Shown: positions 1 through 64,000 of the stretch, piece after piece
Layout: the number at the start of each line of letters is the position of its first letter
How positions within the stretch are numbered: position 1 is the first letter of the stretch
Sequence record: MN655998.1
DNA: 64,000 bases
Source of the DNA: Escherichia phage E26
Strand: one strand, 5' to 3'
Made by a program: the position numbers and the translations under genes
Notes under the pieces: model-generated
The model's input: the letters and a program-made list of their open reading frames with translations, nothing else
What the model was told of the DNA's origin: nothing
The model's database searches: none

Positions 1-703
1 GCCCTTCGCGCTGCAAATACCAGTTATGTTTGATCGTCAATTCAGGCATACCGCTAGAATCGCCTACAATGTCCTCTGACACAACATAATTAAGTAAGAT
101 CTCATTACCTAGTGCCACGGTCTTTGATTCCACCACATCCTGTTCTACGTTCATTGTTGCCAGCATGATTTTAGTCGATGCGCTATTGGCTGAATCTTCC
201 GACTCACCCCACACTTTTACAGTATACACGCCGTTTTTATCTGCTGTAAATTTTTGGATTGTAATATCCTGTTTTGTGTCTATAACTTCTTCGCCCTTAC
301 TCCAACTATAATGTAGTTCATAGTTGTCTGATGGAGTCTTCCCACCAGAAAAATTTACTGTTGCATGTAATTCTACGTCTGTTTGTGATGATACGTAGAA
401 ATGCTGCGGTTCGGTGATATTTACGATTAATTCCGCTTCTTCCATGAGGAAAACTTCAGATTCTACTGATGTCGTCGTATCGGTATCTTGTACCGTTACT
501 TTATAGCTACCCGCATTTTCACTTGTTGCGCCTTCTACAGTTAGCGTAGCTGTGTTATTTTCATGCGGTTGGTCGTCTTTTGTCCATGTATATGTCAAAT
601 TGCTGGGTAATGGTTCGTCACCCTCTACAGTCGCCGTTAAGGTGAAACCATCGCCAGCAAGAAAACATCTTTTGTCAGATTTAATTGATACTGTGAAAGC
701 CAT
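1..703 (-). CDS. hoc: Hoc-like outer capsid decoration protein, N-terminal part (3' end lies beyond window start)
   Basis: Minus frame open from window edge to ATG near 703; product begins MAFTVSIK, Ig-like beta-rich repeats; position next to inh/uvsW as in T4. Confidence 0.5.
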   Translation of the reverse strand, partial: MAFTVSIKSDKRCFLAGDGFTLTATVEGDEPLPSNLTYTWTKDDQPHENNTATLTVEGATSENAGSYKVTVQDTDTTTSVESEVFLMEEAELIVNITEPQHFYVSSQTDVELHATVNFSGGKTPSDNYELHYSWSKGEEVIDTKQDITIQKFTADKNGVYTVKVWGESEDSANSASTKIMLATMNVEQDVVESKTVALGNEILLNYVVSEDIVGDSSGMPELTIKHNWYLQREG

Positions 704-872
704 ATAAAGCCACTCCCATCGAAAATCCGAATTTAATTAATTGAAATAGTTGATTGTCATCAACCAGATAACCATTGCGAGATTCCAATACATGAGTATT
801 AGAATAGTGATGCAACGAGGCCGAAATAGTATCGATCTCGTCTGGGTATTTGTTCTGTTTGATGTAATACAT
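681..872 (-). CDS. hypothetical small protein (63 aa) in hoc-inh spacer
   Basis: ORF track; overlaps hoc start in another frame; shares YYIK and KYP(D/E) motifs with C-terminus of the 969..1694 product. Confidence 0.2.
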   Translation of the reverse strand: MYYIKQNKYPDEIDTISASLHHYSNTHVLESRNGYLVDDNQLFQLIKFGFSMGVALYGFHSIN

Positions 873-968
873 TGATTTTGTTAGACATGTAGTATCCTCT
901 TTTTAATTGCATAACGGAACTACAATTAAAATTATAACAAATATTTCACAACTTTTATCACCCAAAAA

Positions 969-1694
969 TTACTTGAGTGTGTGGAATTGGCTATGTTTAG
1001 TCTCTCGCACCTTGACAGACCCATCGCGTTTGATATAATAGATCAGTGACTTGAGGGTGTCGTGTACATACGCGTGCGGGAAACGCTCTGGATACTTCTT
1101 CCAATCTGGAGTATTAACGATCCAGTCGAAAATCCACCACGGGCAGGAGTAGTAACCACGACCGCCACCGATCAAGCAAATGGTCGGACGGAAGCCAGTA
1201 AGATCGCAAAATGAATCAGTGTCATGTGATGGGGAACGATGTTCTGCTTCGTCAGAGAAAATGTTTGCTACCGGAGATTTCACTTTAACTTCCGGTGCTT
1301 CTTCAACATCTGACTTAACTTCTTCGACCACTGGTTCAACTGCTGGAGATTCTTCTTTTGTTTCTTCAATGACGATCTCAGTTTCTTTCATTGCTTCAAC
1401 CAGAGACGGGTCAACTTCGTCGAATACCACTTTATCATCTGCGGTGTCTGCTGCCAGAATAAGATCGTTAATACTGGTTCCTTCTGCCGGAGTTTCTTCT
1501 TCCATTTCGGAAGCCAGTTTAGTTAATTCGGTTTCTACGAACTCGATCATGTTCTCTAGTGATAAAGTCTTTTTGACCTTAATATCAAATTGTTTTGCGT
1601 AGTCAGCTAATTCTGTTTTAGCTGTTTTCTGTGCTTCTTTGTCGTCGGACGCCGCAATAGCGCGGAGTTCTTCGAAATATTCTTTATCAAACAT
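969..1694 (-). CDS. inh: Inh-like protein (position of T4 inhibitor of prohead protease); acidic central region
   Basis: 241 aa, between hoc and uvsW on opposite strand as in T4; assignment by synteny and size only. Confidence 0.35.
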   Translation of the reverse strand: MFDKEYFEELRAIAASDDKEAQKTAKTELADYAKQFDIKVKKTLSLENMIEFVETELTKLASEMEEETPAEGTSINDLILAADTADDKVVFDEVDPSLVEAMKETEIVIEETKEESPAVEPVVEEVKSDVEEAPEVKVKSPVANIFSDEAEHRSPSHDTDSFCDLTGFRPTICLIGGGRGYYSCPWWIFDWIVNTPDWKKYPERFPHAYVHDTLKSLIYYIKRDGSVKVRETKHSQFHTLK

Positions 1695-1720
1695 GTTATT
1701 CTCCTGATTGGGGGTGTTTG

Positions 1721-1728
1721 TATAAATA
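1721..1728 (+). promoter_or_regulatory. T4-type late promoter box TATAAATA upstream of uvsW
   Basis: Exact TATAAATA about 20 nt upstream of uvsW RBS/ATG. Confidence 0.5.
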
Positions 1729-1749
1729 TTTGTATACTGTATTTATTGA

Positions 1750-3267
1750 GTGAGGCTATTCGCTATGCAAGATATTAAAATTCACTTTCTGAACTACTCC
1801 CATGTTCAAATTGAATGTAGCGATTCAATTTTATTAGAAATGCGAGATTATTTTAGTTTTGAAGTCGAGGGAGCGCGGTTCCAAAAAAGATTTAAGTATG
1901 GTGGATGGGATGGGCGTATTCGTCTTTTAGATTACAACGGAAAGCTGCCAATCGGCCTAACTAAAACCGTGGGAATCTTCGCTAAAAATATGGGCTATAG
2001 CGTATGGGTAGATCCTCGCTTATTCGAAAAAGAACAAGTTACAGAAGAAGAAATTACAAAATGGTGTAATGACTTAGAATTATATTCCGGTGCTAACAGG
2101 ATCACCCCGCACTGGTATCAATCAAAGGCTGTCTTTGAAGGTATTCATCATAAACGCCGTATGTTAGTTTTGCCTACGTCCGCTGGTAAATCTGCGATTG
2201 CTTGTATGTTGTCTCGTTGGTACTTAGAGAACTACGAAGGGAAAGTGCTGATCATCGTTCCTACCACGTCGCTAGTGCTGCAAATGCGTGATGATTTTGT
2301 TGATTATCGCCAGTTTCCTTATGAAGCAATTCATACTATCATGAGCGGTACTAGTAAACACGTAGGTGATCGCCTGATCGTTGTTAGTACGTGGCAATCA
2401 GCATGTAAACAGCCTCGTGAGTGGTTCCAACAATTCGGGATGGTTATTGTTGACGAATGTCACAAGGCTACTGCTAAAAACCTGCTAAACATCGTTACTG
2501 ATATGGATCATTGCCAGTTTAAGATCGGCATGACTGGTTCCCCTCGTGACGGGAAAGCTAACATGATGCAGTATGTCGGGCTTTTCGGTGATATTTCTAA
2601 GATCGTGAGTATTGACCGCCTGATGGAAGAAGGGCAGGTGACAAAACTGAAAATTAACTGTCTTTTCCTTCGTTATACCGATGAGGAATGTAGCGCGGTT
2701 AAGGGTAGAGAATATGCGGAAGAGATCAAGTATATTACGTCTAACCCACGACGAAATAAGTTTGCTTGTAATTTGGCGCTAAAACTCGCTAAGAAGGGCG
2801 AAAACGTATTCCTGATGTTCCGCAATACTAAGCACGGAAAACTTATGTATGATGCGTTACAGAAGGTACACGACAAGGTTTATTATATTGACGGTGGAGT
2901 TAAGACAGAAGAACGTGATGAATTTAAGAAAATGGCGGAGGGTGACACCGGGATCATTTGTGTTGCGTCTTATGGTGTGTTCTCTACTGGTGTTTCAATT
3001 AAGAATTTGCACCATGTTATTTTCGGTCATCCAGTGAAGGAATCAACTATCGTTCGTCAGAGTATCGGTCGTGCATTGCGTAAACATGGTTCTAAGGATA
3101 TTGCAACGGTCTGGGATCTTATCGATCATCTGGCGGTGAAGACAAAGAGCAAGAATGCTAAGAAACAGTTTAGTCACCTTAATTATGCTCTTAAACATGC
3201 CCTTGAAAGAATAAAAATTTACAACACCGATCGATTCGAATATGTCACGAAAACCATCGAGATTTAA
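1750..3267 (+). CDS. uvsW: UvsW DNA/RNA-DNA helicase (SF2)
   Basis: 505 aa; Walker A LPTSAGKS, DECH box VIVDECH, N-terminal MxDIKIHF...FSFEV typical of T4 UvsW. Confidence 0.9.
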   Translation: MRLFAMQDIKIHFLNYSHVQIECSDSILLEMRDYFSFEVEGARFQKRFKYGGWDGRIRLLDYNGKLPIGLTKTVGIFAKNMGYSVWVDPRLFEKEQVTEEEITKWCNDLELYSGANRITPHWYQSKAVFEGIHHKRRMLVLPTSAGKSAIACMLSRWYLENYEGKVLIIVPTTSLVLQMRDDFVDYRQFPYEAIHTIMSGTSKHVGDRLIVVSTWQSACKQPREWFQQFGMVIVDECHKATAKNLLNIVTDMDHCQFKIGMTGSPRDGKANMMQYVGLFGDISKIVSIDRLMEEGQVTKLKINCLFLRYTDEECSAVKGREYAEEIKYITSNPRRNKFACNLALKLAKKGENVFLMFRNTKHGKLMYDALQKVHDKVYYIDGGVKTEERDEFKKMAEGDTGIICVASYGVFSTGVSIKNLHHVIFGHPVKESTIVRQSIGRALRKHGSKDIATVWDLIDHLAVKTKSKNAKKQFSHLNYALKHALERIKIYNTDRFEYVTKTIEI

Positions 3268-3310
3268 TAAATAGGGACTTTAATGTCCCTTTATTCTACG
3301 GAGATTAAAA

Positions 3311-3547
3311 ATGATTAGCTTTAAACGTTTTTTGGTTGAGGCCGCTATTGACGGTTTCATGAGTAAGATTTATTCTTGTAATACTATCGAGGGATTAAAT
3401 GAACTTGAGGCATATTATGAGAAGCGCAAGAAAGAAACAGAATTGAAACCTGCTGATGATATTTCGATCCGTGATGCCATCGCTGGACGCCGTAAGCAAT
3501 TGGAAGCGGACAACGAGCCAGAAGAGGAGCCGGAAGAGGATTTTTAA
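3311..3547 (+). CDS. uvsW.1: UvsW.1-like small acidic protein
   Basis: 78 aa ORF directly after uvsW, acidic C-terminus; synteny. Confidence 0.5.
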   Translation: MISFKRFLVEAAIDGFMSKIYSCNTIEGLNELEAYYEKRKKETELKPADDISIRDAIAGRRKQLEADNEPEEEPEEDF

Positions 3548-3552
3548 GATAT

Positions 3553-3583
3553 AAAAAAGCCCCATCATTGATGGGGCAAAATA
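3553..3583. terminator. GC hairpin GCCCCATCA/TGATGGGGC flanked by A-run and T-run (bidirectional terminator candidate)
   Basis: Perfect 9-bp palindrome; T-run on minus strand after stem, A-run before on plus. Confidence 0.45.
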
Positions 3584-3610
3584 AACCAATTAAAATCGGT
3601 TATCAACAAA

Positions 3611-3787
3611 TTACATTAACAGCATTGTTTGCTCTACGAGTTGTTCTTGTTCTTCGCCGTTCGCATCTTCACTAATCGAACGTTCTGTTACTAGCTGTAA
3701 GCAGTAGCCAGTGTGAACAACGCCGTTTTCTGTCTGGACGGCTAACGCATCCTCGACAGGTTGTTTACAACAAATACAGATTTTCAT
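3611..3787 (-). CDS. UvsY.-2-like small Cys-rich protein (58 aa)
   Basis: Hand-translated MKICICCKQPVEDALAVQTENGVVHTGYCLQLV...; CxCC...C pattern; position between uvsW.1 and uvsY. Confidence 0.4.
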   Translation of the reverse strand: MKICICCKQPVEDALAVQTENGVVHTGYCLQLVTERSISEDANGEEQEQLVEQTMLLM

Positions 3788-3807
3788 AAAATTCCTCCTG
3801 TATGTAT

Positions 3808-4215
3808 TTAGCGACCAGATTCCAGCATACGCAATTCTATAGCATTCTTGATCGCAAATCCACGAGATTTAACGATATCAAGTGCGCGACCAGCGAAATC
3901 CATTACCATCTGGTAATATGCAATTTTCGTATCAAGTGGTAAGATCTCGTCGTCTGCTGCCATGACAACTTTCAATTCTGATTTCTCATACTCAGCGCGA
4001 CACCAGTCATCACTACGATTAGTGTAAAAGTCAAGACGATTTTTCATAGCCTTTTTCTTTTTAGCCTCAAGAGCAATCGTCTCTCTTTTCGCCTCGCTGT
4101 AAATCCTTAACCACTTTGAGTATACTACCGGATTATTCAGCGCCTCCCATTGCAACTTAGTCGCATCGATCTTCATGTCAGCTTCTAATTGTTCTTTCAA
4201 ATCGTTTAGGTCCAT
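3808..4215 (-). CDS. uvsY: UvsY recombination mediator
   Basis: 135 aa; MDLNDLKEQLEADMKIDATKLQWEA...KSRGFAIKNAIELR resembles T4 UvsY throughout. Confidence 0.85.
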   Translation of the reverse strand: MDLNDLKEQLEADMKIDATKLQWEALNNPVVYSKWLRIYSEAKRETIALEAKKKKAMKNRLDFYTNRSDDWCRAEYEKSELKVVMAADDEILPLDTKIAYYQMVMDFAGRALDIVKSRGFAIKNAIELRMLESGR

Positions 4216-4262
4216 AATATCCCCTTATTCACACTAAGACCTATATCATATCACACACAAAA

Positions 4263-4649
4263 TCACTTTGCAAGTCTTATGCGTAGTTGTTCAAGATCAT
4301 CTGGGTTATCTATTACTGAAAAGTAGATTGATACTATGATTGAGTTATCGTCGTACTGCGGAGTTACTTCTACTGTCAGGTTTCGGACCCGTGGTTCATA
4401 GTTTCGGATCGCCTCATTGATGTTTTTTGATAAGGTATCCACTGTCAGTGGGTTCATGTTCTCAAACAGTGATTTATTGAGATCGCATCCAAACAGTGGA
4501 TCAAATGGACGAGATCCCTTGCGAGTAGTAACGATCAGTAGAATAGAATCCTTAACCGCTTTAATCCCTATGTTCTTTTTAACGTCGTTATTCCACGATC
4601 TGGATATATTGAGATCCAAATCAGTATACATCTGATTAATAGTTGCCAT
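4263..4649 (-). CDS. 25: baseplate wedge subunit gp25 (start adjusted to MATINQMY)
   Basis: TTRKGSRPFDPLFGCDL and RNYEPR motifs as in T4 gp25; ~128 aa. Confidence 0.85.
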   Translation of the reverse strand: MATINQMYTDLDLNISRSWNNDVKKNIGIKAVKDSILLIVTTRKGSRPFDPLFGCDLNKSLFENMNPLTVDTLSKNINEAIRNYEPRVRNLTVEVTPQYDDNSIIVSIYFSVIDNPDDLEQLRIRLAK

Positions 4650-4657
4650 GTTATACC

Positions 4658-5287
4658 TCAAAGAATTTTAAGGAAACTGGATAGACCTGATAATGAATAT
4701 ACACCAGATTCCCCGCATTCGCACTTGATCGGTACTGCCAGCGTGATTTGATTTCTTGTTAGCTCGTCGATCACTTCTTCCACTTTATCCGTGGTAAGCA
4801 TATCCAGCACGCGGTCAAAGTCCTGTGCGTTCAGGTCGTCTATATTGAATTGCTGATCGCCGATCACGATATATTCGATACATGCAATTACCATCTGCAT
4901 AATATCAACATCTTCTGTAAACTTAGGTTGACGAAACTTGATTTTTACTTGTCCTAAGTCCAGAATATACGGTTCAACTTCTGGTATCTGTGTGCGTGAA
5001 ACATCAAGAGAATATACTTTCTCTTTATTGCATACACCGCATACCCAAGTAGCATCAATTTTCATCTTATTGAGGCTGTGACACCATAAGAGAAGAAAAA
5101 TATATTCTGCTTCGCATTTCTCTAGCTCTAATGCATTGATCCCCGTACATTCATGTATGATCTCTATAACAACCTCTGACAGCTTGCCAGTCTCTTTTGC
5201 TGCTACCAGTTTTTGAAATTCGCCGAAGGTGAAAGCACGGGCGTGTATCAACTTTTCGCCTAATTGGATCTTGAAAAAGTATTGCAT
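4658..5287 (-). CDS. 26: baseplate hub subunit gp26
   Basis: 209 aa, synteny 25-26-51, size match. Confidence 0.75.
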   Translation of the reverse strand: MQYFFKIQLGEKLIHARAFTFGEFQKLVAAKETGKLSEVVIEIIHECTGINALELEKCEAEYIFLLLWCHSLNKMKIDATWVCGVCNKEKVYSLDVSRTQIPEVEPYILDLGQVKIKFRQPKFTEDVDIMQMVIACIEYIVIGDQQFNIDDLNAQDFDRVLDMLTTDKVEEVIDELTRNQITLAVPIKCECGESGVYSLSGLSSFLKIL

Positions 5288-5329
5288 AATAAAACACCCT
5301 TTATAAACACATAGAATTATTTAGTATTT

Positions 5330-5337
5330 TATAAATA
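5330..5337 (+). promoter_or_regulatory. late promoter TATAAATA upstream of gene 51
   Basis: TATAAATA ~20 nt upstream of gp51 ATG in the divergent 26/51 spacer. Confidence 0.5.
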
Positions 5338-5357
5338 CCCGAAAGGGGGATTATACC

Positions 5358-6128
5358 ATGAATATTATCCGAATAAAACTACCGGAAGGTGTGCAGAGAT
5401 TTAAACCATTCACGGTAAAAGATTATAGAGATTTCCTTCTGGTGTCAACTGAAATTAAGATGAATCCAGAAGAAGAACAAACGATTCTTGATGAGCTATT
5501 AGAAGAAATATATCCAGAAGTAGATCCTGCATTTCGTGAATATATTTTCCTGAATGTCTTTACTAGTTCAATTGGTAAAACTAAGATACCGCTTTGTTTT
5601 ACTTGCCCGACTTGCAACAAAGAAAGAAAAATGTTGCTTAACTTACAGATTGAAGCACTAAAACCAATCGTTCTGGAGGCCGCAGGGCTTAAAATAACTT
5701 TCCGGTATGTGAAACCATCAACCGACTATGCAAAAACGTTTCTAGATGCGATAGAGCGTGTATCTGATGGTATTAATGATTATCTATGGACTGAATTACC
5801 GGAAGAAGTTAGAGAACAGGTTATCGATTCAATCTCATTTGCTGAATTTGAAGAAGTTGTTAAGCAGATGCACACGATCAAGATCGAACAAAAGATATCT
5901 TGTTGTGAAAGTCATGATCTAAAATACATAGGTCTTCTTCCATTATTCAAATTGTTGTTGAATCCAGATGAGTTATTCATCTTTTATCGAATAAACCATC
6001 TATTGGCAAAATCAAATTATTCTATCAGTGATCTTATGGATATGTTACCGATTGAGAGAAACATTGCATTGACACTGGTCGAGAAAGACGTAAAAGAGGC
6101 AAACAATGCAAAGAACGGGGTTTCCTAA
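5358..6128 (+). CDS. 51: baseplate hub assembly protein gp51
   Basis: 256 aa, synteny and size. Confidence 0.75.
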   Translation: MNIIRIKLPEGVQRFKPFTVKDYRDFLLVSTEIKMNPEEEQTILDELLEEIYPEVDPAFREYIFLNVFTSSIGKTKIPLCFTCPTCNKERKMLLNLQIEALKPIVLEAAGLKITFRYVKPSTDYAKTFLDAIERVSDGINDYLWTELPEEVREQVIDSISFAEFEEVVKQMHTIKIEQKISCCESHDLKYIGLLPLFKLLLNPDELFIFYRINHLLAKSNYSISDLMDMLPIERNIALTLVEKDVKEANNAKNGVS

Positions 6129-7215
6129 TGTCTCAATAAAACTTTATCAGGATTATGAGGCGTTTCTAAATCATCGCTTTATAGAGTTGGGTGCTACCTT
6201 TGTTACAATGACTCTGCGTGATTCGATCCGTGGGGTCAATGAAGGATTGTTGCAATTCTATGATAATAAAGCGATGCATACAAAATTAAACGGACGAGAG
6301 ATTATTCAGATTTCGCTATCCACTGCCAACACAGATGAAGTGTTCAACCGAATCTATGGGATCTCTCATAGTAATGTAACTATTGACCAAAAATCTGACA
6401 ACATTTTAACATTCCAGTTAAAGAGCTATCACGAAACACTAAACCTTAAATTTTCTCGCGCATTGACAAATAACGCTGTTAATAACGTAACCAGTATGAT
6501 TGATGCCATCTATAAGGAAGTTCCTTTATGGAAACCTACTATAAAGGGCGATAACGTTGTTATTCCTCGTTGCCCGTGGGTTAGTACCATAAATGACTAT
6601 ATGGATTTTGTTAGGGCATACGGGCAAAGCGTAGAAACCGAGTCTTTCGTGTATTGCTGGGAAGATTTTGATGGTATAACGATCGCTGGACACGATACAA
6701 TATTAAAAAATGAGCCAATACCAGCTATAATCTGTGAGCCTAGACTCATGGGGCAATTTATTGATATGTCGCCTAATCTGATGGTTTTTAATTTCGAGTG
6801 GCAGACTAAGAGCAATGCTAAAGTTAAAAATTCATTTAGCAATGTGACATACACAACTATTGATTTTGTTACTAAGCAGTATAATAAAATTGTTGTTGGT
6901 AATGGGGATAATATTGCACACTTTGCTCATGGTGGCGCTTATGGTAATTTAACTTATAAGAATGCGTTTTTGGAAGGTTCTAAACTTGCCATAATAGAAC
7001 AATATGATTCATATGCTACCGCCGTGTGTCACGGTAATTTTTCGTTGCGCCCCGGTATGGTTATTCGATTCTTTGATGAGAAACAACAAGCACGCAATGA
7101 TTTTATTGTTGACGAAGTTGTGCATGAAATTAGCCGAGAGCAATCATTAACTCACCTGTATATGATCGGTAACAGCGAAGAATTACAGGAAGTAAAATTT
7201 GAAGGTAAGATATAA
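6106..7215 (+). CDS. 27: baseplate hub subunit gp27
   Basis: 369 aa, overlaps gp51 end and gp28 start as in T4. Confidence 0.8.
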   Translation: MQRTGFPNVSIKLYQDYEAFLNHRFIELGATFVTMTLRDSIRGVNEGLLQFYDNKAMHTKLNGREIIQISLSTANTDEVFNRIYGISHSNVTIDQKSDNILTFQLKSYHETLNLKFSRALTNNAVNNVTSMIDAIYKEVPLWKPTIKGDNVVIPRCPWVSTINDYMDFVRAYGQSVETESFVYCWEDFDGITIAGHDTILKNEPIPAIICEPRLMGQFIDMSPNLMVFNFEWQTKSNAKVKNSFSNVTYTTIDFVTKQYNKIVVGNGDNIAHFAHGGAYGNLTYKNAFLEGSKLAIIEQYDSYATAVCHGNFSLRPGMVIRFFDEKQQARNDFIVDEVVHEISREQSLTHLYMIGNSEELQEVKFEGKI

Positions 7216-7733
7216 TGACAGAAACTAAACCTATGTTAAAATTTGTTGTTCCTGTAAAAAAATTAGAGATAAACGGGAAACATATTAAGATCCCAAAAAT
7301 GGGGATTAAGCAACATCGATTATTAAAAGATGTTCGTAGCTGTGATGAAACATTAAAGATTCTTCTTGATTCAATCTGTCCTGGGTTAAACGCTGCCGAG
7401 TCTGAATTGGTTATGCTTAACCTTTGTGCGTTTAATGGTAAGTGTCTGGAAGAAAAAGATGGTCTTAAGCTGTCTGATGTGTATATTTGTACAGAGACCG
7501 AATTTACTTTAAATGGTAAAGTCTTTAAATTTAAAAATCCAATGTATACTTCTGACCCCATTATCGATGACGCTGATTTCTTGAGTCATCATTATCACGA
7601 TCCTAGCGTAGACTTCCATGATTTCCCAGCTTTTATTATGGATTGGGCTACAGGATTAAGAAAAACTATTGCACTGGATACACCGGAAGGTACTATCTAT
7701 GGTGGAATTAACATATTGGATCGCCTATCATGA
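7215..7733 (+). CDS. 28: baseplate hub distal subunit gp28
   Basis: 172 aa, ATGA overlap coupling, synteny. Confidence 0.75.
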   Translation: MTETKPMLKFVVPVKKLEINGKHIKIPKMGIKQHRLLKDVRSCDETLKILLDSICPGLNAAESELVMLNLCAFNGKCLEEKDGLKLSDVYICTETEFTLNGKVFKFKNPMYTSDPIIDDADFLSHHYHDPSVDFHDFPAFIMDWATGLRKTIALDTPEGTIYGGINILDRLS

Positions 7734-9463
7734 ATGACGCATTAACATCATTTCGCGGGATGCGCAAGGAAGCGGAAGAAAACCCGATTGATAAACTTAA
7801 CAAATTAGATAAACTTGATTCTATTGATAATTTGCAAGCCGCTACCGAATTGGTGGCAGAGACAGTAGAACAAAAATCTAATGAAGTTGTTGGTGCGGTA
7901 GAGGATAACACCGCAGCCAATGAATTGACGGCAGAGAATACCCAATCTACCGCTGGCAATACCCAAAAAACTTATGAAGAATTGCAAAAACTCAATAATT
8001 TCTCTTCTCAGATGAATGAGAAATTACGTGGTTTTGGTGTTATGATGGAACGTAGATTTGGTGTTGTCAGTAAAATGGCTAGCGGTATTGGTGCGATTGA
8101 AGAAGCACTGAAAAAACCGGAACAACCGCAAACAATGCCATCACCTCAGCCAGTTTTGCCTACTGTACCGGAACAGCCTAATAATGACAACTATCAAGGT
8201 CTTCCAAAGAAAAAACCAGATGTTGAGGAACGGAAGAAAAAGAACGCCGCAGATAAGCGTAATGCGGATTCTATGGAAAATCTTCTTAAAGTTGTTCGTG
8301 GAGGATTTAAAGAAACCATAGGCATCTCTAATAAGGTCTTAGGGATGTTATTTAAGATCACCTTGACCGCTATGGCAGAAGCCGCAAAATGGGGCGCTAT
8401 TTTGATGGGTATTGTTTTTGCCATCGATACCCTTATGATTCATTTCAGATATTGGAGTGATTTATTCGAAACACAATTCGATGAATTTATGGATAAGGCC
8501 GGAGAATGGGCTGGACCAATTAGTGATATTCTAACAACTATTCGTCAAGTTCGAGATTATTGGTCTAAAGGTGAATATGGAGAATTAATTAAATCGCTGG
8601 TTATGGGTATTGGTGATGCATTCTATAAAACCTTTATCCAACTTGATCGAATTATCACTACTGGTATTGCTAAAATTCTTCGCATGATCCCTGGTATGGG
8701 TGATTATGCCGATAAGTTAGAATATGGTGCTTTAAAATCTGCTGTCGCTCAAGGCTATACGCCAAATGAAAGAGAACTCGAATTAATGGATAAGGTCGAG
8801 TCTGAACACGAAGAGGACAAATACGGGGAGCGCACAGGGTGGACCGGAAAAGCCCGTGATATTGGCGAAGCTATTGGGGATTCTATTAAGGATAAAGTTA
8901 ACGAAGGTCTTGTTAGTCTGGGTTGGAGAGATCAAAAGGATGTTGACGCAGAGAAACGACAAGAAGAGTTAAAGCGCGGGGAATACAAGTCTGTTTCTGC
9001 TGAACAACGATCTGCTAGTCGTAAACTTAAAATTAAAAGCGAGGGAGCGATCAATAATATTAATGAAGTTATGGAGAATTTGAGCGGTGACTATGACAAA
9101 GAAAGAATGGGAGAGTTGAAAAAGGATATTGATGTTTACCGTGAGAAAGTTCAAGATCCTACATTAGTTGAAAGTGATCGTTCTCAGTTAGAGCGTCTTA
9201 TTGAAAAATTTGATGAGATGTATGCTGATAAAACTAAGGGTGTTGTGCAAACACAGCCAGTTCCGGCAACTGAAACGGAAACAGCAAAACAAGCGGAGCG
9301 TACTGAACAAATGCAGAAACAAGCTGCAATCCAGCAACAAACGACAAATCAGACCTCAAACGTAAATAATACACAAATTGTAACAAACAATAGAACTATT
9401 AAACAGGGTGCACCAACAACTAGAATTGATGCCCCCGGTACAATTAATATGGGGAACTTTTAA
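7730..9463 (+). CDS. 29: baseplate hub subunit / tail length determinator gp29
   Basis: 577 aa, coiled-coil-rich, Q/T-rich C-terminus, synteny. Confidence 0.8.
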   Translation: MNDALTSFRGMRKEAEENPIDKLNKLDKLDSIDNLQAATELVAETVEQKSNEVVGAVEDNTAANELTAENTQSTAGNTQKTYEELQKLNNFSSQMNEKLRGFGVMMERRFGVVSKMASGIGAIEEALKKPEQPQTMPSPQPVLPTVPEQPNNDNYQGLPKKKPDVEERKKKNAADKRNADSMENLLKVVRGGFKETIGISNKVLGMLFKITLTAMAEAAKWGAILMGIVFAIDTLMIHFRYWSDLFETQFDEFMDKAGEWAGPISDILTTIRQVRDYWSKGEYGELIKSLVMGIGDAFYKTFIQLDRIITTGIAKILRMIPGMGDYADKLEYGALKSAVAQGYTPNERELELMDKVESEHEEDKYGERTGWTGKARDIGEAIGDSIKDKVNEGLVSLGWRDQKDVDAEKRQEELKRGEYKSVSAEQRSASRKLKIKSEGAINNINEVMENLSGDYDKERMGELKKDIDVYREKVQDPTLVESDRSQLERLIEKFDEMYADKTKGVVQTQPVPATETETAKQAERTEQMQKQAAIQQQTTNQTSNVNNTQIVTNNRTIKQGAPTTRIDAPGTINMGNF

Positions 9464-10521
9464 TGAAAATTAGTGTTATCAATGATGCCGTTGATAGCTT
9501 TAAAGCGGGGGTTAAAACCTCCGCTGGTTTTACCTCAAAAAATAAAGGGAAAACATTAACCGCTCAATTCCCCGCTGAACGTGCTAGCGGTAATGATGCT
9601 AGCGGTTATTATATCAACGACTTATATAATAATGGTCTGTTATTCACTGCATACGATTATACATCTCGTACTACTGGATCGTTGCGTGATTTCAGGAAAA
9701 AGAAAAATGTTGCTAGCGGTTTTGGCGGTAGCGTTAATATCGCTGGTTTTGATTTAAATTTGGGTGGGAGAAATGCTGCATTTGACCGAGAGGCAATTGC
9801 TAATATTCTTCTTCCTCGTAGTCAATCTGACGTTGACGCTGCTAGCCATAAGTTTAATGATGTTGGTGAATCTGTCATTTCTCGCGGCGGTGGTACTTTA
9901 GGCGGTGCTCTTTCTAATATGGCATCTACTGCCGTTTTTGGTGGTATCGAAAGTATTACTGGTGGATACCTTGCCGATCACGGTGAACAGATTTATAATA
10001 CTGCGCGAAGCATGTATGCGGGTGCTGACGCACGAACTAAAAACTACGTATGGCATCTAACCCCACGTAGTATTGAAGACCTTCGCAATATTCTGATCAT
10101 ATACGAAACGTTTTTAGAATTGTCTTATGGTTCTAGTGGTATTTCCAGCACCGCAAAAGAATTAAAAGCGGAAGTTGATGCGTGGTATAAAAATACACTA
10201 TTGAGAAAATCCACCCCAGAGGAAGCGAAGAGAAATGATACTCTGTTTGAAGGGATCACCGATTTTCTATCAAACGCAATTACTGTATCTAACCCGACAA
10301 TATGGATGATCTCTAACTTCGGTAAGCGTACATCGTTTGAAGGGCGTAGCGATGTATTTGGTCCCGCTCAGATCTCAAGTGTACGTCTGGACAAGTCGCC
10401 TGATGGTAAGTTTAATGGCCTTGCTATTTCTCCTAACTTGCCGAGTACCTTTGTTCTGGAAGTATCATTTAGAGAGATCTTGACACTTTCCCGTGGTACT
10501 ATATTTGGGAGTGCGGCATAA
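9463..10521 (+). CDS. 48: baseplate tail-tube junction protein gp48
   Basis: 352 aa, synteny 29-48-54. Confidence 0.8.
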   Translation: MKISVINDAVDSFKAGVKTSAGFTSKNKGKTLTAQFPAERASGNDASGYYINDLYNNGLLFTAYDYTSRTTGSLRDFRKKKNVASGFGGSVNIAGFDLNLGGRNAAFDREAIANILLPRSQSDVDAASHKFNDVGESVISRGGGTLGGALSNMASTAVFGGIESITGGYLADHGEQIYNTARSMYAGADARTKNYVWHLTPRSIEDLRNILIIYETFLELSYGSSGISSTAKELKAEVDAWYKNTLLRKSTPEEAKRNDTLFEGITDFLSNAITVSNPTIWMISNFGKRTSFEGRSDVFGPAQISSVRLDKSPDGKFNGLAISPNLPSTFVLEVSFREILTLSRGTIFGSAA

Positions 10522-11453
10522 TGTTTGATTTAAATGACTTTAACGAACAAGCCGCTAACCTTGACTTTCAGCGATCTAACTTATTCAGCGTGGCATTTGC
10601 CACCACTCCAAGTAATAAGACACAAGCGATCCTAGAAAGTATGGGCGGTGCGGTATATGATATTATACCAAATGCATTAAATGACTATTTCGGGATTACT
10701 CGTGGTGATTATACTGACGCATTAACAAATCTTGCTGTACAGGGTGTTAGGCGTGCTGTTGATTCATCTGGTGTCAAAAAGTATCTTTTAGGTGCAATGT
10801 CATCCCGCGTAGTTCAATCTCTTCTGGGGCAATTTGATGTTGGTACATATGCGCTTGACTGGTTCAATATGGCATATAAGACAAGCGGTCTTCTGGTGTA
10901 TGCTGTTAAGGTTCCAGAAAACAGATTGAATTATGAAATGGACCGTAACCACAATGCGCCAAACATTCGAATTACCGGACGTGATTTCGATCCGCTTGTA
11001 TTGAGCTTTAGAATGGACTCTAGCGCATCAAACTATCGAGCAATGCAGGATTGGGTTAACTCAGTAGAAGACCCCGTTACAGGGCTTCGTGCGCTTCCTG
11101 TTGACGTTGAAGCAGATATTCAGGTCAACTTACATAACCGAATGGGAGTTCCTCACACGATCATGATGTTTAATGGTTGTGTTCCTGTTGGTGTGAGTGC
11201 ACCGGAATTAAACTATGAAAACAACAACGAAATCACAACATTCGATGTTACTTTCGCATATCGTTCTATGCAAACTGGTGCTGTAGGAGAGCAAGCCGCG
11301 CGAGAATGGATTGAGGATAAGGCAATAAACGCAATAACAAACACGTTCGGCAATAATTTACTTGATAGTGGGTTATCTGCTGCTGGTAATGCTTTATCGC
11401 GTCTAAATGGCGTTGGTGGGCGTGTGGTGAATACTGTCACTAACTGGTTCTGA
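10521..11453 (+). CDS. 54: baseplate tail-tube initiator gp54
   Basis: 310 aa, synteny. Confidence 0.8.
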   Translation: MFDLNDFNEQAANLDFQRSNLFSVAFATTPSNKTQAILESMGGAVYDIIPNALNDYFGITRGDYTDALTNLAVQGVRRAVDSSGVKKYLLGAMSSRVVQSLLGQFDVGTYALDWFNMAYKTSGLLVYAVKVPENRLNYEMDRNHNAPNIRITGRDFDPLVLSFRMDSSASNYRAMQDWVNSVEDPVTGLRALPVDVEADIQVNLHNRMGVPHTIMMFNGCVPVGVSAPELNYENNNEITTFDVTFAYRSMQTGAVGEQAAREWIEDKAINAITNTFGNNLLDSGLSAAGNALSRLNGVGGRVVNTVTNWF

Positions 11454-11459
11454 TAAGCG

Positions 11460-11489
11460 AAAGGCGGGGATAATCCCCGCCTTTTTATT
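11460..11489. terminator. rho-independent terminator GGCGGGGA-taa-TCCCCGCC + TTTTTATTT
   Basis: 8-bp GC stem followed by T-run on plus strand; sits between convergent gp54 and lipoprotein gene. Confidence 0.6.
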
Positions 11490-11997
11490 TGATTAAATCA
11501 TCACATTGTTTGCGTAGTTTATAGCGATACTGTTTTGATTGTAGCAATTGAAGTTTTTCATAATCCCCTTCCTCATATGCAGCCGAAAGATCATCTTGAT
11601 ATGCTGCTTCCGTCCCGATTACACATACTCCAAATTTTCTACGACGGTCGGCATCTTCCATTGCTTTGCGATTCATTTCTTCAATTGAATTTTCATGACC
11701 ATAATAATATTCGTAAATGCGTTTCTTCTCTGCTTCTTTATCTGCCTTAATCTTTGCGATCTGTTCTGCTGATTCCGGTTGACGACCTAAACGCTGTAAT
11801 GAGGCGTCTTTCTTTTCAAGGTAGTCAATCACGCAATCTTCAACGCTATTAAATGGAAAACGTGACTCTTTCTGCCATCGTTCACATGACCGTACAAACT
11901 CGTGTGTATTCTTAGATGCAAGTGCCAGATCATGCACAGCGCACCCATTAAGCATAGCCACTAAAGCCGCAAGACCAATCAGTTTAATCATTTTCAT
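11485..11997 (-). CDS. putative lipoprotein (signal peptide with LNGC lipobox)
   Basis: MKMIKLIGLAALVAMLNGC...; charged helical mature part; ATGA overlap with upstream ART gene. Confidence 0.5.
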   Translation of the reverse strand: MKMIKLIGLAALVAMLNGCAVHDLALASKNTHEFVRSCERWQKESRFPFNSVEDCVIDYLEKKDASLQRLGRQPESAEQIAKIKADKEAEKKRIYEYYYGHENSIEEMNRKAMEDADRRRKFGVCVIGTEAAYQDDLSAAYEEGDYEKLQLLQSKQYRYKLRKQCDDLIK

Positions 11998-12818
11998 TTA
12001 GTCACCTCACCGAAAATTGTAAATTGTCTACGATTCTCATCACCGAAAGATTCTACTACGTCGTTTACCTTGACGCAAGTCCCGCGCGGTAAAATTACTT
12101 CACATTCGCAAGGATTCCATGCAATTGACCCAACAACAAAACCTTTATGATCTTTTACGTCAATTACCCACGATACATTACAAGAATGTTGCATCTTTCC
12201 GGTCATGGATTCATATCGATTCTCACAATAAAGGCTAGTGCTGTTTGATAGCCAGCCTCCAAAGATGATCGGTGTCATGCTGGTTGACACAAAGTTTTTA
12301 AAGGTAAATTCCTTATCTTCAATAATACGCTCTATTGTCTGAATGTCAAGATGTTGACCGCGATAAAGAGTACCGTTTAACTTTTCGGTTTTATCCATGA
12401 CGCAATCCATCAAATCAACAATCTCTGATATCTCATCGGTCATGTCTTCTTCCCCTAAGAGAGCACCATTTACCCATTCGTATTGTTCAGACACATAATC
12501 ACAGATTGCATTATATTCTGCTGGGGTTATGTTGTTATGTTTGTAATGTTTGAATACATTATCTCCAAAGTCTTCGGAGTGTACTTCATACATCACATTA
12601 ATGATTTTCTTGACAAATCCATAATCTTGTGTCTCACGCTCAAGGAAGCGGATAACCTTCACATAATCATCAAAGTTAATCTGATCGCTGATCATCTCAG
12701 TGATCATGTAACCATTAATCCCCTCAATGTCATATGTTTCGATGTAATTATCCATACGTTCCATCATTGATTCGCGTGATTCTTCTGAAAGACGAAAATC
12801 CTGTAATTTCTTGAACAT
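11994..12818 (-). CDS. short Alt-like mono-ADP-ribosyltransferase (R-S-E class)
   Basis: 274 aa; LYRGQ, STS and ECEVILPRG motifs; same motif set as C-terminus of Alt but lacks the long N-terminal region. Confidence 0.7.
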   Translation of the reverse strand: MFKKLQDFRLSEESRESMMERMDNYIETYDIEGINGYMITEMISDQINFDDYVKVIRFLERETQDYGFVKKIINVMYEVHSEDFGDNVFKHYKHNNITPAEYNAICDYVSEQYEWVNGALLGEEDMTDEISEIVDLMDCVMDKTEKLNGTLYRGQHLDIQTIERIIEDKEFTFKNFVSTSMTPIIFGGWLSNSTSLYCENRYESMTGKMQHSCNVSWVIDVKDHKGFVVGSIAWNPCECEVILPRGTCVKVNDVVESFGDENRRQFTIFGEVTK

Positions 12819-12842
12819 TTTAAGCCTCCCATATAACAGAAA

Positions 12843-12879
12843 ACGGGGCTAGTATAAAACTAGTCCCCGTTTGAGTCAA
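12843..12879 (-). promoter_or_regulatory. PeSL-type early promoter: -35 TTGACT, stem-loop spacer, -10 TATACT
   Basis: Minus strand TTGACT-17 nt-TATACT with ACGGGGCTAGT/ACTAGCCCCGT palindrome in spacer; upstream of short ART. Confidence 0.55.
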
Positions 12880-12896
12880 CCATTATTTCTTAAAAA

Positions 12897-14948
12897 TTAC
12901 ATTTTAAATTTATCTGGCATTGCGTCTACAGATACCAGATCAGCGATAAGCTGACGTAGAGTTGCCTTATCTGCTTTCTTACGTTCGGTTTTAGCTTCGC
13001 TAATGAAGCTGGAGAAAGACAGGTCAGAAGCAGGTTTAACAACACCTTCACGGATGAATGCATCACCGTCCGCGATCATCTCGCCAGATTCTTGTAATGC
13101 TGCCAGTTCATTTTTGTTCATAATATGTGCCTCAATGTAATAAGTTTCTTGTGAATCCGTCGATGCCGTAGCACGAGTTACCGTATCAAAGGATAACACA
13201 ACACCGCGAGGAAGTAAAATCTCGCATTCTTTGTAAGCAAATGCTTTGTTACCTACTGGCAAGACAGGGATGTTTTCCGCGCCAGCAATGGAGAAAGCAA
13301 CATTAGCGCCACCTTCACCGCGAGAGCCAGCCATAGAATCAACACCAGCAACGGCACTAGCCACGTTTGCATTCCAGCCGCCAAAAATGTTAGGTGCAAG
13401 GGAAGTGCTCACATAGTTTTTAAAGTAAAACGCTTTTTGCTTACGTGCAGTTTCCCACATTTGCGACCGGAAGTCCATACCACGATACAGAATAGTACCC
13501 GGATCAAGTTTAACTCCATAGTTGGAGAAGGCATTATCCAGTGCATCGCACATCTTGACCAATTCTTCTGGATCTGCGATGCCTTCAAACTCTTCCAGCT
13601 TACGATCAGTTAGGAAGTTGTTCATATTGATGTATGCTGCATCGGCATATTCGCTCAATACAAAACCTTCCGCGCCAGGCAGATCAAGATCAATATCTGC
13701 CATCATTTCACCCATGTTGCTAGCAATTGCTTCAAACATACCGGAAGCAACATTACGTAGGGCATCGGTTTTAATCTGTGTGATGTGACTACGCAGCATT
13801 TCAGCTTTTACATCTGCTGGCATAGACTGGTCTACTCGATCCATTGCCAGGGCGGTGATCTTGTTTTCGAATACTTCCTCGCTCATGATTTCTTTTAAGC
13901 GTTTGATTGATGCTGCGATAACTTCCGCAGACAACGGATCATATTGATCCTGAACTTTTACCAGTTCGCTTACTGCGTATTTTGCATCGGCTTCGCTTTC
14001 AAAAATAGTACGCATGAAACCATAGCGAGTGATAATATCACTTGTCCAGTCATTCAGAGAACGGGCGGTTGAACGTTCTAAGGCTTGACGATCAATCAGA
14101 GTATTAAACTGTTTCTTAGGTTCGGCTTCGGTGATATCTTCTTCTGGTTTAAGATTAATTTTTTCTGGATGATTCACGTAGTCGCTGTTATATGTCGCTT
14201 GAGTTTTCAGCATTTCTTCTTTAGTCAAACGAGATTTAGCCGCTACGCGTTGTTCTGCTTCCGCGTTTCGTTCTTCTTCTGACACAAGACTAGCCGCATA
14301 TGCCTCATCTTTAGTCAGAGATTCACCAGTAGCCTTAGATACCCAGCGATCACCTAAATCACTTTCTACTTTAGTGAACAAGGATTCATCAAGTTTAATC
14401 CCTTTAATCTTATCAATCGCCATCCCGCGACGCTTGACAACAACTAAAGCGATCTTTTTGCTGGTCATTACTTCCTGCTGGAATACTTCAAACTTCGGTG
14501 TACGACGCACCAAACGCTCTATAACGCGCTTAACCAGTTCGGTCTTACCTTTCATGCGGGATACGTTAAAACGGAACATAACAGCGTCTAATTGCGCTTT
14601 ACGGGCTGTTTCCATAACCACATCAAAAGCACTTGCCATAACTGCAATCGGGTTATCGCCTAGACCATTTTTAAGCTGTACAATACGACCGCTTTTGTTC
14701 ATTTCGCACAGTACAACATGTGCGGTTTTGTCACCCATACGAATGATTTTAGGTGTTTTGTTGGTGAAGTTACAAAGACGGACAATCACATCTTTATCGC
14801 GTGTCTGTACTGCAAAAAGCTGTTTAGGATTCTGCTTAGGCTTTAAGCACTGTACCGGAGCAATACTGCCAAAGTTTTCTTCCTCTTCCGTCAACAGCCA
14901 TTTCTCGAAAGATTCAATCATTAGATCGTCGATTTCTAAGTTAAACAT
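12897..14948 (-). CDS. alt: Alt ADP-ribosyltransferase (head-packaged, T4 Alt-like)
   Basis: 683 aa; C-terminal LYRGMDF, STS, ECEILLPRG ART motifs; size matches T4 Alt. Confidence 0.8.
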   Translation of the reverse strand: MFNLEIDDLMIESFEKWLLTEEEENFGSIAPVQCLKPKQNPKQLFAVQTRDKDVIVRLCNFTNKTPKIIRMGDKTAHVVLCEMNKSGRIVQLKNGLGDNPIAVMASAFDVVMETARKAQLDAVMFRFNVSRMKGKTELVKRVIERLVRRTPKFEVFQQEVMTSKKIALVVVKRRGMAIDKIKGIKLDESLFTKVESDLGDRWVSKATGESLTKDEAYAASLVSEEERNAEAEQRVAAKSRLTKEEMLKTQATYNSDYVNHPEKINLKPEEDITEAEPKKQFNTLIDRQALERSTARSLNDWTSDIITRYGFMRTIFESEADAKYAVSELVKVQDQYDPLSAEVIAASIKRLKEIMSEEVFENKITALAMDRVDQSMPADVKAEMLRSHITQIKTDALRNVASGMFEAIASNMGEMMADIDLDLPGAEGFVLSEYADAAYINMNNFLTDRKLEEFEGIADPEELVKMCDALDNAFSNYGVKLDPGTILYRGMDFRSQMWETARKQKAFYFKNYVSTSLAPNIFGGWNANVASAVAGVDSMAGSRGEGGANVAFSIAGAENIPVLPVGNKAFAYKECEILLPRGVVLSFDTVTRATASTDSQETYYIEAHIMNKNELAALQESGEMIADGDAFIREGVVKPASDLSFSSFISEAKTERKKADKATLRQLIADLVSVDAMPDKFKM

Positions 14949-14981
14949 TTTATATCCTCTAGTTGATAACCTATAAACCTA

Positions 14982-14989
14982 TATTTATG
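14982..14989 (-). promoter_or_regulatory. late-promoter-like box CATAAATA upstream of alt
   Basis: Minus-strand CATAAATA ~35 nt upstream of alt ATG; one mismatch to TATAAATA. Confidence 0.3.
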
Positions 14990-14993
14990 AAAA

Positions 14994-15010
14994 GGGGGCT
15001 TAACGCCCCC
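14994..15010 (-). terminator. hairpin GGGGGC-ttaa-CGCCCCC followed by T-run on minus strand
   Basis: Same hairpin recurs at 18777..18796. Confidence 0.45.
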
Positions 15011-15015
15011 ATTTA

Positions 15016-15228
15016 TTATAATGCACCATCGAGCAATTGCTCTAATGTGTATCCTGAATAGTCTTTTTCAATCAGGATATATTTTCCTACTCGTTTAATA
15101 CAACCGCGCATTTCAACGTATTCTGCGTAGTTGATGGTGCGAGTTGTTCCATCTTCTAGCAAAGCAGTACCGATTTCGTTAATGCGGTCATAAGTTACGT
15201 CGGTAATGATGATTTCGATGTTAGCCAT
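15016..15228 (-). CDS. hypothetical early protein (70 aa)
   Basis: ORF track; RBS AAGGAG; preceded by PeSL promoter. Confidence 0.5.
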   Translation of the reverse strand: MANIEIIITDVTYDRINEIGTALLEDGTTRTINYAEYVEMRGCIKRVGKYILIEKDYSGYTLEQLLDGAL

Positions 15229-15264
15229 TTGATACTCCTTAGTAGTTCGTTTCGGTATGGGTGT

Positions 15265-15293
15265 ATTATGATATACACCCTCTGTTATGTCAA
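15265..15293 (-). promoter_or_regulatory. PeSL early promoter (-35 TTGACA, -10 CATAAT, palindrome GGGTGTAT/ATACACCC)
   Basis: sigma70 hexamers with 17-nt spacing read on minus strand. Confidence 0.6.
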
Positions 15294-15299
15294 CAACTT

Positions 15300-15479
15300 T
15301 TAGAACATTTTTGAAATTAATTCTGCTTTGATTTCGCAGAGAACATCTAAAGATTTCTCGTCACCCGCTTTTGCTGCTTCTGATTGCATTTTTGAAATGG
15401 CTTCAACGTAAGTGCAATTATAAGCCGCTTGAACTTTAGCGATTGCGATGATTGCCGATTCGATGGTTAAGTGTTTCAT
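15300..15479 (-). CDS. hypothetical small protein (59 aa)
   Basis: Hand-translated MKHLTIESAIIAIAKVQAAYN...; RBS AAGGAGAAT; below ORF-track cutoff. Confidence 0.4.
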   Translation of the reverse strand: MKHLTIESAIIAIAKVQAAYNCTYVEAISKMQSEAAKAGDEKSLDVLCEIKAELISKMF

Positions 15480-15511
15480 GTTTGATTCTCCTTTCGTTTC
15501 GGTATGTGTGC

Positions 15512-15540
15512 ATTATAGGGGATCACCGATCCCCTGTCAA
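15512..15540 (-). promoter_or_regulatory. PeSL early promoter (TTGACA - GGGGATCGGTGATCCCC - TATAAT)
   Basis: Perfect sigma70 consensus hexamers, 17-nt palindromic spacer. Confidence 0.65.
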
Positions 15541-16068
15541 CAACTTTTTTGAATTATTTTTTAATTGCTCATCTTGTAATAGAGCAATAACATGCTGGCG
15601 ATGTTCTTCCGATTGAGGCACACCGAAAAAGTTTGTTTTGTAGAAATATTCTAATCGATCTTCTCGTGTGCTCTCTTCCATCATGATCGCGGGTAGTCCG
15701 AGATTTCGGAAACGTCGCTTTTCTGCTGGCGTAAAATCACTGTAATACAACATAGAATCATCATTACCAGCAATGCTAAACTCATCTTTCATAAAGGAGA
15801 ATATTGCGTTTAAACGCTGTTTACCGTCCACGATTTCGATCTCATAGCGAGAGCCATCATCAATCTTAGCCATTGCGATAGCACCAACCGGAAAATCATT
15901 AATCAGGTTTTCGATAAACATACGTTTGTTTTCGGTGTCCCATACCAAAGGACGCTGATAATCTGGGTTCATGTTGATATAGCCATCTTCTAACCACGCC
16001 TCATAAACAGAGATGACAAAGTTTTTAGTATTGGTATAGTAACGGCGTTTAGGCGTTAAACGGTTCAT
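15523..16068 (-). CDS. DUF262 (ParB/GmrSD N-terminal-like) domain protein
   Basis: YQRPLVWD ... FPVG ... IVDGKQRLNAI match the DUF262 signature (DGQQR box); start set at MNRLTPK with AGGAGA RBS. Confidence 0.55.
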   Translation of the reverse strand: MNRLTPKRRYYTNTKNFVISVYEAWLEDGYINMNPDYQRPLVWDTENKRMFIENLINDFPVGAIAMAKIDDGSRYEIEIVDGKQRLNAIFSFMKDEFSIAGNDDSMLYYSDFTPAEKRRFRNLGLPAIMMEESTREDRLEYFYKTNFFGVPQSEEHRQHVIALLQDEQLKNNSKKLLTGDR

Positions 16069-16069
16069 G

Positions 16070-16399
16070 TTATAGTCTCCTGAATGGATCATCACGTAAA
16101 TCAATATCTTTTAAGAACTCATCCCATGAATGGCGGATATTGTTCTTAATTCTCCAGATAAGCGCAGGGATTGAACGCTCTCCCATCTGGAAGTAAGGAT
16201 CATATGATCCATATGCCCAATATGCTACTACAATTCCACAATCAGCGCAATAATATTCTATTTCACTTGCTGGCGACCAAAGTCCATCAATATGATCGGT
16301 GATCCTGCTTTCGATGTTATGGCTATGGCAATCAGGGCAACGGATGCAATGACCTTGTTTATCGTAATTTGACGTTAGCGAATACTTAAACAATCTCAT
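16070..16399 (-). CDS. Cys-rich putative zinc-finger protein
   Basis: 109 aa; CIRCPDC ... CADCG pairs; translationally coupled to flanking genes. Confidence 0.5.
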   Translation of the reverse strand: MRLFKYSLTSNYDKQGHCIRCPDCHSHNIESRITDHIDGLWSPASEIEYYCADCGIVVAYWAYGSYDPYFQMGERSIPALIWRIKNNIRHSWDEFLKDIDLRDDPFRRL

Positions 16400-17115
16400 T
16401 ATAGATCCTTATTTGCTTCAAATACTGCCTTTGCGAATCCTCGCGGGGTAAGTGACCTTATAGTCTTTGTTTTCGTTCCTTTCCCGCCTAGCTTAGAATG
16501 CTGTTTACTGTACCCTTTATTAATCTGCAACGGTTTCTTTTCTGGCATTATAAAGCCTTGTCCGGTCCATAAGCAAGTCCTTTTCGGGTACATATCACGG
16601 GCGGCAATATACTCAGGAAAAGTAGGATGTTTATCATCTTCCGGCAAATAACCGCCATATTCCCACGGATGGAACATATAATCAGGCTTACGCCACATGC
16701 TAGAGATAACGCTTACAGGATTCTCTATCATGTAGGGAACTCCTAGCCATTCACCCAAATAAGCGGTTATTTTAGCTGCCCGTACATCATGAACTTGAAT
16801 CAATGGTCCTTGCTCTCGTTTCTTTCGTTCAAAGTGTGCAGCGCCACTAACAGCTAAATTGGTGCACGGTGGGAATGCAAATATAATATCCGGTTTCCCC
16901 CATTCAAGGTCCATTGCTCTTTCTAGCCAGTTCAAATCAATCCATGTGTTTACATATGTAATGTTTGGATGTTCAAATCGGGTATTATATTTTTTGTATG
17001 TACCGTGGTCGCCATCGTCAGCATTAAAGCAGATCACCTTATGACCTGCTTTAGCCCATTCTAACCCCATTATCCCCGATCCGTCAAAGTTGCAGAATAT
17101 TAATTTTTGTTTCAC
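16399..17115 (-). CDS. compact C5-cytosine-methyltransferase-like protein (motifs I, IV, VI)
   Basis: FDGSGIMG (FxGxG), FPPCTNLAVSG (PC motif), ENPV (ENV motif) in canonical order; only 238 aa, no obvious TRD. Confidence 0.4.
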   Translation of the reverse strand: MKQKLIFCNFDGSGIMGLEWAKAGHKVICFNADDGDHGTYKKYNTRFEHPNITYVNTWIDLNWLERAMDLEWGKPDIIFAFPPCTNLAVSGAAHFERKKREQGPLIQVHDVRAAKITAYLGEWLGVPYMIENPVSVISSMWRKPDYMFHPWEYGGYLPEDDKHPTFPEYIAARDMYPKRTCLWTGQGFIMPEKKPLQINKGYSKQHSKLGGKGTKTKTIRSLTPRGFAKAVFEANKDL

Positions 17116-17363
17116 GCTGCCCCCATTGGTTTGATAGTAACAGAATCTAAAAGACCTTTGTTAGCCAGTTCGCGGCAAGTTTTCAGATCCGCAACTTCCC
17201 AGCCAGCCGCAATCAGGTTATCAATCAGGCTGTTAGCAATTTCTTCGCTCATGAAAGAGCACTGTTTGCCGATGGTGTAGCGTACACGCTGTAATTTCAG
17301 TTTACGGAAGCCTTTAACGTTCAGGTCTTTAGCGATTTTCTTTGCGGTTTCGATGTTAGCCAT
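17112..17363 (-). CDS. hypothetical early protein (83 aa), first gene of four-gene operon
   Basis: ORF track; ATGA overlap with downstream gene; PeSL promoter upstream. Confidence 0.5.
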   Translation of the reverse strand: MANIETAKKIAKDLNVKGFRKLKLQRVRYTIGKQCSFMSEEIANSLIDNLIAAGWEVADLKTCRELANKGLLDSVTIKPMGAA

Positions 17364-17403
17364 TGTTTGATTCTCCTAAGTGGTATCTCGTCTTGATGGT
17401 TGT

Positions 17404-17432
17404 ATTGTAGGGGAGTTATCCTCCCCTGTCAA
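17404..17432 (-). promoter_or_regulatory. PeSL early promoter (TTGACA - GGGGAGGATAACTCCCC - TACAAT)
   Basis: Hexamers with 17-nt palindromic spacer. Confidence 0.6.
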
Positions 17433-17446
17433 CACTTTTTATAAAA

Positions 17447-17614
17447 TTATTTGTTAATTTCCGGTGCGTTGCTTGGATAGTAACCTTCTTTAACTCCGAG
17501 GTATTTCGCAACCATCCCTACAATCTTCTGTGCTACTACAATGTCAAATTTCAGATAATCTTCACCGTAGGTTTCAATGATATATGCTTCACATGCTGCT
17601 TTAGTCTCGAACAT
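17447..17614 (-). CDS. hypothetical 55-aa protein, paralog copy 1 (MFETKAACEAY...YYPSNAPEINK)
   Basis: Hand-translated; near-identical paralog at 20716..20883. Confidence 0.45.
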   Translation of the reverse strand: MFETKAACEAYIIETYGEDYLKFDIVVAQKIVGMVAKYLGVKEGYYPSNAPEINK

Positions 17615-17647
17615 TTTGATTCTCCTATTTCGTTTCGGTATGTGTGT

Positions 17648-17676
17648 ATTATAGGGGATCTCCCGATCCCCGTCAA
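17648..17676 (-). promoter_or_regulatory. PeSL early promoter (TTGACG - GGGATCGGGAGATCCCC - TATAAT)
   Basis: Near-identical to element at 20918..20947. Confidence 0.6.
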
Positions 17677-17691
17677 CAACTTTTTTTAAAA

Positions 17692-17973
17692 TTATTCGTG
17701 ATTAGTTTCGATGTTGTGCATTTTGCACCAGTTCAGCCAATCGCCCAGTTCTTGATAGTTGATGCTTTTATCTGCTGCCATCGTTTTTGTCTTGATACCC
17801 ATATGTGCGTTATGAGTAAGCATTTTTACAGTGAACTCGATTTTATCGCCTTTAGCTTTAACATCAACCAGTTTGGTCCACTGGCTACCAGCACCGCGAA
17901 TGTTCATGCCAACGATGTTTCCGATGTATGCTTCTTTGTTTTTCAGGATTTCGGTTGCTTTGATGAATTTCAT
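17692..17973 (-). CDS. hypothetical early protein (93 aa)
   Basis: ORF track; RBS; own promoter. Confidence 0.5.
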   Translation of the reverse strand: MKFIKATEILKNKEAYIGNIVGMNIRGAGSQWTKLVDVKAKGDKIEFTVKMLTHNAHMGIKTKTMAADKSINYQELGDWLNWCKMHNIETNHE

Positions 17974-18006
17974 TTTTGATTCTCCAGTTCGTTTCGGTAT
18001 GGGTGT

Positions 18007-18035
18007 ATTATGCTATGTTCTTACTTTGGTGTCAA
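18007..18035 (-). promoter_or_regulatory. early promoter (TTGACA-17-CATAAT), no strong palindrome
   Basis: Hexamer match and spacing. Confidence 0.5.
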
Positions 18036-18043
18036 CAACTTTT

Positions 18044-18313
18044 TTAGATATTTTCAGAAATAAATTTTAAAACTTGACGTAAATGTTTCTCATCTTTGAT
18101 AGTCGCCGGAAGTTCTTCTTTTACTTCCTGTGCAAGATAGATATTTCCGTTCCAAGTGAAAGATCCGTCTTCGTTTACGCGATAGCTGAACATCCACTCG
18201 CAATCATTTTCGATTTCATATACACACAGAAGAGTGTAATCTTCAAAGCTATTGAGTTCAAGGTCGAAGCCGTGACGTTTTGCAAAGTTGGTAGTGGTTT
18301 TAGTCAGTGCCAT
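18044..18313 (-). CDS. hypothetical early protein (89 aa)
   Basis: ORF track; RBS. Confidence 0.5.
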   Translation of the reverse strand: MALTKTTTNFAKRHGFDLELNSFEDYTLLCVYEIENDCEWMFSYRVNEDGSFTWNGNIYLAQEVKEELPATIKDEKHLRQVLKFISENI

Positions 18314-18353
18314 TGTTTGATTCTCCTAAGTGGTATCTCGTTTCGATGTGTGT

Positions 18354-18382
18354 ATTATGCTATAGGCGTGTTCTGGTGTCAA
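18354..18382 (-). promoter_or_regulatory. early promoter (TTGACA-17-CATAAT)
   Basis: Hexamer match and spacing. Confidence 0.5.
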
Positions 18383-18412
18383 TTCTTTTTTTAAAATTTT
18401 ATGCAATAAAAA

Positions 18413-18432
18413 AGCCGACGCTAAGGTCGGCT
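18413..18432 (-). terminator. intrinsic terminator AGCCGACG-ctaa-GGTCGGCT + T-run (minus)
   Basis: Stem plus TTTTTT on minus strand downstream of 18440 gene. Confidence 0.55.
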
Positions 18433-18439
18433 AATAAAA

Positions 18440-18748
18440 TCATTTAGACAAATAATCATTCTGTGCAATCCGGTCAGCATGTTCCGGCGTTACGTCAATT
18501 GCAATCACTTTAACGCGTGCTTTCTTGCGACCTGGGTTTTCTCGTAGCCAGTGCGTGTGACCGTACAAATTTTTATACTTTGATGCTTCTTCGAAGGTAC
18601 GGATCGGACCTGGGTAATCAGCGTAAAGGATCTCTAGATCTTCGGTGATGTAAAAATATACATCGTAATTGCTGTTCTCTAGCTTAAGCAGAGACTTTCG
18701 GAACATTGGGAGATTTTCGCGGGTAAATTCAAAGATATTATCTTTCAT
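18440..18748 (-). CDS. HxHW-family paralog 1 (start adjusted to MKDNIFEF)
   Basis: YFYITEDL ... GHTHWL ... VIAIDVTPEHAD; RBS GAGGAT. Confidence 0.55.
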   Translation of the reverse strand: MKDNIFEFTRENLPMFRKSLLKLENSNYDVYFYITEDLEILYADYPGPIRTFEEASKYKNLYGHTHWLRENPGRKKARVKVIAIDVTPEHADRIAQNDYLSK

Positions 18749-18776
18749 AGTATTATCCTCAATAGTTGGATGAAAA

Positions 18777-18796
18777 GGGGGGCTTAACGCCCCCAT
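18777..18796 (-). terminator. hairpin GGGGGGC-ttaa-CGCCCCC + T-run (minus)
   Basis: Duplicate of hairpin at 14994..15010. Confidence 0.45.
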
Positions 18797-18799
18797 ATA

Positions 18800-19087
18800 T
18801 TAAAACAGTCCTTCCTGTACACCGTAATAGAGTTCGTCGCTGATAATTTCATTAATGCGACGGTGTGCATATTCCTGATTTGCGAAGTTGTCAGCAAGTT
18901 CTACTTTAGTTTCTCCGTCATGAGTCCATTTAGTGATAACTTTACCATCTGCAAATTTGAAGTTGAACTCTTTAGCTACCGCATCGCGTACCAGACGTGC
19001 AAACTTATTGTTGCGGATTGCATTGTCGGTTTCGTGTGCAGCGTGAGCGAATTTGTTAACTTTCAGAGTGATAGTAATGTATGCCAT
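18800..19087 (-). CDS. hypothetical protein (95 aa), KEFN-motif paralog a
   Basis: RDAVAKEFNFKFADG shared with 22100..22411 product (RKALAKEFNTKIHSVTG). Confidence 0.5.
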   Translation of the reverse strand: MAYITITLKVNKFAHAAHETDNAIRNNKFARLVRDAVAKEFNFKFADGKVITKWTHDGETKVELADNFANQEYAHRRINEIISDELYYGVQEGLF

Positions 19088-19133
19088 AATTTGATTCTCC
19101 TAGTTAGAAAGTGTATCTCGTTTCGATGGGTGT

Positions 19134-19162
19134 ATTATGCTATACACCCGACCTTATGTCAA
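19134..19162 (-). promoter_or_regulatory. PeSL early promoter (TTGACA ... CATAAT, palindrome GGGTGTAT/ATACACCC)
   Basis: Same palindrome as 15265 element. Confidence 0.6.
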
Positions 19163-19168
19163 CACTTT

Positions 19169-19447
19169 TTATAAAATAATTTTTTGATATTTTTCTATGA
19201 TGTTCGTGTAAGTCACATCAACCGCTAGCACCGTTGCTTCGAATCCACCGTTTAGCCAATGGCTATGGTCATGATCGTGAAAGAAACCAAGACCAGTACG
19301 AAGACCTTCTTTATATTCTGCGCGTACATTTAGATCATCATCGATAAACAGATAAAACCATGAATTTTTACTAGGATTGATGATACAACCTTTCAGATTA
19401 GGGAGAATATCACGACTAAGAATAAACTTATCACCTACTTTGAACAT
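19169..19447 (-). CDS. HxHW-family paralog 2 (start at MFKVGDKF)
   Basis: FYLFIDDDL ... HDHSHWL ... VLAVDV. Confidence 0.55.
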   Translation of the reverse strand: MFKVGDKFILSRDILPNLKGCIINPSKNSWFYLFIDDDLNVRAEYKEGLRTGLGFFHDHDHSHWLNGGFEATVLAVDVTYTNIIEKYQKIIL

Positions 19448-19461
19448 AATATTTTCCTCAC

Positions 19462-19770
19462 TTATAAAGTTTGACCGTTGTTTTTCGCGTAATGCTGAAT
19501 GCGTGCTTGATCTGCTTCCGCTGGTGATAGATTCCATGCAACCACTACAACTTCTGACGCATCGTCATCCGTTTTTGATACCCAATGATTATGATTCATA
19601 CAATTGTTTGCTATCGCGTGAGCAAATGATTTCATCACTGGAGATGTATAATCATAGTAACGGATTTTCAGATTTTCATCAACATACAAGTAGATCGTAT
19701 AAGGTTTATATTCAGTAACCAGTAACAGACAGTTACGCAATTCTGGGAAAATCTTTTTAGTTAATTTCAT
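19462..19770 (-). CDS. HxHW-family paralog 3 (start at MKLTKKIF)
   Basis: IYLYVDENL ... NHNHWV ... VVVAWNLSPAEAD. Confidence 0.5.
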   Translation of the reverse strand: MKLTKKIFPELRNCLLLVTEYKPYTIYLYVDENLKIRYYDYTSPVMKSFAHAIANNCMNHNHWVSKTDDDASEVVVVAWNLSPAEADQARIQHYAKNNGQTL

Positions 19771-19771
19771 T

Positions 19772-19981
19772 TTATAATCCTCGGTCGCGGCTATAGTACA
19801 CGGTACGCCATACAATTTCATGTTTCGTGTCGCTCCAGCACACGATCTCATTTACTCTTAAATCTTTGTTATCAACAAAAGATGAACATTGTGACGTTTC
19901 TTTCATCATTTTATCTGCTGTTTTCTCATCAAATACAGCACAGATTTCTTTATACACTCGATAATCTTTAAACTTGCTCAT
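19772..19981 (-). CDS. hypothetical protein, MSKFKDY tandem paralog a
   Basis: MSKFKDYRVYKE...FDEKTADKMMKETSQCSSF; paralog immediately upstream. Confidence 0.5.
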   Translation of the reverse strand: MSKFKDYRVYKEICAVFDEKTADKMMKETSQCSSFVDNKDLRVNEIVCWSDTKHEIVWRTVYYSRDRGL

Positions 19982-19983
19982 AA

Positions 19984-20193
19984 TTAACACCAATCAAGAG
20001 TTTTTGAAAACACATCTATCCATTGTTGAGTATATGCGGTTTCTTTCCATGATACAATACCGGTAGAATAATGGTTTTTGTTTCCAGAAAAGGACGGGCA
20101 TTTTGATGCATCTTCCATCATCTTTTCGGCGAACTCTGGTTCGTATACTCGCAAGATCTGTTGATATGCTTTGTAGTCTTTAAATTTGCTCAT
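19984..20193 (-). CDS. hypothetical protein, MSKFKDY tandem paralog b
   Basis: MSKFKDYKAYQQ...FAEKMMEDASKCPSF. Confidence 0.5.
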   Translation of the reverse strand: MSKFKDYKAYQQILRVYEPEFAEKMMEDASKCPSFSGNKNHYSTGIVSWKETAYTQQWIDVFSKTLDWC

Positions 20194-20458
20194 AATCGTT
20201 AACTACCTTATCAGCTTCTTTTATTGTTTTTACATCAACTGCGATAACCCGTAAAGGTTCGTCGTGGTTCCACCAATGATCGTGAATATCAGCTTGTGAT
20301 TTATCACCAAAGGAATCACGAATATCATTTTTACATTTATAGCTAATGTGACCGTCATAGTCAACATAAAGGTAATTATCGAAAATCGGCGTTTTTAAGA
20401 TCATACCGAAAAATCTTTCTTTGTGTGTCTTATCCAGCGTTGCAGTAATTCGCATCAT
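20180..20458 (-). CDS. HxHW-family paralog 4
   Basis: NYLYVDYDGHISY ... IHDHWW ... VIAVDVKTIKEAD. Confidence 0.55.
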   Translation of the reverse strand: MMRITATLDKTHKERFFGMILKTPIFDNYLYVDYDGHISYKCKNDIRDSFGDKSQADIHDHWWNHDEPLRVIAVDVKTIKEADKVVNDYEQI

Positions 20459-20471
20459 AATATATTCCTCT

Positions 20472-20651
20472 TAGAAAGGGATGGTCATTTCTTGAGCTTG
20501 TACATTCTCGTTAGGATTAAACTTCATCCAACCGATATTGTCTACCAGCATATGTACATTTTTATCATACCCTACGTGAGTAGTCAACACTAAATGTGCT
20601 TTACCTTCAACGATGATTTCCATGTACTTCTGAACTTCGATAGCTTTCATT
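20472..20651 (-). CDS. hypothetical small protein (59 aa)
   Basis: Hand-translated MKAIEVQKYMEIIVEGKAHLV...; RBS GGAGAAT. Confidence 0.4.
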
Positions 20652-20678
20652 TTGATTCTCCGTTTGTTGTCTTGATGG

Positions 20679-20712
20679 GAGTATCTTACTACTCCCTTTA
20701 ATCATTGTCAAC
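20679..20712 (-). promoter_or_regulatory. PeSL early promoter (TTGACA, stem GGGAGTA/TACTCCC with -10 TAAGAT in loop)
   Basis: Same stem variant recurs at 31271, 58091, 58856. Confidence 0.5.
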
Positions 20713-20715
20713 TAT

Positions 20716-20883
20716 TATTTGTTAATTTCCGGTGCGTTGCTTGGATAGTAACCTTCTTTAACACCCAGATATTTTGCAACCATTCCGGTGATCTTCTGTG
20801 CTACTACGATATCGAATTTCAGGTAGTCTTCACCGTGGGTTGCTACAATGTATGCTTCGCATTCTGCTTTAGTCTGGAACATT
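20716..20883 (-). CDS. hypothetical 55-aa protein, paralog copy 2 (MFQTKAECEAY...YYPSNAPEINK)
   Basis: Hand-translated; ~85% aa identity to 17447..17614 product. Confidence 0.45.
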
Positions 20884-20917
20884 TTTGATTCTCCTATATC
20901 TCGTTGGTATGTGTGTA

Positions 20918-20947
20918 TTATAGGGGATCTCCCGATCCCCTGTCAAC
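20918..20947 (-). promoter_or_regulatory. PeSL early promoter (TTGACA - GGGGATCGGGAGATCCCC - TATAAT)
   Basis: Duplicate of 17648 element. Confidence 0.6.
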
Positions 20948-20954
20948 AACTTTT

Positions 20955-21263
20955 TTATTCTTCATCTTCATTTTTATCTTTATATGCGTACTTCATAAAT
21001 TTGTCTGCTACTTTGTCCGCGTTTTCAGGTTCTACGTCTGACGCTAGGACAACAGCTAGTTCGGTTTTGTCGTTTCCATCATACCAATGATTATGAGTGT
21101 CGTTTTCTTTGATATAAAACGAATCATTTGGAGTTGTGCGACAATATACGTCTAAATTCCCATCGATATAAAAGATCCAATCCGAATACAAAATGATTGT
21201 TTTAGCCAGATTTTTATTGTCTCTTACAAAAGGTTCCGCGACAAATAGCTTAGTTTGTTCCAT
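20955..21263 (-). CDS. HxHW-family paralog 5 (start at MEQTKLF)
   Basis: IFYIDGNLDVY ... THNHWY ... LAVVLASDVEPENAD. Confidence 0.55.
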   Translation of the reverse strand: MEQTKLFVAEPFVRDNKNLAKTIILYSDWIFYIDGNLDVYCRTTPNDSFYIKENDTHNHWYDGNDKTELAVVLASDVEPENADKVADKFMKYAYKDKNEDEE

Positions 21264-21279
21264 AGTAATTTCCTCAAAA

Positions 21280-21471
21280 TTATACAGCTTCGTAAACTTC
21301 CCAATGTCCAACACCAGCACGCTTAACGAAAAGGTTTTCTTTGATGTTATTCATAAACGTCTGGATGGATTTAATGCGGTTGGAAGGTTTCCAGTCTTCG
21401 TTAGCATTGCGGCGATACATTATAACATTACCAGATCGCTTATATTCAGCAACCATTTTAAGACCACACAT
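21280..21471 (-). CDS. hypothetical protein (63 aa)
   Basis: ORF track; RBS GAGGAT 8 nt upstream. Confidence 0.4.
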   Translation of the reverse strand: MCGLKMVAEYKRSGNVIMYRRNANEDWKPSNRIKSIQTFMNNIKENLFVKRAGVGHWEVYEAV

Positions 21472-21527
21472 AATAATATCCTCAATTTGTGGGAGAGTAT
21501 TACCCTCCCAATTATTGTTATACTACA

Positions 21528-21830
21528 TTACGCAAAATGGCGTGTCAATGCTTCTTTTGCTGTTCCGCTAAGATTCTCGATCTCTCCTGGCATAACATCA
21601 ACCGCCAGAACTTCTACAACATCCTCTGATCCTAACCAGTGAGTATGACCTTTGTAGAACTTGATATCCCATTTAACGCTATCGCTAGCCCACCACACAT
21701 CACCGTCGATAAAGTTGATGTAAAGCACACTACGACACATTGAATTAATTACTTTCAATACTGCGCCTTTCATCTCTTCCACGGTATGGTCTTCCATTTT
21801 GAAGACCTCACCTACCTGAACTTTTGCCAT
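21528..21830 (-). CDS. HxHW-family paralog 6
   Basis: LYINFIDGDVWW ... GHTHWL ... VLAVDVMPGE. Confidence 0.55.
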   Translation of the reverse strand: MAKVQVGEVFKMEDHTVEEMKGAVLKVINSMCRSVLYINFIDGDVWWASDSVKWDIKFYKGHTHWLGSEDVVEVLAVDVMPGEIENLSGTAKEALTRHFA

Positions 21831-21847
21831 TTAGTCACCTCTCTTTA

Positions 21848-22027
21848 TTACATAACAATCACGCCAGCCGTTGAAAGTTGATGTTTCAACTGAGCATTTT
21901 CTGCTACCGTCAAATCAATGATTTCTTGTGACGCTGCAATCATATAGCCATTGGTGATATTGTTTTGCATCAGTTCAATGGTTTCTTCGTTGTAGCGGAT
22001 TTTAGCGATGATTTCGTTGAAGTTCAT
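21848..22027 (-). CDS. hypothetical small protein (59 aa)
   Basis: Hand-translated MNFNEIIAKIRYNEETIELMQ...; RBS AGGAGAAT. Confidence 0.4.
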   Translation of the reverse strand: MNFNEIIAKIRYNEETIELMQNNITNGYMIAASQEIIDLTVAENAQLKHQLSTAGVIVM

Positions 22028-22061
22028 AATTGATTCTCCTAGTTCGTTTCGGTATGTGTGT

Positions 22062-22091
22062 ATTATAGGGGAGTTTAGCCTCCCCTGTCAA
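22062..22091 (-). promoter_or_regulatory. PeSL early promoter (TTGACA - GGGGAGGCTAAACTCCCC - TATAAT)
   Basis: Hexamers plus palindromic spacer. Confidence 0.6.
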
Positions 22092-22099
22092 CAACTTTT

Positions 22100-22411
22100 T
22101 TAAAGTTTTTCCATGATAACGGTCATAATTACATCTTCTGCGCGAGCGGTCAGATTATCAGCGTCAGCATGTGGGCGGTTGGTTGTTACAGAGATAACAC
22201 CGTTGCGCACTGGTTTGATATTGATATCAAGATGATCCGCGAAACGTTCGCCAGTTACAGAATGAATTTTGGTGTTAAATTCTTTTGCCAGTGCCTTGCG
22301 AACTTCACGAATCAGGATAGCGTTTTTCAGTTGGTTCTCCGCGCTCATGGTCTTCTGGGTGTTCATGGTTCCGTCGAAGTCAATCATTGGCAGCGTTACG
22401 ATGTATTTCAT
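22100..22411 (-). CDS. hypothetical protein (103 aa), KEFN-motif paralog b
   Basis: Shares AKEFN block with 18800..19087 product. Confidence 0.5.
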   Translation of the reverse strand: MKYIVTLPMIDFDGTMNTQKTMSAENQLKNAILIREVRKALAKEFNTKIHSVTGERFADHLDINIKPVRNGVISVTTNRPHADADNLTARAEDVIMTVIMEKL

Positions 22412-22456
22412 TTTTGATTCTCCGTTTAAGAAAGTGTGTTTCGTTTTGATGTGTGT

Positions 22457-22485
22457 AGTATAGGGGATCGGTGATCCCCTGTCAA
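22457..22485 (-). promoter_or_regulatory. PeSL early promoter (TTGACA - GGGGATCACCGATCCCC - TATACT)
   Basis: Hexamers plus palindromic spacer. Confidence 0.6.
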
Positions 22486-22498
22486 CAACTTTTTTGAA

Positions 22499-22843
22499 TT
22501 ATTTTTTCATGAGCTTAATTGCTTCTTCCATAGCCAACACATTTCGATAGTTAGGGTATCGTGTTAGATCGTCATACATTCGCTTAAGGGTGGAAACTTC
22601 CTCAAACTCTGGGTTTTCTAGATACAGTTGAACAAATTGTTTCTCTATCATCTCTGCTTTTAGCTTGTCTGCTTGTTCCTGTTCATATGATTTAGTTGGA
22701 CCCAACACCAACAAAATGATAAAGGTGATCAACGGGCTAATGATCAACGATAGGATAACATAACCGATAACGCTACGGTTTAAACGGCTTGCATACATGC
22801 CTACCAGGAAAACAAAAAGGATATAGATAAACAGAAAGAACAT
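22499..22843 (-). CDS. small membrane protein (two predicted TM helices)
   Basis: Hydrophobic N-terminal 45 aa then charged helical tail. Confidence 0.5.
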   Translation of the reverse strand: MFFLFIYILFVFLVGMYASRLNRSVIGYVILSLIISPLITFIILLVLGPTKSYEQEQADKLKAEMIEKQFVQLYLENPEFEEVSTLKRMYDDLTRYPNYRNVLAMEEAIKLMKK

Positions 22844-22850
22844 ATAATGG

Positions 22851-23324
22851 TTACTCCTTATTTTCGCGCTCGTACTTTTCGAAATAAAATTCTACTGGCT
22901 GGTCATTAATTGACAGCAAGCCAAAGCGTTTAGCCGCTCGCAATCCCATATTGCGCTGAATGTACTTCTGGAAGTTCTCGCGTATACACTTACGCCAGTA
23001 TTCTAAGCCCATACAGCTTTTATAAAGATTGCATTGCACACACGCCGGATTCATGTTATCAAGTATATCATGTTCCGGTTTATGCATTCCTACAACCTTA
23101 TACTTCCACGATCCATCATCATTACGGGCAATTCGTCCATTTTCATCATAGACTACCTTTGAGCGTCGCAATACTGGTTTGATGTGGTCTGCGTGCCAGC
23201 GATCCCCTAGTTCCTCGCCACAATAGGCACAACGTCCACCATATTTCATTTTCAGGATCTGGCGTTGCTCTTTCTTTGACAATTTTTTAGGTTTAGGGGC
23301 TTTTGCCCCTTCATTATCACACAT
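22851..23324 (-). CDS. HNH endonuclease
   Basis: CAYCGEEL ... WHADHIKP ... N ... CVQCN: HNH motif with two CxxC pairs; directly downstream of ligase gene. Confidence 0.6.
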   Translation of the reverse strand: MCDNEGAKAPKPKKLSKKEQRQILKMKYGGRCAYCGEELGDRWHADHIKPVLRRSKVVYDENGRIARNDDGSWKYKVVGMHKPEHDILDNMNPACVQCNLYKSCMGLEYWRKCIRENFQKYIQRNMGLRAAKRFGLLSINDQPVEFYFEKYERENKE

Positions 23325-24819
23325 CGAATACCTCTTTTACTGTATTTGCAGTGGTCTTGTCGTAGCGAATACGTTTGATGATTGGGAGAAATAAAGAGAA
23401 CTCCGGTTCATCTTCTTTACGTGATTTGCTGCGGATATACCCGTTGCATGTCATCTCAATGACTTTTCCAATCAGGTTATGACGATCAGCCCATAACATT
23501 TCTCGGTCGAGTTCATTTCTACGATCGAACGGAATTACACGTTCAATACCATCATCACCTTTTTCGGTTGTAGTGTCGGTTAATCCAGATCCGGTGTTAG
23601 TCATCATTCGTCCGCACGCACTACGGACAGTAAAACCGCCTACCTTATTGGGGTCTTTACTATGCGGATATACATCAACAATTTCCGCGTCGAAGTCAAT
23701 CACTTCTTTAAATTTAACCTGATCTTTACTACGGCGATCTTCAAATACACCATGTAAATTTTTAAGGATAATACCTTCTAAGCCCATGTTTACATAGCGA
23801 TGATATACTTCGCGAGCTTCGTCTATATTGTTAACTACAGTGTTTTCGATTATCTGAACACGAGGATCGTTAAGTTCTTCAACAATCTGTTTTAGTTCTT
23901 CGAATCGATCTTTATATTGCTTCGTTGCTTTCTCGTTTCCGTAATACACATCACGGTCGATAACATCCCAGACAGTGTAAACAATACATTGGGCTTCTTC
24001 TTTTGGAATAGTTCCTTTCAGTGATTTGTTGAGGATACCATTTCCGGTCTGACGATCTGCAACAACGGATTCTTTTACTGCTTCCGCTACTGGAGTTAAT
24101 GGCATTTCCTCTTCTTCAAATATCCATGACAGAGTACCATCATAAACGCTCTCAACGAAGTTCTGCGCTGGTGTTTGTGAAAGGGTAGGCATATATACCA
24201 ATTCGCCATCTAGAACAATTCCACGGCCTCGTAGACGCTCTAAAACCGCAAACAAATCATCAAGCCCTTGATAGGTATTACCTGAGCGGGTATAGATTGC
24301 TAATGTTTCCCCGTCAATATCAGCCATACCACGAGCGCCATCGCTTTTAAGTTGTGCATACGCCGGATATTTGATATTGGCAATAGTCTTATCAGAACAT
24401 GACGATGCAAGGTGGCACGGTTGCTGAGGAATCAGTTTCTTCCATACCTTGTTTGCAGTGGTAGCGGAACAGCCGCATTCCAGATCACGATTCAGGACCA
24501 TCATCGCAACTTTAGCATCATCCTCTGACAAGCAAGTCAGAGTATCGGTAACTAGCTGTAATGCTGCATTACCAGTTACTTGACGCGTGGCAAGTTTATT
24601 TTTAAAGACCTGTAATGCACCGGATAAAGACAATACAGACGAATAGCGAGATGGTTTATCGTATTTCTTTACGCCAAACGTAACCTGTTTGCAATATGCC
24701 AGATAAAAGCATTCTTTCAGCGTTTCATTGCTCGCGGATTCTTTCAGGATCTTTTCTTTCAGCGATGTTTTGTCGGTTGCTGCAAGCTGATTAATGATAT
24801 TAAGAATTGACATTTTCAC
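23317..24819 (-). CDS. 30: ATP-dependent DNA ligase gp30
   Basis: 500 aa; adenylation KxDG motif AQLKSDGAR; size and synteny with T4 gp30. Confidence 0.85.
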   Translation of the reverse strand: MKMSILNIINQLAATDKTSLKEKILKESASNETLKECFYLAYCKQVTFGVKKYDKPSRYSSVLSLSGALQVFKNKLATRQVTGNAALQLVTDTLTCLSEDDAKVAMMVLNRDLECGCSATTANKVWKKLIPQQPCHLASSCSDKTIANIKYPAYAQLKSDGARGMADIDGETLAIYTRSGNTYQGLDDLFAVLERLRGRGIVLDGELVYMPTLSQTPAQNFVESVYDGTLSWIFEEEEMPLTPVAEAVKESVVADRQTGNGILNKSLKGTIPKEEAQCIVYTVWDVIDRDVYYGNEKATKQYKDRFEELKQIVEELNDPRVQIIENTVVNNIDEAREVYHRYVNMGLEGIILKNLHGVFEDRRSKDQVKFKEVIDFDAEIVDVYPHSKDPNKVGGFTVRSACGRMMTNTGSGLTDTTTEKGDDGIERVIPFDRRNELDREMLWADRHNLIGKVIEMTCNGYIRSKSRKEDEPEFSLFLPIIKRIRYDKTTANTVKEVFDV

Positions 24820-25279
24820 CTCGTTTTGTTAAACGTTCACGAATATCATTGAGGATACTACAAAATTCCGATTCAGTCAATATAGTCTTTAACGGATCAG
24901 TTCCACCTATACTATGACGTAATTTCTTATTTCCGGTCGAGAGTAATGCTTTACAAAATTCTGGGTTATTCCGTGCCATCGTAACAAATGCCAGATGTAC
25001 CAGTCTGTAATAATGCTCACTCATTCGATGAATCGGGCGACCCTGAAAATATAACATGTGATTCTCAATCTTTTCAGTTCTTCCGGTTCTTTTTGCTTTG
25101 CCACCATGCATCAAAAAGATTTCTCTTTGTCTCTGAGGGTTCTTAAATCTTAGCCCCTGTAAAAATCCTTCTGTGCTGTTAATATCGCAACCAAATAGAC
25201 GGAATGGTCTTTTATTGAAATTACTCAATTCACCAGATGGATAAGGTCCACCCGCATAGATATCAATTTCAGAAGTCAT
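24800..25279 (-). CDS. hypothetical protein (159 aa)
   Basis: ORF track; upstream of ligase in same operon. Confidence 0.45.
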   Translation of the reverse strand: MTSEIDIYAGGPYPSGELSNFNKRPFRLFGCDINSTEGFLQGLRFKNPQRQREIFLMHGGKAKRTGRTEKIENHMLYFQGRPIHRMSEHYYRLVHLAFVTMARNNPEFCKALLSTGNKKLRHSIGGTDPLKTILTESEFCSILNDIRERLTKRGENVNS

Positions 25280-25433
25280 TGAAACTAATCTCGCTAATCA
25301 GAGAGAACGGATCATAATCGTCATGAGGAATATCGACAGTAATCGAATGAGGATTTACCCATACACCAAACTGGTCTTCTTCGGTGAATACTTCGGTATG
25401 GATTTCGTGGATGTTTACATTCATAGTTTTCAT
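25269..25433 (-). CDS. hypothetical small acidic protein (54 aa)
   Basis: Hand-translated MKTMNVNIHEIHTEVFTEEDQ... Confidence 0.3.
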   Translation of the reverse strand: MKTMNVNIHEIHTEVFTEEDQFGVWVNPHSITVDIPHDDYDPFSLISEISFNDF

Positions 25434-25485
25434 AATAAAATTCCTTAATAATCAATAACTTACAAAATCATATAGCCAAAATATA

Positions 25486-25506
25486 GGCGGGATTATTTCC
25501 CGCCGT
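25486..25506 (-). terminator. hairpin GGCGGGA-ttat-TTCCCGCC + T-rich tract (minus)
   Basis: GC stem downstream of gene 31. Confidence 0.4.
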
Positions 25507-25515
25507 TTAAAATCA

Positions 25516-25839
25516 TTAACCGTAAACTACCACAATATTCTGTTTGTGCGTTACAGTCCATTTCAGGTCGATCTCTTCTTCCTTCTTAACGCCGTTAATA
25601 ACGTCTGGATGAGGAACTTTATTAAGTTTCCCATGAGGAAGCAATACAGTCTTGCCCAGCAATTCTTTATCAACGTTATCACCGATATCAATAATCTTAC
25701 CGACTAAAGGAATCTCTCCCATAGTTCGTTTTTGCTCGATGATAATACCAAAATCGCTCTTTACTTCGGTCCCTGCGCTTTCCGCTTTAGCTTCAATGAT
25801 CACATAGTCACCAAGTGCTTTAGGAGTTTTAACGGTCAT
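25516..25839 (-). CDS. 31: co-chaperonin gp31 (GroES-like)
   Basis: 107 aa; GDYVIIEA ... mobile loop ... LPHGKL pattern like T4 gp31/GroES; late-promoter-like TATAAATA upstream. Confidence 0.7.
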   Translation of the reverse strand: MTVKTPKALGDYVIIEAKAESAGTEVKSDFGIIIEQKRTMGEIPLVGKIIDIGDNVDKELLGKTVLLPHGKLNKVPHPDVINGVKKEEEIDLKWTVTHKQNIVVVYG

Positions 25840-25875
25840 AATTTTCTTACCTCTTCAATTCATCTCAATAGTAAA

Positions 25876-26493
25876 TTATTTATATTTCGCGACCTTTGGA
25901 TTTCTCCGCAGACCGGAATGTATTTGCGCTATACAACAATAAGAAACATTAAACATATCAGCTATAATTTGCTTCTTAACTTTTCCTTTAAGCCGCATTA
26001 TTTCTTCGACTTGCGCATTTGTCAGTTTTGCCCGTGAGTGGTTTTCACCGACATTGTTATTGAGTCCAGTTCTAAATGAATGTCTCATATTTTCTAGTAA
26101 GGTTACTATTTCTAGATTCCACACATAATTGCAGGTTTTTACACCATTGATGTGATTAACCTCAAGTCCGGTAACGTCTCCTAGAAATGCATTTGCTACA
26201 AGTCGATGTATCTTTTCGGCTTTAACTGAGATTTTACCATTGTCTTTTTGTTTTGACAATGTTGAATAATAATATCCATATCGGTCTAAAATTGGTTTTA
26301 TTATTTTACCAGCACGTTTTTGTTTTACGAGCTTAATATTACCGGGAGAAACTTCTCTATAAAATTCGATACTTCGGTCAATAGATCTCAATCTACCATA
26401 ATTAGAGATTTCATACCACGGATAACCTACAGCTTGTCTCCATTCTTCCGGCGCTGGTAATACGATATTATCATCTTTTGTTTCCATTGTCAA
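25876..26493 (-). CDS. HNH homing endonuclease (NUMOD-like N-terminus)
   Basis: WYEISNYGRLRS motif; HNH core EVNHINGVKTCNYVWNLEIVTLLEN; inserted between gene 31 and cd region. Confidence 0.65.
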   Translation of the reverse strand: MTMETKDDNIVLPAPEEWRQAVGYPWYEISNYGRLRSIDRSIEFYREVSPGNIKLVKQKRAGKIIKPILDRYGYYYSTLSKQKDNGKISVKAEKIHRLVANAFLGDVTGLEVNHINGVKTCNYVWNLEIVTLLENMRHSFRTGLNNNVGENHSRAKLTNAQVEEIMRLKGKVKKQIIADMFNVSYCCIAQIHSGLRRNPKVAKYK

Positions 26494-26816
26494 CTGCCAC
26501 CGTAAATTTCGACGATCTGCGCTGGAGTCAGCCCGTCTACATTAATCAGACTATCAAGCCCAAAACTACGGAAACCTTCAACTGCAATTTCATATACTGG
26601 CAAAGATGTTTCTGAGTCTTTACGCGGTTTTTCAACATTCGGAACTAACCACTTTTCGTATGTTTCGAAAGGCATCAGTGCCGGATCTCGCGTGGCGATC
26701 ATCTCACGGACAGTACCATCTTTCTTAGTAAACTGCAAAGAGTGAGTACCGACCGAAAACATTTTCTTTAGTGCTTCACGAAGTGCGATATTATCAACTT
26801 GTTCAGTCATTATCAA
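26490..26816 (-). CDS. hypothetical protein (108 aa)
   Basis: ORF track; overlaps cd stop. Confidence 0.45.
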   Translation of the reverse strand: MIMTEQVDNIALREALKKMFSVGTHSLQFTKKDGTVREMIATRDPALMPFETYEKWLVPNVEKPRKDSETSLPVYEIAVEGFRSFGLDSLINVDGLTPAQIVEIYGGS

Positions 26817-27309
26817 TACCCTTCAAATCAGTCAATAATGCTTTTGGAATACGCGTGATCGTAATATCTGCATTATTCAGAATATCAGCCCAATCACGCC
26901 CACCATTTCGATCATATGTGTCGCAATAGTATAGATGTTTAATTCCACTGTTTGCAATTGCTTTAGCGCAATCTGGACACGGTGAAGCAGTACACCACAT
27001 ACTAGCGCCTTCAATCGATACACCGCTACGGGCAGCAAACAAAATAGCATTTAATTCAGCGTGGATCTCGTTTTTCTGTGACCATGCACTATGCTCTGGT
27101 CGTTTTTCTGGGATCATTTTGCCGTCATCATCCAGCCAACCGTTTTTATGTGCATGACAGCTACAATTTACTTGCCCTGCTGGAGTTCCGTTAAATCCAG
27201 TAGAAATGATTCGCCCGTCTTTTTCGATCAGTGCGCCTACCTTCCACGAAACACATTTAGAGTTCTTTGCGATCAGATAGGCGATCTGCATGTAAGTTTG
27301 TGACAACAT
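26803..27309 (-). CDS. cd: dCMP deaminase
   Basis: HAELNAI and PCPDCAKAI zinc-binding motifs. Confidence 0.85.
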   Translation of the reverse strand: MLSQTYMQIAYLIAKNSKCVSWKVGALIEKDGRIISTGFNGTPAGQVNCSCHAHKNGWLDDDGKMIPEKRPEHSAWSQKNEIHAELNAILFAARSGVSIEGASMWCTASPCPDCAKAIANSGIKHLYYCDTYDRNGGRDWADILNNADITITRIPKALLTDLKGIDND

Positions 27310-27330
27310 AATATAATCCTCACATATTAA

Positions 27331-27534
27331 TTAACCGTATACGCGAAAGTATTCTACTGACCCGTCGCTATACTGTTTTACATTGAATGTATTCACACCA
27401 TGATTATTTCTCATGATGACATATACACTACGACGTTCATCGCTAAACGGCATAACTGGTGCGGGTTCAATATCAACATTAAAACCACGTTTAGCAAGTG
27501 CTTCGCCCAATTTCTTGATTTTATCGGTAAACAT
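27331..27534 (-). CDS. hypothetical protein (67 aa)
   Basis: ORF track; ATG overlaps pseT stop. Confidence 0.45.
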   Translation of the reverse strand: MFTDKIKKLGEALAKRGFNVDIEPAPVMPFSDERRSVYVIMRNNHGVNTFNVKQYSDGSVEYFRVYG

Positions 27535-28433
27535 TAAAAGTCTCCGTAGTTAACCTGAAAACATTCTACACCAATTGAGCGGTACATGTCAACCACTTGA
27601 TCACGATCATCTACTGCCAACACAACATGATAACGTGGTGCAATTTCAGAGAAGAAAATCTCTTTCTTCACTTCATGATCAGGACGACGATCATTAGTTT
27701 CACGTTGAAAGTGATCACTCGGTTCAATACCCTGTTCACGCAACCATTGCAGAGTATCTTCTTCGCAAACATCCTCACGCCCTGAGCATGTAATGATACG
27801 ATAACCATTATCACGATACAGTTTAAGCATTTCGATAACTTGCGGACGCGGTTTATCTTCTTTGACCTTTGTCCAGTCAAACGGATGACGACCGCCCTTA
27901 TCCGCTAATGTTCCATCAATATCAAAGATCACTGCCTTCGGCAGCATGGTATTCGGTTTGTATACTTCTTGACCCATATATTCCTGCATCAGATAAAATT
28001 GGTTACGCAAATGAGAAAGTGGAATTGCTTTCTCGCCTCGATAGAAATTACGTTTCTTTAGTGTCTCAAATGATTCATTGAACACTTGTTCAGTATACAC
28101 CGCGTTAAATTCTTTTGCAAGTTCTTTGTAGAATACACGATGTTTTTCTTTCAGGTTGGTATCGGAGATAATGATACTCAATCCGCGTGATAGAGTCTCG
28201 CGAGCAATCATTCTCTGAATAGACTCTACCAGCTTTTCCTTTTCCTTAGTATATTTGTATTTCAAAGGTGAGTCAACACCAAACAACATAAGACGAAGAT
28301 CATCACGATTCACATTACGATAATTACTAAACCGTTTACATGTTTCCATAGCCCATGTAGTTTTACCGGACCCAGAACAACCAACGGTTAAAATCACTTC
28401 ACATTTCGGCATTATTTCTCCTTCGGTTTGCAC
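27534..28433 (-). CDS. pseT: polynucleotide 5'-kinase/3'-phosphatase
   Basis: P-loop GCSGSGKTTW; phosphatase DxDGT motif VIFDIDGTLA; C-terminal IGVECFQVNYGDF as in T4 Pnk. Confidence 0.85.
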   Translation of the reverse strand: MQTEGEIMPKCEVILTVGCSGSGKTTWAMETCKRFSNYRNVNRDDLRLMLFGVDSPLKYKYTKEKEKLVESIQRMIARETLSRGLSIIISDTNLKEKHRVFYKELAKEFNAVYTEQVFNESFETLKKRNFYRGEKAIPLSHLRNQFYLMQEYMGQEVYKPNTMLPKAVIFDIDGTLADKGGRHPFDWTKVKEDKPRPQVIEMLKLYRDNGYRIITCSGREDVCEEDTLQWLREQGIEPSDHFQRETNDRRPDHEVKKEIFFSEIAPRYHVVLAVDDRDQVVDMYRSIGVECFQVNYGDF

Positions 28434-28864
28434 CGTTCCTCATTAAGTTCTTTGCGATAATAACACAGGATCAACTTACTTTCAAGTGTATATCTCTTAA
28501 TATCAGCCAACCAGACTCTAAATTTTTGGGAGTCCTCCCACGACATAGAAACTCTAGGTTTACCGTCTATTGTATCCACTTTCAGGTCAATGTCAACTTT
28601 TTCTATTGGTGCTGGTAGTGGAGGATGTAATTTCGGTTCCTGTGAATAATGGTCCATTGTACACGAAGAAAGAGCAAATACAATAGGCACAGCGAAGACA
28701 TGGATTATGGCGGTCTGAAAATTCTTATGTGCTTTCTTAAACATCCAGTGTATCACGAAAATTGAAAACACCATCAGGATAATAATGCTTGCACCTATCC
28801 ACAGATAATCAACCAGATTAAAATTGCTTATCTGCTCTTGTGTAGGCAATATTTCTATGCTCAT
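28412..28864 (-). CDS. putative o-spanin-like lipoprotein (internal signal peptide with LSSC lipobox)
   Basis: MFKKAHKNFQTAIIHVFAVPIVFALSSC lipoprotein signal; Pro-rich mature part; adjacent to pseT as T4 pseT.2/pseT.3 spanins; true start uncertain. Confidence 0.35.
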   Translation of the reverse strand: MSIEILPTQEQISNFNLVDYLWIGASIIILMVFSIFVIHWMFKKAHKNFQTAIIHVFAVPIVFALSSCTMDHYSQEPKLHPPLPAPIEKVDIDLKVDTIDGKPRVSMSWEDSQKFRVWLADIKRYTLESKLILCYYRKELNEERCKPKEK

Positions 28865-29184
28865 TTAGTAGCCTCCTTTAATTCTTCGGTAAACTCCTTA
28901 AATGAGTCATTAAGCTGTTTCTCTACCAACCTGGGTTTTTGTGCTACTACATAGCCTCGTGTAGCGTCTTTCATTGCTTTGTTTTGTTCTTCTGCAAACT
29001 TAGTTCTTATTCCGTACATCTCTTTTTGCAGCGAGTCTACGACCTTCATCTTTTCATCTGTCTTTTTCTTATACTCTGTAAATTCCTGATTCAGTCGATC
29101 TACCTCCTTTTTATTTTCCCACCACATATTGCCACCGACCCCCAGCAATACAGAGATGATAACAATGTATATCAGCTTTGACAT
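28861..29184 (-). CDS. putative i-spanin-like protein (N-terminal TM + coiled coil; start at MSKLIYIV)
   Basis: TM helix IYIVIISVLLGVGG then charged helical domain. Confidence 0.35.
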   Translation of the reverse strand: MSKLIYIVIISVLLGVGGNMWWENKKEVDRLNQEFTEYKKKTDEKMKVVDSLQKEMYGIRTKFAEEQNKAMKDATRGYVVAQKPRLVEKQLNDSFKEFTEELKEATK

Positions 29185-29228
29185 ATTACCCCCAACGACA
29201 AAAGGCGGGGAACTAGCCCCGCTTATTA

Positions 29229-30398
29229 TTACCAATCAATCTTATCAGCCGGAATCAGTTTCTTATAATTCCGTAGATAGTAAGTTTTCATTGAATCCAG
29301 AATACGGTCATAATCAAGACCATCAAATGCAATCATCAGACACATGAAAATATATGCTTGTGCATCACCATGTTTACGCGATTCGATAGTCGCATTGGAT
29401 GCATATGTCTTTCTATCTTCTCCCGCGTGTGCGTTATAAAACTCTGTTGCTGTCGTAAAGGCATTGCGAAGAATAGACCTGAATGCTTCCTCGAATAGCT
29501 CGATTCGTTCCAGTGCTTCCGGTTCGCCTTCATATGCAGCACGCAAATCATCGGTTTCGCTTTCTACGACATAGTAGATCAGGTTATTAGGAAACATCGA
29601 TGTGTTTTTAATGTTATGCACACCAATATACCATTCACTCTTCACTTTGAACATTTGACCGTCTTTAGTGCGTGCAACAATTCCTTCGATGCCTTCTGCG
29701 ATCCGAACTTCATCAAGAATATTGCTAAAACGCGCTGAATCAACCTGTAACGCATTTACCAGATGAGGACGTAGGATTGCGTCCGCAAATAGCATTTGAT
29801 GCGGTACGTACTCTCCTGTGACGTTATGGCGTACATTCAGAAGTGTTAGCGACGGTTCAGAATATTCTACAACAATTCGGTTGCTGGGCGCTGTATATTC
29901 AAAGTTGAAAGTATAATCAGACCCAATATCAGCAATCTTAGCGCGTAGATCCGCATACTTCTCTGAATACAGAAGACCGTTTGCTCTCTCTGCCTGGCTT
30001 GAGTACAAGGCCGCTTTAGACTTCAACTGAACATAGCCGTTATCAATGTATGTGCTTACTAGACTACCGTCCATTTTGTCCATGACCATTTCCACATCTT
30101 CCGGCTTAAAGCGAGCGCGATCATTCTCACCCAAATTAAAAAACTTCTCCATAGGACGAGATGCGATGCGGACCGGACGACCTTTATCGTCAATTTCAAA
30201 CATGATCCCGCGACACTCTAACGCATCTGGTTTATTCCACATTTCAGGTTTGCTCAAGTACATATAGCTAAAAATGCGCATACGGGTTTGCATCGCCGTA
30301 ATTTCATCTTTGTAATAGAACGTATCAGATCCGTCACACAGTGCCATAAGATTTTTGAACAATGCTAAAACTTTTTTGTTGTTTTCTTTTGTTGACAT
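29229..30398 (-). CDS. rnlA: RNA ligase 1
   Basis: 389 aa; YxIFSY, ECRGIMFE, VRIASRPMEKFFNL, KEDGSLVSTY (ligase KxDG) and EGIV motifs as in T4 Rnl1. Confidence 0.8.
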   Translation of the reverse strand: MSTKENNKKVLALFKNLMALCDGSDTFYYKDEITAMQTRMRIFSYMYLSKPEMWNKPDALECRGIMFEIDDKGRPVRIASRPMEKFFNLGENDRARFKPEDVEMVMDKMDGSLVSTYIDNGYVQLKSKAALYSSQAERANGLLYSEKYADLRAKIADIGSDYTFNFEYTAPSNRIVVEYSEPSLTLLNVRHNVTGEYVPHQMLFADAILRPHLVNALQVDSARFSNILDEVRIAEGIEGIVARTKDGQMFKVKSEWYIGVHNIKNTSMFPNNLIYYVVESETDDLRAAYEGEPEALERIELFEEAFRSILRNAFTTATEFYNAHAGEDRKTYASNATIESRKHGDAQAYIFMCLMIAFDGLDYDRILDSMKTYYLRNYKKLIPADKIDW

Positions 30399-30795
30399 AA
30401 TTTGTGTTCCATTCTGGTTTAAATTTGGTGATCAAAACAGGTTCTTCGATATCGGCAGTGCTTATAATATCCTTACCCGTTGGATTCTCGATGTACAACT
30501 CAAAGCACTGGCGGTAATAGAATGTTACTGTCTTACCTTCCTCTAGCGCCTTATGAATATTCTTACTCTTGCGAGTATCCGCTGTTGGTGTTTGTCTGTT
30601 AATGCTAGTCCGGTAATAATTGATCCGCTTTCTGAGATTGACAGTCTGACCAATATATACCAGTTCATCATCAACCGCAATAGCGTAAAGAACATTTAAA
30701 CGGTTCTTCTGAGGCGGCAGAATCACATCACCATCTTTACACTCTAAACATGAATATTTAACGAATCCATAGTTTTCTATTAGCTCATTAATCAT
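30334..30795 (-). CDS. denA: endonuclease II (GIY-YIG)
   Basis: VLYAIAVDDELVYIGQTVNLRKRINYYRT near-identical to T4 EndoII core. Confidence 0.8.
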   Translation of the reverse strand: MINELIENYGFVKYSCLECKDGDVILPPQKNRLNVLYAIAVDDELVYIGQTVNLRKRINYYRTSINRQTPTADTRKSKNIHKALEEGKTVTFYYRQCFELYIENPTGKDIISTADIEEPVLITKFKPEWNTNYVNKRKQQKSFSIVQKSYGTV

Positions 30796-30845
30796 TATCC
30801 TTTCCTCACGTCACAACAAAGGCGGGATTTCTCCCGCCCACCTTA

Positions 30846-31244
30846 TTAACTTTCCAGAATATCGCGAGCTTCGTTACGCTCCTTGATGATTTTCAGGACA
30901 AATTCCAGTTTTTCTTTGTTCAGCGTTCCATTTTCCATTGCTTCTTTGACGGTAAACACTCCGCCACCTTGCCCGTATACAGTGACAGTGATTTCACCTA
31001 ACATCGTGGTATGAAAACCGCCAATTTTCGGTGATTCGAAAGAAACAATTACCTCGCGGACAGTATTACCGTCGTTGATTTCTGAGAGGGTAATGTCGTT
31101 TTTGTAGGCGGTTGCTTTAACCATACGGATCAGCATAGTCTGATCTGGGGAGATGGTCATTTTGTCCATTGCATGTTGCAATGCAGCGTAACCGAAAACT
31201 TTAACGAAGTCCAGAACGTCTTTGCGAGTTTGAAATTTAATCAT
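30846..31244 (-). CDS. hypothetical protein (132 aa)
   Basis: ORF track; RBS AAGGAG. Confidence 0.45.
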   Translation of the reverse strand: MIKFQTRKDVLDFVKVFGYAALQHAMDKMTISPDQTMLIRMVKATAYKNDITLSEINDGNTVREVIVSFESPKIGGFHTTMLGEITVTVYGQGGGVFTVKEAMENGTLNKEKLEFVLKIIKERNEARDILES

Positions 31245-31270
31245 CTTGATACTCCTTAGTTGTTTTGGTA

Positions 31271-31306
31271 TGGGAGTATCTTACTACTCCCGTGATATGC
31301 TGTCAA
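31271..31306 (-). promoter_or_regulatory. PeSL early promoter (TTGACA, stem GGGAGTA/TACTCCC)
   Basis: As 20679 element. Confidence 0.5.
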
Positions 31307-31314
31307 CTGCTTTT

Positions 31315-31464
31315 TTATGCAACCGCAAACATCAACATTTGAACATTCTTGGCTGTCTGGCTTTCAAAGTTCTGACATTCTTTGATAATGTCCTCTACTT
31401 TCTCGCCGGAGATCTCCGCGTAAGTTTCGATTGCCATTTTCAGTACCGCGTCAAAGTTGTTCAT
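31315..31464 (-). CDS. hypothetical small protein (49 aa)
   Basis: Hand-translated MNNFDAVLKMAIETYAEISGEK...; RBS AAGGAGAAT. Confidence 0.35.
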   Translation of the reverse strand: MNNFDAVLKMAIETYAEISGEKVEDIIKECQNFESQTAKNVQMLMFAVA

Positions 31465-31500
31465 TTGATTCTCCTTAAAGTGTATTTCGTTTCGATGGGG

Positions 31501-31531
31501 GTATATTACTACCCCCGTTATTCAGTGTCAA
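31501..31531 (-). promoter_or_regulatory. PeSL early promoter (TTGACA, stem GGGGGTA/TACCCCC)
   Basis: Hexamer plus palindrome. Confidence 0.5.
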
Positions 31532-31750
31532 CTACTTTTTAATGACAAGTTCGAATTTTGCTACCTTGCGTCCTCGTTTATTGAAAGCAACCCACGGACG
31601 GTTTTCAATGTAGAACAATTCTTCGCCAATAATGAATACTGGCTGATTGTAAAGGCGACCCATCAGGTCACGCTGGCGAATGGTAGTAGATTCGTATACT
31701 TCTCCTACTACAAAGTGCTTGCTGATAGAGTCGGTGCAAGTAAATTTCAT
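31532..31750 (-). CDS. hypothetical protein (72 aa; start at MKFTCTD)
   Basis: ORF-track entry starts at TTG that is the -35 TTGACA of the upstream promoter; ATG with RBS AAGGAGAAT is the likely start. Confidence 0.45.
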   Translation of the reverse strand: MKFTCTDSISKHFVVGEVYESTTIRQRDLMGRLYNQPVFIIGEELFYIENRPWVAFNKRGRKVAKFELVIKK

Positions 31751-31780
31751 TTTGATTCTCCTTTGTTTTCTTGATGGGAG

Positions 31781-31810
31781 TATTATGCAATACCCCCTAA
31801 TGTGTGTCAA
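31781..31810 (-). promoter_or_regulatory. PeSL early promoter (TTGACA ... CATAAT)
   Basis: Hexamers with partial palindrome. Confidence 0.5.
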
Positions 31811-31974
31811 CTGCCTTTTTGAAAGTTTTCTGCTTTTCTTAGGTGAAATTTCGAGGAATAAAATTTAAAGTCTTCCTCTTTCACGATACTAATTGACGTT
31901 GCAAGGTTTTCGTCCCAATGGTTGATGATATAGAGATTTCCTTCCGCTCTAAAATACCAACGTTGTGCTTTCAT
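31807..31974 (-). CDS. hypothetical small protein (55 aa)
   Basis: Hand-translated MKAQRWYFRAEGNLYIINHWDE...; RBS AAGAGGTGA. Confidence 0.4.
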   Translation of the reverse strand: MKAQRWYFRAEGNLYIINHWDENLATSISIVKEEDFKFYSSKFHLRKAENFQKGS

Positions 31975-31983
31975 GTTCACCTC

Positions 31984-32151
31984 TTAGCTAAACCAGATTT
32001 TACCATCGTTAGATACTTCGCAGATCAGGCGATTGCGCCATGTGCAGAAGTAAACACGTCCGAATTTACCTTCACCTGCATCGTGCTCGAAAGTAACGCC
32101 TTTGTTTTTCTTAGCCATGTTGCAAGCCTGACGATAAGTTAAAGTTTTCAT
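31984..32151 (-). CDS. hypothetical small protein (55 aa)
   Basis: Hand-translated MKTLTYRQACNMAKKNKGVTFEHD...; RBS AAGGAGAAT. Confidence 0.4.
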   Translation of the reverse strand: MKTLTYRQACNMAKKNKGVTFEHDAGEGKFGRVYFCTWRNRLICEVSNDGKIWFS

Positions 32152-32180
32152 TTGATTCTCCTTAAAGTGTGTTTCGATGG

Positions 32181-32213
32181 GTGCATTATGCTATACCCCG
32201 ATCCGATTGTCAA
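32181..32213 (-). promoter_or_regulatory. PeSL early promoter (TTGACA ... CATAAT)
   Basis: Hexamers ~17 nt apart. Confidence 0.5.
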
Positions 32214-32260
32214 CACCCAATAACAAAAAAGTCGCCACTATGGGCGACTTTGAACAAACA

Positions 32261-32737
32261 TTAATCATGACCGTGATTTGCAATATCCGCGCGTGTCTTA
32301 TCTTTGTGGTTCCCTACATCAAAGACACGATAGCCGTTTTCTCTGAGAACTTTAATCACTTCTGGGTTATCCTCAAAGACTCCCACTACTTCATCTTTAT
32401 CAAAGGATTTAATTACCTCTAATTTGATGTGATAGTCTTTACGGGAATCGGTACGGCCTCTCATAAAGATTTTATCAAAACACACCCCGTTAGAAATTAA
32501 CCAATCAATTGTTTCCATGTAAGCATGTGAACTTCGTCCGGTGAGGATGTAAATCAAATGCCCGTTGTCGGAAAGAGCATTAATAACACGAATTACATCG
32601 TAAATGGGGGAATCTCCCCCACATGCCTTGTTATATTCGATCCATGACTCTACTTTATCAAGATTTTCGGTTGGCATCTTTGCTAGTCGATGTGTTGGAT
32701 CTGTGATCGTAAAATCTAAATCAACAAAATATATCAT
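32261..32737 (-). CDS. HAD-superfamily phosphatase / nucleotidase-like protein
   Basis: N-terminal DLDFTIT (HAD motif I DxDxT), 158 aa; sits next to nrdB. Confidence 0.5.
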   Translation of the reverse strand: MIYFVDLDFTITDPTHRLAKMPTENLDKVESWIEYNKACGGDSPIYDVIRVINALSDNGHLIYILTGRSSHAYMETIDWLISNGVCFDKIFMRGRTDSRKDYHIKLEVIKSFDKDEVVGVFEDNPEVIKVLRENGYRVFDVGNHKDKTRADIANHGHD

Positions 32738-33894
32738 AGATATTTCCCGAATCGGTTGTAGTCATCGTCTGTTAAATCGGTATTAACCTGAGATACCAGA
32801 TACATGATCTCTACTTCTTGCGCCGCGTTTTGAACTTCGTCAGAGTTCAACCATTTACGCATCCACGGTAAAGGATGACGACGAACACTAAACGGGCTTT
32901 TCAGTCCGGCAGCACGCATACGGGAATCTGCCAGGTATTCTACATAGGTTTTCAGAATTTCCGGTGACAGGTTAGGAATTGCCCCCATTGCGAATAGGTG
33001 GTCTACCCATTCTTTTTCTTGCTCGACAACATCCAGAAAGATTTTCGTTGCTTCGCCTTCAAGTTCTTCCGCAATCTGTTTCCACTCATCACCATCAACC
33101 CCCGTTTGCCATTGACGAATAATGTATTGTGTGCCTTTTAAGTGAAGTTGTTCATCACGCGCAATAAATTTCATGATCTTCGCGTTACCTTCCAGTAAAC
33201 CACGTTCGGCAAAGCTGAAAGTACATGCAAAGGACACATAAAAACGAATTGCTTCCAAAGCATTAACGCAGTGTGCACACAGATAAATCGAAGCCATCAG
33301 ATCTCGTTTTGTATCTTCAAAAAATCTTCTTGCATCATCTAATGCTGCCTGGTCGTCTCGTTCTTCCCAATAGCGGAGATCTTCTTTTGCATTCTCATAC
33401 TTACGAATCCAATAAAGAACATCATCATAATATTTCCCGATAGATTCCGCTCGCTTCATGATAGCAGGGTTATCGATGATCTGGTCGAACTCACTAGCCG
33501 GATCAATAAAACAGTTACGCATAATGTGAGTATAACTGCGGCTATGAATCGTTTCGCTGAATGTCCATGTTTGTAACCATGTATCGAGAGTTGGATCAGA
33601 TACAATTGGACCAAATGCTGCGGACGGTGCGCGACCTTGAATAGAATCAAGTAATGTCTGATACTTCAAGTTTTCGGTAAAGAAACGCTTTTCAACGTCA
33701 CCCATATTAAGATATTGAATGCGGTCGGTTGCAAGTGAAATCTCTTCTGGACGCCAGAAAAATGACAATTGCTTTTCGATTAGTTCTTCAAATACTTGAT
33801 GACGCTGAATATCATAGCGAGCGATACCCAACCCACTACCCAGAAACATCGGTTCGTTCATAATATCAACATGTTCGCGGTTAAATACGCTCAT
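32734..33894 (-). CDS. nrdB: ribonucleotide reductase small (beta) subunit
   Basis: 386 aa; ferritin-like di-iron motifs (ExxH), C-terminal acidic tail. Confidence 0.9.
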   Translation of the reverse strand: MSVFNREHVDIMNEPMFLGSGLGIARYDIQRHQVFEELIEKQLSFFWRPEEISLATDRIQYLNMGDVEKRFFTENLKYQTLLDSIQGRAPSAAFGPIVSDPTLDTWLQTWTFSETIHSRSYTHIMRNCFIDPASEFDQIIDNPAIMKRAESIGKYYDDVLYWIRKYENAKEDLRYWEERDDQAALDDARRFFEDTKRDLMASIYLCAHCVNALEAIRFYVSFACTFSFAERGLLEGNAKIMKFIARDEQLHLKGTQYIIRQWQTGVDGDEWKQIAEELEGEATKIFLDVVEQEKEWVDHLFAMGAIPNLSPEILKTYVEYLADSRMRAAGLKSPFSVRRHPLPWMRKWLNSDEVQNAAQEVEIMYLVSQVNTDLTDDDYNRFGKYL

Positions 33895-33909
33895 TAATTC
33901 ACCTCACTA

Positions 33910-34077
33910 TCACTTTTTAACACAAAAGAACTTAGTATTTCTGTTTATTTCGCTATCCTGTTGTAGTTCCCGCAAAGCCTCAAAACAACTTTGATGAGAT
34001 GTAAACTCTACACCAGTGACCGTGCCTTTATTATACACACCAACACTAACGGAAAGCAATAACCATATTGTAGCCAT
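33910..34077 (-). CDS. small hydrophobic-N-terminus peptide, tandem paralog a (55 aa)
   Basis: MATIWLLLSVSVGVYNKG...FFCVKK; TAATG overlap with paralog b. Confidence 0.4.
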   Translation of the reverse strand: MATIWLLLSVSVGVYNKGTVTGVEFTSHQSCFEALRELQQDSEINRNTKFFCVKK

Positions 34078-34250
34078 TAGTTCACCTTCTGCTTTTCAAC
34101 ACAGTACAGATTCATAAAGCGTTTATTGTCTTCGCGGATAATCTCGCGAGCTTTAACGCAATCCTGCTTTGTGGAAAATTCAATGCTTGACATATTTCCG
34201 TAATTATACATTGAATTGCTTATTGCAATCAATAACCATACAGTAGCCAT
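34077..34250 (-). CDS. small hydrophobic-N-terminus peptide, tandem paralog b (57 aa)
   Basis: MATVWLLIAISNSMYNYG...LYCVEK; paralog of previous. Confidence 0.4.
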   Translation of the reverse strand: MATVWLLIAISNSMYNYGNMSSIEFSTKQDCVKAREIIREDNKRFMNLYCVEKQKVN

Positions 34251-34417
34251 TATCCGACAACCTCAAAACATTTATCATCAGGAAGAATAGCCCATTCTAC
34301 GCCGTATTCATCCTTAACGTAGTAGCAAGTCCCATCATGTCGAGCATCATATTCATCACCGACAACAAAGCTATCAGCTAGCTCAAAATCTACCGCAACA
34401 CATTTTAATTTTGCCAT
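34250..34417 (-). CDS. hypothetical protein (55 aa; start at MAKLKCV)
   Basis: ORF-track N-terminus reads through the promoter; internal ATG is the likely start. Confidence 0.4.
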   Translation of the reverse strand: MAKLKCVAVDFELADSFVVGDEYDARHDGTCYYVKDEYGVEWAILPDDKCFEVVG

Positions 34418-34448
34418 AATAAAATCCTCATTTGTTTTTGATGGTTGA

Positions 34449-34477
34449 ATTATAGCGGGGATTTCTCCCCGCGTCAA
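34449..34477 (-). promoter_or_regulatory. PeSL early promoter (TTGACG - CGGGGAGAAATCCCCGC - TATAAT)
   Basis: Hexamers plus palindrome, immediately downstream of nrdA. Confidence 0.55.
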
Positions 34478-34485
34478 CACTTATT

Positions 34486-36729
34486 TTACAGCTTGCAAGA
34501 TGAGCACTCGCTAGCGTCTTCCGTACCATCTGCACCATCACGCACGTTAGCGTAATACAGTGTCTTGAGGCCGTAATATTGAGCAAACAACATATCATCT
34601 AATACATCAGCAATATCGACTTTACCAGTCTTATAAGTGCTTGGATCGTAGGATGTGTTGGAACTAATCGCCTGATCTACAAACTTCTGCATGATCGCTG
34701 CCAGTGTCAGATAAGGCTTGTTACCTTTCTTGATCAGTGTCCAAAGCAGGTCAATAACATCAGCATTATTCTCTACGTTCGGAATAACCTGATTAAATTG
34801 CCCTTCTTTCGATCCTTTAACCGATACAATCCCGCGAGGCGGTTCAATACCGTTTGTGCTGTTAGACACCTGAGAAGACGACTCACAAGGCATCAGAGCC
34901 GAAAGCGTACTGTTACGAATGCCATATTTTTTCAGGTCTTCGCGCAGTTCTTCCCAATCCATCTCATACACCGGATCAACCAGTTCATCTACTGTCTTTT
35001 TGTACCAGTCAATAGGAAGTTCACCGCGACCATAACGTGTTTCGTGCATCAGTTCGCAAGCGCCCTTCTCTTTAGCCAGTTGCACACTAGCTTTAATCAG
35101 AGCATATTGCAAGCGTTCAAACGTTTTATGCGTAAACTCGTTAGCGTCTTCATATGTGAAGAAATTATCCGCAAGATATGATGCAAAGTTAGTCACGCCA
35201 ACACCCAGAGAGCGACGTTTTTTGGCTGTCAGAGCTTGTTCTACTGGATAATCCTGGTAATCTAACAAGTTGTCAAGCGCACGCACCATAACCATAGCAA
35301 TGCGTTCTACTTCTTCCATGTTTTCGATATCGAAATTACCTAAAACATATGCTGCCAAAGTGCATAGACTGATCTCTGAATCATCACGACCCATCGGTTT
35401 TGTCGGCAGAGCAATTTCACAACACAGGTTAGATTGTTTAATCGGTGCTACATTACGAATAAACGCCCCGTGATTGTTCATGTTGTCTGTGAACGCTGGA
35501 TAGATTCGACCAGTGTTAAAACGTTCAATTGCCACCGCTAAAAACAGGTCTTCGGCTTTAACACGAGTTTTACGAACACTCGGATCTTTTTCCAGTTTTT
35601 CGTAAAGCTGACGGAATCCTTCCTCATCTCGGAAGTACAGATCCCACAACAAGCCACCCGCAACATCTGGACTAAACAGAGTAATGTAATCCCGTTTAAG
35701 GAATCGCTCTACCATCAGGTTATTAATCTGTACGCCGTAATCAAGATGACGAATGCGGTTATCTTCTACCCCTTTGTTGTTCTTCAACACAATAAGACTT
35801 TCAAACTCTAAATGCCACATTGGGTAATAGAGAGTCGCCGCTCCGCCACGAATACCGCCTTGCGAGCATGACTTAACAGCAGTCTGAAAATGTTTCCAGA
35901 ATGGGATAACGCCAGTATGACGAACTTCACCATGTCCGATCTTAGATCCTTCCGCGCGAATCATACCAGCATTGATACCGATACCAGCACGCTTACTAAT
36001 ATACTTGATGATTGCATTTGCTGTTTCATTGATGCCCTGCAATGAGTCATCACTTTCAATCACCACACACGAACTAAATTGTCGTGTTGGAGTACGCACA
36101 CCCGCCATAATCGGAGTAGGCAGAGAAATTTGCTTATTCGCAACAGCATTATAAAAATCAATCACATGTTCAAGTCGATTTTCTGTCTCTTCTTGATGTA
36201 AGCACATACCGATCAGCATATAAGCAAATTGCGGTGTTTCAATGATTTTCTTAGTGCTGCGATCCTGAACAAGATATTTCTCTTTTAACTGCATCGCACC
36301 AGCGTAGGTCATTTTAAAATCAAGTTTATGATCGATGAATTTCTCCAGATATTCCACTTCTTCACGGGAATACTTTTGCAGAATTTCGCGATCATATTTT
36401 CCGGTTGCAATATTACGCTCAATATGGCTATAAAAATCAATCGGTTGGAATTGACCGTATACTGATTTACGAAGCGCGAACATTGCAAGGTTACTTGCTA
36501 CATATTGATAATCAGGTGTTTCTACAGTAATGTTATCTGCGGCGACCTTAATCAATACTTTCTGGATATCATTGGTAGACATACCTTCTGTCAGAAGTGG
36601 TTCAACCATATCAAACAATTCATATGGATCAACGTTATGACCTTCGGCTGCCGCTTCCAGAATTTTCATTACTTTTTCTTTTTCAAACGGAACAGTCAGA
36701 CCGGAAGACTTAACAACATTTTTAATCAT
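34486..36729 (-). CDS. nrdA: ribonucleotide reductase large (alpha) subunit
   Basis: 747 aa; N-terminal ATP-cone, catalytic Cys motifs, C-terminal CxxC tail. Confidence 0.9.
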   Translation of the reverse strand: MIKNVVKSSGLTVPFEKEKVMKILEAAAEGHNVDPYELFDMVEPLLTEGMSTNDIQKVLIKVAADNITVETPDYQYVASNLAMFALRKSVYGQFQPIDFYSHIERNIATGKYDREILQKYSREEVEYLEKFIDHKLDFKMTYAGAMQLKEKYLVQDRSTKKIIETPQFAYMLIGMCLHQEETENRLEHVIDFYNAVANKQISLPTPIMAGVRTPTRQFSSCVVIESDDSLQGINETANAIIKYISKRAGIGINAGMIRAEGSKIGHGEVRHTGVIPFWKHFQTAVKSCSQGGIRGGAATLYYPMWHLEFESLIVLKNNKGVEDNRIRHLDYGVQINNLMVERFLKRDYITLFSPDVAGGLLWDLYFRDEEGFRQLYEKLEKDPSVRKTRVKAEDLFLAVAIERFNTGRIYPAFTDNMNNHGAFIRNVAPIKQSNLCCEIALPTKPMGRDDSEISLCTLAAYVLGNFDIENMEEVERIAMVMVRALDNLLDYQDYPVEQALTAKKRRSLGVGVTNFASYLADNFFTYEDANEFTHKTFERLQYALIKASVQLAKEKGACELMHETRYGRGELPIDWYKKTVDELVDPVYEMDWEELREDLKKYGIRNSTLSALMPCESSSQVSNSTNGIEPPRGIVSVKGSKEGQFNQVIPNVENNADVIDLLWTLIKKGNKPYLTLAAIMQKFVDQAISSNTSYDPSTYKTGKVDIADVLDDMLFAQYYGLKTLYYANVRDGADGTEDASECSSCKL

Positions 36730-36740
36730 ATTACCTCACT

Positions 36741-37043
36741 TCATATATCAAGCGTATTTTCTGGAGTATCGCCGAAAACTCTATTAACGAGATCCGCCAA
36801 TACTTCACCGTGGCATTTCTTAGGGTAGCAAGTACAACCTAAGCGCATATGTCTTAATACTTCTAAATGCGCTCGTGTTATCTCACCATTTCGAATCTTA
36901 TTATACAACCACTCTTTGTATAATGCAATAGCTTTCTCGCGTCCGTATTCTTTGGCGGTGTATGGATTTCCCCACATAGTACCACGCTGAATATTAACAT
37001 CAAAATCGCTATTGTACTTGTTTACAACGCGGCATATTTTCAT
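36741..37043 (-). CDS. DUF4326-like protein with C-terminal ...ENTLDI tail
   Basis: WGNPYT ... LGCTCYPKKCHGEVL pattern; C-terminal motif shared with gp33-like protein. Confidence 0.4.
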   Translation of the reverse strand: MKICRVVNKYNSDFDVNIQRGTMWGNPYTAKEYGREKAIALYKEWLYNKIRNGEITRAHLEVLRHMRLGCTCYPKKCHGEVLADLVNRVFGDTPENTLDI

Positions 37044-37078
37044 TTGATACTCCTGGCGGGGATTTCTCCCCGCCTTTG

Positions 37079-38299
37079 TTAGACTGCCATTTGAGCGGTG
37101 ATCGCTGGATGGCTTTGATAGTTGTGAATTTTAAAGTCTTTCGGAGTTTTTGTCAATACCTCCTCTAAAGATTTAAATTCCGGCAACTCAATTGTTGGTT
37201 TATCAAACGGAACACGGTTTAATTGCTCCATAACTTGATCAAAATGGTTTTTGTAAATGTGAGTATCTCCACCAGAGAAAATCAGTTCTCCTACCTCAAG
37301 ATCACACATTTTCGCTATGATGTGAGTTAACAGCGCATAGCTGGCGACGTTAAAGGGCAAGCCCAAAAAGCTGTCTACGCTTCGCTGAAACCACATACAA
37401 GACAGTTTACCTTCATTGACGTAGAATTGCACGAAAGGATGACATACACCTAATACAGCATTATGTGTTCCTTGTACGTTCCATGAGTCAATAATGATCC
37501 GGCGATCCGTTGGATTGTTTTTAATTTGTTCAATCACGTTTTGTAACTGGTCTTCCCAAATCTTCGGGCGATAGACATATTCTTCATCGTCTTTAGTGCT
37601 TGATGTGTCTACGTCCATACTAACAAACATCGTGGTATCCGGTGCTAAAATGTCGCCACCCAGATAATCACTATCAAGCAGATAATCGAAATAACCACTA
37701 TCTACCCATTCCTGGAATCCCCACAAGCAATATGCATCATTAACAAAATTAGATTGAGTCTTCCAGTGGTCTGCTACCAGAATACAATCAAACTCTTCAT
37801 AAATCATACCACGCCAGATAGCACATAAACGGTCTTCTGTTTCATTGGTTGGCGTAAAGTCTTCTACCCACGGGTGTTTAAATGTATGTGTATATTTGCT
37901 CTTAACACGCTTAATTTTGATCTCACCGTGTGGATGAATCGGTTTGCGTCGCCATGCCATGCCATACATATTCCCAACATTATAACCATTGAATCGCAAA
38001 GGATTCTTTTCTTTCATATCAAGACAGTTGCCGCGCCAAATGTCGAAGGCTTCTTCGTCAAACTTACCGCGTGTAATTTCCTGTAAGCGACGGCGGTCAA
38101 GTGATCCCTCCATAAACCATAGCAATTCGCCAATTACAGAGGCTGTAGCCATCTTTTTAGTGGTAAGTAAGGGGAAACCCTTGCTTAAGTCAATTCGCAT
38201 TTCTGTACCGAATTTAGAGAGCGTACCTACCCCAGTTCGGTCGTCACGAGGCCAACCATTATCAAGAACATCACGCAATAGTTTCAAATATTCTTTCAT
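37079..38299 (-). CDS. td: thymidylate synthase with ~110-aa internal insertion
   Basis: ThyA motifs DDRTGVGT, ELLWF, PTDRRIIIDSWN, CHPFVQFYV, DSFLGLPFNVASYALL; uninterrupted 406-aa ORF. Confidence 0.8.
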   Translation of the reverse strand: MKEYLKLLRDVLDNGWPRDDRTGVGTLSKFGTEMRIDLSKGFPLLTTKKMATASVIGELLWFMEGSLDRRRLQEITRGKFDEEAFDIWRGNCLDMKEKNPLRFNGYNVGNMYGMAWRRKPIHPHGEIKIKRVKSKYTHTFKHPWVEDFTPTNETEDRLCAIWRGMIYEEFDCILVADHWKTQSNFVNDAYCLWGFQEWVDSGYFDYLLDSDYLGGDILAPDTTMFVSMDVDTSSTKDDEEYVYRPKIWEDQLQNVIEQIKNNPTDRRIIIDSWNVQGTHNAVLGVCHPFVQFYVNEGKLSCMWFQRSVDSFLGLPFNVASYALLTHIIAKMCDLEVGELIFSGGDTHIYKNHFDQVMEQLNRVPFDKPTIELPEFKSLEEVLTKTPKDFKIHNYQSHPAITAQMAV

Positions 38300-38633
38300 C
38301 CCACATCACCTTTTTCTTGTTGATTGCTTTCTTACGCAGTTTTGCTACTGTCTCGTCAATATCGATAAAGACAACGCCACGGTCGAATACAGTTGCAGGT
38401 CTTGAGATATCGCTATTTTCTTGCACAGGAAGCCATGATGCGCTCGCTTCATCATAGAGATATTGTAAACCGTAATAATCTACGGCTACTGCGTAGTTTT
38501 CACTGGTAGCTGACCATAATTGAATAATACCGACTTTCATTATTGTTCCCGTCCGCAATGTAAGCACCGGACTACCAGCAAACATCAAAGATTCACCACA
38601 ATGTTTGCACTCATAATCTGTCAGAATTTTCAT
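38271..38633 (-). CDS. hypothetical protein (120 aa)
   Basis: ORF track. Confidence 0.4.
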   Translation of the reverse strand: MKILTDYECKHCGESLMFAGSPVLTLRTGTIMKVGIIQLWSATSENYAVAVDYYGLQYLYDEASASWLPVQENSDISRPATVFDRGVVFIDIDETVAKLRKKAINKKKVMWDERIFETIA

Positions 38634-38634
38634 G

Positions 38635-39216
38635 TTACGCCTTCTTACGTTCTAAAATTTGTTCGCTGATCAGGTAATCATCAAGGAAGTAATTATGTTC
38701 TTCTTTTGTTGCAAAGTCAAAATATAATTCCTGAATCATTTCCTTAGAGATACCAACATCATATTCAAATGGATCGTTGATCCCTGAACGTTGAACATAC
38801 GTTAACACAATACGGTCCGCAAAGTCAACTGCTTTTTCAATCAGGGAAGGTCCACCGATAACGCTTACCATACCTTGCAATTTCTCTATGACTTCCAATA
38901 AATCCTTCAAACCACCATCATTAGTAATCGCGGTATACACATCAGGATGTTCGCCGTTTTTTGCTTTCGGTGCTGGCTTACTGGTATCGGTGCTAACAAC
39001 CACATTCACACGACCTTCCAGTGCTTTAGGGAGACTTTCAAAGGTATTACGTCCCATTACAACCGCCGCAAGATCAACATCTCCCATAGTGCGCATTTTA
39101 AAGTTTTCCATGTCCTTTTTGATTGGACGTCCCCACGGTAAGCCGCCTTTAAAACCAAACGCCCAATTTTCATCCGACATTTTAGTGTCACCAATCGCAA
39201 ATACACATTGAATCAT
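38635..39216 (-). CDS. frd: dihydrofolate reductase (start at MIQCVFAIG)
   Basis: FGFKGGLPW, GRNTFESLP, VIGGPSL DHFR motifs. Confidence 0.8.
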   Translation of the reverse strand: MIQCVFAIGDTKMSDENWAFGFKGGLPWGRPIKKDMENFKMRTMGDVDLAAVVMGRNTFESLPKALEGRVNVVVSTDTSKPAPKAKNGEHPDVYTAITNDGGLKDLLEVIEKLQGMVSVIGGPSLIEKAVDFADRIVLTYVQRSGINDPFEYDVGISKEMIQELYFDFATKEEHNYFLDDYLISEQILERKKA

Positions 39217-39230
39217 AATATAATCTCCTG

Positions 39231-39560
39231 TCAAATCAGTTTAAAGAAGTTTTCGTTTACATTTTCTTCGGTGATTGCTGTCTTAAATTCTTGACCGTTA
39301 TCCGGTGTGATGAAATAACGGTCAGAATAATCACGAAAACGTTTTAAGTGAGATAACCCAACATTAACACCATTTTCCCAAAAACGAAAGGTAATCATTT
39401 TTGGTTCATATCGATAGTCGCTGGTTAACACAGTACCATCACCGCGACGGGCTTCATAAACCGTAATACATTCACGATTAGCGGCTTTAAGGCATTCTTC
39501 AATAGTGCCACACGAGATAATACTTACTTTTTCATCTACGATTTGCTCTACAGTCCACAT
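39231..39560 (-). CDS. hypothetical protein (109 aa)
   Basis: ORF track. Confidence 0.45.
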   Translation of the reverse strand: MWTVEQIVDEKVSIISCGTIEECLKAANRECITVYEARRGDGTVLTSDYRYEPKMITFRFWENGVNVGLSHLKRFRDYSDRYFITPDNGQEFKTAITEENVNENFFKLI

Positions 39561-39615
39561 AATATAATCCTCTCTTCGTTTCGATGTTTGTATTATACAT
39601 CATCTGTGTTCGGCG

Positions 39616-39945
39616 TCAACCTTTTTGTTCCATGAAAAGCGGTGCTGTTTCTTCTTTCAGTTTAATAACTAGCGCGGAAACTTCATCAAGAAAATCTTTT
39701 TCCATATGAGCAAGCATTGATTTAGAATCTTTGATGACTTTCAAAGAATATTCACTTAGATTTCCGTTTCCTAACAATAATGCAGGATACACACTATGTG
39801 GGATCTCGATTTCATGATATTCGCTCATAGTATAATATTTGTGAATTTTTAAATCTATATTTCTTCGTTGTACGTCCACATCAGCAATGACATACAGAAG
39901 TTCGATTTTATCGCTTTTCTGGGAAAGGGTAGCATTCAAAAACAT
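39616..39945 (-). CDS. hypothetical protein (109 aa)
   Basis: ORF track; RBS GGAGGAT. Confidence 0.45.
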   Translation of the reverse strand: MFLNATLSQKSDKIELLYVIADVDVQRRNIDLKIHKYYTMSEYHEIEIPHSVYPALLLGNGNLSEYSLKVIKDSKSMLAHMEKDFLDEVSALVIKLKEETAPLFMEQKG

Positions 39946-39974
39946 TGTTAATCCTCCATTGTTTCGATGTGTGC

Positions 39975-40002
39975 ATTATACATTACCACATAAGCATGTC
40001 AA
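39975..40002 (-). promoter_or_regulatory. early promoter (TTGACA-16-TATAAT)
   Basis: Consensus hexamers upstream of 39616 gene. Confidence 0.5.
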
Positions 40003-40025
40003 CATCTTTTCATAAATTTTTAGGC

Positions 40026-40056
40026 AATAAAAAAGCCTCCCCGAAGGAAGGCTTTA
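40026..40056 (-). terminator. intrinsic terminator downstream of gene 32 (stem AGCCTTCC/GGAGGCT, T-run)
   Basis: Hairpin followed by TTTTTTATT on minus strand. Confidence 0.55.
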
Positions 40057-40063
40057 AAATTCA

Positions 40064-41038
40064 TTACATCCCTAACAGAGCGTCAAGATCATCCAGATCA
40101 GAAGCGGAGGAAGTACCGCCACCCAGGTCCAGAGATGCCATCAGGTCATCAGCGGAAGAATCTAACGCCGTGCTAGCTGCGTTAATACCAACTACAGTGC
40201 TAGCTGCGGTCATACCAGAATCGAATGCATTCATCTGTGCGTCAAAATCGTCAAGCTGGCTGTTAATCGCTGCCGCAGCACTGGAAGCCGCAGCACCAGC
40301 TACCATAGAAACGCCCATAGTTTTCTTAAATTTGGTTTCCAGTTCATCGAACGGTTTAAACTGGCTAGGCGCTACAATCTCACTCAGATCAACCATGTTT
40401 TCCATCAGATATTTCTGATATGCTTCGTCTTCAATTTTCGGAAGCTGTGATTGCTGCATGAAACGAGAATCATCATAGTTCTGGTGTTTATCAACCTTCT
40501 TAGCTTTCAGGAGGAAGTTAGCACCGGAGAACACACAAGTTACATCTACCGGAACTTCGCCCATATCGGTATTCACGTTCACCATCGCAACGATCTTATC
40601 ATAAATTTTCTGACCGAAGCGGAATTTGAATACCTTACCTTCGTTTTCTGGTGCTTGAGGATCTTTCAGTACCAGAATATTTGCGTAGTAAGACGCTTTA
40701 CGTTTAATCAGTTGCCATTCGGTTTTATCGGTATTGTACAGATCTTTTTCGTTAATATATTTGCACACCGGGCAAGAATCAAAATCACCGTGGGTGCTGG
40801 AGCAGTTTTCCCAATACCATTTTCCATTAACTTTGAAGGAATGGTTTACCAGTTTCACAATCGGCAGACCGTCTTCTGTCTTAGACGGCAGGAAGCGAAT
40901 CAGGGCTTCACCGTTACCCGCTGCATCAGTCTTAATCTTCCACTCTTTCGGATCTTCTTTGGAGAAACCGTTGCCACCTTTCAGTGCGGCCAGTTGAGCT
41001 TGCAGTTTGGAGCTATCTTGACGTTTAAACATATTCAC
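40064..41038 (-). CDS. 32: single-stranded DNA-binding protein gp32
   Basis: 324 aa; IRFLPSK, NGKWY...CSSTHGD, CPVCKYI zinc motif, acidic C-terminal tail. Confidence 0.9.
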
Positions 41039-41085
41039 TATTCCTTCTTTTGATTAATTTACTAGACTATTATACAGATTTAAAT

Positions 41086-41679
41086 TTACTTGTCAAATAC
41101 TTTATTAATTATATCTAACAACTTTGGTTTTCTATTTTCAAATTCTAACATTTCTTCGGGAGAAATGTCAACTACTTCTGTTTTATGAAAGAAATCAGGA
41201 TCTATTGCATCGGCAACAAAGTTTCTAGCTAACGCAGCGGCCTTTTCGTAATCATAAAGACCTAGATACAAAAGTTTCCCTCTATCAACCTGAATACATG
41301 CTTTATATTTACCATCTCGTTTATAAAAACTTACTCCGATATACTCAGACGTCTTACCTTTTTGCTTTCCAACATTTCTTGAGTTTTGTTGGTCGGTCGC
41401 ATCTCTCAAGTTTTCAATCCGATTATCGGTTATAACTCTGTTTACATGGTCAACACATTTTGGCATATATCCATGATGCATGAAGAAAATTATTCTATGC
41501 TCTTTGTGCAATCGACCATCAAACTTAACTACTCTATATCCAGTTCTTGGATTTACATAGCCCGCTCTAGATCCGACTTTATGCTTTCGGTTTGTCGATA
41601 TCTTGCGAATCAGCTTACCGTTATCATATTTAAAGAGTTCATGACAACGAGCATACAATTCAGGGTCATATGTTTTCAC
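41086..41679 (-). CDS. HNH homing endonuclease with AP2-like DNA-binding domain
   Basis: HNH core DHVNRVITDNRIENL; YIGVSFYKRDGKYKA AP2-like; occupies the 32/59 junction where T4 carries segG. Confidence 0.65.
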   Translation of the reverse strand: MKTYDPELYARCHELFKYDNGKLIRKISTNRKHKVGSRAGYVNPRTGYRVVKFDGRLHKEHRIIFFMHHGYMPKCVDHVNRVITDNRIENLRDATDQQNSRNVGKQKGKTSEYIGVSFYKRDGKYKACIQVDRGKLLYLGLYDYEKAAALARNFVADAIDPDFFHKTEVVDISPEEMLEFENRKPKLLDIINKVFDK

Positions 41680-42343
41680 CTTTTAACCTCGATATTTCTT
41701 TACACTCTTTAACTACTTTAACAAATAATGCTCTTGCTTTTGCGGCGTCAATAACAAGTAGTTTCTTGTACGCCTTCATTTTAACACTATAAGTTTGCCA
41801 AATCAAGTCTTTGGCTACCTTGTCGTGTTCGTCGATTATATTTAGAAAGCTATCTAACAACATAAACGACTCAAACGATATAATCCGATTTTGCAGTAGT
41901 TTAAAGATACCGCTTGTTTCGGTTGCGGGATTGTATGTAATTAGCTCTTTAAGAGTAACCCCGCGTTTCTCGGAGAAGTATACCAGACTTTTAATGTCAT
42001 CGTCAAATCGTGTTGCTGCATCGGTTATCTTTCCTATGTATTCCATATAAAAGCCGTATGCGTCAACATCAGTGATTTCACCTACCCATGCATCGGTATT
42101 GGCTACCAGATTGCTTAGGAATAGGAAGTATAATTCTCTTAGATTGTACTTTTCCGCTAATTTTGCGAAATAATACTTATCTCTGCGTTTATTGAATGCG
42201 GCATCAGACAACCGCATCCTCCAATTGTATTTTACGCAATCATAACGCCCGTTCATATGAGCTTTCATCATGCAATATAACATATACACAGATTTAGCAT
42301 TAATTCGCATATCTGGATCTGGAGGAAGACGGTTTCTGATCAT
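41666..42343 (-). CDS. 59: helicase loader gp59
   Basis: 225 aa; KSVYMLYCMMKAHMNGRYD, YNWRMRLSDAAFNKRRDKYYF, IFKLLQNRIISFESFMLLDSFLNIID match T4 gp59. Confidence 0.85.
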   Translation of the reverse strand: MIRNRLPPDPDMRINAKSVYMLYCMMKAHMNGRYDCVKYNWRMRLSDAAFNKRRDKYYFAKLAEKYNLRELYFLFLSNLVANTDAWVGEITDVDAYGFYMEYIGKITDAATRFDDDIKSLVYFSEKRGVTLKELITYNPATETSGIFKLLQNRIISFESFMLLDSFLNIIDEHDKVAKDLIWQTYSVKMKAYKKLLVIDAAKARALFVKVVKECKEISRLKGENI

Positions 42344-42352
42344 ACATACCCC

Positions 42353-42622
42353 TTAAATATCGAGAGTGTTGGTCGGTTCGTCGATCACTCCCTTCCTGAG
42401 CGTTCTATTTACTATACATTCTTGTGTGATCTTGTCAATAATGGACACCGGAATATACTTCTGATAGTGACCATATTCTATAGAGTTTTCCTCTACAAAC
42501 TGAGTGGTCGCTTCAAGATAAGTCAATCCCTCTTCAACAACCAGTTTTTCGATTGCAAGACCGTTTGCTGTTTTGTTCGCGGCTTTTACCGCATGTTCAT
42601 TAAGCATTGAACACCCGATCAT
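42353..42622 (-). CDS. 33: gp33-like late transcription co-activator (position-based), C-terminal ...PTNTLDI tail
   Basis: Position 59-33-dsbA-rnh as in T4; C-terminal hydrophobic tail resembling clamp-binding motifs. Confidence 0.35.
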   Translation of the reverse strand: MIGCSMLNEHAVKAANKTANGLAIEKLVVEEGLTYLEATTQFVEENSIEYGHYQKYIPVSIIDKITQECIVNRTLRKGVIDEPTNTLDI

Positions 42623-42875
42623 AGAGTTCTACTGCTTCATCGCGTTCTGCTTCGAAGGTTTCGCGCTGTTGCTGGTGATACAGTTTAAACAGAATGCCCC
42701 ACATTTTACCATCTACGCCTAATTCTTCTTTAGCACGCTGTTTGATCTCTTTGATCTTATCGCCATATGCTTCTTGAATGGTTTTCTGATCGCTGGCTTC
42801 TTTAATCAGTTGTGCCAGGGTATTTCCGTGCACTGCTTCGTCAAATACTACTTTTTCTTTTTTCTGTTCAGTCAT
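42600..42875 (-). CDS. dsbA: DsbA-like dsDNA-binding protein (position-based)
   Basis: 91 aa, synteny only. Confidence 0.3.
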   Translation of the reverse strand: MTEQKKEKVVFDEAVHGNTLAQLIKEASDQKTIQEAYGDKIKEIKQRAKEELGVDGKMWGILFKLYHQQQRETFEAERDEAVELYDRVFNA

Positions 42876-42879
42876 AATA

Positions 42880-43476
42880 TTAACCCTCTTTAGTCATTAA
42901 TTGAAAACCACGTTCAGCTTTTGAAATTTCGCTAGGACTTAAATCGTCACCAACATATTCTAGCATCATTTCTCGGATAATGTCAAGTGCTTTTTCATCA
43001 CCTGATTTTAACTCGAACTCAAGTTCATAGTGAGCCTCTCCCATTCTTTCGCCGACTTTACAATAATAGAAAGTGTCTTTGCACATTTCCACTATAGCAC
43101 ACTCAAAGTCAAGTGTCAATGACTTGCGGTATGTCATTACTTGCAATAAAGGAACGATAAGGTCGGAGTTTACGCCTAGACTATCAACATAGTGATAGAA
43201 ATCATCCGTTGTTGAAAAAGTAATTTCTTCTCGGTTGAATAGTCCAGATTCACTATCACCTATTTTGACCATGATCAATGATCTGTTAACGTCAAGTCGA
43301 GCATAAATTCCTTTTCGACGCAGTGCATGATCTTCGGTATCATAATAAAATTCGTGTTTTAATATGTTATATCGATCGACGAGATTGTACCCGTCATACA
43401 TTGCTACCCACAAATCACAGATGGTTTCGACGCCAATTGGTGATTGTGCATAGTATTTTAATTCAAGTTCTTTCAT
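42880..43476 (-). CDS. CYTH / triphosphate-tunnel-metalloenzyme-like protein
   Basis: N-terminal ELELK (ExExK) box, central RRKGIYAR, C-terminal YELEFELK (ExExE); 198 aa; no counterpart at this locus in T4. Confidence 0.5.
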   Translation of the reverse strand: MKELELKYYAQSPIGVETICDLWVAMYDGYNLVDRYNILKHEFYYDTEDHALRRKGIYARLDVNRSLIMVKIGDSESGLFNREEITFSTTDDFYHYVDSLGVNSDLIVPLLQVMTYRKSLTLDFECAIVEMCKDTFYYCKVGERMGEAHYELEFELKSGDEKALDIIREMMLEYVGDDLSPSEISKAERGFQLMTKEG

Positions 43477-43486
43477 ATGTCAACCC

Positions 43487-44434
43487 TTAGAACTCACCAA
43501 TTTTCTGCAACATTTTAACTAACGCATTTGTTACAAAATAGTTATAAATTTTACCGCGTGGTGCTGGTTTAGATTTTTCCCATGCTAACAAAATTTCATA
43601 TTCGATGTTATCAGGAATAAATTCAAAATCAATAAGTTCGCGGTTTTCGTCAAAGCGTCGTGCTTCTTCCTCTGTCATCAAAGACTTTGGATCTTCGGCA
43701 TCGAAAATTTGCTCTAACCATTTGGTTGCAATTGGTTTAGCTCGTTCACCTTCCAGCCGTGAGATAATGAAATCACTACGGCACTTGATAGAAGCTACAC
43801 CGTCTTTTGCGTCACCCTTAACACATTTTACCATAAGGTCTTTGTAAGGACTACCATATTTGCATTTCTTCCATGCTTTCTGTACTGGTGCCCACTGTTT
43901 CACATTTTTGTATTTGTGCAACTGTGTGTAGTCACCATCGCCGGAGTTGATTAGCACCTGGCGACCTTCTACAGAAAACTTTTTAGTTAATACAGCGATT
44001 ATATCATCTGCTTCAACTTTGTCAACCTTAATAACGTGATAAGGCATGTTCTCTTTAAACTCTTCGGTGATCTTATTGATCGCAGCAAAGATCATCTCCC
44101 AATCACGCGGATCTGCGTCTCGTTTTTCCTTACGGTTGCGTTTATAGTAAGATGCGATATCACGTCGCCAGTAACCTTTGCTTGAATCAAAGGCAAGTAC
44201 CGTAATTGGGTATTGCTCTTTGAATTTTGTCATATTATAACGCATGGTGTCAAGGATAAGATGACGGATCATGCCTTCATTAATAGGATCTTCCGGTTTA
44301 AAGGTATGCGAGATAGTAGCAATCATAAGCTGCGACATATCAATCAAATGCACACCGTCCGGTAGTTTATCTTCTGGATCATCGAAGAAATCATTAAGTG
44401 TAGCGGTAGTTTTTGTAAACGGGTTATAAGTCAT
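43487..44434 (-). CDS. rnh: RNase H / FEN-like 5'-3' exonuclease
   Basis: 315 aa; IDMSQLMIATI, VLAFDSS, INSGDGDYTQL acidic-cluster motifs as in T4 RNase H. Confidence 0.85.
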   Translation of the reverse strand: MTYNPFTKTTATLNDFFDDPEDKLPDGVHLIDMSQLMIATISHTFKPEDPINEGMIRHLILDTMRYNMTKFKEQYPITVLAFDSSKGYWRRDIASYYKRNRKEKRDADPRDWEMIFAAINKITEEFKENMPYHVIKVDKVEADDIIAVLTKKFSVEGRQVLINSGDGDYTQLHKYKNVKQWAPVQKAWKKCKYGSPYKDLMVKCVKGDAKDGVASIKCRSDFIISRLEGERAKPIATKWLEQIFDAEDPKSLMTEEEARRFDENRELIDFEFIPDNIEYEILLAWEKSKPAPRGKIYNYFVTNALVKMLQKIGEF

Positions 44435-44436
44435 AA

Positions 44437-44622
44437 TTAAGTTCTCTCCACTCTCACAACAACATATTCACCAAACGAGTTAGATACTTCACGGTCATAC
44501 CCGTACTTCTCCATAACTCGCAGAATTGCATTGTTTAATTCGGCACGGAAATAATTATAATCCTTATCAGGGATTCTGTCAACTACCCATTTTGCACCGT
44601 CTGACAAATCAAATTTAACCAT
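44437..44622 (-). CDS. hypothetical protein (61 aa)
   Basis: ORF track. Confidence 0.4.
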   Translation of the reverse strand: MVKFDLSDGAKWVVDRIPDKDYNYFRAELNNAILRVMEKYGYDREVSNSFGEYVVVRVERT

Positions 44623-44660
44623 AATATATCATCCTCTTTTGTTTCTATCAAGCCTTATTT

Positions 44661-44668
44661 TATAAATA
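44661..44668 (+). promoter_or_regulatory. late promoter TATAAATA upstream of gene 34
   Basis: Exact TATAAATA ~28 nt upstream of ATG, RBS AAGGAGA. Confidence 0.55.
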
Positions 44669-44696
44669 TGAACATACTATAAAAGGAGACCCAATA

Positions 44697-47600
44697 ATGG
44701 CAGATTTTTCTCAACATTTCAAGGCCACGTTTGGCTTTGACGCTGGTAATGAAAAGGTCGTCAATGTAGCATTGGCTGATAAGAATGTCAACACCGATGC
44801 GGTCAACGTTGAATTTTTCAATTACCATAATGGTATTACTCAGTATGACACAACTCGCGGTTATGATCAATACGGAACTACAATCTATCAAAACCGTCCG
44901 TATTATGCAAAAGAAGATATCACAAAACCGGCAGGTGATTTTGACCCGACTAAATGGCAAGCACTGCGCACGGACCCACGTTGGGATTATATTGCAGCAA
45001 CTTCCGGTGATACTCCTTTAAAGTCTGGTGATTATATCGCAGCAGATGGTCAATTTGCAAACTTGACTTTCTCTATGCCAACTAAACCAGCAGAGGGAGA
45101 CACTATAACAGTAAAAGATATCGGTGGCAAGTGTGGTGTTAACGAATTATCGTTCTTGAGTTCAGGACATGAGTTTTACCATAACGGTAATGTGTATAAC
45201 CGAAAATGGTATTGCACTACCCCGTATGCAATGAACTATTTCATCTTTGTTCGTAATCGTTGGCATGTTTATCAGACAGGAACAGAGCCACGCGGTGTGT
45301 ACGCACAGCCAGCGATTGATGCTATTCAAATGCAGAATGGTGACCAGGTATTTCGTCGTAGTTCGTTGGGTAATATTACCTTAGTGCTTCCTAAGTTTGC
45401 CAACAATGGCGACATGATCCAGACTACAGACCTTGACGGATTAACCGCAACCAACCACGTTACGGTTAAAGTTCATGAGCACGCAGAAGAACAATCAATT
45501 GGCACGTCCGGTCTAAAAGAGATTATCGGTAAGCGTAGCGGTCATGGTGTATTCATCTTTGACAAGACGGAAAACTTATGGCGTTTGTGGGATGGTGATC
45601 AGTCTGTTCGTCTTAAACCGATCATCGATGACACTCGCTTGCAACCTAATAGCTATGTTGCTGTATTTGGTGATCGTGATGTTACTCTGACGCTGCCGAC
45701 CAATGTCGAGCCGGGTGATCGTATTCAAGTTTCTATGCAGTATATGCACGGAAACCAGAATTGCCGTATTATCACCGCCACAGAGGATACAAAAATCCTT
45801 ATGTCGAAAAACATGGTTCAGTTTCCGAAGCGTAGCGAGTACCCATTCAACGGGACCGACACATGGAAGGAAGTGTCTGAATTGTCGTTCAATGCGGCTA
45901 GTGATTATGTACCTTATCTGGAGTTCTCTTATTCAGAAGGTGATGATGGTAAGAAACATTGGCTGGTAGCACACTCTCATCCGATCGTCGAACGAGTAGA
46001 CCCTACTCGTAAAGAGCGTGTTGGTGTAATTGCACTGGCTACCCAAACTGAAACGAATAAAAACCATGAAGAGAATCCTAGCGACGAAGTTGCAGTAACA
46101 CCAAAAATGCTGGCTAATAAAACCGCCAACGAAACTCGACGCGGTATTGCTCGCATTGCGACTCAAGCGGAAACGCATCAAGATACTGGTTCTAACTTCC
46201 TGGATGATGTTATCGTTACGCCTAAAAAGTTAAATGACTGTGTTGCTACCGAAGCCCGTCGTGGTGTGATGGAAATTGCAACTCAACATGAAACCAATGA
46301 AGGTTTAGACGATACCCGCGCTATTACTCCTAAGAAATTAGAAGAACGTCGCGCTTCCGAAGATCTCGCTGGCATTGCTGAAATTGTTCAGGCTGGCGGT
46401 AGTGCTGCCGCTCGACGTGGCGAAGCTGGTACAGGGATCTATAACATCAACGACCATGCTAAAATTGTTACGCCACAAAACATCAACGAAGTCAAGGCGA
46501 CCGAAACTTCCCGTGGTGTTGGCTATCTGGCAACTGACGCGGAAGTGCAAGGGGCTACAGAATCAACCCCGCAAGATGCTTTACTAATCACGACTCGCAC
46601 GCTAACGAAACGTACTGCTACCGAATCGCGCACTGGTATCGCTGAAATTGCAACTCAGGAAGAAACAAACTTAGGTCAAAGTGATAACCATATCATCACG
46701 CCTAAAAAGCTGCATGGCAAAAAAGCCACCGAAGGTAAAGAAGGTATTATCCGAGTTGGTACTCAAGCCGAAACCGTGGCTGGTACACTGGCTAATGTAG
46801 CAATTTCTCCGAAGAACTTCAAATATGTTGTTCAGACAGAGGATACATGGAAAGCAACAGAAGCGCGTCGTGGATTCTTGAAAGTTGCTACTCAGGAAAA
46901 CTGTTTTGTTGGTGATAATCTGCAAGGTTCTACTCAAGAACTAGGAAACTACCAGCATGACGGAATTGCTGTTACCCCTAAAGGATTAAACTACGCACTT
47001 GCTAATTTCTTACCTAAGATGGCAACCGCTCAGAATAGTTTGAAATTGGGTAACGTAGAGGCCGCTAAATGGGCGCGTAGAGACATTGACCAGACCATAG
47101 AGAGCAATTACACGTTTAATAAAAAAGTTAACGTGAAGGGCGATTTAGAGTGCTTAAAATCAGGTTCCTTTGAAACTCTGTATGTGACTAAGAACTCTAC
47201 TGATGATCCGAGTAATGGTCATCTGGTGTTGGGTGAGCGTGGAGTTGACGGTCACACCGGAATTACTCTGCATGGCACAACCGCATCGGAAGGCATGAAA
47301 AACTCCTGGTCTATTATCGTTGGTGGTACTGGAACGGCGCAAGCAGTTAATAGTGGCGCTATCGCTTTCGGTCAAATCAATGATGGTGGAGTCGTCGAGC
47401 ATTACGCCTTTGCTATGGAACACACTGGCGACGCGACAGCATATAGAAACTTAATGGCAGGTCGTAACCTGTATGCAAAACAAGGCGGTTTATACATTGT
47501 TGACCTGTCTAATCCGGCAATGACTCGTTCCTCAGATGGTATGCTGAATATCGGTCACGGTGGAAGTGTTAACATCAAGGCAGGTTATCAGAATCTGACT

Positions 47601-48131
47601 ACAGAGATCGCCGGACAGAAATATCAGATCGTACACACAGGAAACGCTGACGAAGTTCTTAACCGTCAGTTTGTTAAGAATGCTGGCGATACAATGGTCG
47701 GTAAGCTGACTATGGATAATGCGCCTATTGTTTCTGTTAAGCATGAAGCTAGCGCGGCAACCGCCCCAGCAATCGGTAACATCGGTTTCTGGAATATGCG
47801 AGTTACTACCCAGAACATCAAAGAAACTTATCCAGAGAAGAAAAACGGTACTCTGATGCAATGGGGTACTGACGCGGACGGGCTTACCCAGCTTTGGTCC
47901 CCTGATGGTACTCATAAACATTATATCCGTTCCGGTACTGGTGGTCAATGGACCGCATGGGGTGAAATTTACACCAAACAGAATAAGCCTACCGCTCAGG
48001 AAATCGGGGCAGTAGTTGCAGAAGGTGGTTTAATGAACTCTATGACGGTTCGTGATTGGATCAAAGTTGGTAATGTTAAAATCATCGCCAATAATCTGAC
48101 TCGTACCGTAGACTTTATCTGGGAAGACTAA
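44697..48131 (+). CDS. 34: long tail fibre proximal subunit gp34
   Basis: 1144 aa; repeated ATQxETxxG blocks; synteny 34-35-36-37. Confidence 0.85.
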   Translation: MADFSQHFKATFGFDAGNEKVVNVALADKNVNTDAVNVEFFNYHNGITQYDTTRGYDQYGTTIYQNRPYYAKEDITKPAGDFDPTKWQALRTDPRWDYIAATSGDTPLKSGDYIAADGQFANLTFSMPTKPAEGDTITVKDIGGKCGVNELSFLSSGHEFYHNGNVYNRKWYCTTPYAMNYFIFVRNRWHVYQTGTEPRGVYAQPAIDAIQMQNGDQVFRRSSLGNITLVLPKFANNGDMIQTTDLDGLTATNHVTVKVHEHAEEQSIGTSGLKEIIGKRSGHGVFIFDKTENLWRLWDGDQSVRLKPIIDDTRLQPNSYVAVFGDRDVTLTLPTNVEPGDRIQVSMQYMHGNQNCRIITATEDTKILMSKNMVQFPKRSEYPFNGTDTWKEVSELSFNAASDYVPYLEFSYSEGDDGKKHWLVAHSHPIVERVDPTRKERVGVIALATQTETNKNHEENPSDEVAVTPKMLANKTANETRRGIARIATQAETHQDTGSNFLDDVIVTPKKLNDCVATEARRGVMEIATQHETNEGLDDTRAITPKKLEERRASEDLAGIAEIVQAGGSAAARRGEAGTGIYNINDHAKIVTPQNINEVKATETSRGVGYLATDAEVQGATESTPQDALLITTRTLTKRTATESRTGIAEIATQEETNLGQSDNHIITPKKLHGKKATEGKEGIIRVGTQAETVAGTLANVAISPKNFKYVVQTEDTWKATEARRGFLKVATQENCFVGDNLQGSTQELGNYQHDGIAVTPKGLNYALANFLPKMATAQNSLKLGNVEAAKWARRDIDQTIESNYTFNKKVNVKGDLECLKSGSFETLYVTKNSTDDPSNGHLVLGERGVDGHTGITLHGTTASEGMKNSWSIIVGGTGTAQAVNSGAIAFGQINDGGVVEHYAFAMEHTGDATAYRNLMAGRNLYAKQGGLYIVDLSNPAMTRSSDGMLNIGHGGSVNIKAGYQNLTTEIAGQKYQIVHTGNADEVLNRQFVKNAGDTMVGKLTMDNAPIVSVKHEASAATAPAIGNIGFWNMRVTTQNIKETYPEKKNGTLMQWGTDADGLTQLWSPDGTHKHYIRSGTGGQWTAWGEIYTKQNKPTAQEIGAVVAEGGLMNSMTVRDWIKVGNVKIIANNLTRTVDFIWED

Positions 48132-48164
48132 TTAAAGGGGGCGAAAGCCCCCTATGGGGTTATT

Positions 48165-49304
48165 ATGACACAAGAGATAGAATTACGCAACACTGGAATT
48201 AGGTTTGCGCATTTCGACGAAGACTCTGCGACATTTACCAGCATTTCAGAAAATAACTCTGTGATGTATAAGCTGGAAGTGCGCGGATCTAATGCGGATT
48301 CTACCAAACCAGCAAGGATTAGATTTAATGGAGTGGAGATCGTTGGCACTGGCTATGAAAATGGCCTAAATTTTAAAGTTCTTACTCCAACTGGACAATT
48401 ACACGAAGAAAAGGTATTCTATGGTCGCGGTGCTGTTTTGGCAATGCGTGATTATCTTTCTTTGCTGAAAGGTGACTATATCATTGCGATGGCAACGCAT
48501 GGAGAATTGTTTGCAGATCCGGTAAGTGATGTTGTATTTTCTAAGCTGGGATCTGTATCATTCCCGAATCACATTTTGTTACAGCAAATGCCTCGTGTAT
48601 CATATGCAGCAATTTATTCTACTAAAATGGGTAAAATTGTGTGCGAAGGGATGCAAGCAACTCACGGGGAAGGACAAGATTCATCTATACAAATTGAGAA
48701 AGTCTATGATACTATAGATGATCTTGCTATAACAGGAACACCACAACGATTTTTAGATTATCCGGTTGAGTATGTTAGCGAAGATGCCGAACATTTCGAG
48801 CTAATACAATGGCCTCACGATGAGATCAGCGCCCCACTTGAGGATTTTAACATAAAGGCAGGTGACAAACTATCAATATCCTTTGAATTGTTCCGTGATA
48901 GTGCCGCAGCCGCAGCCAACGTAACCGCGCGTTTCTATCACAACTACTTCACCGATGGACAATATCAAACTGGTGTTCGATACAATGCCAGCAAAAAAGA
49001 TCAATGGGAAAAGTTTGAAGCAGTCTATACCGTACCGGAAGGTGTCGATAGTGTAGTAACTGGTTGTATCAGATATCCAACCAACTCAAATGAAGGTATT
49101 GTTAAAATTAGAAACATACTAATAACGCCGATCAGTGGAGTCGTCAAAACTACTGGTCCTACTTCATTTGGTGTTAATGGTGTTAGAACAACTCATATTC
49201 AGGATAACGGTGATTTTACTAACCCTGTAATGAGTCTTCTTAAACTGCCTAGAGATAATAAACACATCACATCCAACAACTTTAAAGAGTTCGATGTTGA
49301 TTAA
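48165..49304 (+). CDS. 35: long tail fibre hinge connector gp35
   Basis: 379 aa, synteny. Confidence 0.7.
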   Translation: MTQEIELRNTGIRFAHFDEDSATFTSISENNSVMYKLEVRGSNADSTKPARIRFNGVEIVGTGYENGLNFKVLTPTGQLHEEKVFYGRGAVLAMRDYLSLLKGDYIIAMATHGELFADPVSDVVFSKLGSVSFPNHILLQQMPRVSYAAIYSTKMGKIVCEGMQATHGEGQDSSIQIEKVYDTIDDLAITGTPQRFLDYPVEYVSEDAEHFELIQWPHDEISAPLEDFNIKAGDKLSISFELFRDSAAAAANVTARFYHNYFTDGQYQTGVRYNASKKDQWEKFEAVYTVPEGVDSVVTGCIRYPTNSNEGIVKIRNILITPISGVVKTTGPTSFGVNGVRTTHIQDNGDFTNPVMSLLKLPRDNKHITSNNFKEFDVD

Positions 49305-49315
49305 CATTTTTAACA

Positions 49316-49337
49316 AGCCGATCCATGTGGTCGGCTT
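49316..49337 (+). terminator. intrinsic terminator AGCCGATCC-atg-TGGTCGGCT + T-run
   Basis: Hairpin then TTTATTTTTAT; same hairpin in opposite orientation at 59756..59777. Confidence 0.5.
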
Positions 49338-49465
49338 TATTTTTATACAGTTGGTTAAATTGTAACCAAAACGAAGAAAGATCTTTAGAATAATAGAAAA
49401 TTTGTTTCGGTTAAAAATTAGTCAGTGCCTACGGCACGTCGCGAAGCGATATTTTGTTAACATTC

Positions 49466-49473
49466 TATAAATA
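49466..49473 (+). promoter_or_regulatory. late promoter TATAAATA upstream of gene 36
   Basis: Exact TATAAATA ~34 nt upstream of ATG. Confidence 0.55.
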
Positions 49474-49506
49474 CTCGGAACTATAACTAATTTTTGAGGT
49501 TACTTT

Positions 49507-50997
49507 ATGGCAGATTTGAAATATGGATCTACTGTAGGCGGATCTCCCATTTGGACGCAAGGAAACTTGACGATCCAGCCAGCGGGGGATCAGCTTTTCT
49601 ACAAAGGTCATAAAATCTATACCGCTTTTGATAGACCTTCGGCTACCGATTTTGATGCTGTTAGTGCATCCGAAGGTGGCACATTTCAAAAGCAAGTTCA
49701 TTTCGAGGAAGGTTTAAGCGTAGGTAGCGCATCGGCTGGAGAAACCAAAAAGAATGGTATCTTTAAAGGCCAGAGTGATGCCGCTAATTTTGACGGCGTA
49801 AGCTGGGGTTTGCATTCATGGAAGTCAATCGGCTTTGTTAATGCCCGTGATGGCGTTATTATGGCGTATATTGACACCACAACGGGCGAATTTAAGTCTA
49901 AAGGGACTATCGAAGGGACAACCATTAAAGACACAGGTCAACGCGTCTATAGCCCTGTTAATAAACCAACGAATAATGATTTAGATTTGGTATCTCGTCG
50001 CGGTGATACTCTCACAGGAACATATAATTTAAACACTGTCACTGTTAAACTATCGGTTGATTCGAAATTAATTGCAAGGGAACGTGATTTAATTAATTTT
50101 GATGCGACTAAGATCTATTATGGTAACGTTCTTGATACGTTGGTATTCCGAAGTAAAGATGAGCCTACCATTTTTGTTAATGGCAGAGAAGGTCGTTTTT
50201 ATCACACCAACAATAAACCAACTAAAGCCGATGTTGGGCTAGGCAATGTCACCAATGATGCACAGGTTAAACGTGCTGGTGATATTATGGAAGGTAACTT
50301 GCAAGCGCCTAGAATGTTGGCGACAAACGATCCTGCTGGTCCTAATGAATTGGTTCGTTTGAGCTACTTTGAGAGAAAATCAATGGTAGCAAATCCAACC
50401 ATCATTGGAAACGTTGATTGGAACACTCTTATTAATCGCGGTATCTATCGTGTGGAAAATGCTGGGTCGGGTACTAATAAACCGTCTGATAGTTATTATA
50501 ACGGCGTTTTAATGGTATATCGCCCAGAAGATGCGGTCGGTACTCGTCGAATTGTTCAGGTGTATTATCCTGAATCTATTGACCATCCGATGTGCTGGCG
50601 TTCGTGTTCTAATGAATCATGGACTGCATGGAACTATGTAGATCACCGTAAATTGGCTGATATTCGCTATGTTAACGTCACCGGCGATACCATGACAGGA
50701 CCGTTAACTGTTCCGGCTGCAAACGGTGTTAGAACGGCTAGAGGTGCATATAATGGTGATAACTACTATGCCGGGTTAAATAGTGCTGATGGTACTGCTA
50801 TGATTCACCGCATTAGTGATATTAAAGGGACCGAAAAGCTGGGGATCACCCACGACTCAAAGGTCGTGTTTTTCCGTTCTAGAAACAATACTCAAACCCT
50901 GGACCGCTATCAGCTTTATCATGAAGGTAATAAACCTACTCCGGCTGATGTTGGAGCGGTTCCACTTAATGCGGTGATTGATTTTGGTACTTTCTAA
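49507..50997 (+). CDS. 36: long tail fibre proximal-distal connector gp36 (extended form)
   Basis: N-terminus MADLKYGSTVGGSPIWTQGN resembles T4 gp36 start; 496 aa. Confidence 0.7.
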   Translation: MADLKYGSTVGGSPIWTQGNLTIQPAGDQLFYKGHKIYTAFDRPSATDFDAVSASEGGTFQKQVHFEEGLSVGSASAGETKKNGIFKGQSDAANFDGVSWGLHSWKSIGFVNARDGVIMAYIDTTTGEFKSKGTIEGTTIKDTGQRVYSPVNKPTNNDLDLVSRRGDTLTGTYNLNTVTVKLSVDSKLIARERDLINFDATKIYYGNVLDTLVFRSKDEPTIFVNGREGRFYHTNNKPTKADVGLGNVTNDAQVKRAGDIMEGNLQAPRMLATNDPAGPNELVRLSYFERKSMVANPTIIGNVDWNTLINRGIYRVENAGSGTNKPSDSYYNGVLMVYRPEDAVGTRRIVQVYYPESIDHPMCWRSCSNESWTAWNYVDHRKLADIRYVNVTGDTMTGPLTVPAANGVRTARGAYNGDNYYAGLNSADGTAMIHRISDIKGTEKLGITHDSKVVFFRSRNNTQTLDRYQLYHEGNKPTPADVGAVPLNAVIDFGTF

Positions 50998-51002
50998 TTT
51001 TA

Positions 51003-51027
51003 GCGGGGAGACAATCCCCGCTTTTCT
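51003..51027 (+). terminator. hairpin GCGGGGAG-acaa-TCCCCGC + TTTTCT (partial terminator/attenuator)
   Basis: GC stem between genes 36 and 37. Confidence 0.4.
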
Positions 51028-51067
51028 AAATAATGTTATTCTAATAACCGTTTAAGGATTTTATAAA

Positions 51068-54013
51068 ATGGCAGATTTAAGCAGAATCCAATTTAAACGC
51101 ACTAGCACTAAAGGTCGTCGACCGGATGCTAGTACGATGAATCCGGGGGAATTGGCAATCAACCTTGCGGATCAATATCTTCTTACTAAAAATGATTCCG
51201 GTGCTATTATCAATTTAAGTTGTCCTCCGGTTTATGACCGTGACGTTACAATGGCGGGTAAAGTTAAAGGTAATAATTATATCTTAAGTAAAACCGCTAA
51301 CTATCTGGAAGATCAGACAGCGCGAGATCTTAACTACTTTGGCGCTTTCCGTACCAATGGTCTTGATGGTTTTCTAGAACTAACGCTAAACGTTCCTCAT
51401 CCTACTGGTGTTCAGCATGGTCGAGGATTTACTTTCCAGTATGGACACACTGGATCGCGTGTAGAAACTTATGGCTATAATAAAGAAGGTCAAAAAGCAT
51501 TTAGCTATAAAATGTATCATGAAGGTGATAAACCAACTCCAGGAGAATTGAACGTTTATAGCAAACAAGAAGTAGATAGAATGTTTGTTAAGAACGTTAA
51601 ACTTGCTACATCTCCTAGTGATATCGTTGAAGGCTATTTTAAATTAGCAACTGCAATGATTCCACAAAACGGTCTTAGCGTATTTTTCCGTATTCATGGT
51701 GGTAACGGATATAACGTTACTGCATACGATCAAGTTGATATTGTAGAAATTGTTATTCGCAGTGGAAATGGTCGCCCTAAAGGTGTTAACGTTATTGCAT
51801 ATCGCCGAAATACAAACAAATCATTTGATGTTTTGGCTGTTAATACTTCTGGTGATAACTATGATATCTATGTGAAATATCAGCGTTACACTGATAACGT
51901 TATTGTTGAATTTGGTAAAAGTGTTGGTGTTAATCTGGTAGTTCATGACGTTCCAGACTTTGTTGTTGATCGTCCTGTTGGTGATAATGTTATTGGCGGT
52001 CGCGCGGTAACTCTTTTTAACACCGAAAACAAACGAGGTGTGTTGAGTTTTGACGATAACACACAAAATAGTTATGATATTGTTCACTTGAGTAATGATA
52101 AAGGTACTGGAAGGAAATATATTCGTAAATTCCGTAGTAACTATAATGAAATGATCTGGCATGAGACTGTTCAAGGTTCTACTTATCGACTCGCCACGGG
52201 TAGTACAGATGCTCAGGAGATTCTATCCGTTGAATCTAGTAGCTCTATTGCTGGGACTCATAAAGGTAATATTCTTTCTGGTCGAATGATGTTAGGTGGC
52301 GGTAGTAATGTTATTACCTTGCGGCGTCCTGCTGGTCAATCCAACCATATTGCGTTTCAAGATAATCGGACTGGAGCTATTACCCGTCAAGGGTGGATCG
52401 GTTATGGTAATGCTGATACTAACGTTTTTGAATGGTATAGTGATGTAGGTGGTAGTTCTATTCGTCACCACATCGACGGACAGATCGAACTTGCAACCGG
52501 TAACACAAAACGCGTTTATACTAACGCTCAATTCATCTCAATGAATAGCGACGCCTACCGCATGCTCTACGGTAATTATGGTGCATTCTGGCGTAATGAC
52601 GGCGTTAAAGTTTATCTTCTTTCTACTGCCGAAAATGATACAATGGGCGGATGGAATGCCTATCGTCCATTCATTTATGATTTAACTTCCGGTAACGTTC
52701 AATTAGGCGGTGATGGTAACGAAGAAGCATTAACGTTAGAACGTGCTTCTCGTGCCGCTCGCTTTAGTAATGACGTTTACATTAAGAAAGGGCTTTTGAC
52801 TTTCGACGCTGGTCGCTCTGGATCTCGCGATTATATTCGATTTAATCATTGGGGTGATAGTAATAATGCCCGTGATAACGTTTTGTACATAGAAGATAGT
52901 CAAGGCCGACATTTTAGCACAGAACGTGCGATGGGTACTGGTGCTCTTAAAGCATACTTCTTAGGCGATCTTGAAGTCGGTGGTAAGTTTACTTGGGGTA
53001 AAAATACAGCTACATCTAGCTTTAATATTCGTGCATGGGGTAATGATTCCCGTAAACAAGTATTAGAATGCGCGGATGAAAGTGGTTGGCATTGGTATAC
53101 CCAACGTCCAGGCGGTCCGGGAACAAATGAGATTATATTCAATGTTAACGGGAAAGTTCAATCTCAGGGTTTTGAGACTTCTGGTAATATTAAGATAACT
53201 GGACCAGACATTGAGTTTCGTCGCACTGGCAATAAGCACATCTGGTTTAGAGATCCTGACGGCTTAGAATTGGGTTTGATTTATTGTGACGACAACGGCG
53301 TTATTCGTTTCCGTGGTCAAAAACAAACTCAAGATTGGATATTTGGCAATAAGACGATCCAATTAGGAACTAGTGCTACTGTTAGTGGATCTGGTAACGG
53401 TTTGATTCGCGGACAAGTTCAAGGTGGTGCTTGGACACAATGGAGAGATCGTGCTGCTGGCTTATTGGTTGATTGTCAGAATACCGAAAACTCTGCACAT
53501 AACGTGTGGAAAGCGACACATTGGGGCAAATTCCACATTGCAGCTATGGGTATTCACGTTTCAGGTGGAAATATAGCAAACGCATTGGCGCGTCTACATG
53601 TTAATGATGCAACTTTTGACCATAGTGCGAGCGGTGACTTCCAGGCAAGCCGTAATGGTAGCTTTAACGATGTTTATATTCGTTCTGATGCTCGCCTTAA
53701 AATCAATAAGGAAGAGTATAAAGAGAATGCCACAGATAAAGTTAATCGCTTGACGGTATACACCTATGACAAGGTTAAATCTTTAACCGACCGTACTGTC
53801 ATTGCTCATGAAGTTGGTATTATTGCACAGGATCTTGAAAAAGAATTGCCGGAAGCAGTAACAACTTCTAAGGTCGGCGATCCTGATAAGCCAGAAGAGA
53901 TCTTAACAATTTCTAACTCTGCTGTCAACGCTCTTTTAATTAAGGCGTTTCAGGAAATGAGCGAAGAATTGAAAGCCGTTAAAGCTGAACTAGCGGAACT
54001 TAAAAAGAATTAA
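51068..54013 (+). CDS. 37: long tail fibre distal subunit gp37 with C-terminal intramolecular-chaperone-like domain
   Basis: MADLSRIQFKRTSTKGRRPDA...GELAINL resembles T4 gp37 start; C-terminal SDARLK (Ser-x4-Lys) box as in S74-type autocleaving chaperone domains. Confidence 0.8.
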   Translation: MADLSRIQFKRTSTKGRRPDASTMNPGELAINLADQYLLTKNDSGAIINLSCPPVYDRDVTMAGKVKGNNYILSKTANYLEDQTARDLNYFGAFRTNGLDGFLELTLNVPHPTGVQHGRGFTFQYGHTGSRVETYGYNKEGQKAFSYKMYHEGDKPTPGELNVYSKQEVDRMFVKNVKLATSPSDIVEGYFKLATAMIPQNGLSVFFRIHGGNGYNVTAYDQVDIVEIVIRSGNGRPKGVNVIAYRRNTNKSFDVLAVNTSGDNYDIYVKYQRYTDNVIVEFGKSVGVNLVVHDVPDFVVDRPVGDNVIGGRAVTLFNTENKRGVLSFDDNTQNSYDIVHLSNDKGTGRKYIRKFRSNYNEMIWHETVQGSTYRLATGSTDAQEILSVESSSSIAGTHKGNILSGRMMLGGGSNVITLRRPAGQSNHIAFQDNRTGAITRQGWIGYGNADTNVFEWYSDVGGSSIRHHIDGQIELATGNTKRVYTNAQFISMNSDAYRMLYGNYGAFWRNDGVKVYLLSTAENDTMGGWNAYRPFIYDLTSGNVQLGGDGNEEALTLERASRAARFSNDVYIKKGLLTFDAGRSGSRDYIRFNHWGDSNNARDNVLYIEDSQGRHFSTERAMGTGALKAYFLGDLEVGGKFTWGKNTATSSFNIRAWGNDSRKQVLECADESGWHWYTQRPGGPGTNEIIFNVNGKVQSQGFETSGNIKITGPDIEFRRTGNKHIWFRDPDGLELGLIYCDDNGVIRFRGQKQTQDWIFGNKTIQLGTSATVSGSGNGLIRGQVQGGAWTQWRDRAAGLLVDCQNTENSAHNVWKATHWGKFHIAAMGIHVSGGNIANALARLHVNDATFDHSASGDFQASRNGSFNDVYIRSDARLKINKEEYKENATDKVNRLTVYTYDKVKSLTDRTVIAHEVGIIAQDLEKELPEAVTTSKVGDPDKPEEILTISNSAVNALLIKAFQEMSEELKAVKAELAELKKN

Positions 54014-54053
54014 GGAAACTCCCAGGGAAGGGAACTACTAAGGAGAAACGGCT

Positions 54054-54293
54054 ATGGTCTATAATATCGTCATTGGTGCTTTGTCTAATTTCGGAATGAA
54101 ATTATTGTCAAAGTTAATTAGTGAAAAGATGCTCACTAAAATTTTCTTCTATTGCGCTCGTCGTCTTGCGGCTTATACCAATACGCCAATTGATGACCGT
54201 TTCGTGGAAGAACTTTATAAGGAGTTTAATAAAGATCAGTCAGAAGATAGTAACGAGCAAGATAAACCTAGTGATAGTCAACTACCTAAATAA
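54054..54293 (+). CDS. hypothetical protein (79 aa) at the position of gene 38
   Basis: Hydrophobic N-terminus, acidic C-terminus; no similarity to gp38 adhesin recognised. Confidence 0.4.
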   Translation: MVYNIVIGALSNFGMKLLSKLISEKMLTKIFFYCARRLAAYTNTPIDDRFVEELYKEFNKDQSEDSNEQDKPSDSQLPK

Positions 54294-54326
54294 GAGTACA
54301 CTGTCATAGTTATCTTAGGGCATTAT

Positions 54327-54983
54327 ATGCAAGTTTCTGAAAAAGGGAAAGACTTTGCTATCTCAAATGTCCTGCGCGCTATTTTCACAACTAAAAGCAC
54401 GGAGTTGCTCGTACTTCGTGTTTTTGCTGCCGTCGTGTTGTCCATATTGGCATTTGTCGTTTATAGTAAAAACGAGTTATTTGCGCTTTATAAAGAGACT
54501 CGTTATGAGACTTATGCTCACATTCTCCAGGTAGAGAAAGACCGCAATTTTGATAATGCAGCACAGGAGCAGTTACAGATAGTTCATGTGTCGGCTGATG
54601 CCGATTTTTCTGCTGTTTTTAGTTTTCGTCCGAAAAACCTAAACTATTTTGTTGATTTGGTGGCATATGAAGGAAAGCTACCGCACACAATCGATGAAAA
54701 AAATTTAGGCGGATTCCCTATCAATAAAACGAGTGAAGAATATCGTAGGCATCTTTTAGGTAAATCATATTTTACCGATAAAGATTTCCAGTATATTCCA
54801 TCAAGAGAAAAGAAATTAGAGAATATCGATATAGGTTTCATGTATTCTTGTCCTATATTCAATCTCGATAATGTCTATTCTGGTAGTATCGCCATTTCAT
54901 GGAAGAATAAACCGGATATTGACATTGAGAATTTAGATACTCTTTGCAATCAATCTGCCAGAATCCTCGGAAGGATTAGATAA
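54327..54983 (+). CDS. t: holin T
   Basis: 218 aa; single N-terminal TM; QLQIVHVSADADFSAVFSFRPKNLNYFVDLVAYEGKLP and C-terminal ARILGRIR as in T4 T. Confidence 0.8.
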   Translation: MQVSEKGKDFAISNVLRAIFTTKSTELLVLRVFAAVVLSILAFVVYSKNELFALYKETRYETYAHILQVEKDRNFDNAAQEQLQIVHVSADADFSAVFSFRPKNLNYFVDLVAYEGKLPHTIDEKNLGGFPINKTSEEYRRHLLGKSYFTDKDFQYIPSREKKLENIDIGFMYSCPIFNLDNVYSGSIAISWKNKPDIDIENLDTLCNQSARILGRIR

Positions 54984-54990
54984 CTTAAAG

Positions 54991-55018
54991 GGGAAGCCTT
55001 TCGGCCTCCCCTTCTTTT
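54991..55018. terminator. hairpin GGGGAAGCC-tttc-GGCCTCCCC + T-run
   Basis: Between convergent t and minus-strand gene. Confidence 0.45.
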
Positions 55019-55266
55019 TATTGACGCATAGACGCGCCTGAATCACATTTTGACGCTGTATGATGAAAACATGTAGCGTACCAGTCATCGGCTTGTTTGT
55101 CTTCGTCAGAAAACGCGTAATTTCGTTGTATGCCGTTTTCTACTTTGACCAGTGCAATAGCTGTTTCTGGAAGATCAATCAATCGGACAAAATCACCATC
55201 TTCCCACTCTACACGAGCAATATCATAGCCCATCTCAAAGTATACAATCGCTTGTTCTAATTTCAT
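55018..55266 (-). CDS. DUF2829-like (Tad2-family-like) small protein
   Basis: 82 aa; N-terminal EQAIxx...GYDIARVEW and C-terminal QADDW resemble the DUF2829 pattern; weak. Confidence 0.3.
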   Translation of the reverse strand: MKLEQAIVYFEMGYDIARVEWEDGDFVRLIDLPETAIALVKVENGIQRNYAFSDEDKQADDWYATCFHHTASKCDSGASMRQ

Positions 55267-55586
55267 TCTGGAAACTTCCCGTAAACATTCTCTGCCAGCT
55301 TACGTGCATCTTTTACAATATCTTTCATGTAATGACTATAATTTTTAGCTAGATCAATGATGCAATCAACAAAGAAGTAATAGCGTCGCAGTGCTACCAG
55401 CTCAACATCTTCAAGATGACCATTTTCTCCAATCGCTGAAATATGTTTAAATTCCTTTCGGATCGCGTCCATCGCTACATTAACTTCTTTTATAATATCT
55501 TTCGTATTATATGCACCTCGACTAATCAAAATTTTGGTTAGGTCTTCTGCTTTTTCGTGAAAGTTGTCAATTTCAAACTCGATCAT
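55263..55586 (-). CDS. hypothetical protein, EVN...GKF paralog a (start at MIEFEID)
   Basis: ORF track starts at GTG; ATG with RBS AGAGGTGA preferred; C-terminus ENVYGKFPE. Confidence 0.45.
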   Translation of the reverse strand: MIEFEIDNFHEKAEDLTKILISRGAYNTKDIIKEVNVAMDAIRKEFKHISAIGENGHLEDVELVALRRYYFFVDCIIDLAKNYSHYMKDIVKDARKLAENVYGKFPE

Positions 55587-55700
55587 AATCACCTCTCATA
55601 ATTTCACGCTGTTGTTTCAACATTTTTTCGTGGTTTGCTAATTCTATACCTTGTAATAGCATAACCAGTGCAATTTTCAATGATTCATCATCTTTCATAA

Positions 55701-56033
55701 TCAAAATTTACCGAAAATATTCTCTGTCATAATTCTTGCTTCGTCGATTATTTTCGTCATGTTCATGGTGTAGTTATGATCATTTAGTGCTTTAATGACA
55801 ACGAGCAAGGAATCTAAAAACACTCGATAACGGGTATATTCTACACTATTTGTGAATACCGATGTTTTCTCTACTTTATCGATCAGATAGCCTAAAACCG
55901 ATAGCGCCTCGTTTACTTCCCTTGTTACTTTATCGGCGCTAAACAGTACCGGATAAAGACGCGGTGTGATTAACCGCGCTGCCTCTTTCAATTCTGTCGC
56001 TTTCCATGATTCATATTTGTCATAGTTAAACAT
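55701..56033 (-). CDS. hypothetical protein, EVN...GKF paralog b
   Basis: Shares KEVNxA and ENIFGKF blocks with paralog a. Confidence 0.45.
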   Translation of the reverse strand: MFNYDKYESWKATELKEAARLITPRLYPVLFSADKVTREVNEALSVLGYLIDKVEKTSVFTNSVEYTRYRVFLDSLLVVIKALNDHNYTMNMTKIIDEARIMTENIFGKF

Positions 56034-56045
56034 TGTATAATCACC

Positions 56046-56377
56046 TTACAGATGAAAACCTGTTACGATCACCGCATCGATCATACCGCTAGGAATAAAC
56101 GGTTCGCCCTCTTTTATTTCAACTTTGAATTGATGCCATTTCGCTAATACTTCTTCCGGTACACCCAGCGATTCGGCGTCTGCTTTAGTTTCATCCATAA
56201 TCCAACTAGGCTGCATGAGAGCATAGTTTACATAGTCCATTTCTGGGGTCATGTCATCAATGTTAATATATTTGCAGTTGACACGTTTCAGAATTTCAAA
56301 TTCTTTATCGTCAACTTGTACCATATACAATTCGGTAGTTTCTGGTATCAGTTCCCACACAATCAGTACATTTTTCA
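56046..56377 (-). CDS. hypothetical protein (~110 aa; start at MKNVLIV)
   Basis: ORF track (GTG start) with internal ATG preferred. Confidence 0.4.
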
Positions 56378-56386
56378 TAGTTAACC

Positions 56387-56755
56387 TCACTTAACAAAGA
56401 TTTTCTTTAATGCTTTCAGGATCGTTGCTTCCGGCGCTTCTTCCGGTGGAGGAAGCAATTCTACAACTTCCTCTTCCAACTCGATATAGTCTACCAGATA
56501 TTCTACATAGAATGCAAGTGCTTCCATGAAATTAGATGCTACATCCGATTCGCCACACGCGCCCACATGCATTGTATAAACATCACTGCGATCAAGTTTG
56601 TGGATGCTTCCCAGATAGTTTCGGTTATACCAAACTTCCCACACTTTCAGTTTTCCGGTTTTGGTTGCGGTTTTATAGTCTGTTTCGTAGTGATGCAATT
56701 GACGTTGCAAATCATTGATAATAACACATTTTTCGTAATTGTTTTGAATTTCCAT
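56387..56755 (-). CDS. hypothetical protein (122 aa)
   Basis: ORF track. Confidence 0.45.
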   Translation of the reverse strand: MEIQNNYEKCVIINDLQRQLHHYETDYKTATKTGKLKVWEVWYNRNYLGSIHKLDRSDVYTMHVGACGESDVASNFMEALAFYVEYLVDYIELEEEVVELLPPPEEAPEATILKALKKIFVK

Positions 56756-56765
56756 GATTTAATCC

Positions 56766-56957
56766 TCACTTATCGTTAAGAAGTTCTAAAACTTTCTGTC
56801 GTACTTTGTCAATATCGGTTGATTCAAAAACTGTACGGTATCCCCAGCTTTGACCGTATGAGCGGTTGCAATCTCCATATCCCCATTGTTCAACCTGGTA
56901 GTATTCAAGGAATTGGTGCTGCCGAACTATGATACCATCGCGATTAAAAATTACCAT
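56766..56957 (-). CDS. hypothetical protein (63 aa)
   Basis: ORF track; RBS GAGGAT. Confidence 0.4.
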   Translation of the reverse strand: MVIFNRDGIIVRQHQFLEYYQVEQWGYGDCNRSYGQSWGYRTVFESTDIDKVRQKVLELLNDK

Positions 56958-56979
56958 GATATAATCCTCACGTCAAAAC

Positions 56980-57258
56980 TTATCTTCGGTTGTACTTCTG
57001 CCACTTTCGGTAATACTGCTTGTAATGTTGTTTAATGTTTGTTGGTTCGTCACTATACATGTTATCAACCATCATGTCAATAAGACCTTCCGGTGTTTGA
57101 TAGTTACCCGCTCGAATGAGTTCCTTAATCAAAAGATCTTGTGTCGCTTTATACTTGACAATAACAATTGTCTTTTCTGCCTTTCCAATTCCGATCCGGT
57201 CGTTAGCTCTCATAGCATCCCACCAATCTTTTTTAAACTTCATGTTGTTAAATTTCAT
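56980..57258 (-). CDS. hypothetical basic protein (92 aa)
   Basis: ORF track. Confidence 0.45.
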   Translation of the reverse strand: MKFNNMKFKKDWWDAMRANDRIGIGKAEKTIVIVKYKATQDLLIKELIRAGNYQTPEGLIDMMVDNMYSDEPTNIKQHYKQYYRKWQKYNRR

Positions 57259-57261
57259 AAT

Positions 57262-58062
57262 TTAACCCTTCTTATATTCGCAAACATATTGAGTACCATA
57301 ATCATAGCTAATGCGACCTTTCTCGATGACTTCAAAGCGGATTTCATCGTTTTCCCCTACCCACATTTTGTACTCGTTGAAGTATCCTGCTACATCCGGT
57401 TTGCTCATACCAACAACCATATTTTTATATTGTTTGCTGCGTGTCAGATTTGATTTAAACACTTCGCGCTCATCAACATATACGAAAGAAGACAATTCAC
57501 CTTCGGTCATGGTCATTTTCAGCTTGCCGCCCTTGTTGCCATAAGTAGAGTTGCCATACAATGGATCTTTGCGGCTGTCTGTTTCAATACCATCAATGAT
57601 TTTCCATGTAAATTTTGCAATGCACTGATAAGTGATAGATCCAGAGATTTTCTCTTCTTTCTTCTGTTCTTCCACCACTTTTTCTTCCTGTTTCGGTTGT
57701 TCTTCGTCAACCTTCACAGAAGTCTCTGAATCGCTTTCTGATGCGGTTTCTTCTTTAGGTAATACATTCATCAAGTTTTGGATTTGAGCGTTATATACAG
57801 CCTCCAGTGGCTGGATCTGCCCGATATTGATCATTGTATCACGAACAGTTTTATTCCAGTTGCGTTGCTCTTGTTTAAGAGACGGATCAATCTTAACAGC
57901 CTTAACATACACTTCATGAAGTTTAGAATCCAGTGCGGAGATTGACTCATTAGCACAAATAAACTTCTCTGATTTGGTAGTAGCTTTAGCGCAATCGAAG
58001 GAAGCAGCATTAGCACCGAAAGCAGTAGCAGAAAGAACGATAGCAGCGATAATGTTTTTCAT
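57262..58062 (-). CDS. secreted protein with DUF1311 (LprI lysozyme-inhibitor-like) N-terminal domain
   Basis: Signal peptide MKNIIAAIVLSATAFGANA; CAKATTKSEKFICANESISALDSKLHEVY...QRNWNKTVRD matches the DUF1311 Cys/QRxW pattern. Confidence 0.5.
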   Translation of the reverse strand: MKNIIAAIVLSATAFGANAASFDCAKATTKSEKFICANESISALDSKLHEVYVKAVKIDPSLKQEQRNWNKTVRDTMINIGQIQPLEAVYNAQIQNLMNVLPKEETASESDSETSVKVDEEQPKQEEKVVEEQKKEEKISGSITYQCIAKFTWKIIDGIETDSRKDPLYGNSTYGNKGGKLKMTMTEGELSSFVYVDEREVFKSNLTRSKQYKNMVVGMSKPDVAGYFNEYKMWVGENDEIRFEVIEKGRISYDYGTQYVCEYKKG

Positions 58063-58090
58063 AATATATTCCTCAATGTTTTTCTTGATG

Positions 58091-58124
58091 GGAGTATCTT
58101 ACTACTCCCTTAATCCGGTGTCAA
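58091..58124 (-). promoter_or_regulatory. PeSL early promoter (TTGACA, stem GGGAGTA/TACTCCC)
   Basis: As 20679 element. Confidence 0.5.
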
Positions 58125-58131
58125 CTACTTT

Positions 58132-58287
58132 TTAAATTTCTTCTACAGTAAAGTCTTCAATGTTGTTGTGCTCGGAGAACGTTGCTAGACCAGCATCCCA
58201 TGCATCATCCTCAGAGAAGAATACACCGTAACGTTCATATCCTTTAGCGCCTTCAAATTTAACCATTAATTTGTGAGTATGTTTCAT
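58132..58287 (-). CDS. hypothetical small protein (51 aa; start at MKHTHKL)
   Basis: ORF-track entry begins at the TTG of the -35 box; internal ATG with RBS AAGGAGAAT. Confidence 0.35.
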   Translation of the reverse strand: MKHTHKLMVKFEGAKGYERYGVFFSEDDAWDAGLATFSEHNNIEDFTVEEI

Positions 58288-58322
58288 TTTGATTCTCCTT
58301 CGTTGTCTTGATGAGTTTAGTA

Positions 58323-58347
58323 TAGGGGATCGCCGATCCCCTGTCAA
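58323..58347 (-). promoter_or_regulatory. PeSL early promoter (TTGACA - GGGGATCGGCGATCCCC - TATACT)
   Basis: Hexamers plus palindrome. Confidence 0.5.
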
Positions 58348-58359
58348 CTATTTTTTAAA

Positions 58360-58620
58360 TTATTTTCGCCATTCACCGGAAACAATGAAGTTTGTAAAGT
58401 GATTGTGGTCCGTGATAATGTCATTAAGTACCATATGCGGATATGCTTTAGTGTAATCACGTTTACGATCAGTCATCCAGCCAACGAAAGTCGGTGCAAA
58501 GTACGGCACACCGTCAGACGATGCCATATTAAACCCTTTATCAACCATAAATGCAGCCGCCCGAAGATTTTTAATTGAAGTAGTGCGACTAATTTCAAAA
58601 ACTTTATCGGTAAAATTCAT
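58360..58620 (-). CDS. hypothetical protein (86 aa)
   Basis: ORF track. Confidence 0.45.
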   Translation of the reverse strand: MNFTDKVFEISRTTSIKNLRAAAFMVDKGFNMASSDGVPYFAPTFVGWMTDRKRDYTKAYPHMVLNDIITDHNHFTNFIVSGEWRK

Positions 58621-58832
58621 TTTAAGCCCCCCGCTCGTGCATTAATACGCATTTTCTGCATAGCCATAATCTGGCGTACTGCTTCTTCTTTGCGTTCTTG
58701 TGTGATAACGTGACCAGATTCCGCAAACTCTCCAGCGACCTCTTCCACGATCTCGCGAACTTGAGAACGTCCAAAGATGCGGTTTCCTTCGTAGCTCATA
58801 AATTCAGTCACTACTTGCTCAATAGATTTCAT
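58617..58832 (-). CDS. hypothetical protein (71 aa)
   Basis: ORF track; RBS AAGGAGAAT. Confidence 0.45.
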   Translation of the reverse strand: MKSIEQVVTEFMSYEGNRIFGRSQVREIVEEVAGEFAESGHVITQERKEEAVRQIMAMQKMRINARAGGLK

Positions 58833-58855
58833 GTGATTCTCCTTTCGTCTGGTAT

Positions 58856-58890
58856 GGGAGTATATTACTACTCCCGTTTCTTTACGTCAA
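58856..58890 (-). promoter_or_regulatory. PeSL early promoter (TTGACG, stem GGGAGTA/TACTCCC)
   Basis: As 20679 element. Confidence 0.5.
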
Positions 58891-58897
58891 CTGGTTT

Positions 58898-59140
58898 TTA
58901 GAAATTTTTCGCTTCTTCTTCGGTCATCATAACCGCGCATTCGTGCATAACTTTGAAAACCGGATCAATCATGTCGAATGCTTCGCGAGACAGTTTACGA
59001 GAAGCGATTTTGATTGCTTCAACGTCTTCTACTACAGGAACAAAAACAGTTTTCAGTTCATCGAGCACGGCAGCTTCTTTTTCATTCAGGAAGATTCCAG
59101 CGTCGTACAGTGCAACTTCGATAACATTAACTTTAACCAT
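58898..59140 (-). CDS. hypothetical acidic protein (80 aa; start at MVKVNVIE)
   Basis: ORF track with internal ATG, RBS GGAGGAAAT. Confidence 0.45.
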   Translation of the reverse strand: MVKVNVIEVALYDAGIFLNEKEAAVLDELKTVFVPVVEDVEAIKIASRKLSREAFDMIDPVFKVMHECAVMMTEEEAKNF

Positions 59141-59173
59141 TTTTATTTCCTCCAGTTCGCTTCGGTATGTTAG

Positions 59174-59203
59174 TATAATACTACCGATGACCTTTGGTGT
59201 CAA
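59174..59203 (-). promoter_or_regulatory. early promoter candidate (TTGACA ... TATACT/ATTATA)
   Basis: -35 exact, -10 less certain. Confidence 0.4.
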
Positions 59204-59398
59204 CTAGTTTTTGTTATTTTCGTGAAAATTTTTCGTCTCCTCTAGGTTCTTTTCGACCTTCATCCATTCCGCGTATTCTTGCGCGGCTACTTTCGGATTT
59301 AGTCCGTCTTCGTACATTGCTTCAAGTAATTCTTCGTCGGTGGGCTTATACCCTAGATAAGCCTCCACCTGATTTTTCCAAATTTTATACCAGTTCAT
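59204..59398 (-). CDS. hypothetical protein (64 aa; start at MNWYKIW)
   Basis: Internal ATG chosen to avoid 65-nt overlap with upstream gene. Confidence 0.35.
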   Translation of the reverse strand: MNWYKIWKNQVEAYLGYKPTDEELLEAMYEDGLNPKVAAQEYAEWMKVEKNLEETKNFHENNKN

Positions 59399-59402
59399 AT
59401 TA

Positions 59403-59675
59403 TCACCAATCAAGAGCGCGTGTCTCTGCGTCTTCCCATGCTTGATCCATAACAGCCTTGAAAACATATTCTAAAGTATCATCTTTAGAGAATCCGAAGA
59501 CTTTAGACGGAATATCTTCAATTGCTACTCCCGCAACTTCTGCATTACGCGCTTGGCAATAATGCAACTCTAAGTTATCGAGATAGCGACCGCCTAATTT
59601 CTCCATATCATCCCAGCATTTCCAGTAACCTACTTTATCTGCAATTGCTAACACTTTGCTGTTTTTGTTGCTCAT
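59403..59675 (-). CDS. hypothetical protein (90 aa; start at MSNKNSKV)
   Basis: RBS AAAGGAGAAT before internal ATG. Confidence 0.45.
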   Translation of the reverse strand: MSNKNSKVLAIADKVGYWKCWDDMEKLGGRYLDNLELHYCQARNAEVAGVAIEDIPSKVFGFSKDDTLEYVFKAVMDQAWEDAETRALDW

Positions 59676-59706
59676 CTTTGATTCTCCTTTTGTTTGGTAT
59701 GGGTGT

Positions 59707-59735
59707 ATTATGCAATGATGGATTTGTGAAGTCAA
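59707..59735 (-). promoter_or_regulatory. early promoter (TTGACT-17-CATAAT)
   Basis: Hexamer match and spacing. Confidence 0.5.
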
Positions 59736-59755
59736 CAACTTTTTAAAATAAAAAA

Positions 59756-59777
59756 AGCCGACCACAAGGATCGGCTT
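59756..59777 (-). terminator. intrinsic terminator AGCCGATCC-ttg-TGGTCGGCT + T7 run (minus)
   Basis: Same hairpin as 49316..49337 in inverted orientation. Confidence 0.55.
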
Positions 59778-59786
59778 AATAATCAG

Positions 59787-60182
59787 TTACTTACTAAATT
59801 TCTTTTTGGCTTCGTCTACTGCATGAGATGCCAGTACCGCTGCCGCATGTGCACTTTTATCTGTGTTGCAGAGAACACCCAGATAAACATCACGCCAAAG
59901 TTTAATCATCTCGTAGATCATATCAATATCATTTTCTTGTTTGTTGGCGATGCTATTCGTTGTTATCTGGTAAGGTAACGGCTTAATCTGTACTGGTTCC
60001 GCCATCGGGCTAATCGGTTTCGGATCAGTCATAATAGGTGCTGTTGTGGGTGGTGTTTTCCATACGCCATTATTCCACGGTTTAATCGTTGTATCGTAAA
60101 GTTTATAAGGATTTTTGTCTGGGTCAACCATCCATGCATGATGAGTACCCAAACCATTTGAAGTGATGCGTCGTTCAGTCAT
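59787..60182 (-). CDS. hypothetical Pro-rich protein (131 aa)
   Basis: ORF track. Confidence 0.45.
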   Translation of the reverse strand: MTERRITSNGLGTHHAWMVDPDKNPYKLYDTTIKPWNNGVWKTPPTTAPIMTDPKPISPMAEPVQIKPLPYQITTNSIANKQENDIDMIYEMIKLWRDVYLGVLCNTDKSAHAAAVLASHAVDEAKKKFSK

Positions 60183-60185
60183 AAT

Positions 60186-60383
60186 TTATTTCCTCTCTGA
60201 TAATTCTTTCATCAAGCTGTCGATCTTTGCTCTGTGTTCTGGCGTGTTTGTCATCTCTGCTAATTTGCTCAGAGATTCACTGGTGATCCGGTTGGATTCT
60301 TCCAGTGTTTCAACGACAATTGGCACAATCTTTTTATTGTTGTACAGAAATGCAATATAACCGCCTTCTGGATATTCTTTCAT
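60186..60383 (-). CDS. hypothetical protein (65 aa; start at MKEYPEG)
   Basis: ORF track begins at TTG; ATG two codons in. Confidence 0.4.
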   Translation of the reverse strand: MKEYPEGGYIAFLYNNKKIVPIVVETLEESNRITSESLSKLAEMTNTPEHRAKIDSLMKELSERK

Positions 60384-60385
60384 AA

Positions 60386-61750
60386 TCAACCCTTCTTAAG
60401 TTCTTTAAGATCTTTCTTATATTCCTTCATTGCGGTCGTCTTTGTCCAATACTCATATTCACTATGATGTTTCTCGGCATCTTTGACCAGTCGATCATAC
60501 TCTTCTTGAGTAACGCTATACAATGGCATAGAAACTAGCTTATCGGCGTATGGACGCAGTTTTTCATGTCCATTGATGGATTGCATTACCTCGGCCTTTT
60601 TCTTTCCCTGTAGCTCGATTTCGCCCTTAATTACAAGGTCGATAAATTCTGCTTTAGCCATTGCATAATTGTATGCTTCCAGCGTTTCCGCTTGCATCAA
60701 TTCAATGCGTTTATCGACATACCCTAATCGGATTTCGACGAATCGACGGATCAGATCGCTCGCTTTCTCGAATACTTCAACTAAGCCACGTTCATTAACT
60801 ACCACGATATTCTGGGCTACTAACTGCGTTAGTTTAAAATCCTTCATGATCTGCTCATGTCGAGCGGATTCATCTTCGCTTTTGAAATAATCGCGTTTCA
60901 GTGTTACTTCAAATCTGAATCCGTCCTTAGAGCAACGGTCATTATATGAGACAATCAGATCTTTTTCTTCCAGTGCATCCAGTACCGCCACATATTCTTC
61001 ACGGTCGAACTTATAAGGAACTTCTGATATTGTCAGTTTAGTCTTGCCGTTTAGTTCATATGTACCCTCAAGGATCACACCATCTCGATCATCTCGCGGG
61101 ATAACTTTACCCGTGAATTTCGGGAATTGAACACGAGGTTCTTTATCCAGTTTTCCGGTAAGTGCTAGCTCTGTGCATTCAATGAGGCTTTCCAGTGAAT
61201 GCGGTAAAATGTCAGTTTTATACCCTGTAGCAATACCACTAATACCATTAGCTAGTACCATTGGCACAACTGGCAAGTAGAATGCTGGCGGGATGTGTTC
61301 CAGATCTTCGTGCTTAGGTGCGCAATTCATATCTTTATAGATTTTAAAGAAGTTTTCATGCACACGAGCAAAAATATAACGTGCTGCACCTGCTTTCTGG
61401 ACTAAACGCGATCCAAAGTTACCTTGACCGTCAAGCAGCGGAGTATTATTGCTCCATGTATTCGCCATGAGTGATCCAGCTTCTACAGCATTAGTTTCCC
61501 CGTGGTGATACCCCAACTCAGCGACACCAGATCCAATATCTGCCATCTTACGGAATTTCTTACGGTCGCCTTTACTCTTTTGAAGTGCGCACTCCATAAC
61601 AAAGCGTTGCACTGGTTTAAGCCCATCCACTAATTGAGGAATCCCGCGTTCCTCGGCAGAATAGATCGCATATTCCTTAGCTTCATTATGTACAATGCTT
61701 TCAAGGCTGCGGTAAGTAAATGTGTTTACAATTTGACTAATTTTATCCAT
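60386..61750 (-). CDS. 52: type II DNA topoisomerase medium subunit gp52 (GyrA-like)
   Basis: RGIPQLVDGLKPVQR GyrA-type motif; ~454 aa from ATG with RBS GAGGTGA. Confidence 0.8.
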   Translation of the reverse strand: MDKISQIVNTFTYRSLESIVHNEAKEYAIYSAEERGIPQLVDGLKPVQRFVMECALQKSKGDRKKFRKMADIGSGVAELGYHHGETNAVEAGSLMANTWSNNTPLLDGQGNFGSRLVQKAGAARYIFARVHENFFKIYKDMNCAPKHEDLEHIPPAFYLPVVPMVLANGISGIATGYKTDILPHSLESLIECTELALTGKLDKEPRVQFPKFTGKVIPRDDRDGVILEGTYELNGKTKLTISEVPYKFDREEYVAVLDALEEKDLIVSYNDRCSKDGFRFEVTLKRDYFKSEDESARHEQIMKDFKLTQLVAQNIVVVNERGLVEVFEKASDLIRRFVEIRLGYVDKRIELMQAETLEAYNYAMAKAEFIDLVIKGEIELQGKKKAEVMQSINGHEKLRPYADKLVSMPLYSVTQEEYDRLVKDAEKHHSEYEYWTKTTAMKEYKKDLKELKKG

Positions 61751-61757
61751 CTTCACC

Positions 61758-62120
61758 TCATACACGCTTACAAATCACATTCTTTACTTTATCAGATTTA
61801 TCAGCCCAATCCAATAGCCATTTTAACGGAAGGATTGAAACAATAAACGGGGCAGCAATCAAAGCAAACATGATACACCTGATAATCAGGAAAACGCAAG
61901 TGACAAAACTAGCGATAGTGATCCCGACAAAACAAAATACCATAGAAAACAGAGTAATGATATAGAAAGGCCAGAATACCCACTCCCGCATCTTAACGCC
62001 TTTGTATTCTCTGAATTGCTTAAAATCTACAAACAACTCTCGGATAGACGCGTACAGGACCGAAAAATCATCTTTCATTGCTCTGAATGAGCAATCTTCT
62101 ATTTTAGAATGACCTAGCAT
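61758..62120 (-). CDS. hypothetical membrane protein (3 predicted TM helices)
   Basis: 120 aa, hydrophobic segments. Confidence 0.45.
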   Translation of the reverse strand: MLGHSKIEDCSFRAMKDDFSVLYASIRELFVDFKQFREYKGVKMREWVFWPFYIITLFSMVFCFVGITIASFVTCVFLIIRCIMFALIAAPFIVSILPLKWLLDWADKSDKVKNVICKRV

Positions 62121-62122
62121 TA

Positions 62123-62416
62123 TTAACCGCCTTTAACCATTGATACAGGAATTGTTTTCTGATTTGTGTATAAGTGGCCTACTTCAATTTTTTCTTGAAT
62201 CACCACGACGTTACAATATCCACTGTCTTTAAGTTTTCTGATAATGACTCGCTTTTGTTCGTCGGTGATAGGATTGACTGTTCTCACCAATTCACCGCAA
62301 ATAATAGCACCATCTTTACAATTGCCAGTAACTTTCATGCTACGACCGTGAACAACAACCACATCACCGTAAATCACATTTTCGTCGTCGTATTTGGTAA
62401 TAACCGTGACTGTCAT
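62123..62416 (-). CDS. hypothetical protein (97 aa)
   Basis: ORF track. Confidence 0.45.
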   Translation of the reverse strand: MTVTVITKYDDENVIYGDVVVVHGRSMKVTGNCKDGAIICGELVRTVNPITDEQKRVIIRKLKDSGYCNVVVIQEKIEVGHLYTNQKTIPVSMVKGG

Positions 62417-62461
62417 AATGTATTCCCTCTAAGAAAGGCCGCGCAAAGCGGCCTATGTTGA

Positions 62462-62788
62462 TTATTGTTCTACAGTATAACCGTTGTTTTCAAGCCATGC
62501 AATAACAATCTTTTCGCCAATTTCATCGAGCATTTCATCAGCGCCGTATTCTTTGATGAAAATCGATGGATCGTTATTGCTTACTACGTGCTGGATCACA
62601 ACATGTTCAGGAATTGCGTCTAGCAGTTCGCTATGATCATACTCATTAACGATATCTTCAACACTAACATTATTAACCAAATCAACATCATCCATAGTCA
62701 CAGTAACGCGACCGGACGGACGAAGTGAATATTGGCTACTTTCAACTTCAACATGTGCACTTTCGCAAGTAACTTTCATATCAACCAT
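62462..62788 (-). CDS. hypothetical acidic protein (108 aa)
   Basis: ORF track; RBS AGAGGAAT. Confidence 0.45.
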   Translation of the reverse strand: MVDMKVTCESAHVEVESSQYSLRPSGRVTVTMDDVDLVNNVSVEDIVNEYDHSELLDAIPEHVVIQHVVSNNDPSIFIKEYGADEMLDEIGEKIVIAWLENNGYTVEQ

Positions 62789-62802
62789 AATTAATTCCTC
62801 TG

Positions 62803-63795
62803 TTAGTAATGGCTAAAACCTTCGGTCACATCTTCAACCACATAGTAACGATGACAGCGCATTTTGGCATTCGCATAATCTTTCGGGATACTTACAACGT
62901 GACGCGGATCAACTTTACATTTAATGATTCGGCCTCGTCCACCGCCATAGTGCGGAATATAGTGTTTCGCTGCAACGTGGAGGCCATTAGAGCAAGTGCG
63001 ATCATCATCTGGGTCCACGTCTTTACGCTTCATTTTAACCGTGCGACCTGGGCTATTATCAAACGTATGCGTAAAGAAATCTTTATAATCAACATCAACA
63101 CGTTTCCATGCATAGAAACAACCATCTTCCACGATCTCAATGTCGTTGTGCTCTAAGAAGTCAAACAGACGATCTACGGCCTTACGGCTAGGGTTTTTCT
63201 TGCACTTCTCAAAGAAGTTCAGATAGTGCGTATATGGCTTATTCTCTTTAATCGACTCCACAACTCGACGAGTCAGATTATTATCAAGAACAATATTATG
63301 ATAATACACAATACCATTTTCGATCCGGAAAGCGCCGTGATAATATACTTCAACCGCTTTCTTAATGTCAATCAGCGTAATAGCTTTGATGAAATCATTA
63401 TGTTTAATCGCTTCCAGTGCTTCATTAAAGTTAACATGCGACGGATCAGCAGTATAAACAATGTCACCACATGTAATAGTAATAAACTTAGTTGAGGCTA
63501 TTGCTACGATTTTTGAGGAAGTAGTCACGGGCTTTTTTGCGCGTTCACCGCCTTTTCCTTTACTGGTTTTACGGCGTGCTTTACGTTTTTCTAGTGCCTT
63601 GCGACCTTCCGCTACCGCGTCTTTCTGAATCAGTAATACACGGGAGGCAGTACGACGAGATACCCCAAATGCTGCCGCAAGTGCTTCGCGGGTAGTAAAC
63701 TTACCTTCGCCCCACTGTTTAGCCAGTTTGATTTGTTTTGCAGAGTCCAAGCATTGAACGTTACGGTCAGAGACGGTGATTTTTGCTTTAGTCAT
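62803..63795 (-). CDS. rIIB: rIIB-like protein (size and map position only)
   Basis: ~330 aa at the genome-end position after gene 52 in T4 order; N-terminal HTH-like REALAAAFGVSRRTASRVL. Confidence 0.3.
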   Translation of the reverse strand: MTKAKITVSDRNVQCLDSAKQIKLAKQWGEGKFTTREALAAAFGVSRRTASRVLLIQKDAVAEGRKALEKRKARRKTSKGKGGERAKKPVTTSSKIVAIASTKFITITCGDIVYTADPSHVNFNEALEAIKHNDFIKAITLIDIKKAVEVYYHGAFRIENGIVYYHNIVLDNNLTRRVVESIKENKPYTHYLNFFEKCKKNPSRKAVDRLFDFLEHNDIEIVEDGCFYAWKRVDVDYKDFFTHTFDNSPGRTVKMKRKDVDPDDDRTCSNGLHVAAKHYIPHYGGGRGRIIKCKVDPRHVVSIPKDYANAKMRCHRYYVVEDVTEGFSHY

Positions 63796-63857
63796 AGTAT
63801 TCATTCCTCTATTAGTTGGGCGACTATCGCCGCCCGATTCACATCATTATACCAGAA

Positions 63858-64000
63858 TTATTTTGCTTCTACAACCTTGCGGATTGTGCGGTCTGATACA
63901 TTATAGATTCGTGCCAGTTCGCCTTTAGTCAAGCCGCGAGCGTATTGTTTACGGATGGTTTCTTTCTGGATAGCGGTCAGTTTAGTCATAATATCACCTC
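63858..64000 (-). CDS. 3' end of upstream gene (frame open to window edge) or 43-aa HTH ORF
   Basis: Frame open to window end; internal ATG with RBS GAGGTGA gives MTKLTAIQKETIRKQYARGLTKGELARIYNVSDRTIRKVVEAK. Confidence 0.3.
   Translation of the reverse strand, partial: GDIMTKLTAIQKETIRKQYARGLTKGELARIYNVSDRTIRKVVEAK

Follow-up and report, generated by a model that had tools for sequence, protein, structure and literature searches.

Organization of the alt locus and its signals

The window analysed here, the whole 64,000-nucleotide stretch of Escherichia phage E26 (MN655998.1), is 99.2% identical in DNA to phage 011D4 and 98% identical to RB49. It contains the ordinary alt locus of an RB49-type (Krischvirus) T4-like coliphage, which is already annotated in RefSeq, with the following features.

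11459..11485, bidirectional: intrinsic terminator separating the convergent gp54 from the lipoprotein gene (fold dG -19.6 kcal/mol, z = -5.05)
11485..11997, minus strand: predicted exported lipoprotein of 170 aa, in the same position as RB49p182 and distantly related to it in sequence (phrog_16112, E = 4e-12)
11502..11938, minus strand: allelic-replacement island in the lipoprotein gene, 437 bp that megablast cannot align to RB49, with flanks 97-100% identical
11994..12818, minus strand: short Alt-family ADP-ribosyltransferase (short ART), 274 aa, phrog_15144, from ORF, Pfam, PHROG and AF2 evidence
12825..12830, minus strand: Shine-Dalgarno sequence GGGAGG of the short ART, 6 nt before its ATG
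12841..12879, minus strand: PeSL-type cassette, with -35 TTGACT (12879-12874), a 17-nt spacer, -10 TATACT (12856-12851), and a hairpin (12841-12872) followed by a U-run
12897..14948, minus strand: alt, orthologue of T4 Alt, 683 aa, from ORF, Pfam, PHROG and tblastn evidence
14982..14989, minus strand: candidate late promoter CATAAATA, a 7/8 match to the T4-type TATAAATA, 34 nt upstream of the alt ATG
14994..15010, minus strand: terminator-like hairpin and T-run, GGGGGCgttaaGCCCCC TTTT, ahead of alt, from a terminator scan (dG -14.4 kcal/mol, z = -2.9)

The RB49 counterparts of the minus-strand trio are RB49p184 (alt), RB49p183 (short ART) and RB49p182 (hypothetical), and in the window as in T4 the alt locus is flanked by the gene-30 side and by the convergent gp54. 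The order Alt, short ART, lipoprotein and convergent gp54 is complete in Krischvirus and in lineages L008 and L016; it is also present in L013 and L018, but there a contig edge truncates the start of Alt, while the two contigs of L011 and L012 stop at the short ART, so that no lipoprotein is visible in them. The paralogy of the long and short proteins was published in 2006, when Nolan et al. (2006, PMC1524935) gave RB49ORF183c as a duplicate and paralogue of alt, and the headline observation at this locus was therefore already known. The sole new point concerns the attached lipoprotein gene, of which old and very divergent alleles occur in phages that are near-identical otherwise.

The initial annotation gave the short copy its own sigma70/PeSL promoter, and a promoter-like TTGACT/TATACT pair with a hairpin is indeed found between alt and the short ART. 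The pair matches the consensus at 10 of 12 positions, and the hairpin has a dG of -18.9 kcal/mol (z = -4.3), a stability reached by none of 200 shuffles. Matches to TTGACN-N15-19-TANNNT number 59 in the window, where 16.6 would be expected; in the 5.5-kb region, -35/-10 sites are not in excess over shuffled sequence (16 found, 15.8 expected), and the case for a promoter of the short ART is thus made by the PeSL architecture and not by site match or frequency. Other PeSL copies in RB49 and phi1 have been shown to possess promoter and terminator activity (PMC2839356). We predict that the cassette at 12841..12879 is both the terminator of alt and the early promoter of the short ART and the lipoprotein gene, early expression of the short ART being likely.

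No sigma70 site was seen in front of alt, where the terminator-like hairpin and CATAAATA stand instead. The spacing of CATAAATA to alt is that of bona fide late promoters, exact TATAAATA sites in the window preceding gp34 and gp36 by 29 and 34 nt. The hairpin itself would halt early transcripts arriving from upstream PeSLs, and a terminator upstream of alt is conserved in 5 of 6 T4-like genomes (Nolan 2006, PMC1524935). By analogy with T4, Alt would be made late, packaged in the head and injected with the DNA, packaging being presumably restricted to the long form.

The long and short ADP-ribosyltransferases

The identity of both enzymes can be assigned with high confidence. The long Alt consists of an N-terminal Tevenvirinae_ADPRT region, a C-terminal R-S-E ART domain and a C-terminal tail. 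It is 99.6% identical to RB49 Alt (alt dS 0.046, NG86), matches phrog_802 over its full length (E = 7e-180) and is found by T4 Alt in tblastn over 695 aa (E = 8e-58), while PF26846 was matched on the L020-L022 orthologues, which are 97-99% identical to it. The short ART combines a helical N-terminal region with the R-S-E core (R153, S178, E238/E240); it matches phrog_15144 (E = 3e-198) as well as positions 330-602 of the 674 of phrog_802, and residues 413-593 of T4 Alt (E = 9e-20). Its lack of Alt's N-terminal region, noted initially, is borne out, about 330 residues being missing, and the C-terminal tail of Alt is absent as well.

Both proteins retain an intact R-S-E triad, as had been proposed, and both match PF03496 (ADPrib_exo_Tox) above its curated cut-off, the long one at E = 2.3e-9 and the short one at E = 4.3e-16. 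The motifs are LYRGM (LYRG at 487-490), STS and ECEILLPRG in the long protein, and LYRGQ (R153), STS (178-180) and ECEVILPRG (E238/E240) in the short one, so that the shared signature ECE(V/I)LLPRG is right for the long copy only, the short copy reading EVILPRG and not LLPRG. The catalytic cores could be aligned, as suggested, with 37% identity over 109 aa (E = 1e-16), and 9 family members, with identities down to 23%, all keep the catalytic R, S, E and E. The AF2 model of the short ART (pLDDT 81, pTM 0.79) is matched by Foldseek to Vis, C3bot, Certhrax, Iota and CDTa at E~1e-9, which predicts a C3/Vis/Iota-like NAD-binding fold; the worry that the protein might lack such a fold thus falls away. 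A second worry, that it might be a 3' fragment of a longer gene, is excluded, as the 274-aa ORF begins with the earliest start codon that follows a stop and 3 in-frame stops separate it from alt.

The short protein is 100% identical to RB49p183, which is the same gene as RB49ORF183c, and between the window and RB49 its dN is 0 and its dS 0.080 (NG86). All 58 Krischvirus records have it intact, at identities of 97-100%; dN/dS is 0-0.09 at dS up to 0.35, and the protein is, judged by these rates, under strong purifying selection. Repeated or fragmentary alt genes are frequently met with in tandem here (T4 alt.-1 and alt.-2, two full copies in JS98, three in fDHCT2), and the short ART might likewise be a functionless, decaying remnant of a tandem duplication resembling T4 alt.-1/alt.-2. 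This is scarcely credible in view of the selection data, the invariant triad and the confidently predicted ART fold, the gene having moreover its own Shine-Dalgarno sequence and predicted promoter and being conserved in six lineages. RB49p183 is annotated as 'ADP-ribosyltransferase, similar to C-terminal part of T4 Alt'; no functional study of it was found in the literature.

With regard to descent, identity of the short ART to its own Alt is 22% (243 shared columns) and to the Alts of T4, JS98 and fDHCT2 24-29%, while identity to the short ARTs of five other phage lineages is 43-50% in four cases and 26% in the fifth (L016). Together these six are monophyletic apart from all long Alts, with 100% bootstrap. 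The short ART is, on these comparisons, an old and separate Alt-like subfamily that has lost the first ~330 residues of Alt as well as its C-terminal tail. Hence the statement that it arose by duplication of alt can be kept in a deep sense only, and not in that of a recent copy. The label 'Mod-type' had to be given up, at most an analogy of expression timing being left, as all PHROG matches are Alt-like. A recent duplicate of the resident alt, now acting as an early modifier of RNA polymerase or translation in place of T4 ModA or ModB, would fit the position of the gene beside alt, the catalytic core shared with it and the predicted early-type promoter; in RB49, moreover, a single Mod-like gene and no ModA were detected, so that the slot of a 'third ART' would be filled as in T4. 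We nevertheless consider this unlikely, since the short ART is no closer to its own Alt than to T4-type Alts, neither T4 ModA nor ModB gave a match to it, and the srd/mod locus is occupied instead by RB49p014, the ModB homologue of RB49 (E = 1.4e-7), which adjoins srd.

The lipoprotein gene and its alleles

The ATG of the lipoprotein gene overlaps the stop codon of the short ART (ATGA, 11994-11997), and this overlap and the LNGC lipobox are both present as first described; translation of the two genes is apparently coupled, which agrees with the first description too. The signal peptide reads MKMIKLIGLAALVAMLNG-C19; the window allele has the lipobox MLNGC, in which Asn at -2 departs from the canonical pattern (LTGC is the form in most of the family's alleles), and Ala at +2 predicts an outer-membrane location. 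Besides the lipobox Cys, four more Cys (38, 55, 125 and 165) are invariant in the family, and the model is all-helical (pLDDT 81), the protein being probably disulfide-stapled. Only 9 representatives of the family were found among 1.84 billion proteins, all of them downstream of short ARTs; Pfam, NCBIfam, PADLOC, PDB and BFVD gave no relative beyond the family itself, and no relationship to PHROGs with a function was detected.

The island is sharply bounded. The window and RB49 alleles of the lipoprotein gene share about 37% amino-acid identity (dN 0.735, dS 1.88, saturated; NG86), while the proteins of the island flanks are 99-100% identical. Close alleles have dN/dS of 0.12-0.23, and the alleles are mosaic, three N-terminal and two C-terminal module types being recombined. 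To judge from this pattern, ancient mosaic alleles of the gene are swapped as a cassette, by recombination, among otherwise near-identical phages; no published description of the island was found.

What the lipoprotein does can be proposed only tentatively: it may act in the envelope, in phage-phage or phage-host competition such as superinfection exclusion, and would be linked to the ART by co-expression only. Homologues of T4 Imm and Sp were not detected in RB49 by tblastn, which is weak evidence as these proteins are small and fast-evolving, and hhalign gave a probability of 4.9% for Sp, neither sequence nor structure being similar.

A toxin-immunity (or effector-regulator) pair, after the manner of polymorphic toxin systems in which a variable immunity gene stands behind an ART toxin, is suggested by the strict, start/stop-overlapping adjacency of ART and lipoprotein in five lineages and by the exclusive occurrence of the lipoprotein family behind short ARTs; immunity genes downstream of toxins are typically polymorphic, and the ART-ARH toxin-immunity effector 8za7 is a structural neighbour of the short ART. 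Such a pair is very improbable, however, as the two proteins are predicted to occupy separate compartments (the ART lacks a signal peptide, the lipoprotein is exported), ARTs that are 100% identical stand beside lipoproteins that are ~37% identical, so that co-evolution is not seen, and neither a macro or ARH domain nor any other that is known to reverse ADP-ribosylation is present in the lipoprotein. Gene overlaps are, besides, common in compact T4-type genomes. The conserved adjacency could still mean a functional link, perhaps dismissed too readily.

The diversity of the alleles and the predicted early expression and outer-membrane location would also agree with masking of the phage's own receptor, with alleles tracking receptor specificity, whereby re-adsorption or superinfection through that receptor would be prevented; the phage lipoproteins Llp of T5 and Cor act in this way. 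The alleles show no co-variation with the distal fibre gp37, the gp38 adhesin or the gp54/gp48 type and assort independently of the tail-fibre genes, phages with identical lipoprotein having gp37 identities of 49-91% and the RB49-type allele occurring in phages with ~90% gp37. As the protein also resembles no known family, masking appears improbable. A lysis component (o-spanin or lysis-inhibition factor) is a still fainter prospect: phage o-spanins are outer-membrane lipoproteins, and this one is predicted to be helical and periplasmic, but RB49 already has the pseT.3/pseT.2 spanin pair as well as t and rI, the short o-spanins known in other phages are unlike a 170-aa protein with four structural Cys, the promoter is predicted to be an early PeSL and not a late one, and no lysis gene adjoins.

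Proposed course of events and comparison with known systems

The envelope-competition role proposed above, blended with the two enzymes and the early timing of the short one, gives an account that we favour as a whole with moderate confidence. Packaged Alt, an R-S-E mono-ADP-ribosyltransferase, would enter the host with the phage DNA, as in T4. The PeSL hairpin would double as terminator of alt and sigma70 promoter of the 274-aa enzyme, which is probably made early in infection, in the cytoplasm, and which, from its predicted fold and the catalytic residues present, would use NAD+ to ADP-ribosylate host proteins, the presumed targets. The lipoprotein would be co-expressed through the stop/start overlap and then exported to the envelope.

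The PeSLs of RB49 and phi1 (Arbiol et al. 2010; Comeau et al. 2014) likewise combine sigma70-like -35/-10 elements and an AT-rich upstream stretch with a GC-rich stem-loop, and are likewise intergenic and ahead of a variable gene block. The commonest copies in the window have the stem between -35 and -10 (TTGACAGGGGATC...GATCCCCTATAAT), whereas in the short-ART copy the hairpin spans the -10.

The long protein is a full-length homologue of T4 Alt (Alt/VIP2 family), but only 27% identical to it; the short ART shares its catalytic half and R-S-E triad, and differs in its own predicted early promoter, its missing ends and its separate clade. T4 ModA and ModB are small, stand-alone R-S-E ARTs made after infection and not packaged, as is predicted for the short ART, which has no detectable sequence relationship to them and lies at a different locus.

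T4 Sp and Imm, T5 Llp, Cor and TP-J34 Ltp are envelope-acting phage exclusion proteins, which the lipoprotein resembles in being small, exported, predicted to be early and from a lytic phage; it has a lipid anchor like Llp, Cor and Ltp and is helical like Sp and Ltp. This likeness is hypothetical as far as activity is concerned, and no fold or sequence relationship to Sp was detected.

Extra Alt-family copies lie likewise between alt and gp54 in JS98 (two alt), fDHCT2 (three alt), T4 (alt.-1/alt.-2) and 44RR (ORF187c/188c). The tandem alts of these other T4-like phages are full-length or N-terminal fragments, have no PeSL of their own and are followed by alt.-3, which in T4 is not a lipoprotein. 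The window copy, in contrast, comprises the catalytic half only, has its own predicted promoter and is followed by a lipoprotein gene.

Locus identity and transcription signals

A megablast search of phage records with window positions 11400-15300 matched 58 records, each with at least 80% query coverage at an identity of at least 95%. All 58 belong to RB49-like coliphages (genus Krischvirus), with vB_EcoM_011D4 matching best (99.2%). ORF calls on the window returned the three genes exactly as the initial annotation had described them. These objects are already annotated, since the RB49 RefSeq record names them RB49p184 ("alt"), RB49p183 ([quoted passage not shown]) and RB49p182 (hypothetical), convergent with gp54 and gp48, and RB49ORF183c was entered as an alt paralogue by Nolan et al. 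2006 (PMC1524935). The occurrence of two Alt-family ADP-ribosyltransferases (ARTs), one of them short and predicted to be early, is thus already known from annotation and from the 2006 comparative paper, and is ordinary for a T4-like phage. Literature searches found no Krischvirus virion proteomics or transcriptomics, nor any mention of the lipoprotein. Overall, the observation was confirmed, while the interpretation placed on it was supported in part. The genes and the signals around them are as follows.

15010-14994, minus strand: terminator hairpin before alt (terminator scan and fold)
34 nt before the alt ATG, minus strand: late-promoter-like CATAAATA (sequence)
12897-14948, minus strand: alt, 683 aa
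12841-12879, minus strand: promoter-early stem-loop (PeSL) before the short ART gene
11994-12818, minus strand: short ART gene, 274 aa
11485-11997, minus strand: lipoprotein gene, 170 aa
11459-11485, both strands: strong bidirectional terminator closing the unit (terminator scan and fold)

Both enzymes lie above the Pfam threshold for PF03496 (cut-off 23.4 bits), the long one with 37.3 bits and the short one with 59.3 bits, and both carry the R-S-E triad in the right order (LYRG487, STS and ECE in the former; R153, STS178-180 and E238-x-E240 in the latter), as had been proposed. The ECE motif is indeed present, and its surroundings call for a trivial correction only, the short enzyme reading ECEVILPRG and not ...LLPRG. 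The long enzyme is matched over its full length by the Alt profile phrog_802 (E=7e-180; residues 16-683 on profile positions 2-674) and by T4 Alt (tblastn, E=8e-58, 27% identity over 695 residues), and its orthologues of 97-99% identity carry the N-terminal Tevenvirinae_ADPRT region PF26846. With full-length homology and synteny beside gp54 both found, it is the orthologue of T4 Alt. No sigma70-like site was seen directly upstream of alt, which, together with the terminator hairpin and with CATAAATA, a 7/8 match to the T4-type late promoter motif TATAAATA, makes late expression and packaging of the long enzyme plausible, by analogy with T4. In the window, gp34 and gp36 are preceded by exact TATAAATA late promoters, at distances of 29 and 34 nt.

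Upstream of the short ART gene, no exact TATAAATA was found and a PeSL-type sigma70 site is present. The 78-nt stretch that separates it from alt contains TTGACT-17-TATACT lying within a hairpin (dG -18.9 kcal/mol, z=-4.3) followed by a U-run; the site thus combines sigma70-like -35/-10 elements, a spacer of the 16-18 nt class, an adjacent stable stem-loop and an intergenic position, and the sigma70/PeSL promoter that had been called here is upheld as a prediction. Representative PeSLs of RB49 and phi1, the short-ART copy not among them, showed promoter and terminator activity in reporter assays (PMC2839356). The short gene has a GGGAGG Shine-Dalgarno sequence before its ATG, and its stop codon overlaps the ATG of the lipoprotein gene by the ATGA described previously (11994-11997). 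Within the window as a whole, the loose TTGAC-type promoter pattern has 59 matches, where 16.6 would be expected. PeSL cassettes are found mainly on the minus strand, many of them near-identical and of the form TTGACAGGGGATC...GATCCCCTATAAT, as in the following examples.

15512-15540, 17404-17432, 17648-17676, 20917-20946, mainly minus strand: near-identical PeSLs, first set
22062-22091, 22457-22485, 34449-34477, 58319-58347, mainly minus strand: near-identical PeSLs, second set

A PeSL-rich block just upstream of alt also holds a gene (15523..16104, minus strand) for a GmrSD_N (DUF262-type) domain protein (PF03235, E=3e-20), which adjoins a DNA methyltransferase homologue (16399..17115); such an N-terminal type IV restriction enzyme domain on its own is unusual for a lytic phage.

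Integrity and fold of the short enzyme

The catalytic domains of the two enzymes align at 37% identity over 109 residues (E=1e-16), the comparison that the initial annotation had called for. Positions 330-602 of the Alt profile, which has 674 in all, are matched by residues 8-268 of the short enzyme. In terms of Alt, the enzyme is thus the catalytic core together with the helical pre-domain, devoid of the N-terminal ~330 residues, as had been noted, and also of the C-terminal tail. Loss of this tail characterizes the 274-aa subfamily, and the tail may have a role in packaging. Two Alt-like proteins of intermediate size, P0016 (415 aa) and P0017 (316 aa), have lost most of the N-terminal region and kept the C-terminal tail (...YDGD.L.ETG...KF..).

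The AlphaFold (AF2) model of the short enzyme (pLDDT 81, pTM 0.79) matched Vis, C3bot, Certhrax, Iota and CDTa by Foldseek at probability 1.00 and E~1e-9. The predicted structure thus has the NAD-binding ART fold, which answers the objection, raised at the outset, that such a fold might be missing. The other reservation, that the gene might be a 3' fragment of a longer one, is excluded by its beginning at the first start codon after a stop and by three in-frame stops between it and alt. A pseudogene was rejected as well, and the enzyme is not decaying, since it is 97-100% identical in 58/58 Krischvirus records with a dN/dS of 0-0.09; the Arg, Ser-Thr-Ser and Glu-x-Glu motifs are invariant across an alignment of nine family members. 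The short ART of Shigella phage JK32 (L004, 3171-4004) has 277 aa, its N-terminus (MFKMFKQL...) carrying a duplication of 3 residues. The third ART of Krischvirus phages is conserved and strongly constrained. The ARTs of T4 have recently given unexpected chemistry, namely RNAylation by ModB, which makes the target of the short ART worth attention.

The lipoprotein gene as a cassette of divergent alleles

The lipoprotein gene product begins MKMIKLIGLAALVAMLNGC and has the signal peptide MKMIKLIGLAALVAMLNG-C19, Cys19 being invariant in 14/14 aligned members. The LNGC lipobox previously assigned to it stands as regards the signal peptide and the invariant Cys, but position -2 of the window allele holds a non-canonical Asn; the 14 aligned alleles show LTGC or L/I-NGC, most of the others LTGC, and a more distant homologue (metagenomic relative L013) LFGC. 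Under the +2 rule, the Ala found in that position suggests that the protein is sorted to the outer membrane. Besides the lipobox Cys, residues Cys 38, 55, 125 and 165 are invariant, suggesting two disulfides, and the structural model is all-helical (pLDDT 81). The family counts 9 representatives among 1.84 billion proteins; no relatives beyond it were found in Pfam, NCBIfam, PADLOC, a PDB profile search or Foldseek against BFVD. Arbiol 2010 carries a remark tying ORF182 to plasmids and pathogenicity islands, and a tblastn search of plasmids with the RB49 allele gave no match. All family members with readable context lie directly after the short ART gene and before convergent gp54. T4 alt.-3 was rejected as a counterpart, for it has neither signal peptide nor lipobox.

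Alignment of the window with RB49 DNA left 11502-11938 unalignable between flanks that are both 97-100% identical. In protein sequence, identity to RB49 is 99.6% for Alt, 100% for the short ART and gp54 and 99% for gp48, against ~37% for the lipoprotein, a divergence comparable to the 25-31% between different phage lineages. Sorted by their identity to the window allele, those of the 58 genomes form classes at 100%, 91%, 46-48% and 28-33%, and metagenomes add alleles at 94, 86, 84, 63, 50 and 45%. Positive selection was rejected as the cause of this divergence, given that dS is saturated too (0.9-2.5, versus 0.03-0.35 in the flanking genes) and that close alleles have a dN/dS of 0.12-0.23; the same values indicate old functional alleles moved by recombination, and not a fast-evolving gene. 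The alleles are mosaics drawn from three types of N-terminal and two types of C-terminal module: that of JK32 shares the C-terminal module of the window allele and differs in the N-terminal one. The conserved signal-peptide codons and the terminator are the homology arms of the cassette. Hence a 0.5-kb cassette has alleles as divergent as between genera in phages otherwise 98-100% identical.

Several further stretches of the window have no megablast match in RB49.

25863-26502, 31821-32170, 36747-37057, 39627-39943: islands without RB49 match, first set
41104-41690, 58359-58629, 58892-59246: islands without RB49 match, second set

Most of them reflect small ORFan cassettes that were inserted or deleted; at 39627-39943, the window is without RB49p240, an endonuclease gene of 1.4 kb. 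The distal tail fibre gene gp37 (51068..54013, plus strand) is mosaic, a 332-nt internal segment (52217-52548) being replaced relative to RB49, and whole-protein identity ranges from 41% to 91% in Krischvirus records, the closest genome, 011D4, reaching only 91%. The gp34 gene (44697..48131, plus strand) encodes 1144 aa versus 1246 aa in RB49, a difference of 306 nt in frame, flanked by a 42-nt repeat around 46674-46715 (overlapping BLAST segments).

The lipoprotein allele showed no co-variation with gp37, the gp38 adhesin or the gp54/gp48/gp29 type, with which it assorts independently. That the lipoprotein masks a receptor in keeping with the specificity of the phage itself is not supported, the allele being independent of gp37 and of the gp38 adhesin. 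Different length classes were seen for gp54 (309 aa in JK32, AV108 and L020, a contig with a close alt orthologue) and gp29 (about 558 aa in JK32 and L020). An immunity partner of the ART is unlikely: the ART has no signal peptide whereas the lipoprotein has one, and between window and RB49 the former is 100% and the latter ~37% identical, so that neither the co-variation nor the common compartment expected of a toxin-immunity pair was found in this comparison. A spanin is likewise unlikely in view of the presence of pseT.2 and pseT.3 and of the early promoter predicted for the gene. Homology to Spackle (Sp) was rejected, hhalign giving a probability of 4.9% with only the signal peptides aligned. 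In RB49, the sole genome searched for them, neither Imm nor Sp was detectable by tblastn.

For a polymorphic product that is predicted to be early and exported, with purifying selection acting within alleles, in a phage with no Imm or Sp detected, the simplest reading is a factor of envelope-level competition or exclusion, a role that we propose tentatively on the analogy of Llp, Cor, Ltp and Sp. A somewhat more doubtful extension makes the lipoprotein a hitherto unrecognised, balanced-polymorphic envelope conflict factor of module-bearing T4-like phages, for example one providing superinfection exclusion in place of Imm and Sp; frequency-dependent selection would then preserve its ancient alleles, which would be exchanged as a cassette bounded by the conserved signal-peptide codons and the terminator. 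A bolder version would join it with the invariant early ART in a two-compartment takeover module. Krischvirus phages are in therapeutic use, and an allele-specific exclusion or host-interaction factor, if real, would bear on cocktail design and on the outcome of co-infections.

Elsewhere in the window, 57262..58062 (minus strand) encodes a 266-aa secreted protein with signal peptide MKNIIAAIVLSATAFGANA, whose N-terminal part matches the LprI "lysozyme inhibitor" domain PF07007 at 24.6 bits (cut-off 22). Over the first ~140 residues it does not differ from RB49p262, while the C-terminal domain is only ~37% identical. Two forms of this C-terminal domain occur in Krischvirus, with 10 records at or above 99% and 46 under 60%. 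The protein is a candidate for a Spackle-like tail lysozyme inhibitor, and its type assorts independently of the lipoprotein allele.

What the present analysis adds is modest: an ancient, constrained short ART always accompanied by an orphan lipoprotein, and a lipoprotein gene that is a cassette of deeply divergent alleles.

Age of the duplication and comparison with T4-like ARTs

The short enzyme was compared, over 243 shared columns, with the Alt/short-ART pairs of five metagenomic relatives (L008, L011, L013, L016 and L018) and the Alts of T4, JS98 and fDHCT2. Its own Alt shares only 22% identity with it and the T4-type Alts 24-29%, versus 43-50% for 4/5 of the other short enzymes (26% for that of L016), and the short enzymes form one clade with 100% bootstrap. 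The suggestion that it arose by duplication of alt thus holds in the deep sense of a paralogue and not as a recent event; the duplication is at best ancient, older than these lineages. By sequence comparison, the short enzymes constitute a separate subfamily (phrog_15144), ancient and strongly constrained.

The designation as a Mod-type enzyme is not borne out by sequence or location. T4 ModA and ModB gave no tblastn match on the short ART gene, MAFFT alignment yielded 15-19% identity to them, and the PHROG matches were all Alt-like. The gene lies between alt and gp54 and not in the srd-mod early region, where, in RB49, the ModB homologue RB49p014 ("modB"; E=1.4e-7) fills the canonical position beside srd; the only tblastn match of ModB in RB49 is at 9082-9417, and no ModA homologue was detected there. 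The short ART may be called Mod-type only by analogy of its predicted timing.

Extra copies of alt are common at this locus, with two full-length copies in JS98 and three in fDHCT2, and N-terminal fragments of alt (alt.-1 and alt.-2) in T4. Unlike these, the extra copy of Krischvirus consists of the catalytic half only and has its own early cassette. Counting alt, the short ART and RB49p014, RB49 has three ARTs like T4, but its third one is Alt-derived.

Follow-up and report, generated by a model that had tools for sequence, protein, structure and literature searches.

Promoter-early stem-loops (PeSLs) were first defined at the ORF185-211 locus of the sister phages RB49 and phi1, where promoter activity, terminator activity and the formation of mini-circles (the latter for ORF192 and ORF210) have been demonstrated (Arbiol et al., 2010, Genome Biol Evol 2:140; PMC2839356). 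In lacZ reporters the wild-type PeSL206/205 orthologue reached about 13,000 Miller units, -35/-10 mutations arose in clones of other PeSLs, and the stem-loop of PeSL211/210 showed terminator activity, on its own cutting downstream lacZ to the level of rrnB T1; this terminator test covered a single spacer-type stem, the -10-overlapping classes lying outside it (PMC2839356). Analogous elements (PeSL/PmSL) in T4/PST and KVP40/nt-1 are likewise composites of promoter and stem-loop, found in hyperplastic regions and at indel boundaries, but they follow another consensus (TTTACW..TAYWAT, TTGYVH..TAWWAT, or MotA-box middle promoters; Comeau et al., 2014; PMC4122927). The family described here has no sequence homology with them; it is pure E. 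coli sigma70 consensus and confined to Krischvirus records.

The stretch analysed, a 64-kb window of Escherichia phage E26 (MN655998.1), belongs to a Krischvirus (RB49-like) genome with 96% identity to phage Delraymugoa. Its 15.2-22.5 kb array is collinear with ORF185-ORF211 of phi1/RB49 and flanked by alt and the HNH/gp30 ligase genes, and by this correspondence is the alt-to-DNA-ligase hyperplastic region of an RB49-like T4-type phage; ORFan192, found within this region, was assigned to 'HPR3' by Arbiol et al. (PMC2839356). The window units are positional orthologues of the published PeSLs, with near-identical leaders, and share with those of RB49 and phi1 (also JSE and GEC-3S) the genus, the locus, the layout (an AT-rich region that includes the upstream stop codon, TTGACA-N17-TATAAT, a GGGG..CCCC stem-loop, a Shine-Dalgarno (SD) sequence and ATG), the subclasses of stem-loop placement and the association with ORFans. 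Nothing categorical differs, while the window carries a cassette set of its own (no ORF192, ORF189.1 or ORF195/196; ORF211 present) and, at given junctions, hairpin/-10 core alleles of its own, e.g. GGGGAGGCTAAACTCCCC 5' of ORF209. The attribution in our preliminary description to the RB49-like shuffling-cassette architecture is thus supported by genus, collinearity and positional orthology, and the array is confirmed as a real series of strong early promoters that incorporate hairpins, each of them driving a few small genes of unknown function. Because PeSLs were described at the same sister-phage locus in 2010, the array has been correctly identified here but not discovered; in the GEC-3S record all 11 canonical sites are already annotated as promoters. 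We hold it very probable that the units are PeSL composite regulatory cassettes of a hyperplastic region in this RB49-like (Krischvirus) T4-type phage.

Promoters and genes of the array

On the minus strand each unit runs in the order A-tract, TTGACA, spacer of 17-18 nt, TATAAT-like -10, A-rich leader, GGAGAATCAAA and ATG. The layout is present at 15.2-22.5 kb as first described, but the count of at least 12 units becomes 11 canonical units (-35 first base at 22485, 22091, 20946, 20711, 19162, 18382, 18035, 17676, 17432, 15540 and 15293) and one doubtful unit (21548). The features of the array are as follows.

22409..22497, minus strand: PeSL 5' of the ORF210 homologue, orthologue of PeSL211/210, whose stem-loop was tested as a terminator (PMC2839356); -35 TTGACA at 22485, spacer hairpin AGGGGATCACCGATCCCCT (-13.8 kcal/mol, z -2.7), -10 TATACT, ATG 22411
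22025..22103, minus strand: PeSL 5' of the ORF209 homologue; TTGACA, hairpin GGGGAGGCTAAACTCCCC (z -3.1) in an 18-nt spacer, TATAAT, ATG 22027; serves 2 genes, 4 should 21548 be no promoter; five different core alleles among relatives
21469..21553, minus strand: doubtful atypical unit; TTGACA at 21548 inside the 3' end of the upstream gene, weak -10 TAGTAT (TAACAT in relatives), hairpin TGGGAGGGTAATACTCTCCCA 3' of the -10 (z -3.4), ATG 21471; absent from the promoter annotation of GEC-3S
20880..20958, minus strand: PeSL 5' of the ORF205 homologue, orthologue of PeSL206/205; -35 at 20946, 12/12 promoter match, spacer hairpin GGGGATCGGGAGATCCCC (z -2.9), ATG 20882
20648..20723, minus strand: PeSL with -10-overlapping hairpin; -35 at 20711, GGGAGTA-GTAAGA-TACTCCC over -10 TAAGAT (z -4.4), ATG 20650
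19085..19174, minus strand: PeSL 5' of the ORF198 homologue; -35 at 19162, hairpin GGGTGTAT-AGCATA-ATACACCC over -10 CATAAT (z -2.5), ATG 19087
18777..18794, minus strand: canonical intrinsic terminator 3' of the ORF198 homologue, GGGGGCGTTAAGCCCCCC followed by TTTT; a terminator is annotated in GEC-3S
18311..18432, minus strand: PeSL of the 'stem-loop upstream of -35' subclass (-35 at 18382); canonical terminator hairpin AGCCGACCTTAGCGTCGGCT with TTTTTT at 18413-18432, about 31 nt upstream of the -35, TTGACA-N17-CATAAT, ATG 18313
17971..18047, minus strand: promoter unit without any stem-loop (-35 at 18035); TTGACA-N17-CATAAT, ATG 17973, fold z +0.2; core from -35 to -10 identical in the eight relatives with the junction, with 1-nt differences in leader/SD and A-tract
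17612..17688, minus strand: PeSL 5' of the ORF191 homologue; TTGACG, spacer hairpin GGGGATCGGGAGATCCCC (z -2.2), TATAAT, ATG 17614; the junction holds ORF192 in RB49 and a different gene in JSE
17361..17444, minus strand: PeSL 5' of a four-gene operon (ORF190, DNA methyltransferase, ORF188, ORF187 with GmrSD_N); spacer hairpin GGGGAGGATAACTCCCC (-19.4 kcal/mol, z -4.7), -10 TACAAT, ATG 17363
15477..15552, minus strand: PeSL 5' of the ORF186 homologue; 12/12 promoter match, spacer hairpin GGGGATCGGTGATCCCC (z -1.8), ATG 15479; cassette missing in Cognac, PTE-Eco09 and Sf20, which have a chimeric PeSL instead
15226..15305, minus strand: PeSL 5' of the ORF185 homologue; hairpin GGGTGTAT-ATCATA-ATACACCC over -10 CATAAT (z -3.0), ATG 15228
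14994..15010, minus strand: canonical terminator at the array end, before alt, from the terminator scan and the GEC-3S annotation

The motif TTGACR-N17-YAWAAT matches the window 12 times, always on the minus strand, whereas 100 shuffles give an expectation of 0.18 and never more than 1. An independent consensus scan matches at least 11 of 12 promoter positions at 10 sites between 14.9 and 22.9 kb, on the minus strand only and each an array unit, while at a loose threshold of 9 of 12 promoter-like sites are no commoner than in shuffles (32 vs 25.8). All motif matches are co-oriented with the genes, and the -35 hexamer does not vary at any of 11 junctions compared in up to 10 genomes. The conserved SD block, GGAGAATCAAA, lies 3-6 nt 5' of the ATG and 19-33 nt from the -10, which corrects an earlier figure of ~25 nt. 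Some predicted ORFs had been said to start at the TTG of the -35; this is exact for ORF 20607..20711, but the 17679 and 22094 ORFs use a TTG 3 nt upstream of it (TTGTTGAC).

Each cassette holds one to six genes and not one to four as first proposed, the 20711 promoter preceding six ORFs from 20650 down to 19169. That the genes are largely unannotatable is upheld: among 24 proteins only ORF187 (GmrSD_N/DUF262) passes the Pfam threshold, and the only named PHROG is the DNA methyltransferase. The cassettes of ORF191 and ORF205 simply duplicate one another, with 84.5% identity across an alignment of 264 columns that takes in the gene.

The further copies noted at 12.8, 31.3-32.2, 34.45, 39.98 and 58.1-59.7 kb are confirmed (-35 at 12879, 31306, 31531, 31810, 32213, 34477, 40002, 58124, 58347, 58890, 59203 and 59735), with one more at 39619.

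12816..12891, minus strand: PeSL-type unit between alt and the next ADP-ribosyltransferase gene; hairpin across the -10 (-20 kcal/mol, z -4.5), then TTTT; promoter annotated in GEC-3S
31242..32225, minus strand: second cluster, four PeSL units between the denA-side ORFans and pnk/nrdB; four promoters in GEC-3S
34415..34489, minus strand: PeSL separating nrdA from three small ORFs that lie upstream of nrdB; hairpin GCGGGGAGAAATCCCCGC in the spacer (z -4.2), -10 TATAAT
39558..40014, minus strand: two early-promoter units (-35 39619 and 40002) with PeSL-type leaders and no spacer hairpin
58060..59747, minus strand: third cluster, five units in an ORFan region near the topoisomerase gene

The 40002 unit probably has a terminator before it, judging from an apparent correspondence with promoters and a terminator annotated near the gp32 gene of GEC-3S.

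Cassette exchange among relatives

Comparison of the window with 11 relatives supports cassette shuffling. Eight independent gain or loss events are bounded by PeSLs on both sides, recognisable either as junction overlaps of 42-97 bp or as chimeric PeSLs that cross over in the core or leader; they involve the ORF186 cassette, the ORF191 cassette, RB49 ORF192, a different JSE gene at the ORF192 junction, the ORF195/196 cassette, ORF206-209 and two independent 3.3-kb ORF191/ORF205 deletions. Diversity in the hairpin-bearing spacer (0.089) is 3-4 times that of its flanks (0.021-0.029), because hairpin/-10 cores from a common pool replace one another whole, being swapped between junctions while the flanks remain 99-100% identical. 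Breakpoints fall in PeSLs in 15 of 24 cases, far beyond their share of sequence (P = 2e-7), although PeSL junctions are not enriched over other gene junctions (P = 0.15 vs a 50% null). Five further events lie inside operons with microhomology of only 3-17 bp (e.g. ORF189.1, ORF207 and the JSE extra gene), and PeSLs are therefore one route of plasticity and not the sole route.

The morons of lambdoid phages and integron gene cassettes are likewise small accessory genes with their own expression signals, gained and lost as units, and integron cassettes share circular intermediates with the PeSL mini-circles. PeSL units differ from morons in being co-oriented with their neighbours, and from integron cassettes in moving by homologous recombination between repeated regulatory sequence, with no integrase and no attC/attI; no dedicated recombinase for PeSLs was identified by Arbiol et al. 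(PMC2839356).

Role of the hairpins

A GC-rich palindrome had been placed in the spacer of each unit, which holds for six (GGGGATC..GATCCCC or GGGGAG..CTCCCC), but in the others the hairpin lies elsewhere or is absent. Three units (19162, 15293 and 20711) carry it over the -10, with the hexamer in the loop and 3' arm (GGGTGTAT..ATACACCC in 19162 and 15293, GGGAGTA..TACTCCC in 20711), 18382 has a separate upstream terminator and no core hairpin, and 18035 has no stem-loop. The nine core hairpins fold at -12 to -19 kcal/mol with z-scores of -1.8 to -4.7 relative to dinucleotide shuffles, whereas 18382 and 18035 fold no better than shuffles. In every unit the 3' end of the hairpin falls at -1 or -12/-13 relative to the predicted +1, so that it lies strictly upstream of the predicted start site in three different registers.

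Rho-independent terminators resemble these elements in having a GC-rich 7-8 bp stem-loop on the 3' side of a gene, and one orthologous PeSL stem-loop matched rrnB T1 in reducing downstream expression (PMC2839356). The PeSL stems, however, have no U-tract (only 1-4 T in the 8 nt after the stem) and went uncalled in a terminator consensus scan, which called three other hairpins in the array as true terminators; the PeSL hairpins are not canonical intrinsic terminators. The preliminary description had set promoter function against hairpins acting only as terminators, a false opposition, because in the published model the hairpin is the terminator or attenuator part of a composite promoter-terminator unit (PMC2839356).

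It is possible, though unlikely, that the palindromes act mainly on DNA, as recombination initiators or protein-binding sites (e.g. cruciform or hairpin targets of a structure-specific nuclease, or sites for a GGGG...CCCC-binding protein) and not primarily as RNA terminators, the promoter role being unchanged. The missing U-tracts fit such a role, and a conversion hotspot with the palindrome at its centre would be expected to give the variable spacer and swapped cores; one RB49 mini-circle crossover was located within the loop by Arbiol et al., who themselves speculate on a recombination protein binding GGGG..CCCC (PMC2839356). However, in most chimeric deletion junctions the crossover lies in the part of the leader that separates the -10 from the SD, outside the palindrome, and the position upstream of +1 in three registers fits an RNA-level role on read-through transcripts, as does the fall of lacZ to the rrnB T1 level caused by a lone stem-loop (PMC2839356). 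The stems moreover differ by class and carry compensatory substitutions, favouring structure over a sequence-specific binding site: at the ORF198 junction GGGTGTAT/ATACACCC is replaced in six relatives by GGGGATAT/ATATCCCC, with two base pairs changed on both sides, and other two-sided changes are GGGAGTA/TACTCCC vs GGGGGTA/TACCCCC and GAT..ATC vs GAG..CTC.

That the hairpins are functionless passengers, inherited by descent in recently duplicated promoter cassettes, is already disfavoured and highly improbable. Many cores are near-identical and the ORF191/ORF205 duplicates are of this kind, but pairing is preserved in at least four unrelated stem sequences and all three registers, loops vary freely while stems keep pairing, and the two-sided differences at an orthologous junction, the folding relative to shuffles and the published reporter effect (PMC2839356) likewise argue against it. 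Scarcely credible is the proposal that the units are only terminators or intergenic hairpins with incidental -35/-10 matches, their genes read from a few distant promoters: it can draw on the unremarkable count of 9-of-12 sites, against which stand the strict-motif excess, the ten near-perfect sites with 17-18 bp spacing on the coding strand at fixed distance to SD/ATG, the -35 invariant in all relatives, the two promoters without a core hairpin and the strong lacZ expression driven by orthologous PeSLs (PMC2839356).

Proposed mechanism

As composite PeSL cassettes, the units would be bound immediately after infection by host sigma70 RNA polymerase at the near-consensus promoter (an A-tract similar to the proximal UP subsite, TTGACA, 17-18 bp spacer, TATAAT/CATAAT). 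Promoter activity has been shown for an orthologue; for the window units we infer early timing and start sites from sequence, transcription probably beginning 7 nt 3' of the -10, where a C-A-T triplet has a conserved A. The resulting leader of 26-40 nt, 50% A and ending in the SD block and ATG, would allow efficient translation of one to six small genes. Since the hairpin lies upstream of its own unit's +1, it is present only in RNA reading through from the upstream unit, where it may attenuate or terminate transcription, or stabilise or mark the 3' end, so insulating neighbouring cassettes; such attenuation has been shown with a lacZ reporter for one orthologous spacer-type stem-loop and by analogy would extend to the others.

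Finally, the near-identical repeats of ~100 bp at half of the gene junctions would provide portable homology for the phage recombination system. Cassette deletion, insertion, replacement and core-swapping would follow, outcomes that the comparison of relatives shows and for which the literature supplies mini-circle intermediates.

Promoter units between alt and the ligase gene

Reading of the 15.0-22.7 kb interval reveals an intergenic unit repeated on the minus strand, and a regular-expression scan combined with a hairpin search recovers 11 canonical copies together with one atypical, doubtful extra copy (unit 21548). An A-tract, typically AAAAAAGTTG, lies directly 5' of the -35 box in 10 of the 11 canonical units, and the TAA stop of the upstream gene falls within this tract, 5-20 nt upstream of the -35. 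The -35 box is TTGACA (TTGACG in one unit), the spacer is 17 or 18 nt long and the -10 hexamer varies between TATAAT, CATAAT, TATACT, TACAAT and TAAGAT. As early promoters of the sigma70 consensus type, the 11 units match at 10-12 of 12 positions with spacers of 17-18 bp.

Promoter units on the minus strand (named after the first base of the -35 box), stem-loop placement and number of genes following each promoter, with corrected gene starts
22485: stem within spacer; 1 gene
22091: stem within spacer; 2 (+2) genes
21548: doubtful unit; hairpin downstream of a weak -10
20946: stem within spacer; 1 gene
20711: stem overlapping -10; 6 genes
19162: stem overlapping -10; 1 gene (+1 beyond a terminator)
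18382: no core hairpin; terminator hairpin upstream of -35; 1 gene
18035: no stem-loop; 1 gene
17676: stem within spacer; 1 gene
17432: stem within spacer; 4 genes
15540: stem within spacer; 1 gene
15293: stem overlapping -10; 1 gene

The 64-kb window contains 12 matches to the strict motif TTGACR-N17-YAWAAT, none of them on the plus strand, against an expectation of 0.18 (dinucleotide shuffles, largest count 1), and an independent consensus scan of 14.9-22.9 kb returns 10 sites that agree with the consensus at 11 or 12 of 12 positions, all on the minus strand and each at a listed unit. At a loose threshold of 9/12, promoter-like sites in the same interval are no commoner than in shuffles (32 vs 25.8). 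The array is real and goes beyond a chance pattern. The preliminary description had reported at least 12 units; its layout holds, while the count becomes 11 canonical units plus the doubtful one. In the database record of phage GEC-3S, promoter, -35 and -10 features mark all 11 canonical units and also the clusters that this description had placed outside the array; no promoter is annotated at unit 21548 in that record.

By megablast the region belongs to Krischvirus, the 63 matching records including RB49, phi1, JSE and GEC-3S; Delraymugoa and Aragogtheria align along the entire query (100%) at 96% identity. In the annotations of GEC-3S, phi1, RB49, JSE and Delraymugoa the array is bordered by alt on one side and by the HNH endonuclease/gp30 ligase genes on the other; it corresponds to ORF185-ORF211 of phi1/RB49, whose gene numbers are applied here to their homologues. 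This alt-to-ligase position, with encoded proteins mostly without known function, is that of a hyperplastic region with its ORFans. Promoter-early stem-loops (PeSLs) were defined at this very locus, where ORFan192 was assigned to 'HPR3', and total 52 in phi1 and 51 in RB49 (Arbiol et al., 2010; PMC2839356). Orthologous junctions of the window align with those of 11 Krischvirus genomes, the units being homologous to the phi1/RB49 PeSLs in both sequence and position, and when one 104-nt unit serves as query, 58 Krischvirus records each contain 5-10 matching sites. Beyond the genus the same query gives only three marginal matches (~76% over ~75 nt, E 4e-6 to 2e-4), in Pseudoalteromonas phage PH357, jumbo coliphage EJP2 and Erwinia phage Hallingskeid, which probably represent generic promoter/SD resemblance. 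The reading of the array as RB49-like PeSL architecture is thus supported, and the feature is already known, because the founding papers describe the same element at the same locus and the public record annotates it. The phi1/RB49 orthologue of unit 20946, PeSL206/205 (the unit between ORF206 and ORF205), shows strong promoter activity in a lacZ fusion, about 13,000 Miller units (PMC2839356). A literature search for start-site mapping, transcriptomics or time courses in RB49 or Krischvirus found none in the library covered.

Stem-loop placement and the terminator question

A stable stem-loop, typically polyG...polyC, is a defining part of PeSLs and can occupy any of five places with respect to the promoter; the placements observed in the window fall among the subclasses so described (PMC2839356). 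Nine units fold strong core stems (-12 to -19 kcal/mol, z-scores -1.8 to -4.7). In six of these (22485, 22091, 20946, 17676, 17432 and 15540) the stem lies wholly within the spacer as AGGGGATC-NNN(N)-GATCCCCT or GGGGAG-loop-CTCCCC, while in the other three it overlaps the -10 so that the hexamer occupies the loop and 3' arm, with the pattern GGGTGTAT-AGCATA-ATACACCC in units 19162 and 15293 and GGGAGTA-GTAAGA-TACTCCC in unit 20711. In place of a core hairpin, unit 18382 has a canonical terminator hairpin followed by TTTTTT (18413-18432), ~31 nt upstream of the -35, and unit 18035 has no stem-loop. A palindromic spacer, earlier attributed to the array as a whole, is therefore a property of six units and does not extend to the three with a -10 overlap, the one with an upstream hairpin or the one with none.

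Across the orthologous junction alignments, stem pairing is kept through two-sided changes and the loops are free to vary. At junction 19162, GGGTGTAT/ATACACCC in some genomes corresponds to GGGGATAT/ATATCCCC in others; further two-sided changes are GGGAGTA/TACTCCC vs GGGGGTA/TACCCCC and GAT..ATC vs GAG..CTC. A Dam or restriction-site role for the GATC pairs of GGGGATC..GATCCCC was rejected, GATC being ordinary in the window (356 observed vs a trinucleotide expectation of 340); the cores contain 11 GATC because the stem sequence itself includes them.

Downstream of the -10 the leader is conserved as ACAC(A/C)C-AT(ACC/CGA/CAA)... and ends in a Shine-Dalgarno sequence and start codon, GGAG(A/T)ATCAA then ATG, in 11/11 units. 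Leaders are 26-40 nt long and 50% A, with GGAGAATCAAA sitting 3-6 nt before the ATG, a combination that would favor efficient translation. GGAG within early SD sequences is a cleavage target of the T4 RegB nuclease, and if this phage has RegB the same GGAG may offer a route for shut-off. Searching 12-24 kb with Rfam 15 (E-value mode) gives no relevant family, the sole match being a sub-threshold snoU54 (23.5 bits vs a gathering score of 35, E = 0.4) that is taken as chance; the conserved PeSL leader is no described RNA family.

The position of the hairpin relative to the start site bears on what it can do. Counting 7 nt from the -10 leads to the A of a conserved C-A-T in all but one of the 20 units catalogued, and relative to this predicted start A the 3' end of the hairpin lies at -1 (classes overlapping the -10) or -12/-13 (spacer class). 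Since the hairpin is upstream of the predicted +1, a unit's own mRNA would never contain its hairpin, which would be present only in RNA reading through from upstream. In such read-through RNA the hairpin may have an insulating role, by attenuation or 3'-end formation. PeSL hairpins share a GC-rich hairpin with intrinsic terminators but lack the U-rich tract that directly follows it in the latter: the 8 nt after each PeSL stem contain only 1-4 T, and a terminator scan that calls three classical terminators in the array (18794, 18432 and 15010) calls no PeSL hairpin. Function as canonical intrinsic (Rho-independent) terminators is thereby ruled out on sequence, and attenuator activity is possible. 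Unit 22485 has as its orthologue PeSL211/210, whose stem-loop has terminator-like activity (PMC2839356); the term 'effective terminator' is thus documented for one spacer-type stem only and is putative for the other classes.

Gene content of the cassettes

Each promoter had been thought to drive one to four genes, which fits most of them, the exception being the six-gene operon of unit 20711. The same account called these genes largely unannotatable, and database searches bear this out. Among 24 cassette proteins Pfam recognizes only the ORF187 homologue (GmrSD_N/DUF262, E = 2.8e-20), leaving at least 22 of 24 without a family, and a PROCT match and a TFIIB zinc-ribbon match both lie below Pfam thresholds. 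PHROGs places all 24 in families, each of 'unknown function' except phrog_757 (DNA methyltransferase), so that GmrSD_N and the methyltransferase are the only functional leads. Three families contain paralogue pairs (phrog_7474, phrog_8009, whose members are 89% identical, and phrog_8471). Separately, six paralogous proteins of 92-102 aa are encoded within 3.4 kb (18440-21830, minus strand), sharing an invariant H-x-H-W, V and A in the motif ...HxHW...V(L/I)A(V/I)DV...; their PHROGs (9345, 15965, 15972, 16486 and 17255) are of unknown function and no Pfam family matches.

Open reading frames of the six-member H-x-H-W family
21528-21830, minus strand
20955-21263, minus strand
20180-20458, minus strand
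19462-19770, minus strand
19169-19447, minus strand
18440-18748, minus strand

The ORF187 homologue has lost the TAA stop of phi1 (15523-15552, minus strand) and gains nine extra codons (SKKLLTGDR) that run through the -35 into the hairpin loop of the next PeSL, the stop being a TGA within GGTGATCC. The ORF197 homologue (18440-18794, minus strand, ATG at 18748) is flanked by canonical terminators upstream (18777-18794) and downstream (18413-18432) and lacks a dedicated promoter, so its expression would need read-through of the first terminator. The DNA methyltransferase (16399-17115, minus strand; 238 aa) matches phrog_757 at E = 7e-90, with no Pfam match at E <= 0.01; the annotations of some relatives call it a Dcm/C-5 methylase. 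Over ~175 nt its gene is ~80% identical to Salmonella siphophage-sized genomes, a possible sign of horizontal exchange.

Cassette turnover and core exchange among relatives

The 14.5-23.5 kb interval was compared with its counterpart in 11 Krischvirus genomes, orthologues being aligned junction by junction. Eight events have PeSLs at both ends, with junction overlaps of 42-97 bp or chimeric PeSLs; the overlaps were measured by BLAST for the ORF186, ORF191, ORF195/196 and ORF206-209 events, and the events at the 17.69-kb junction and the ~3.3-kb deletions were inferred from chimeric or flanking PeSL sequence. The ORF186 cassette is missing from Cognac, PTE-Eco09 and Sf20, and the PeSL that remains is a chimera that crosses over within ATACCGAAACGAA from the PeSL187/186 core into the SD region of PeSL186/185. 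Similarly, UPWr_E1 lacks the ORF191 cassette (crossover at the predicted start site) and PTE-Eco09 lacks ORF206-209 (crossover in ACACACATACC), while RB49, UPWr_E1 and Sf20 have an extra ORF195/196 cassette at unit 18382. The 17.69-kb junction contains ORF192 (537 bp) in RB49, an unrelated 367-bp insert in JSE and nothing in the window or phi1. Finally, two independent ~3.3-kb deletions (~15 genes), in FL04 and Cognac, have the paralogous ORF191 and ORF205 cassettes as end points, with the crossover in the PeSL core in FL04 and in the leader or gene start in Cognac. In the window this duplicated cassette, a PeSL plus a 55-aa gene, occupies 17446-17706 and 20714-20976 (minus strand), the copies showing 84.5% DNA identity and 89% protein identity. 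Mini-circles for ORF192 and ORF210 have been detected by inverse PCR in RB49 and phi1 (PMC2839356).

Two more events, loss of ORF211 and loss of ORF210 with ORF211, have a PeSL at one end only. The ORF211 homologue (22499-22843, minus strand; 114 aa, hydrophobic N-terminus) is present in the window, RB49, JSE and Delraymugoa and absent from phi1, GEC-3S, FL04 and PTE-Eco09; one end of the indel lies in the PeSL and the other at the 3' end of the HNH gene (22864). ORF211 was described as a homologue of an integron ORF (PMC2839356).

In five events PeSLs are absent and microhomology is limited to 3-17 bp. One is an intra-operon indel of ORF189.1; in the others FL04 has an additional gene at 16066, JSE and UPWr_E1 have one at 21829, UPWr_E1 has lost ORF207 and JSE has a replaced block (19204-19975). 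ORF189.1 (246 bp) is present in phi1, RB49, GEC-3S and Delraymugoa and absent from the window, JSE and UPWr_E1. At its site BLAST alignments to the carriers overlap by 16 bp (17099-17114, minus strand), which suggests that a short direct repeat flanks the gene in carrier genomes; in the window the methyltransferase ORF begins at a GTG (17115) and overlaps the ORF190 end. Such intra-operon indels are about as common per junction as PeSL-mediated events and temper the shuffling model.

Breakpoints fall in PeSLs or cassettes in 15 of 24 cases, a count in which the crossover coordinates of the ~3.3-kb deletions are approximate. This is far above the 15% of sequence that these elements cover (P = 2e-7) and shows no excess over the 50% expected under the fairer null of any gene junction being equally likely (P = 0.15), for which reason breakpoint enrichment was dropped as evidence. 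PeSL-mediated recombination is supported by junction anatomy, that is, long overlaps and chimeric units, and not by an excess of events.

The promoter cores themselves also differ between relatives. At 11/11 orthologous junctions the -35 hexamer is invariant (diversity 0.000), and the spacer is the most variable segment (0.089), 3-4 times its flanks (upstream 0.029, -10 0.027, leader 0.027, first 100 nt of the gene 0.021). This spacer variation is not decay: at junctions whose flanks are 99-100% identical (22091, 20946, 22485, 15540 and 19162) different cores are drawn from a shared pool. Upstream of ORF209, for example, relatives have GGGGAGGCTAAACTCCCC, GGGGAGGTTAAACTCCCC, GGGGATCGGGAGATCCCC or GGGGATCACCGATCCCC, with TATAAT or TATACT, and these cores are also found at other junctions. 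Such exchange looks like the pattern expected of gene conversion between PeSLs, a process that receives no mention in the two PeSL papers (PMC2839356; Comeau et al., 2014, PMC4122927). It is a speculative and rather unlikely further step that the promoter-core palindrome is where this conversion starts, for example by forming a hairpin or cruciform that a phage structure-specific nuclease would then cleave. Initiation at the palindrome would account for the 3-4-fold spacer diversity, for the pooling of hairpin/-10 cores and for stems without U-tracts, and if true would make PeSLs self-targeting recombination hotspots, beyond convenient patches of homology.

For annotation, pipelines should mark these units, which would avoid spurious TTG-initiated ORFs and define ~25 putative early transcription units in 64 kb. 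PeSLs are among the few concrete, experimentally supported mechanisms of accessory-gene shuffling in large lytic phages, and the repeated promoter-terminator unit is also the homology 'linker' that modular evolution theory proposes. The window presents nothing new in kind, and the 11-genome comparison widens the original two-genome evidence in three respects. Firstly, one and the same junction is empty in some isolates and occupied in others by ORF192 or by an unrelated gene. Secondly, loss through chimeric PeSLs ranges from single cassettes to blocks of ~15 genes. Finally, promoter cores are swapped between junctions.

Follow-up and report, generated by a model that had tools for sequence, protein, structure and literature searches.

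The locus analyzed here in Escherichia phage E26 is an accessory gene cassette, presumably early, that is already known from RB49-like (Krischvirus) coliphages. It is bounded by PeSL elements and probably consists of four independent modules joined by shuffling, of which the second gene encodes a working cytosine-C5 methylase and the fourth, a stand-alone DUF262 gene, has a separate function. The window, a 64,000-nucleotide stretch of the E26 sequence (MN655998.1), shares 97 to 98% nucleotide identity across the whole region with the Krischvirus phages JSE, G2248, and RB49. The copies of these genes in the three phages are already annotated, as hypothetical, DNA methyltransferase, or DUF262 genes, and the genes have been public since RB49 was sequenced. 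Under this explanation, the four accessory genes would have been assembled by cassette shuffling in the hyperplastic region of an RB49/JSE-like T4-type phage and would not form a dedicated system.

ORF analysis delineated a transcription unit of four tightly coupled minus-strand genes, encoding products of 83, 238, 109, and 181 aa. The unit and its flanking elements are as follows.

17432..17404, minus strand: PeSL promoter at the start of the unit, TTGACA-17-TACAAT with a GGGGAG/CTCCCC spacer hairpin, assigned by consensus and folding
17363..17112, minus strand: gene 1, 83 aa; phrog_14908; equivalent to RB49p190
17115..16399, minus strand: gene 2, 238 aa, probable short Dcm-like cytosine-C5 DNA methyltransferase; phrog_757; equivalent to RB49p189
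16399..16070, minus strand: gene 3, 109 aa, four-cysteine zinc-ribbon protein; phrog_2993; equivalent to RB49p188
ATG at 16068, stop at 15523, minus strand: gene 4, 181 aa, stand-alone DUF262 protein; equivalent to RB49p187 (172 aa)
15540..15512, minus strand: next PeSL, TTGACA-17-TATAAT with a GGGGATC/GATCCCC hairpin, closing the unit

A preliminary description of this DNA had claimed one PeSL promoter ahead of four translationally coupled genes, and the ORFs, junctions, and promoter were confirmed in the sequence. Its account of the junctions as ATGA or 1 nucleotide stood with respect to the tight coupling, with a one-base overlap (TAATG) between genes 2 and 3 and a one-base spacer between genes 3 and 4; however, gene 2 starts with GTG, and its overlap with the stop codon of gene 1 is GTGA, not ATGA. 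Similarly, a four-gene operon is correct for this window, whereas most relatives, including RB49 and TB34, have five genes, with ORF189.1 (81 aa) separating gene 1 from gene 2. Gene 4 reads nine codons longer in the E26 window than in RB49. A still longer ORF listed by the ORF tool, starting with TTG at 16104, was rejected as the gene 4 start, since homologues gave it no support.

In PeSLs, which flank accessory genes, a G/C-rich stem-loop is built into a sigma-70 consensus promoter; other members of this class have been tested experimentally (PMC2839356). Both elements flanking the unit matched the promoter at 11 to 12 of 12 positions and folded into a hairpin, which identifies them as PeSLs. 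In the upstream element (17432..17404), the spacer forms a G/C-rich hairpin of −19.4 kcal/mol (z = −5.5). Perfect TTGACR-N17-YAYAAT sites occurred 11 times in the window, all on the minus strand, versus 0.19 expected. Gene 4 has its stop codon within the hairpin of the downstream element (15512..15540), which likely acts both as an attenuator or terminator of this unit and as the promoter of the next gene. Judging from the promoter type, the cassette would be expressed early. It shares the composite element, the non-essential genes, and the hyperplastic location with the PeSL-ORFan cassettes of RB49 and phi1 (Arbiol et al. 2010; Comeau et al. 2014), and in both settings relatives vary by whole-gene or whole-PeSL units. 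Unlike the single-ORFan cassettes of those phages, the present one carries four genes (five in relatives with ORF189.1) that are translationally coupled.

The 238-aa product of gene 2 matched phrog_757 across residues 1 to 237 (7.2e-90) and has 7,155 homologues, nearly all of 210 to 260 aa; the family is found in 1,515 phage records from many phage families. On sequence grounds, we assign it with reasonable confidence to a family of short phage Dcm-like C5-MTases and name it as such; it should not be taken for a truncated or dubious methylase. The three motifs quoted in the preliminary description, motif I (FDGSGIMG, residues 10 to 17), motif IV (FPPCTNLAVSG, residues 81 to 91), and motif VI (ENPV, residues 131 to 134), are all present in that order, and F10-D-G12-S13-G14, the catalytic P83-C84, and E131-N132-P133-V134 are invariant in the family alignment. 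The other key residues are K178, which like C84 and E131 is invariant in 29 sequences, and a C-terminal R220-S-L-T-P-R-G-F-A stretch. The protein has the C5-MTase fold, and it shares with canonical enzymes (M.HhaI, M.HaeIII, and E. coli Dcm; PF00145) the Rossmann-type catalytic domain and the motif order. It differs from them in being about 90 to 230 residues shorter, in lacking a clear GN motif X in sequence alignments, and in its subthreshold match to the Pfam C5-MTase model (PF00145; 14.3 bits, below the cutoff of 22, residues 10 to 100 only). DNMT3A likewise has an arginine at the motif X position and yet uses SAM.

Alignments with structurally characterized proteins were remote. A phmmer search of the PDB returned nothing, and the best hits of a profile search (E values of 0.82 to 0.87) were not significant. 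With default settings, hhalign aligned motif IV alone with E. coli Dcm; greedy settings recovered the full motif order against Dcm and HhaI at very low probability. The RSLTPRGFA stretch aligned with motif IX by sequence, also at low probability. The motif VIII-like strand (K178-W183) and R220 are separated by only about 36 residues, which are well conserved, and a separate recognition domain is therefore probably absent. None of the three neighboring proteins carries an endonuclease signature that would supply a restriction partner; a type II restriction-modification system was rejected because the neighbors are a helical protein, a zinc ribbon, and a DUF262 protein.

The evidence for activity comes from a homologue. 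The E26 protein is 55% identical end to end to the Dcm-like MTase of KarlJaspers (236 aa), and full-length identity is 55 to 56% when the herni protein is included; the DNMT3 catalytic domain is the best match for the E26 protein and the KarlJaspers/K42 enzyme alike. In KarlJaspers (Bas06) and K42, which belong to Drexlerviridae, the methylase gene adjoins a helicase gene, unlike its position in the PeSL cassette of E26. In the published K42 study, four of four mutants escaping retron Ec86 were altered in, or just upstream of, the dcm gene, and expression of K42 Dcm was toxic only in Ec86-carrying cells. By LC-MS, msDNA contained more 5mC with the wild-type enzyme than with a catalytic mutant, the 5mC call being specific, against a standard. 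Furthermore, the K42 enzyme was active when expressed alone; its CCWGG specificity was assumed in that study, not mapped. The residues mutated there (C82, E128, K175, and K176) align with C84, E131, K178, and R179 of the E26 protein. Profile searches thus kept the 238-aa protein among methyltransferases, as the preliminary description had it, through the phrog_757 match and a 55%-identical homologue with published C5 methylation in vivo. CmoX-like carboxymethyl transfer was not supported, given that the operon lacks CmoA and that 5mC was detected for the homologue.

By homology with the K42 enzyme, the gene 2 product would catalyze SAM-dependent methyl transfer to C5. On the chemistry of the family, a flipped-out cytosine would be attacked at C6 by Cys84 (PPC motif) and protonated at N3 by Glu131 (ENP motif), and the methyl group would move from S-adenosylmethionine to C5. 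Its recognition region would be minimal, as in DNMT3. The family has already been tied to retron Ec86 sensing, and such methylation is also the signal to which this retron responds.

Published data on Krischvirus DNA constrain where such a mark could lie. TB34 virion DNA contains canonical cytosines by HPLC-MS, with no modified base detected; purified TB34 DNA was not cut by BrxU in vitro, and RB49 DNA is cut by HpaII and NheI. These assays reveal no bulk cytosine modification of Krischvirus DNA, and any methylation must be sparse. We propose that methylation of phage DNA would be sparse and site specific, possibly at a CCWGG-like target, and would shield the DNA from some type II restriction enzymes. 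By our estimate, a CCWGG-like target would mean methylation of about 0.5% of cytosines, a level that could escape HPLC and would leave HpaII and NheI unblocked. CCWGG is depleted in the window (29 sites observed versus 66 expected), as are several other sites; such depletion was discarded as a clue to methylase specificity, because it does not separate the hypotheses. The operon was also rejected as the cause of the published difference in DNA modification between TB34 and SAP: its genes are identical in both phages, which differ locally only by a 79-bp PeSL duplication downstream.

That no modification was detected in the virion DNA of TB34 would fit equally an enzyme inactive on the phage genome. 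The substrate could instead be DNA of the host, a hairpin or single-stranded DNA such as msDNA, or RNA, for which DNMT2 is a precedent, or the group transferred might not be methyl; we regard this alternative as unlikely. It would account for the failure to detect a modified base in TB34 virions and for the cutting of RB49 DNA by methyl-sensitive enzymes. Moreover, retron msDNA is the only demonstrated substrate of the family, and the recognition region of about 36 residues is highly conserved in the family instead of variable. However, the specific LC-MS detection of 5mC for the homologue, the small fraction of cytosines that a CCWGG-like site would involve, the DNMT3A precedent at motif X, and the absence of a CmoA-like gene from the operon argue against it. 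A working C5 methylase marking phage DNA sparsely is the reading that we favor.

The 181 residues encoded by gene 4 make up a complete DUF262 NTP-binding domain of the ParB/Srx fold, with no nuclease domain. As had been described, it is a stand-alone domain with YQRPLVW (residues 37 to 43) and IVDGKQRL (residues 79 to 86); both motifs are invariant in the family alignment. Invariant positions comprise Y37-Q38-R39, D81-G82-K83-Q84-R85, N146, G149, Q152-S153, and H156. A long C-terminal helix covers residues 154 to 178, after which the chain ends at 181. The family is widespread, with about 4,700 proteins of 160 to 190 aa in phages and prophages and 324 phage records. Since the whole family keeps the residues of the nucleotide pocket unchanged, the protein is most likely an NTP-dependent switch or enzyme acting on DNA or on a protein partner; one candidate role is interference with host DUF262-type defense proteins. 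In PADLOC, it matched NsnA (1.4e-20) and PD-T4-2_A (5e-12), in each case the N-terminal half of a defense protein; the only restriction-enzyme match, REase_II, covers residues 28 to 150, the DUF262 domain itself.

The protein has the N-terminal DUF262 NTPase domain that is typical of GmrSD, with the DGQQR motif in the form DGKQR. Nevertheless, GmrSD membership was rejected because the nuclease domain is absent: no DUF1524 or HNH nuclease, fused or adjoining, and no other nuclease family was found in the four proteins. The ParB/Srx fold and the YQR and DG(K/Q)QR motifs are shared with GmrS of GmrS/GmrD (prophage CT596), GmrS1 of ECOR17, and the DUF262 domains of BrxU, SspE, and DndI, and GmrS and GmrS1 likewise have no nuclease domain. 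In contrast to this group, the 181-aa protein is much smaller, has no cognate nuclease gene nearby, and is encoded by a virulent phage as part of its own compact phage/prophage family.

The preliminary description had taken the adjacency of the methylase and DUF262 genes as a sign of epigenetic self-protection or anti-restriction, a proposal that our data do not support. The methylase, zinc-ribbon, and DUF262 families are neighbors nowhere outside Krischvirus, which leaves no sign of a coupled system, and the published DNA chemistry shows no bulk modification. Their neighbors differ in KP15, leE, Salmonella Rac-like prophages, metagenomic phages, 9g, and wV8. Within the genus, each family is present in 56 Krischvirus records (zinc ribbon and DUF262 at ≥95% identity, methylase at ≥90%); because all three give the same count, there is no presence/absence variation with which to test their independence.

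It is improbable, in our judgment, that the two genes form a functional pair in which the methylase marks DNA and the nuclease-less DUF262 protein poisons or titrates host GmrSD/BrxU-type enzymes that attack 5mC DNA. Both genes occupy one transcription unit in all Krischvirus records carrying them, BrxU cuts 5mC DNA (PMC13390438), and TB34, which has both genes, is BrxU insensitive. ECOR17 requires the nuclease-less GmrS1 together with GmrSD2, so that DUF262-only proteins can work with GmrSD proteins, and the gene 4 product resembles the N-terminal halves of the defense proteins NsnA and PD-T4-2_A. On the other hand, KP15, leE, and Salmonella prophages have DUF262 genes with no accompanying methylase, and in the Drexlerviridae (herni and KarlJaspers) and metagenomic phage contigs examined, the methylase stands without DUF262. 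That purified TB34 DNA resists BrxU in vitro places the insensitivity in the DNA and not in an inhibitor. Moreover, an invariant nucleotide pocket is more in keeping with an active NTP-dependent protein than with a passive decoy, and defense DUF262 domains are extremely divergent, which makes a universal poison subunit unlikely. A more elaborate form of the pair, in which an NTP-dependent counter-defense factor enters mixed assemblies that disable host BrxU/GmrSD, SspE, or DndI-type sensors and nucleases and, paired with the methylase, permits 5mC marks without cutting, is quite improbable; if true, some 4,700 small proteins from phages and prophages would constitute a novel class of anti-type-IV inhibitor, derived from the defense domain itself.

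We consider it very improbable that the DUF262 protein, perhaps with the zinc ribbon, is a phage-borne defense or exclusion module, a GmrS-like sensor against competing phages with modified DNA. The original GmrS/GmrD is prophage encoded with separate subunits, short DUF262 genes occur among the accessory genes of Salmonella prophages, and PADLOC defense models matched the protein. However, the operon has no DUF1524 or HNH partner, the zinc ribbon has no nuclease signature, the genes upstream of DUF262 in other phages are mutually unrelated, and the gene lies in a virulent phage behind a putative early promoter. These comparisons favor independent modules, with gene 4 having a role separate from that of the methylase. 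The short minimal methylase and the stand-alone DUF262 protein are both common beyond this window.

The gene 3 product matched zinc-ribbon models only, without a nuclease signature, and its family is found in 279 phage records. A split methyltransferase, with the zinc ribbon supplying DNA recognition in trans, was rejected because the K42 enzyme acts alone and no zinc-ribbon partner of the short methylase was found in the neighborhoods examined outside Krischvirus; the 9g-like and Felix O1-like homologues of gene 3 do not lie beside methylases. A conserved small partner upstream of DUF262 was likewise rejected, as the coupled genes of KP15 and leE are unrelated to the zinc ribbon (15 to 18% identity, hydrophobic C terminus). 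In the gene 1 product, residues 43 to 76 resemble one PPR/TPR-type helical hairpin.

The preliminary description of a four-gene operon behind one promoter holds: the PeSL promoter, an early promoter with an embedded stem-loop, is present at 17432..17404, and all four ORFs lie on the minus strand. Of the junctions, said to be ATGA or 1 nt, the first in gene order is a GTGA overlap, the second shares one base (TAATG) and the third has a one-base spacer; the 1-nt junctions thus stand, and the overlap called ATGA reads GTGA. The features are as follows.

17432..17404, minus strand: PeSL promoter, TTGACA-17-TACAAT, perfect consensus, upstream of the operon
17363..17112, minus strand: gene 1, ORF of 83 aa
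17115..16399, minus strand: gene 2, ORF of 238 aa (short methylase)
16399..16070, minus strand: gene 3, ORF of 109 aa (zinc ribbon)
16068..15523, minus strand: gene 4, ORF of 181 aa (DUF262)
15540..15512, minus strand: next PeSL element, overlapping the end of the DUF262 gene
12897-14948, minus strand: Alt-like RNA polymerase ADP-ribosyltransferase gene, 683 aa, directly downstream of the series of PeSL genes

The spacer of the 17432..17404 promoter folds as a hairpin rich in G/C (−19.4 kcal/mol; z = −5.5). The window has 11 perfect TTGACR-N17-YAYAAT sites where chance predicts 0.19; every one is on the minus strand, and at least 4 of them carry a G/C hairpin in the spacer. They span 15265-44582, and the seven within 15265-19162 mark a dense PeSL/hyperplastic region; the operon region lies in a hyperplastic region already described for RB49 and phi1. 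The elements match the PeSL as defined by Arbiol et al. (PMC2839356). Since promoter and terminator activity was demonstrated there for copies other than 17432..17404 and 15540..15512, we can only infer early expression of the operon by analogy.

Public genomes already contain the cassette, with annotation. Over its full length, the 2.3-kb region around the operon is 97 to 98% identical to the Krischvirus phages G2248, JSE and RB49 and the Makalu phages, and at least 80% of this region is covered in 56 records. The equivalents are RB49p190, p189.1, p189 (annotated "DNA methyltransferase"), p188 and p187 in RB49 and EpJSE_00197 to 00194 in JSE; in both phages, as here, the operon lies just upstream of the Alt-like gene. 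Most relatives (e.g., RB49 and TB34) carry between genes 1 and 2 a fifth gene, ORF189.1 (81 aa; 3311-3556 in L001, the sequence of one such relative), whose first codons resemble the 5′ end of the methylase gene. A recombinant junction, GGGGCAGCGTGAAACAAAAATTAAT, found in the window (17105-17125, minus strand), JSE and G2248, removes ORF189.1 exactly and changes the methylase start, which is GTG here versus ATG in RB49. At the other end of the operon, the RB49 stop codon of the DUF262 gene is lost (AAT AAC TAA to AAT AAT TCA; window 15523-15550, minus strand), so that nine additional codons carry the gene into the next PeSL hairpin; this extension is of low confidence in the predicted structure.

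Experiments on a homologue strengthen the assignment of the 238-aa protein as a C5 methyltransferase. In a preprint on retron Ec86, escaper mutants were selected from the Drexlerviridae phage K42, a relative of KarlJaspers/Bas06, and every one of the four had changes within a 711-bp "Dcm" gene or immediately upstream of it. Expression of this gene was toxic only with Ec86 in the cells, and the 5mC content of msDNA, by LC-MS, was higher for the wild-type enzyme than for a C82A/E128A/K175A/K176A mutant. The preprint modeled the K42 enzyme on DNMT3A and assumed its CCWGG specificity from Escherichia coli Dcm. We located the KarlJaspers gene at MZ501090 40087-40797, annotated "Dcm-like C5 cytosine methyltransferase"; its product is 55% identical to the 238-aa protein over the full length, and C82, E128, K175 and K176 align with C84, E131, K178 and R179. 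By this published evidence, the short Dcm-like family is an active methylase.

The family is large and compact. Although the 238-aa protein scores below threshold against the Pfam C5 DNA methylase model (E = 0.028, residues 10 to 100) and gave no significant PDB match in sequence and profile searches, it matches phrog_757 "DNA methyltransferase" at 7e-90. The 90% clustered database contains 7,155 homologues of it (2,020 representatives when clustered at 50% identity), nearly all between 210 and 260 aa long. By tblastn, 1,515 phage records carry the gene, with annotations that vary between Dcm and C-5 cytosine methylase; they include Krischvirus, Drexlerviridae, Dhillonvirus, rV5-like, phAPEC8-like, N15-like phiKO2, Klebsiella Webervirus and other phages. 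Only about 36 conserved residues separate the motif VIII-like strand from the C-terminal motif, and the protein is indeed, as anatomy, too short for a normal target-recognition domain. An I-R-S-L-T-P motif with R220 is invariant in the family; the C-terminal RSLTPRGFA would be motif IX by sequence, aligning with RRLTPRE, and possibly motif X by position. At the motif X position, where the 238-aa protein would have R220, M.HhaI has N304, whereas R350 of the Cx-SAM-dependent CmoX is in contact with the carboxymethyl group, and DNMT3A also has Arg.

The DUF262 assignment of the 181-aa protein is likewise correct. A profile search returned 4,699 relatives, of which the best 120 are 160 to 214 aa long, nearly all 160 to 193 aa. 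T4-like phages of Klebsiella, Enterobacter, Cronobacter, Yersinia, Pectobacterium, Morganella and Pantoea carry them, as do enterobacterial genomes; the Salmonella copies lie in Rac-like prophages downstream of recE/recT. Since YQR, DGKQR and NFxGVPQSxxH are invariant in 42 of 42 aligned sequences, binding or hydrolysis of nucleotide would fit this protein better than a role as a passive decoy. The 109-aa protein (phrog_2993), with four cysteines as two CxxC pairs, matches zinc-ribbon models alone; 9g-like and Felix O1-like phages encode homologues of it. The 83-aa protein (phrog_14908) carries at residues 43 to 76 one PPR/TPR-like helical hairpin matching designer pentatricopeptide proteins, with whole-sequence E values down to 2e-9 and no single stretch passing alone; it also weakly matches the PADLOC RT_UG35 defence reverse transcriptase (positions 722 to 785; E = 1.9e-5).

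The operon had been read as epigenetic self-protection or anti-restriction. This reading is supported in part: the domain assignments stand, but adjacency is the sole basis for self-protection involving both proteins, and the neighborhoods of the individual families lend no support to a coupled methylase-DUF262 mechanism. In herni and KarlJaspers, the short methylase has a helicase and small unrelated genes beside it; in one metagenomic phage it lies between HNH and SIR2 proteins, and in another a Lar-type restriction-alleviation gene is nearby. In KP15 and leE, the short DUF262 gene neighbors small unrelated genes, and in Salmonella prophages it neighbors recET. In 9g, the zinc-ribbon homologue sits by primase and dUTPase genes, and in wV8 by frd/td. 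Krischvirus alone has the three families side by side, each in 56 records, which fits independent accessory genes that would have been assembled into a cassette by PeSL-mediated events. A lineage-specific methylase-DUF262 partnership may nonetheless exist in Krischvirus. An anti-type-IV role of the DUF262 protein is possible but unproven, as the nuclease-less GmrS1 must cooperate with GmrSD2, a precedent for DUF262-only proteins engaging GmrSD enzymes.

Published data limit how much cytosine the methylase could modify. TB34 carries the operon, 97.7% identical to the window over this region; the Durham collection study detected no modified nucleoside in TB34 by HPLC-MS, and BrxU left its DNA uncut in vitro. 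HpaII and NheI, which 5mC blocks, both cut RB49 DNA. These results exclude, for Krischvirus DNA, methylation at every cytosine or at CCGG. Methylation at a CCWGG-like site, an estimated ~0.5% of cytosines, is compatible with both data sets. Relative to a maximal-order Markov expectation over the whole window (1-64000), GAATTC (0 observed versus 17.3 expected), CTGCAG (0 versus 5.9), GGCC (28 versus 70), CCWGG (29 versus 66) and CCSGG (10 versus 32) were strongly depleted, and GATC and GCTAGC were not; this depletion is not a decisive guide to specificity. SAP, 99.96% identical to TB34, is reported to have hmC and glucosyl-hmC (Durham collection study), a complete difference between the two phages in cytosine modification. 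The operon is ruled out as the source of this difference: its genes are identical in the two phages, and apart from a few single-base indels beyond the operon the 5.6 kb around it differs only by a 79-bp PeSL duplication, which cannot explain the modification. The duplication (OZ034687 1682-1760; window ~15500-15545) lies directly downstream of the DUF262 gene and creates a 38-aa ORF.
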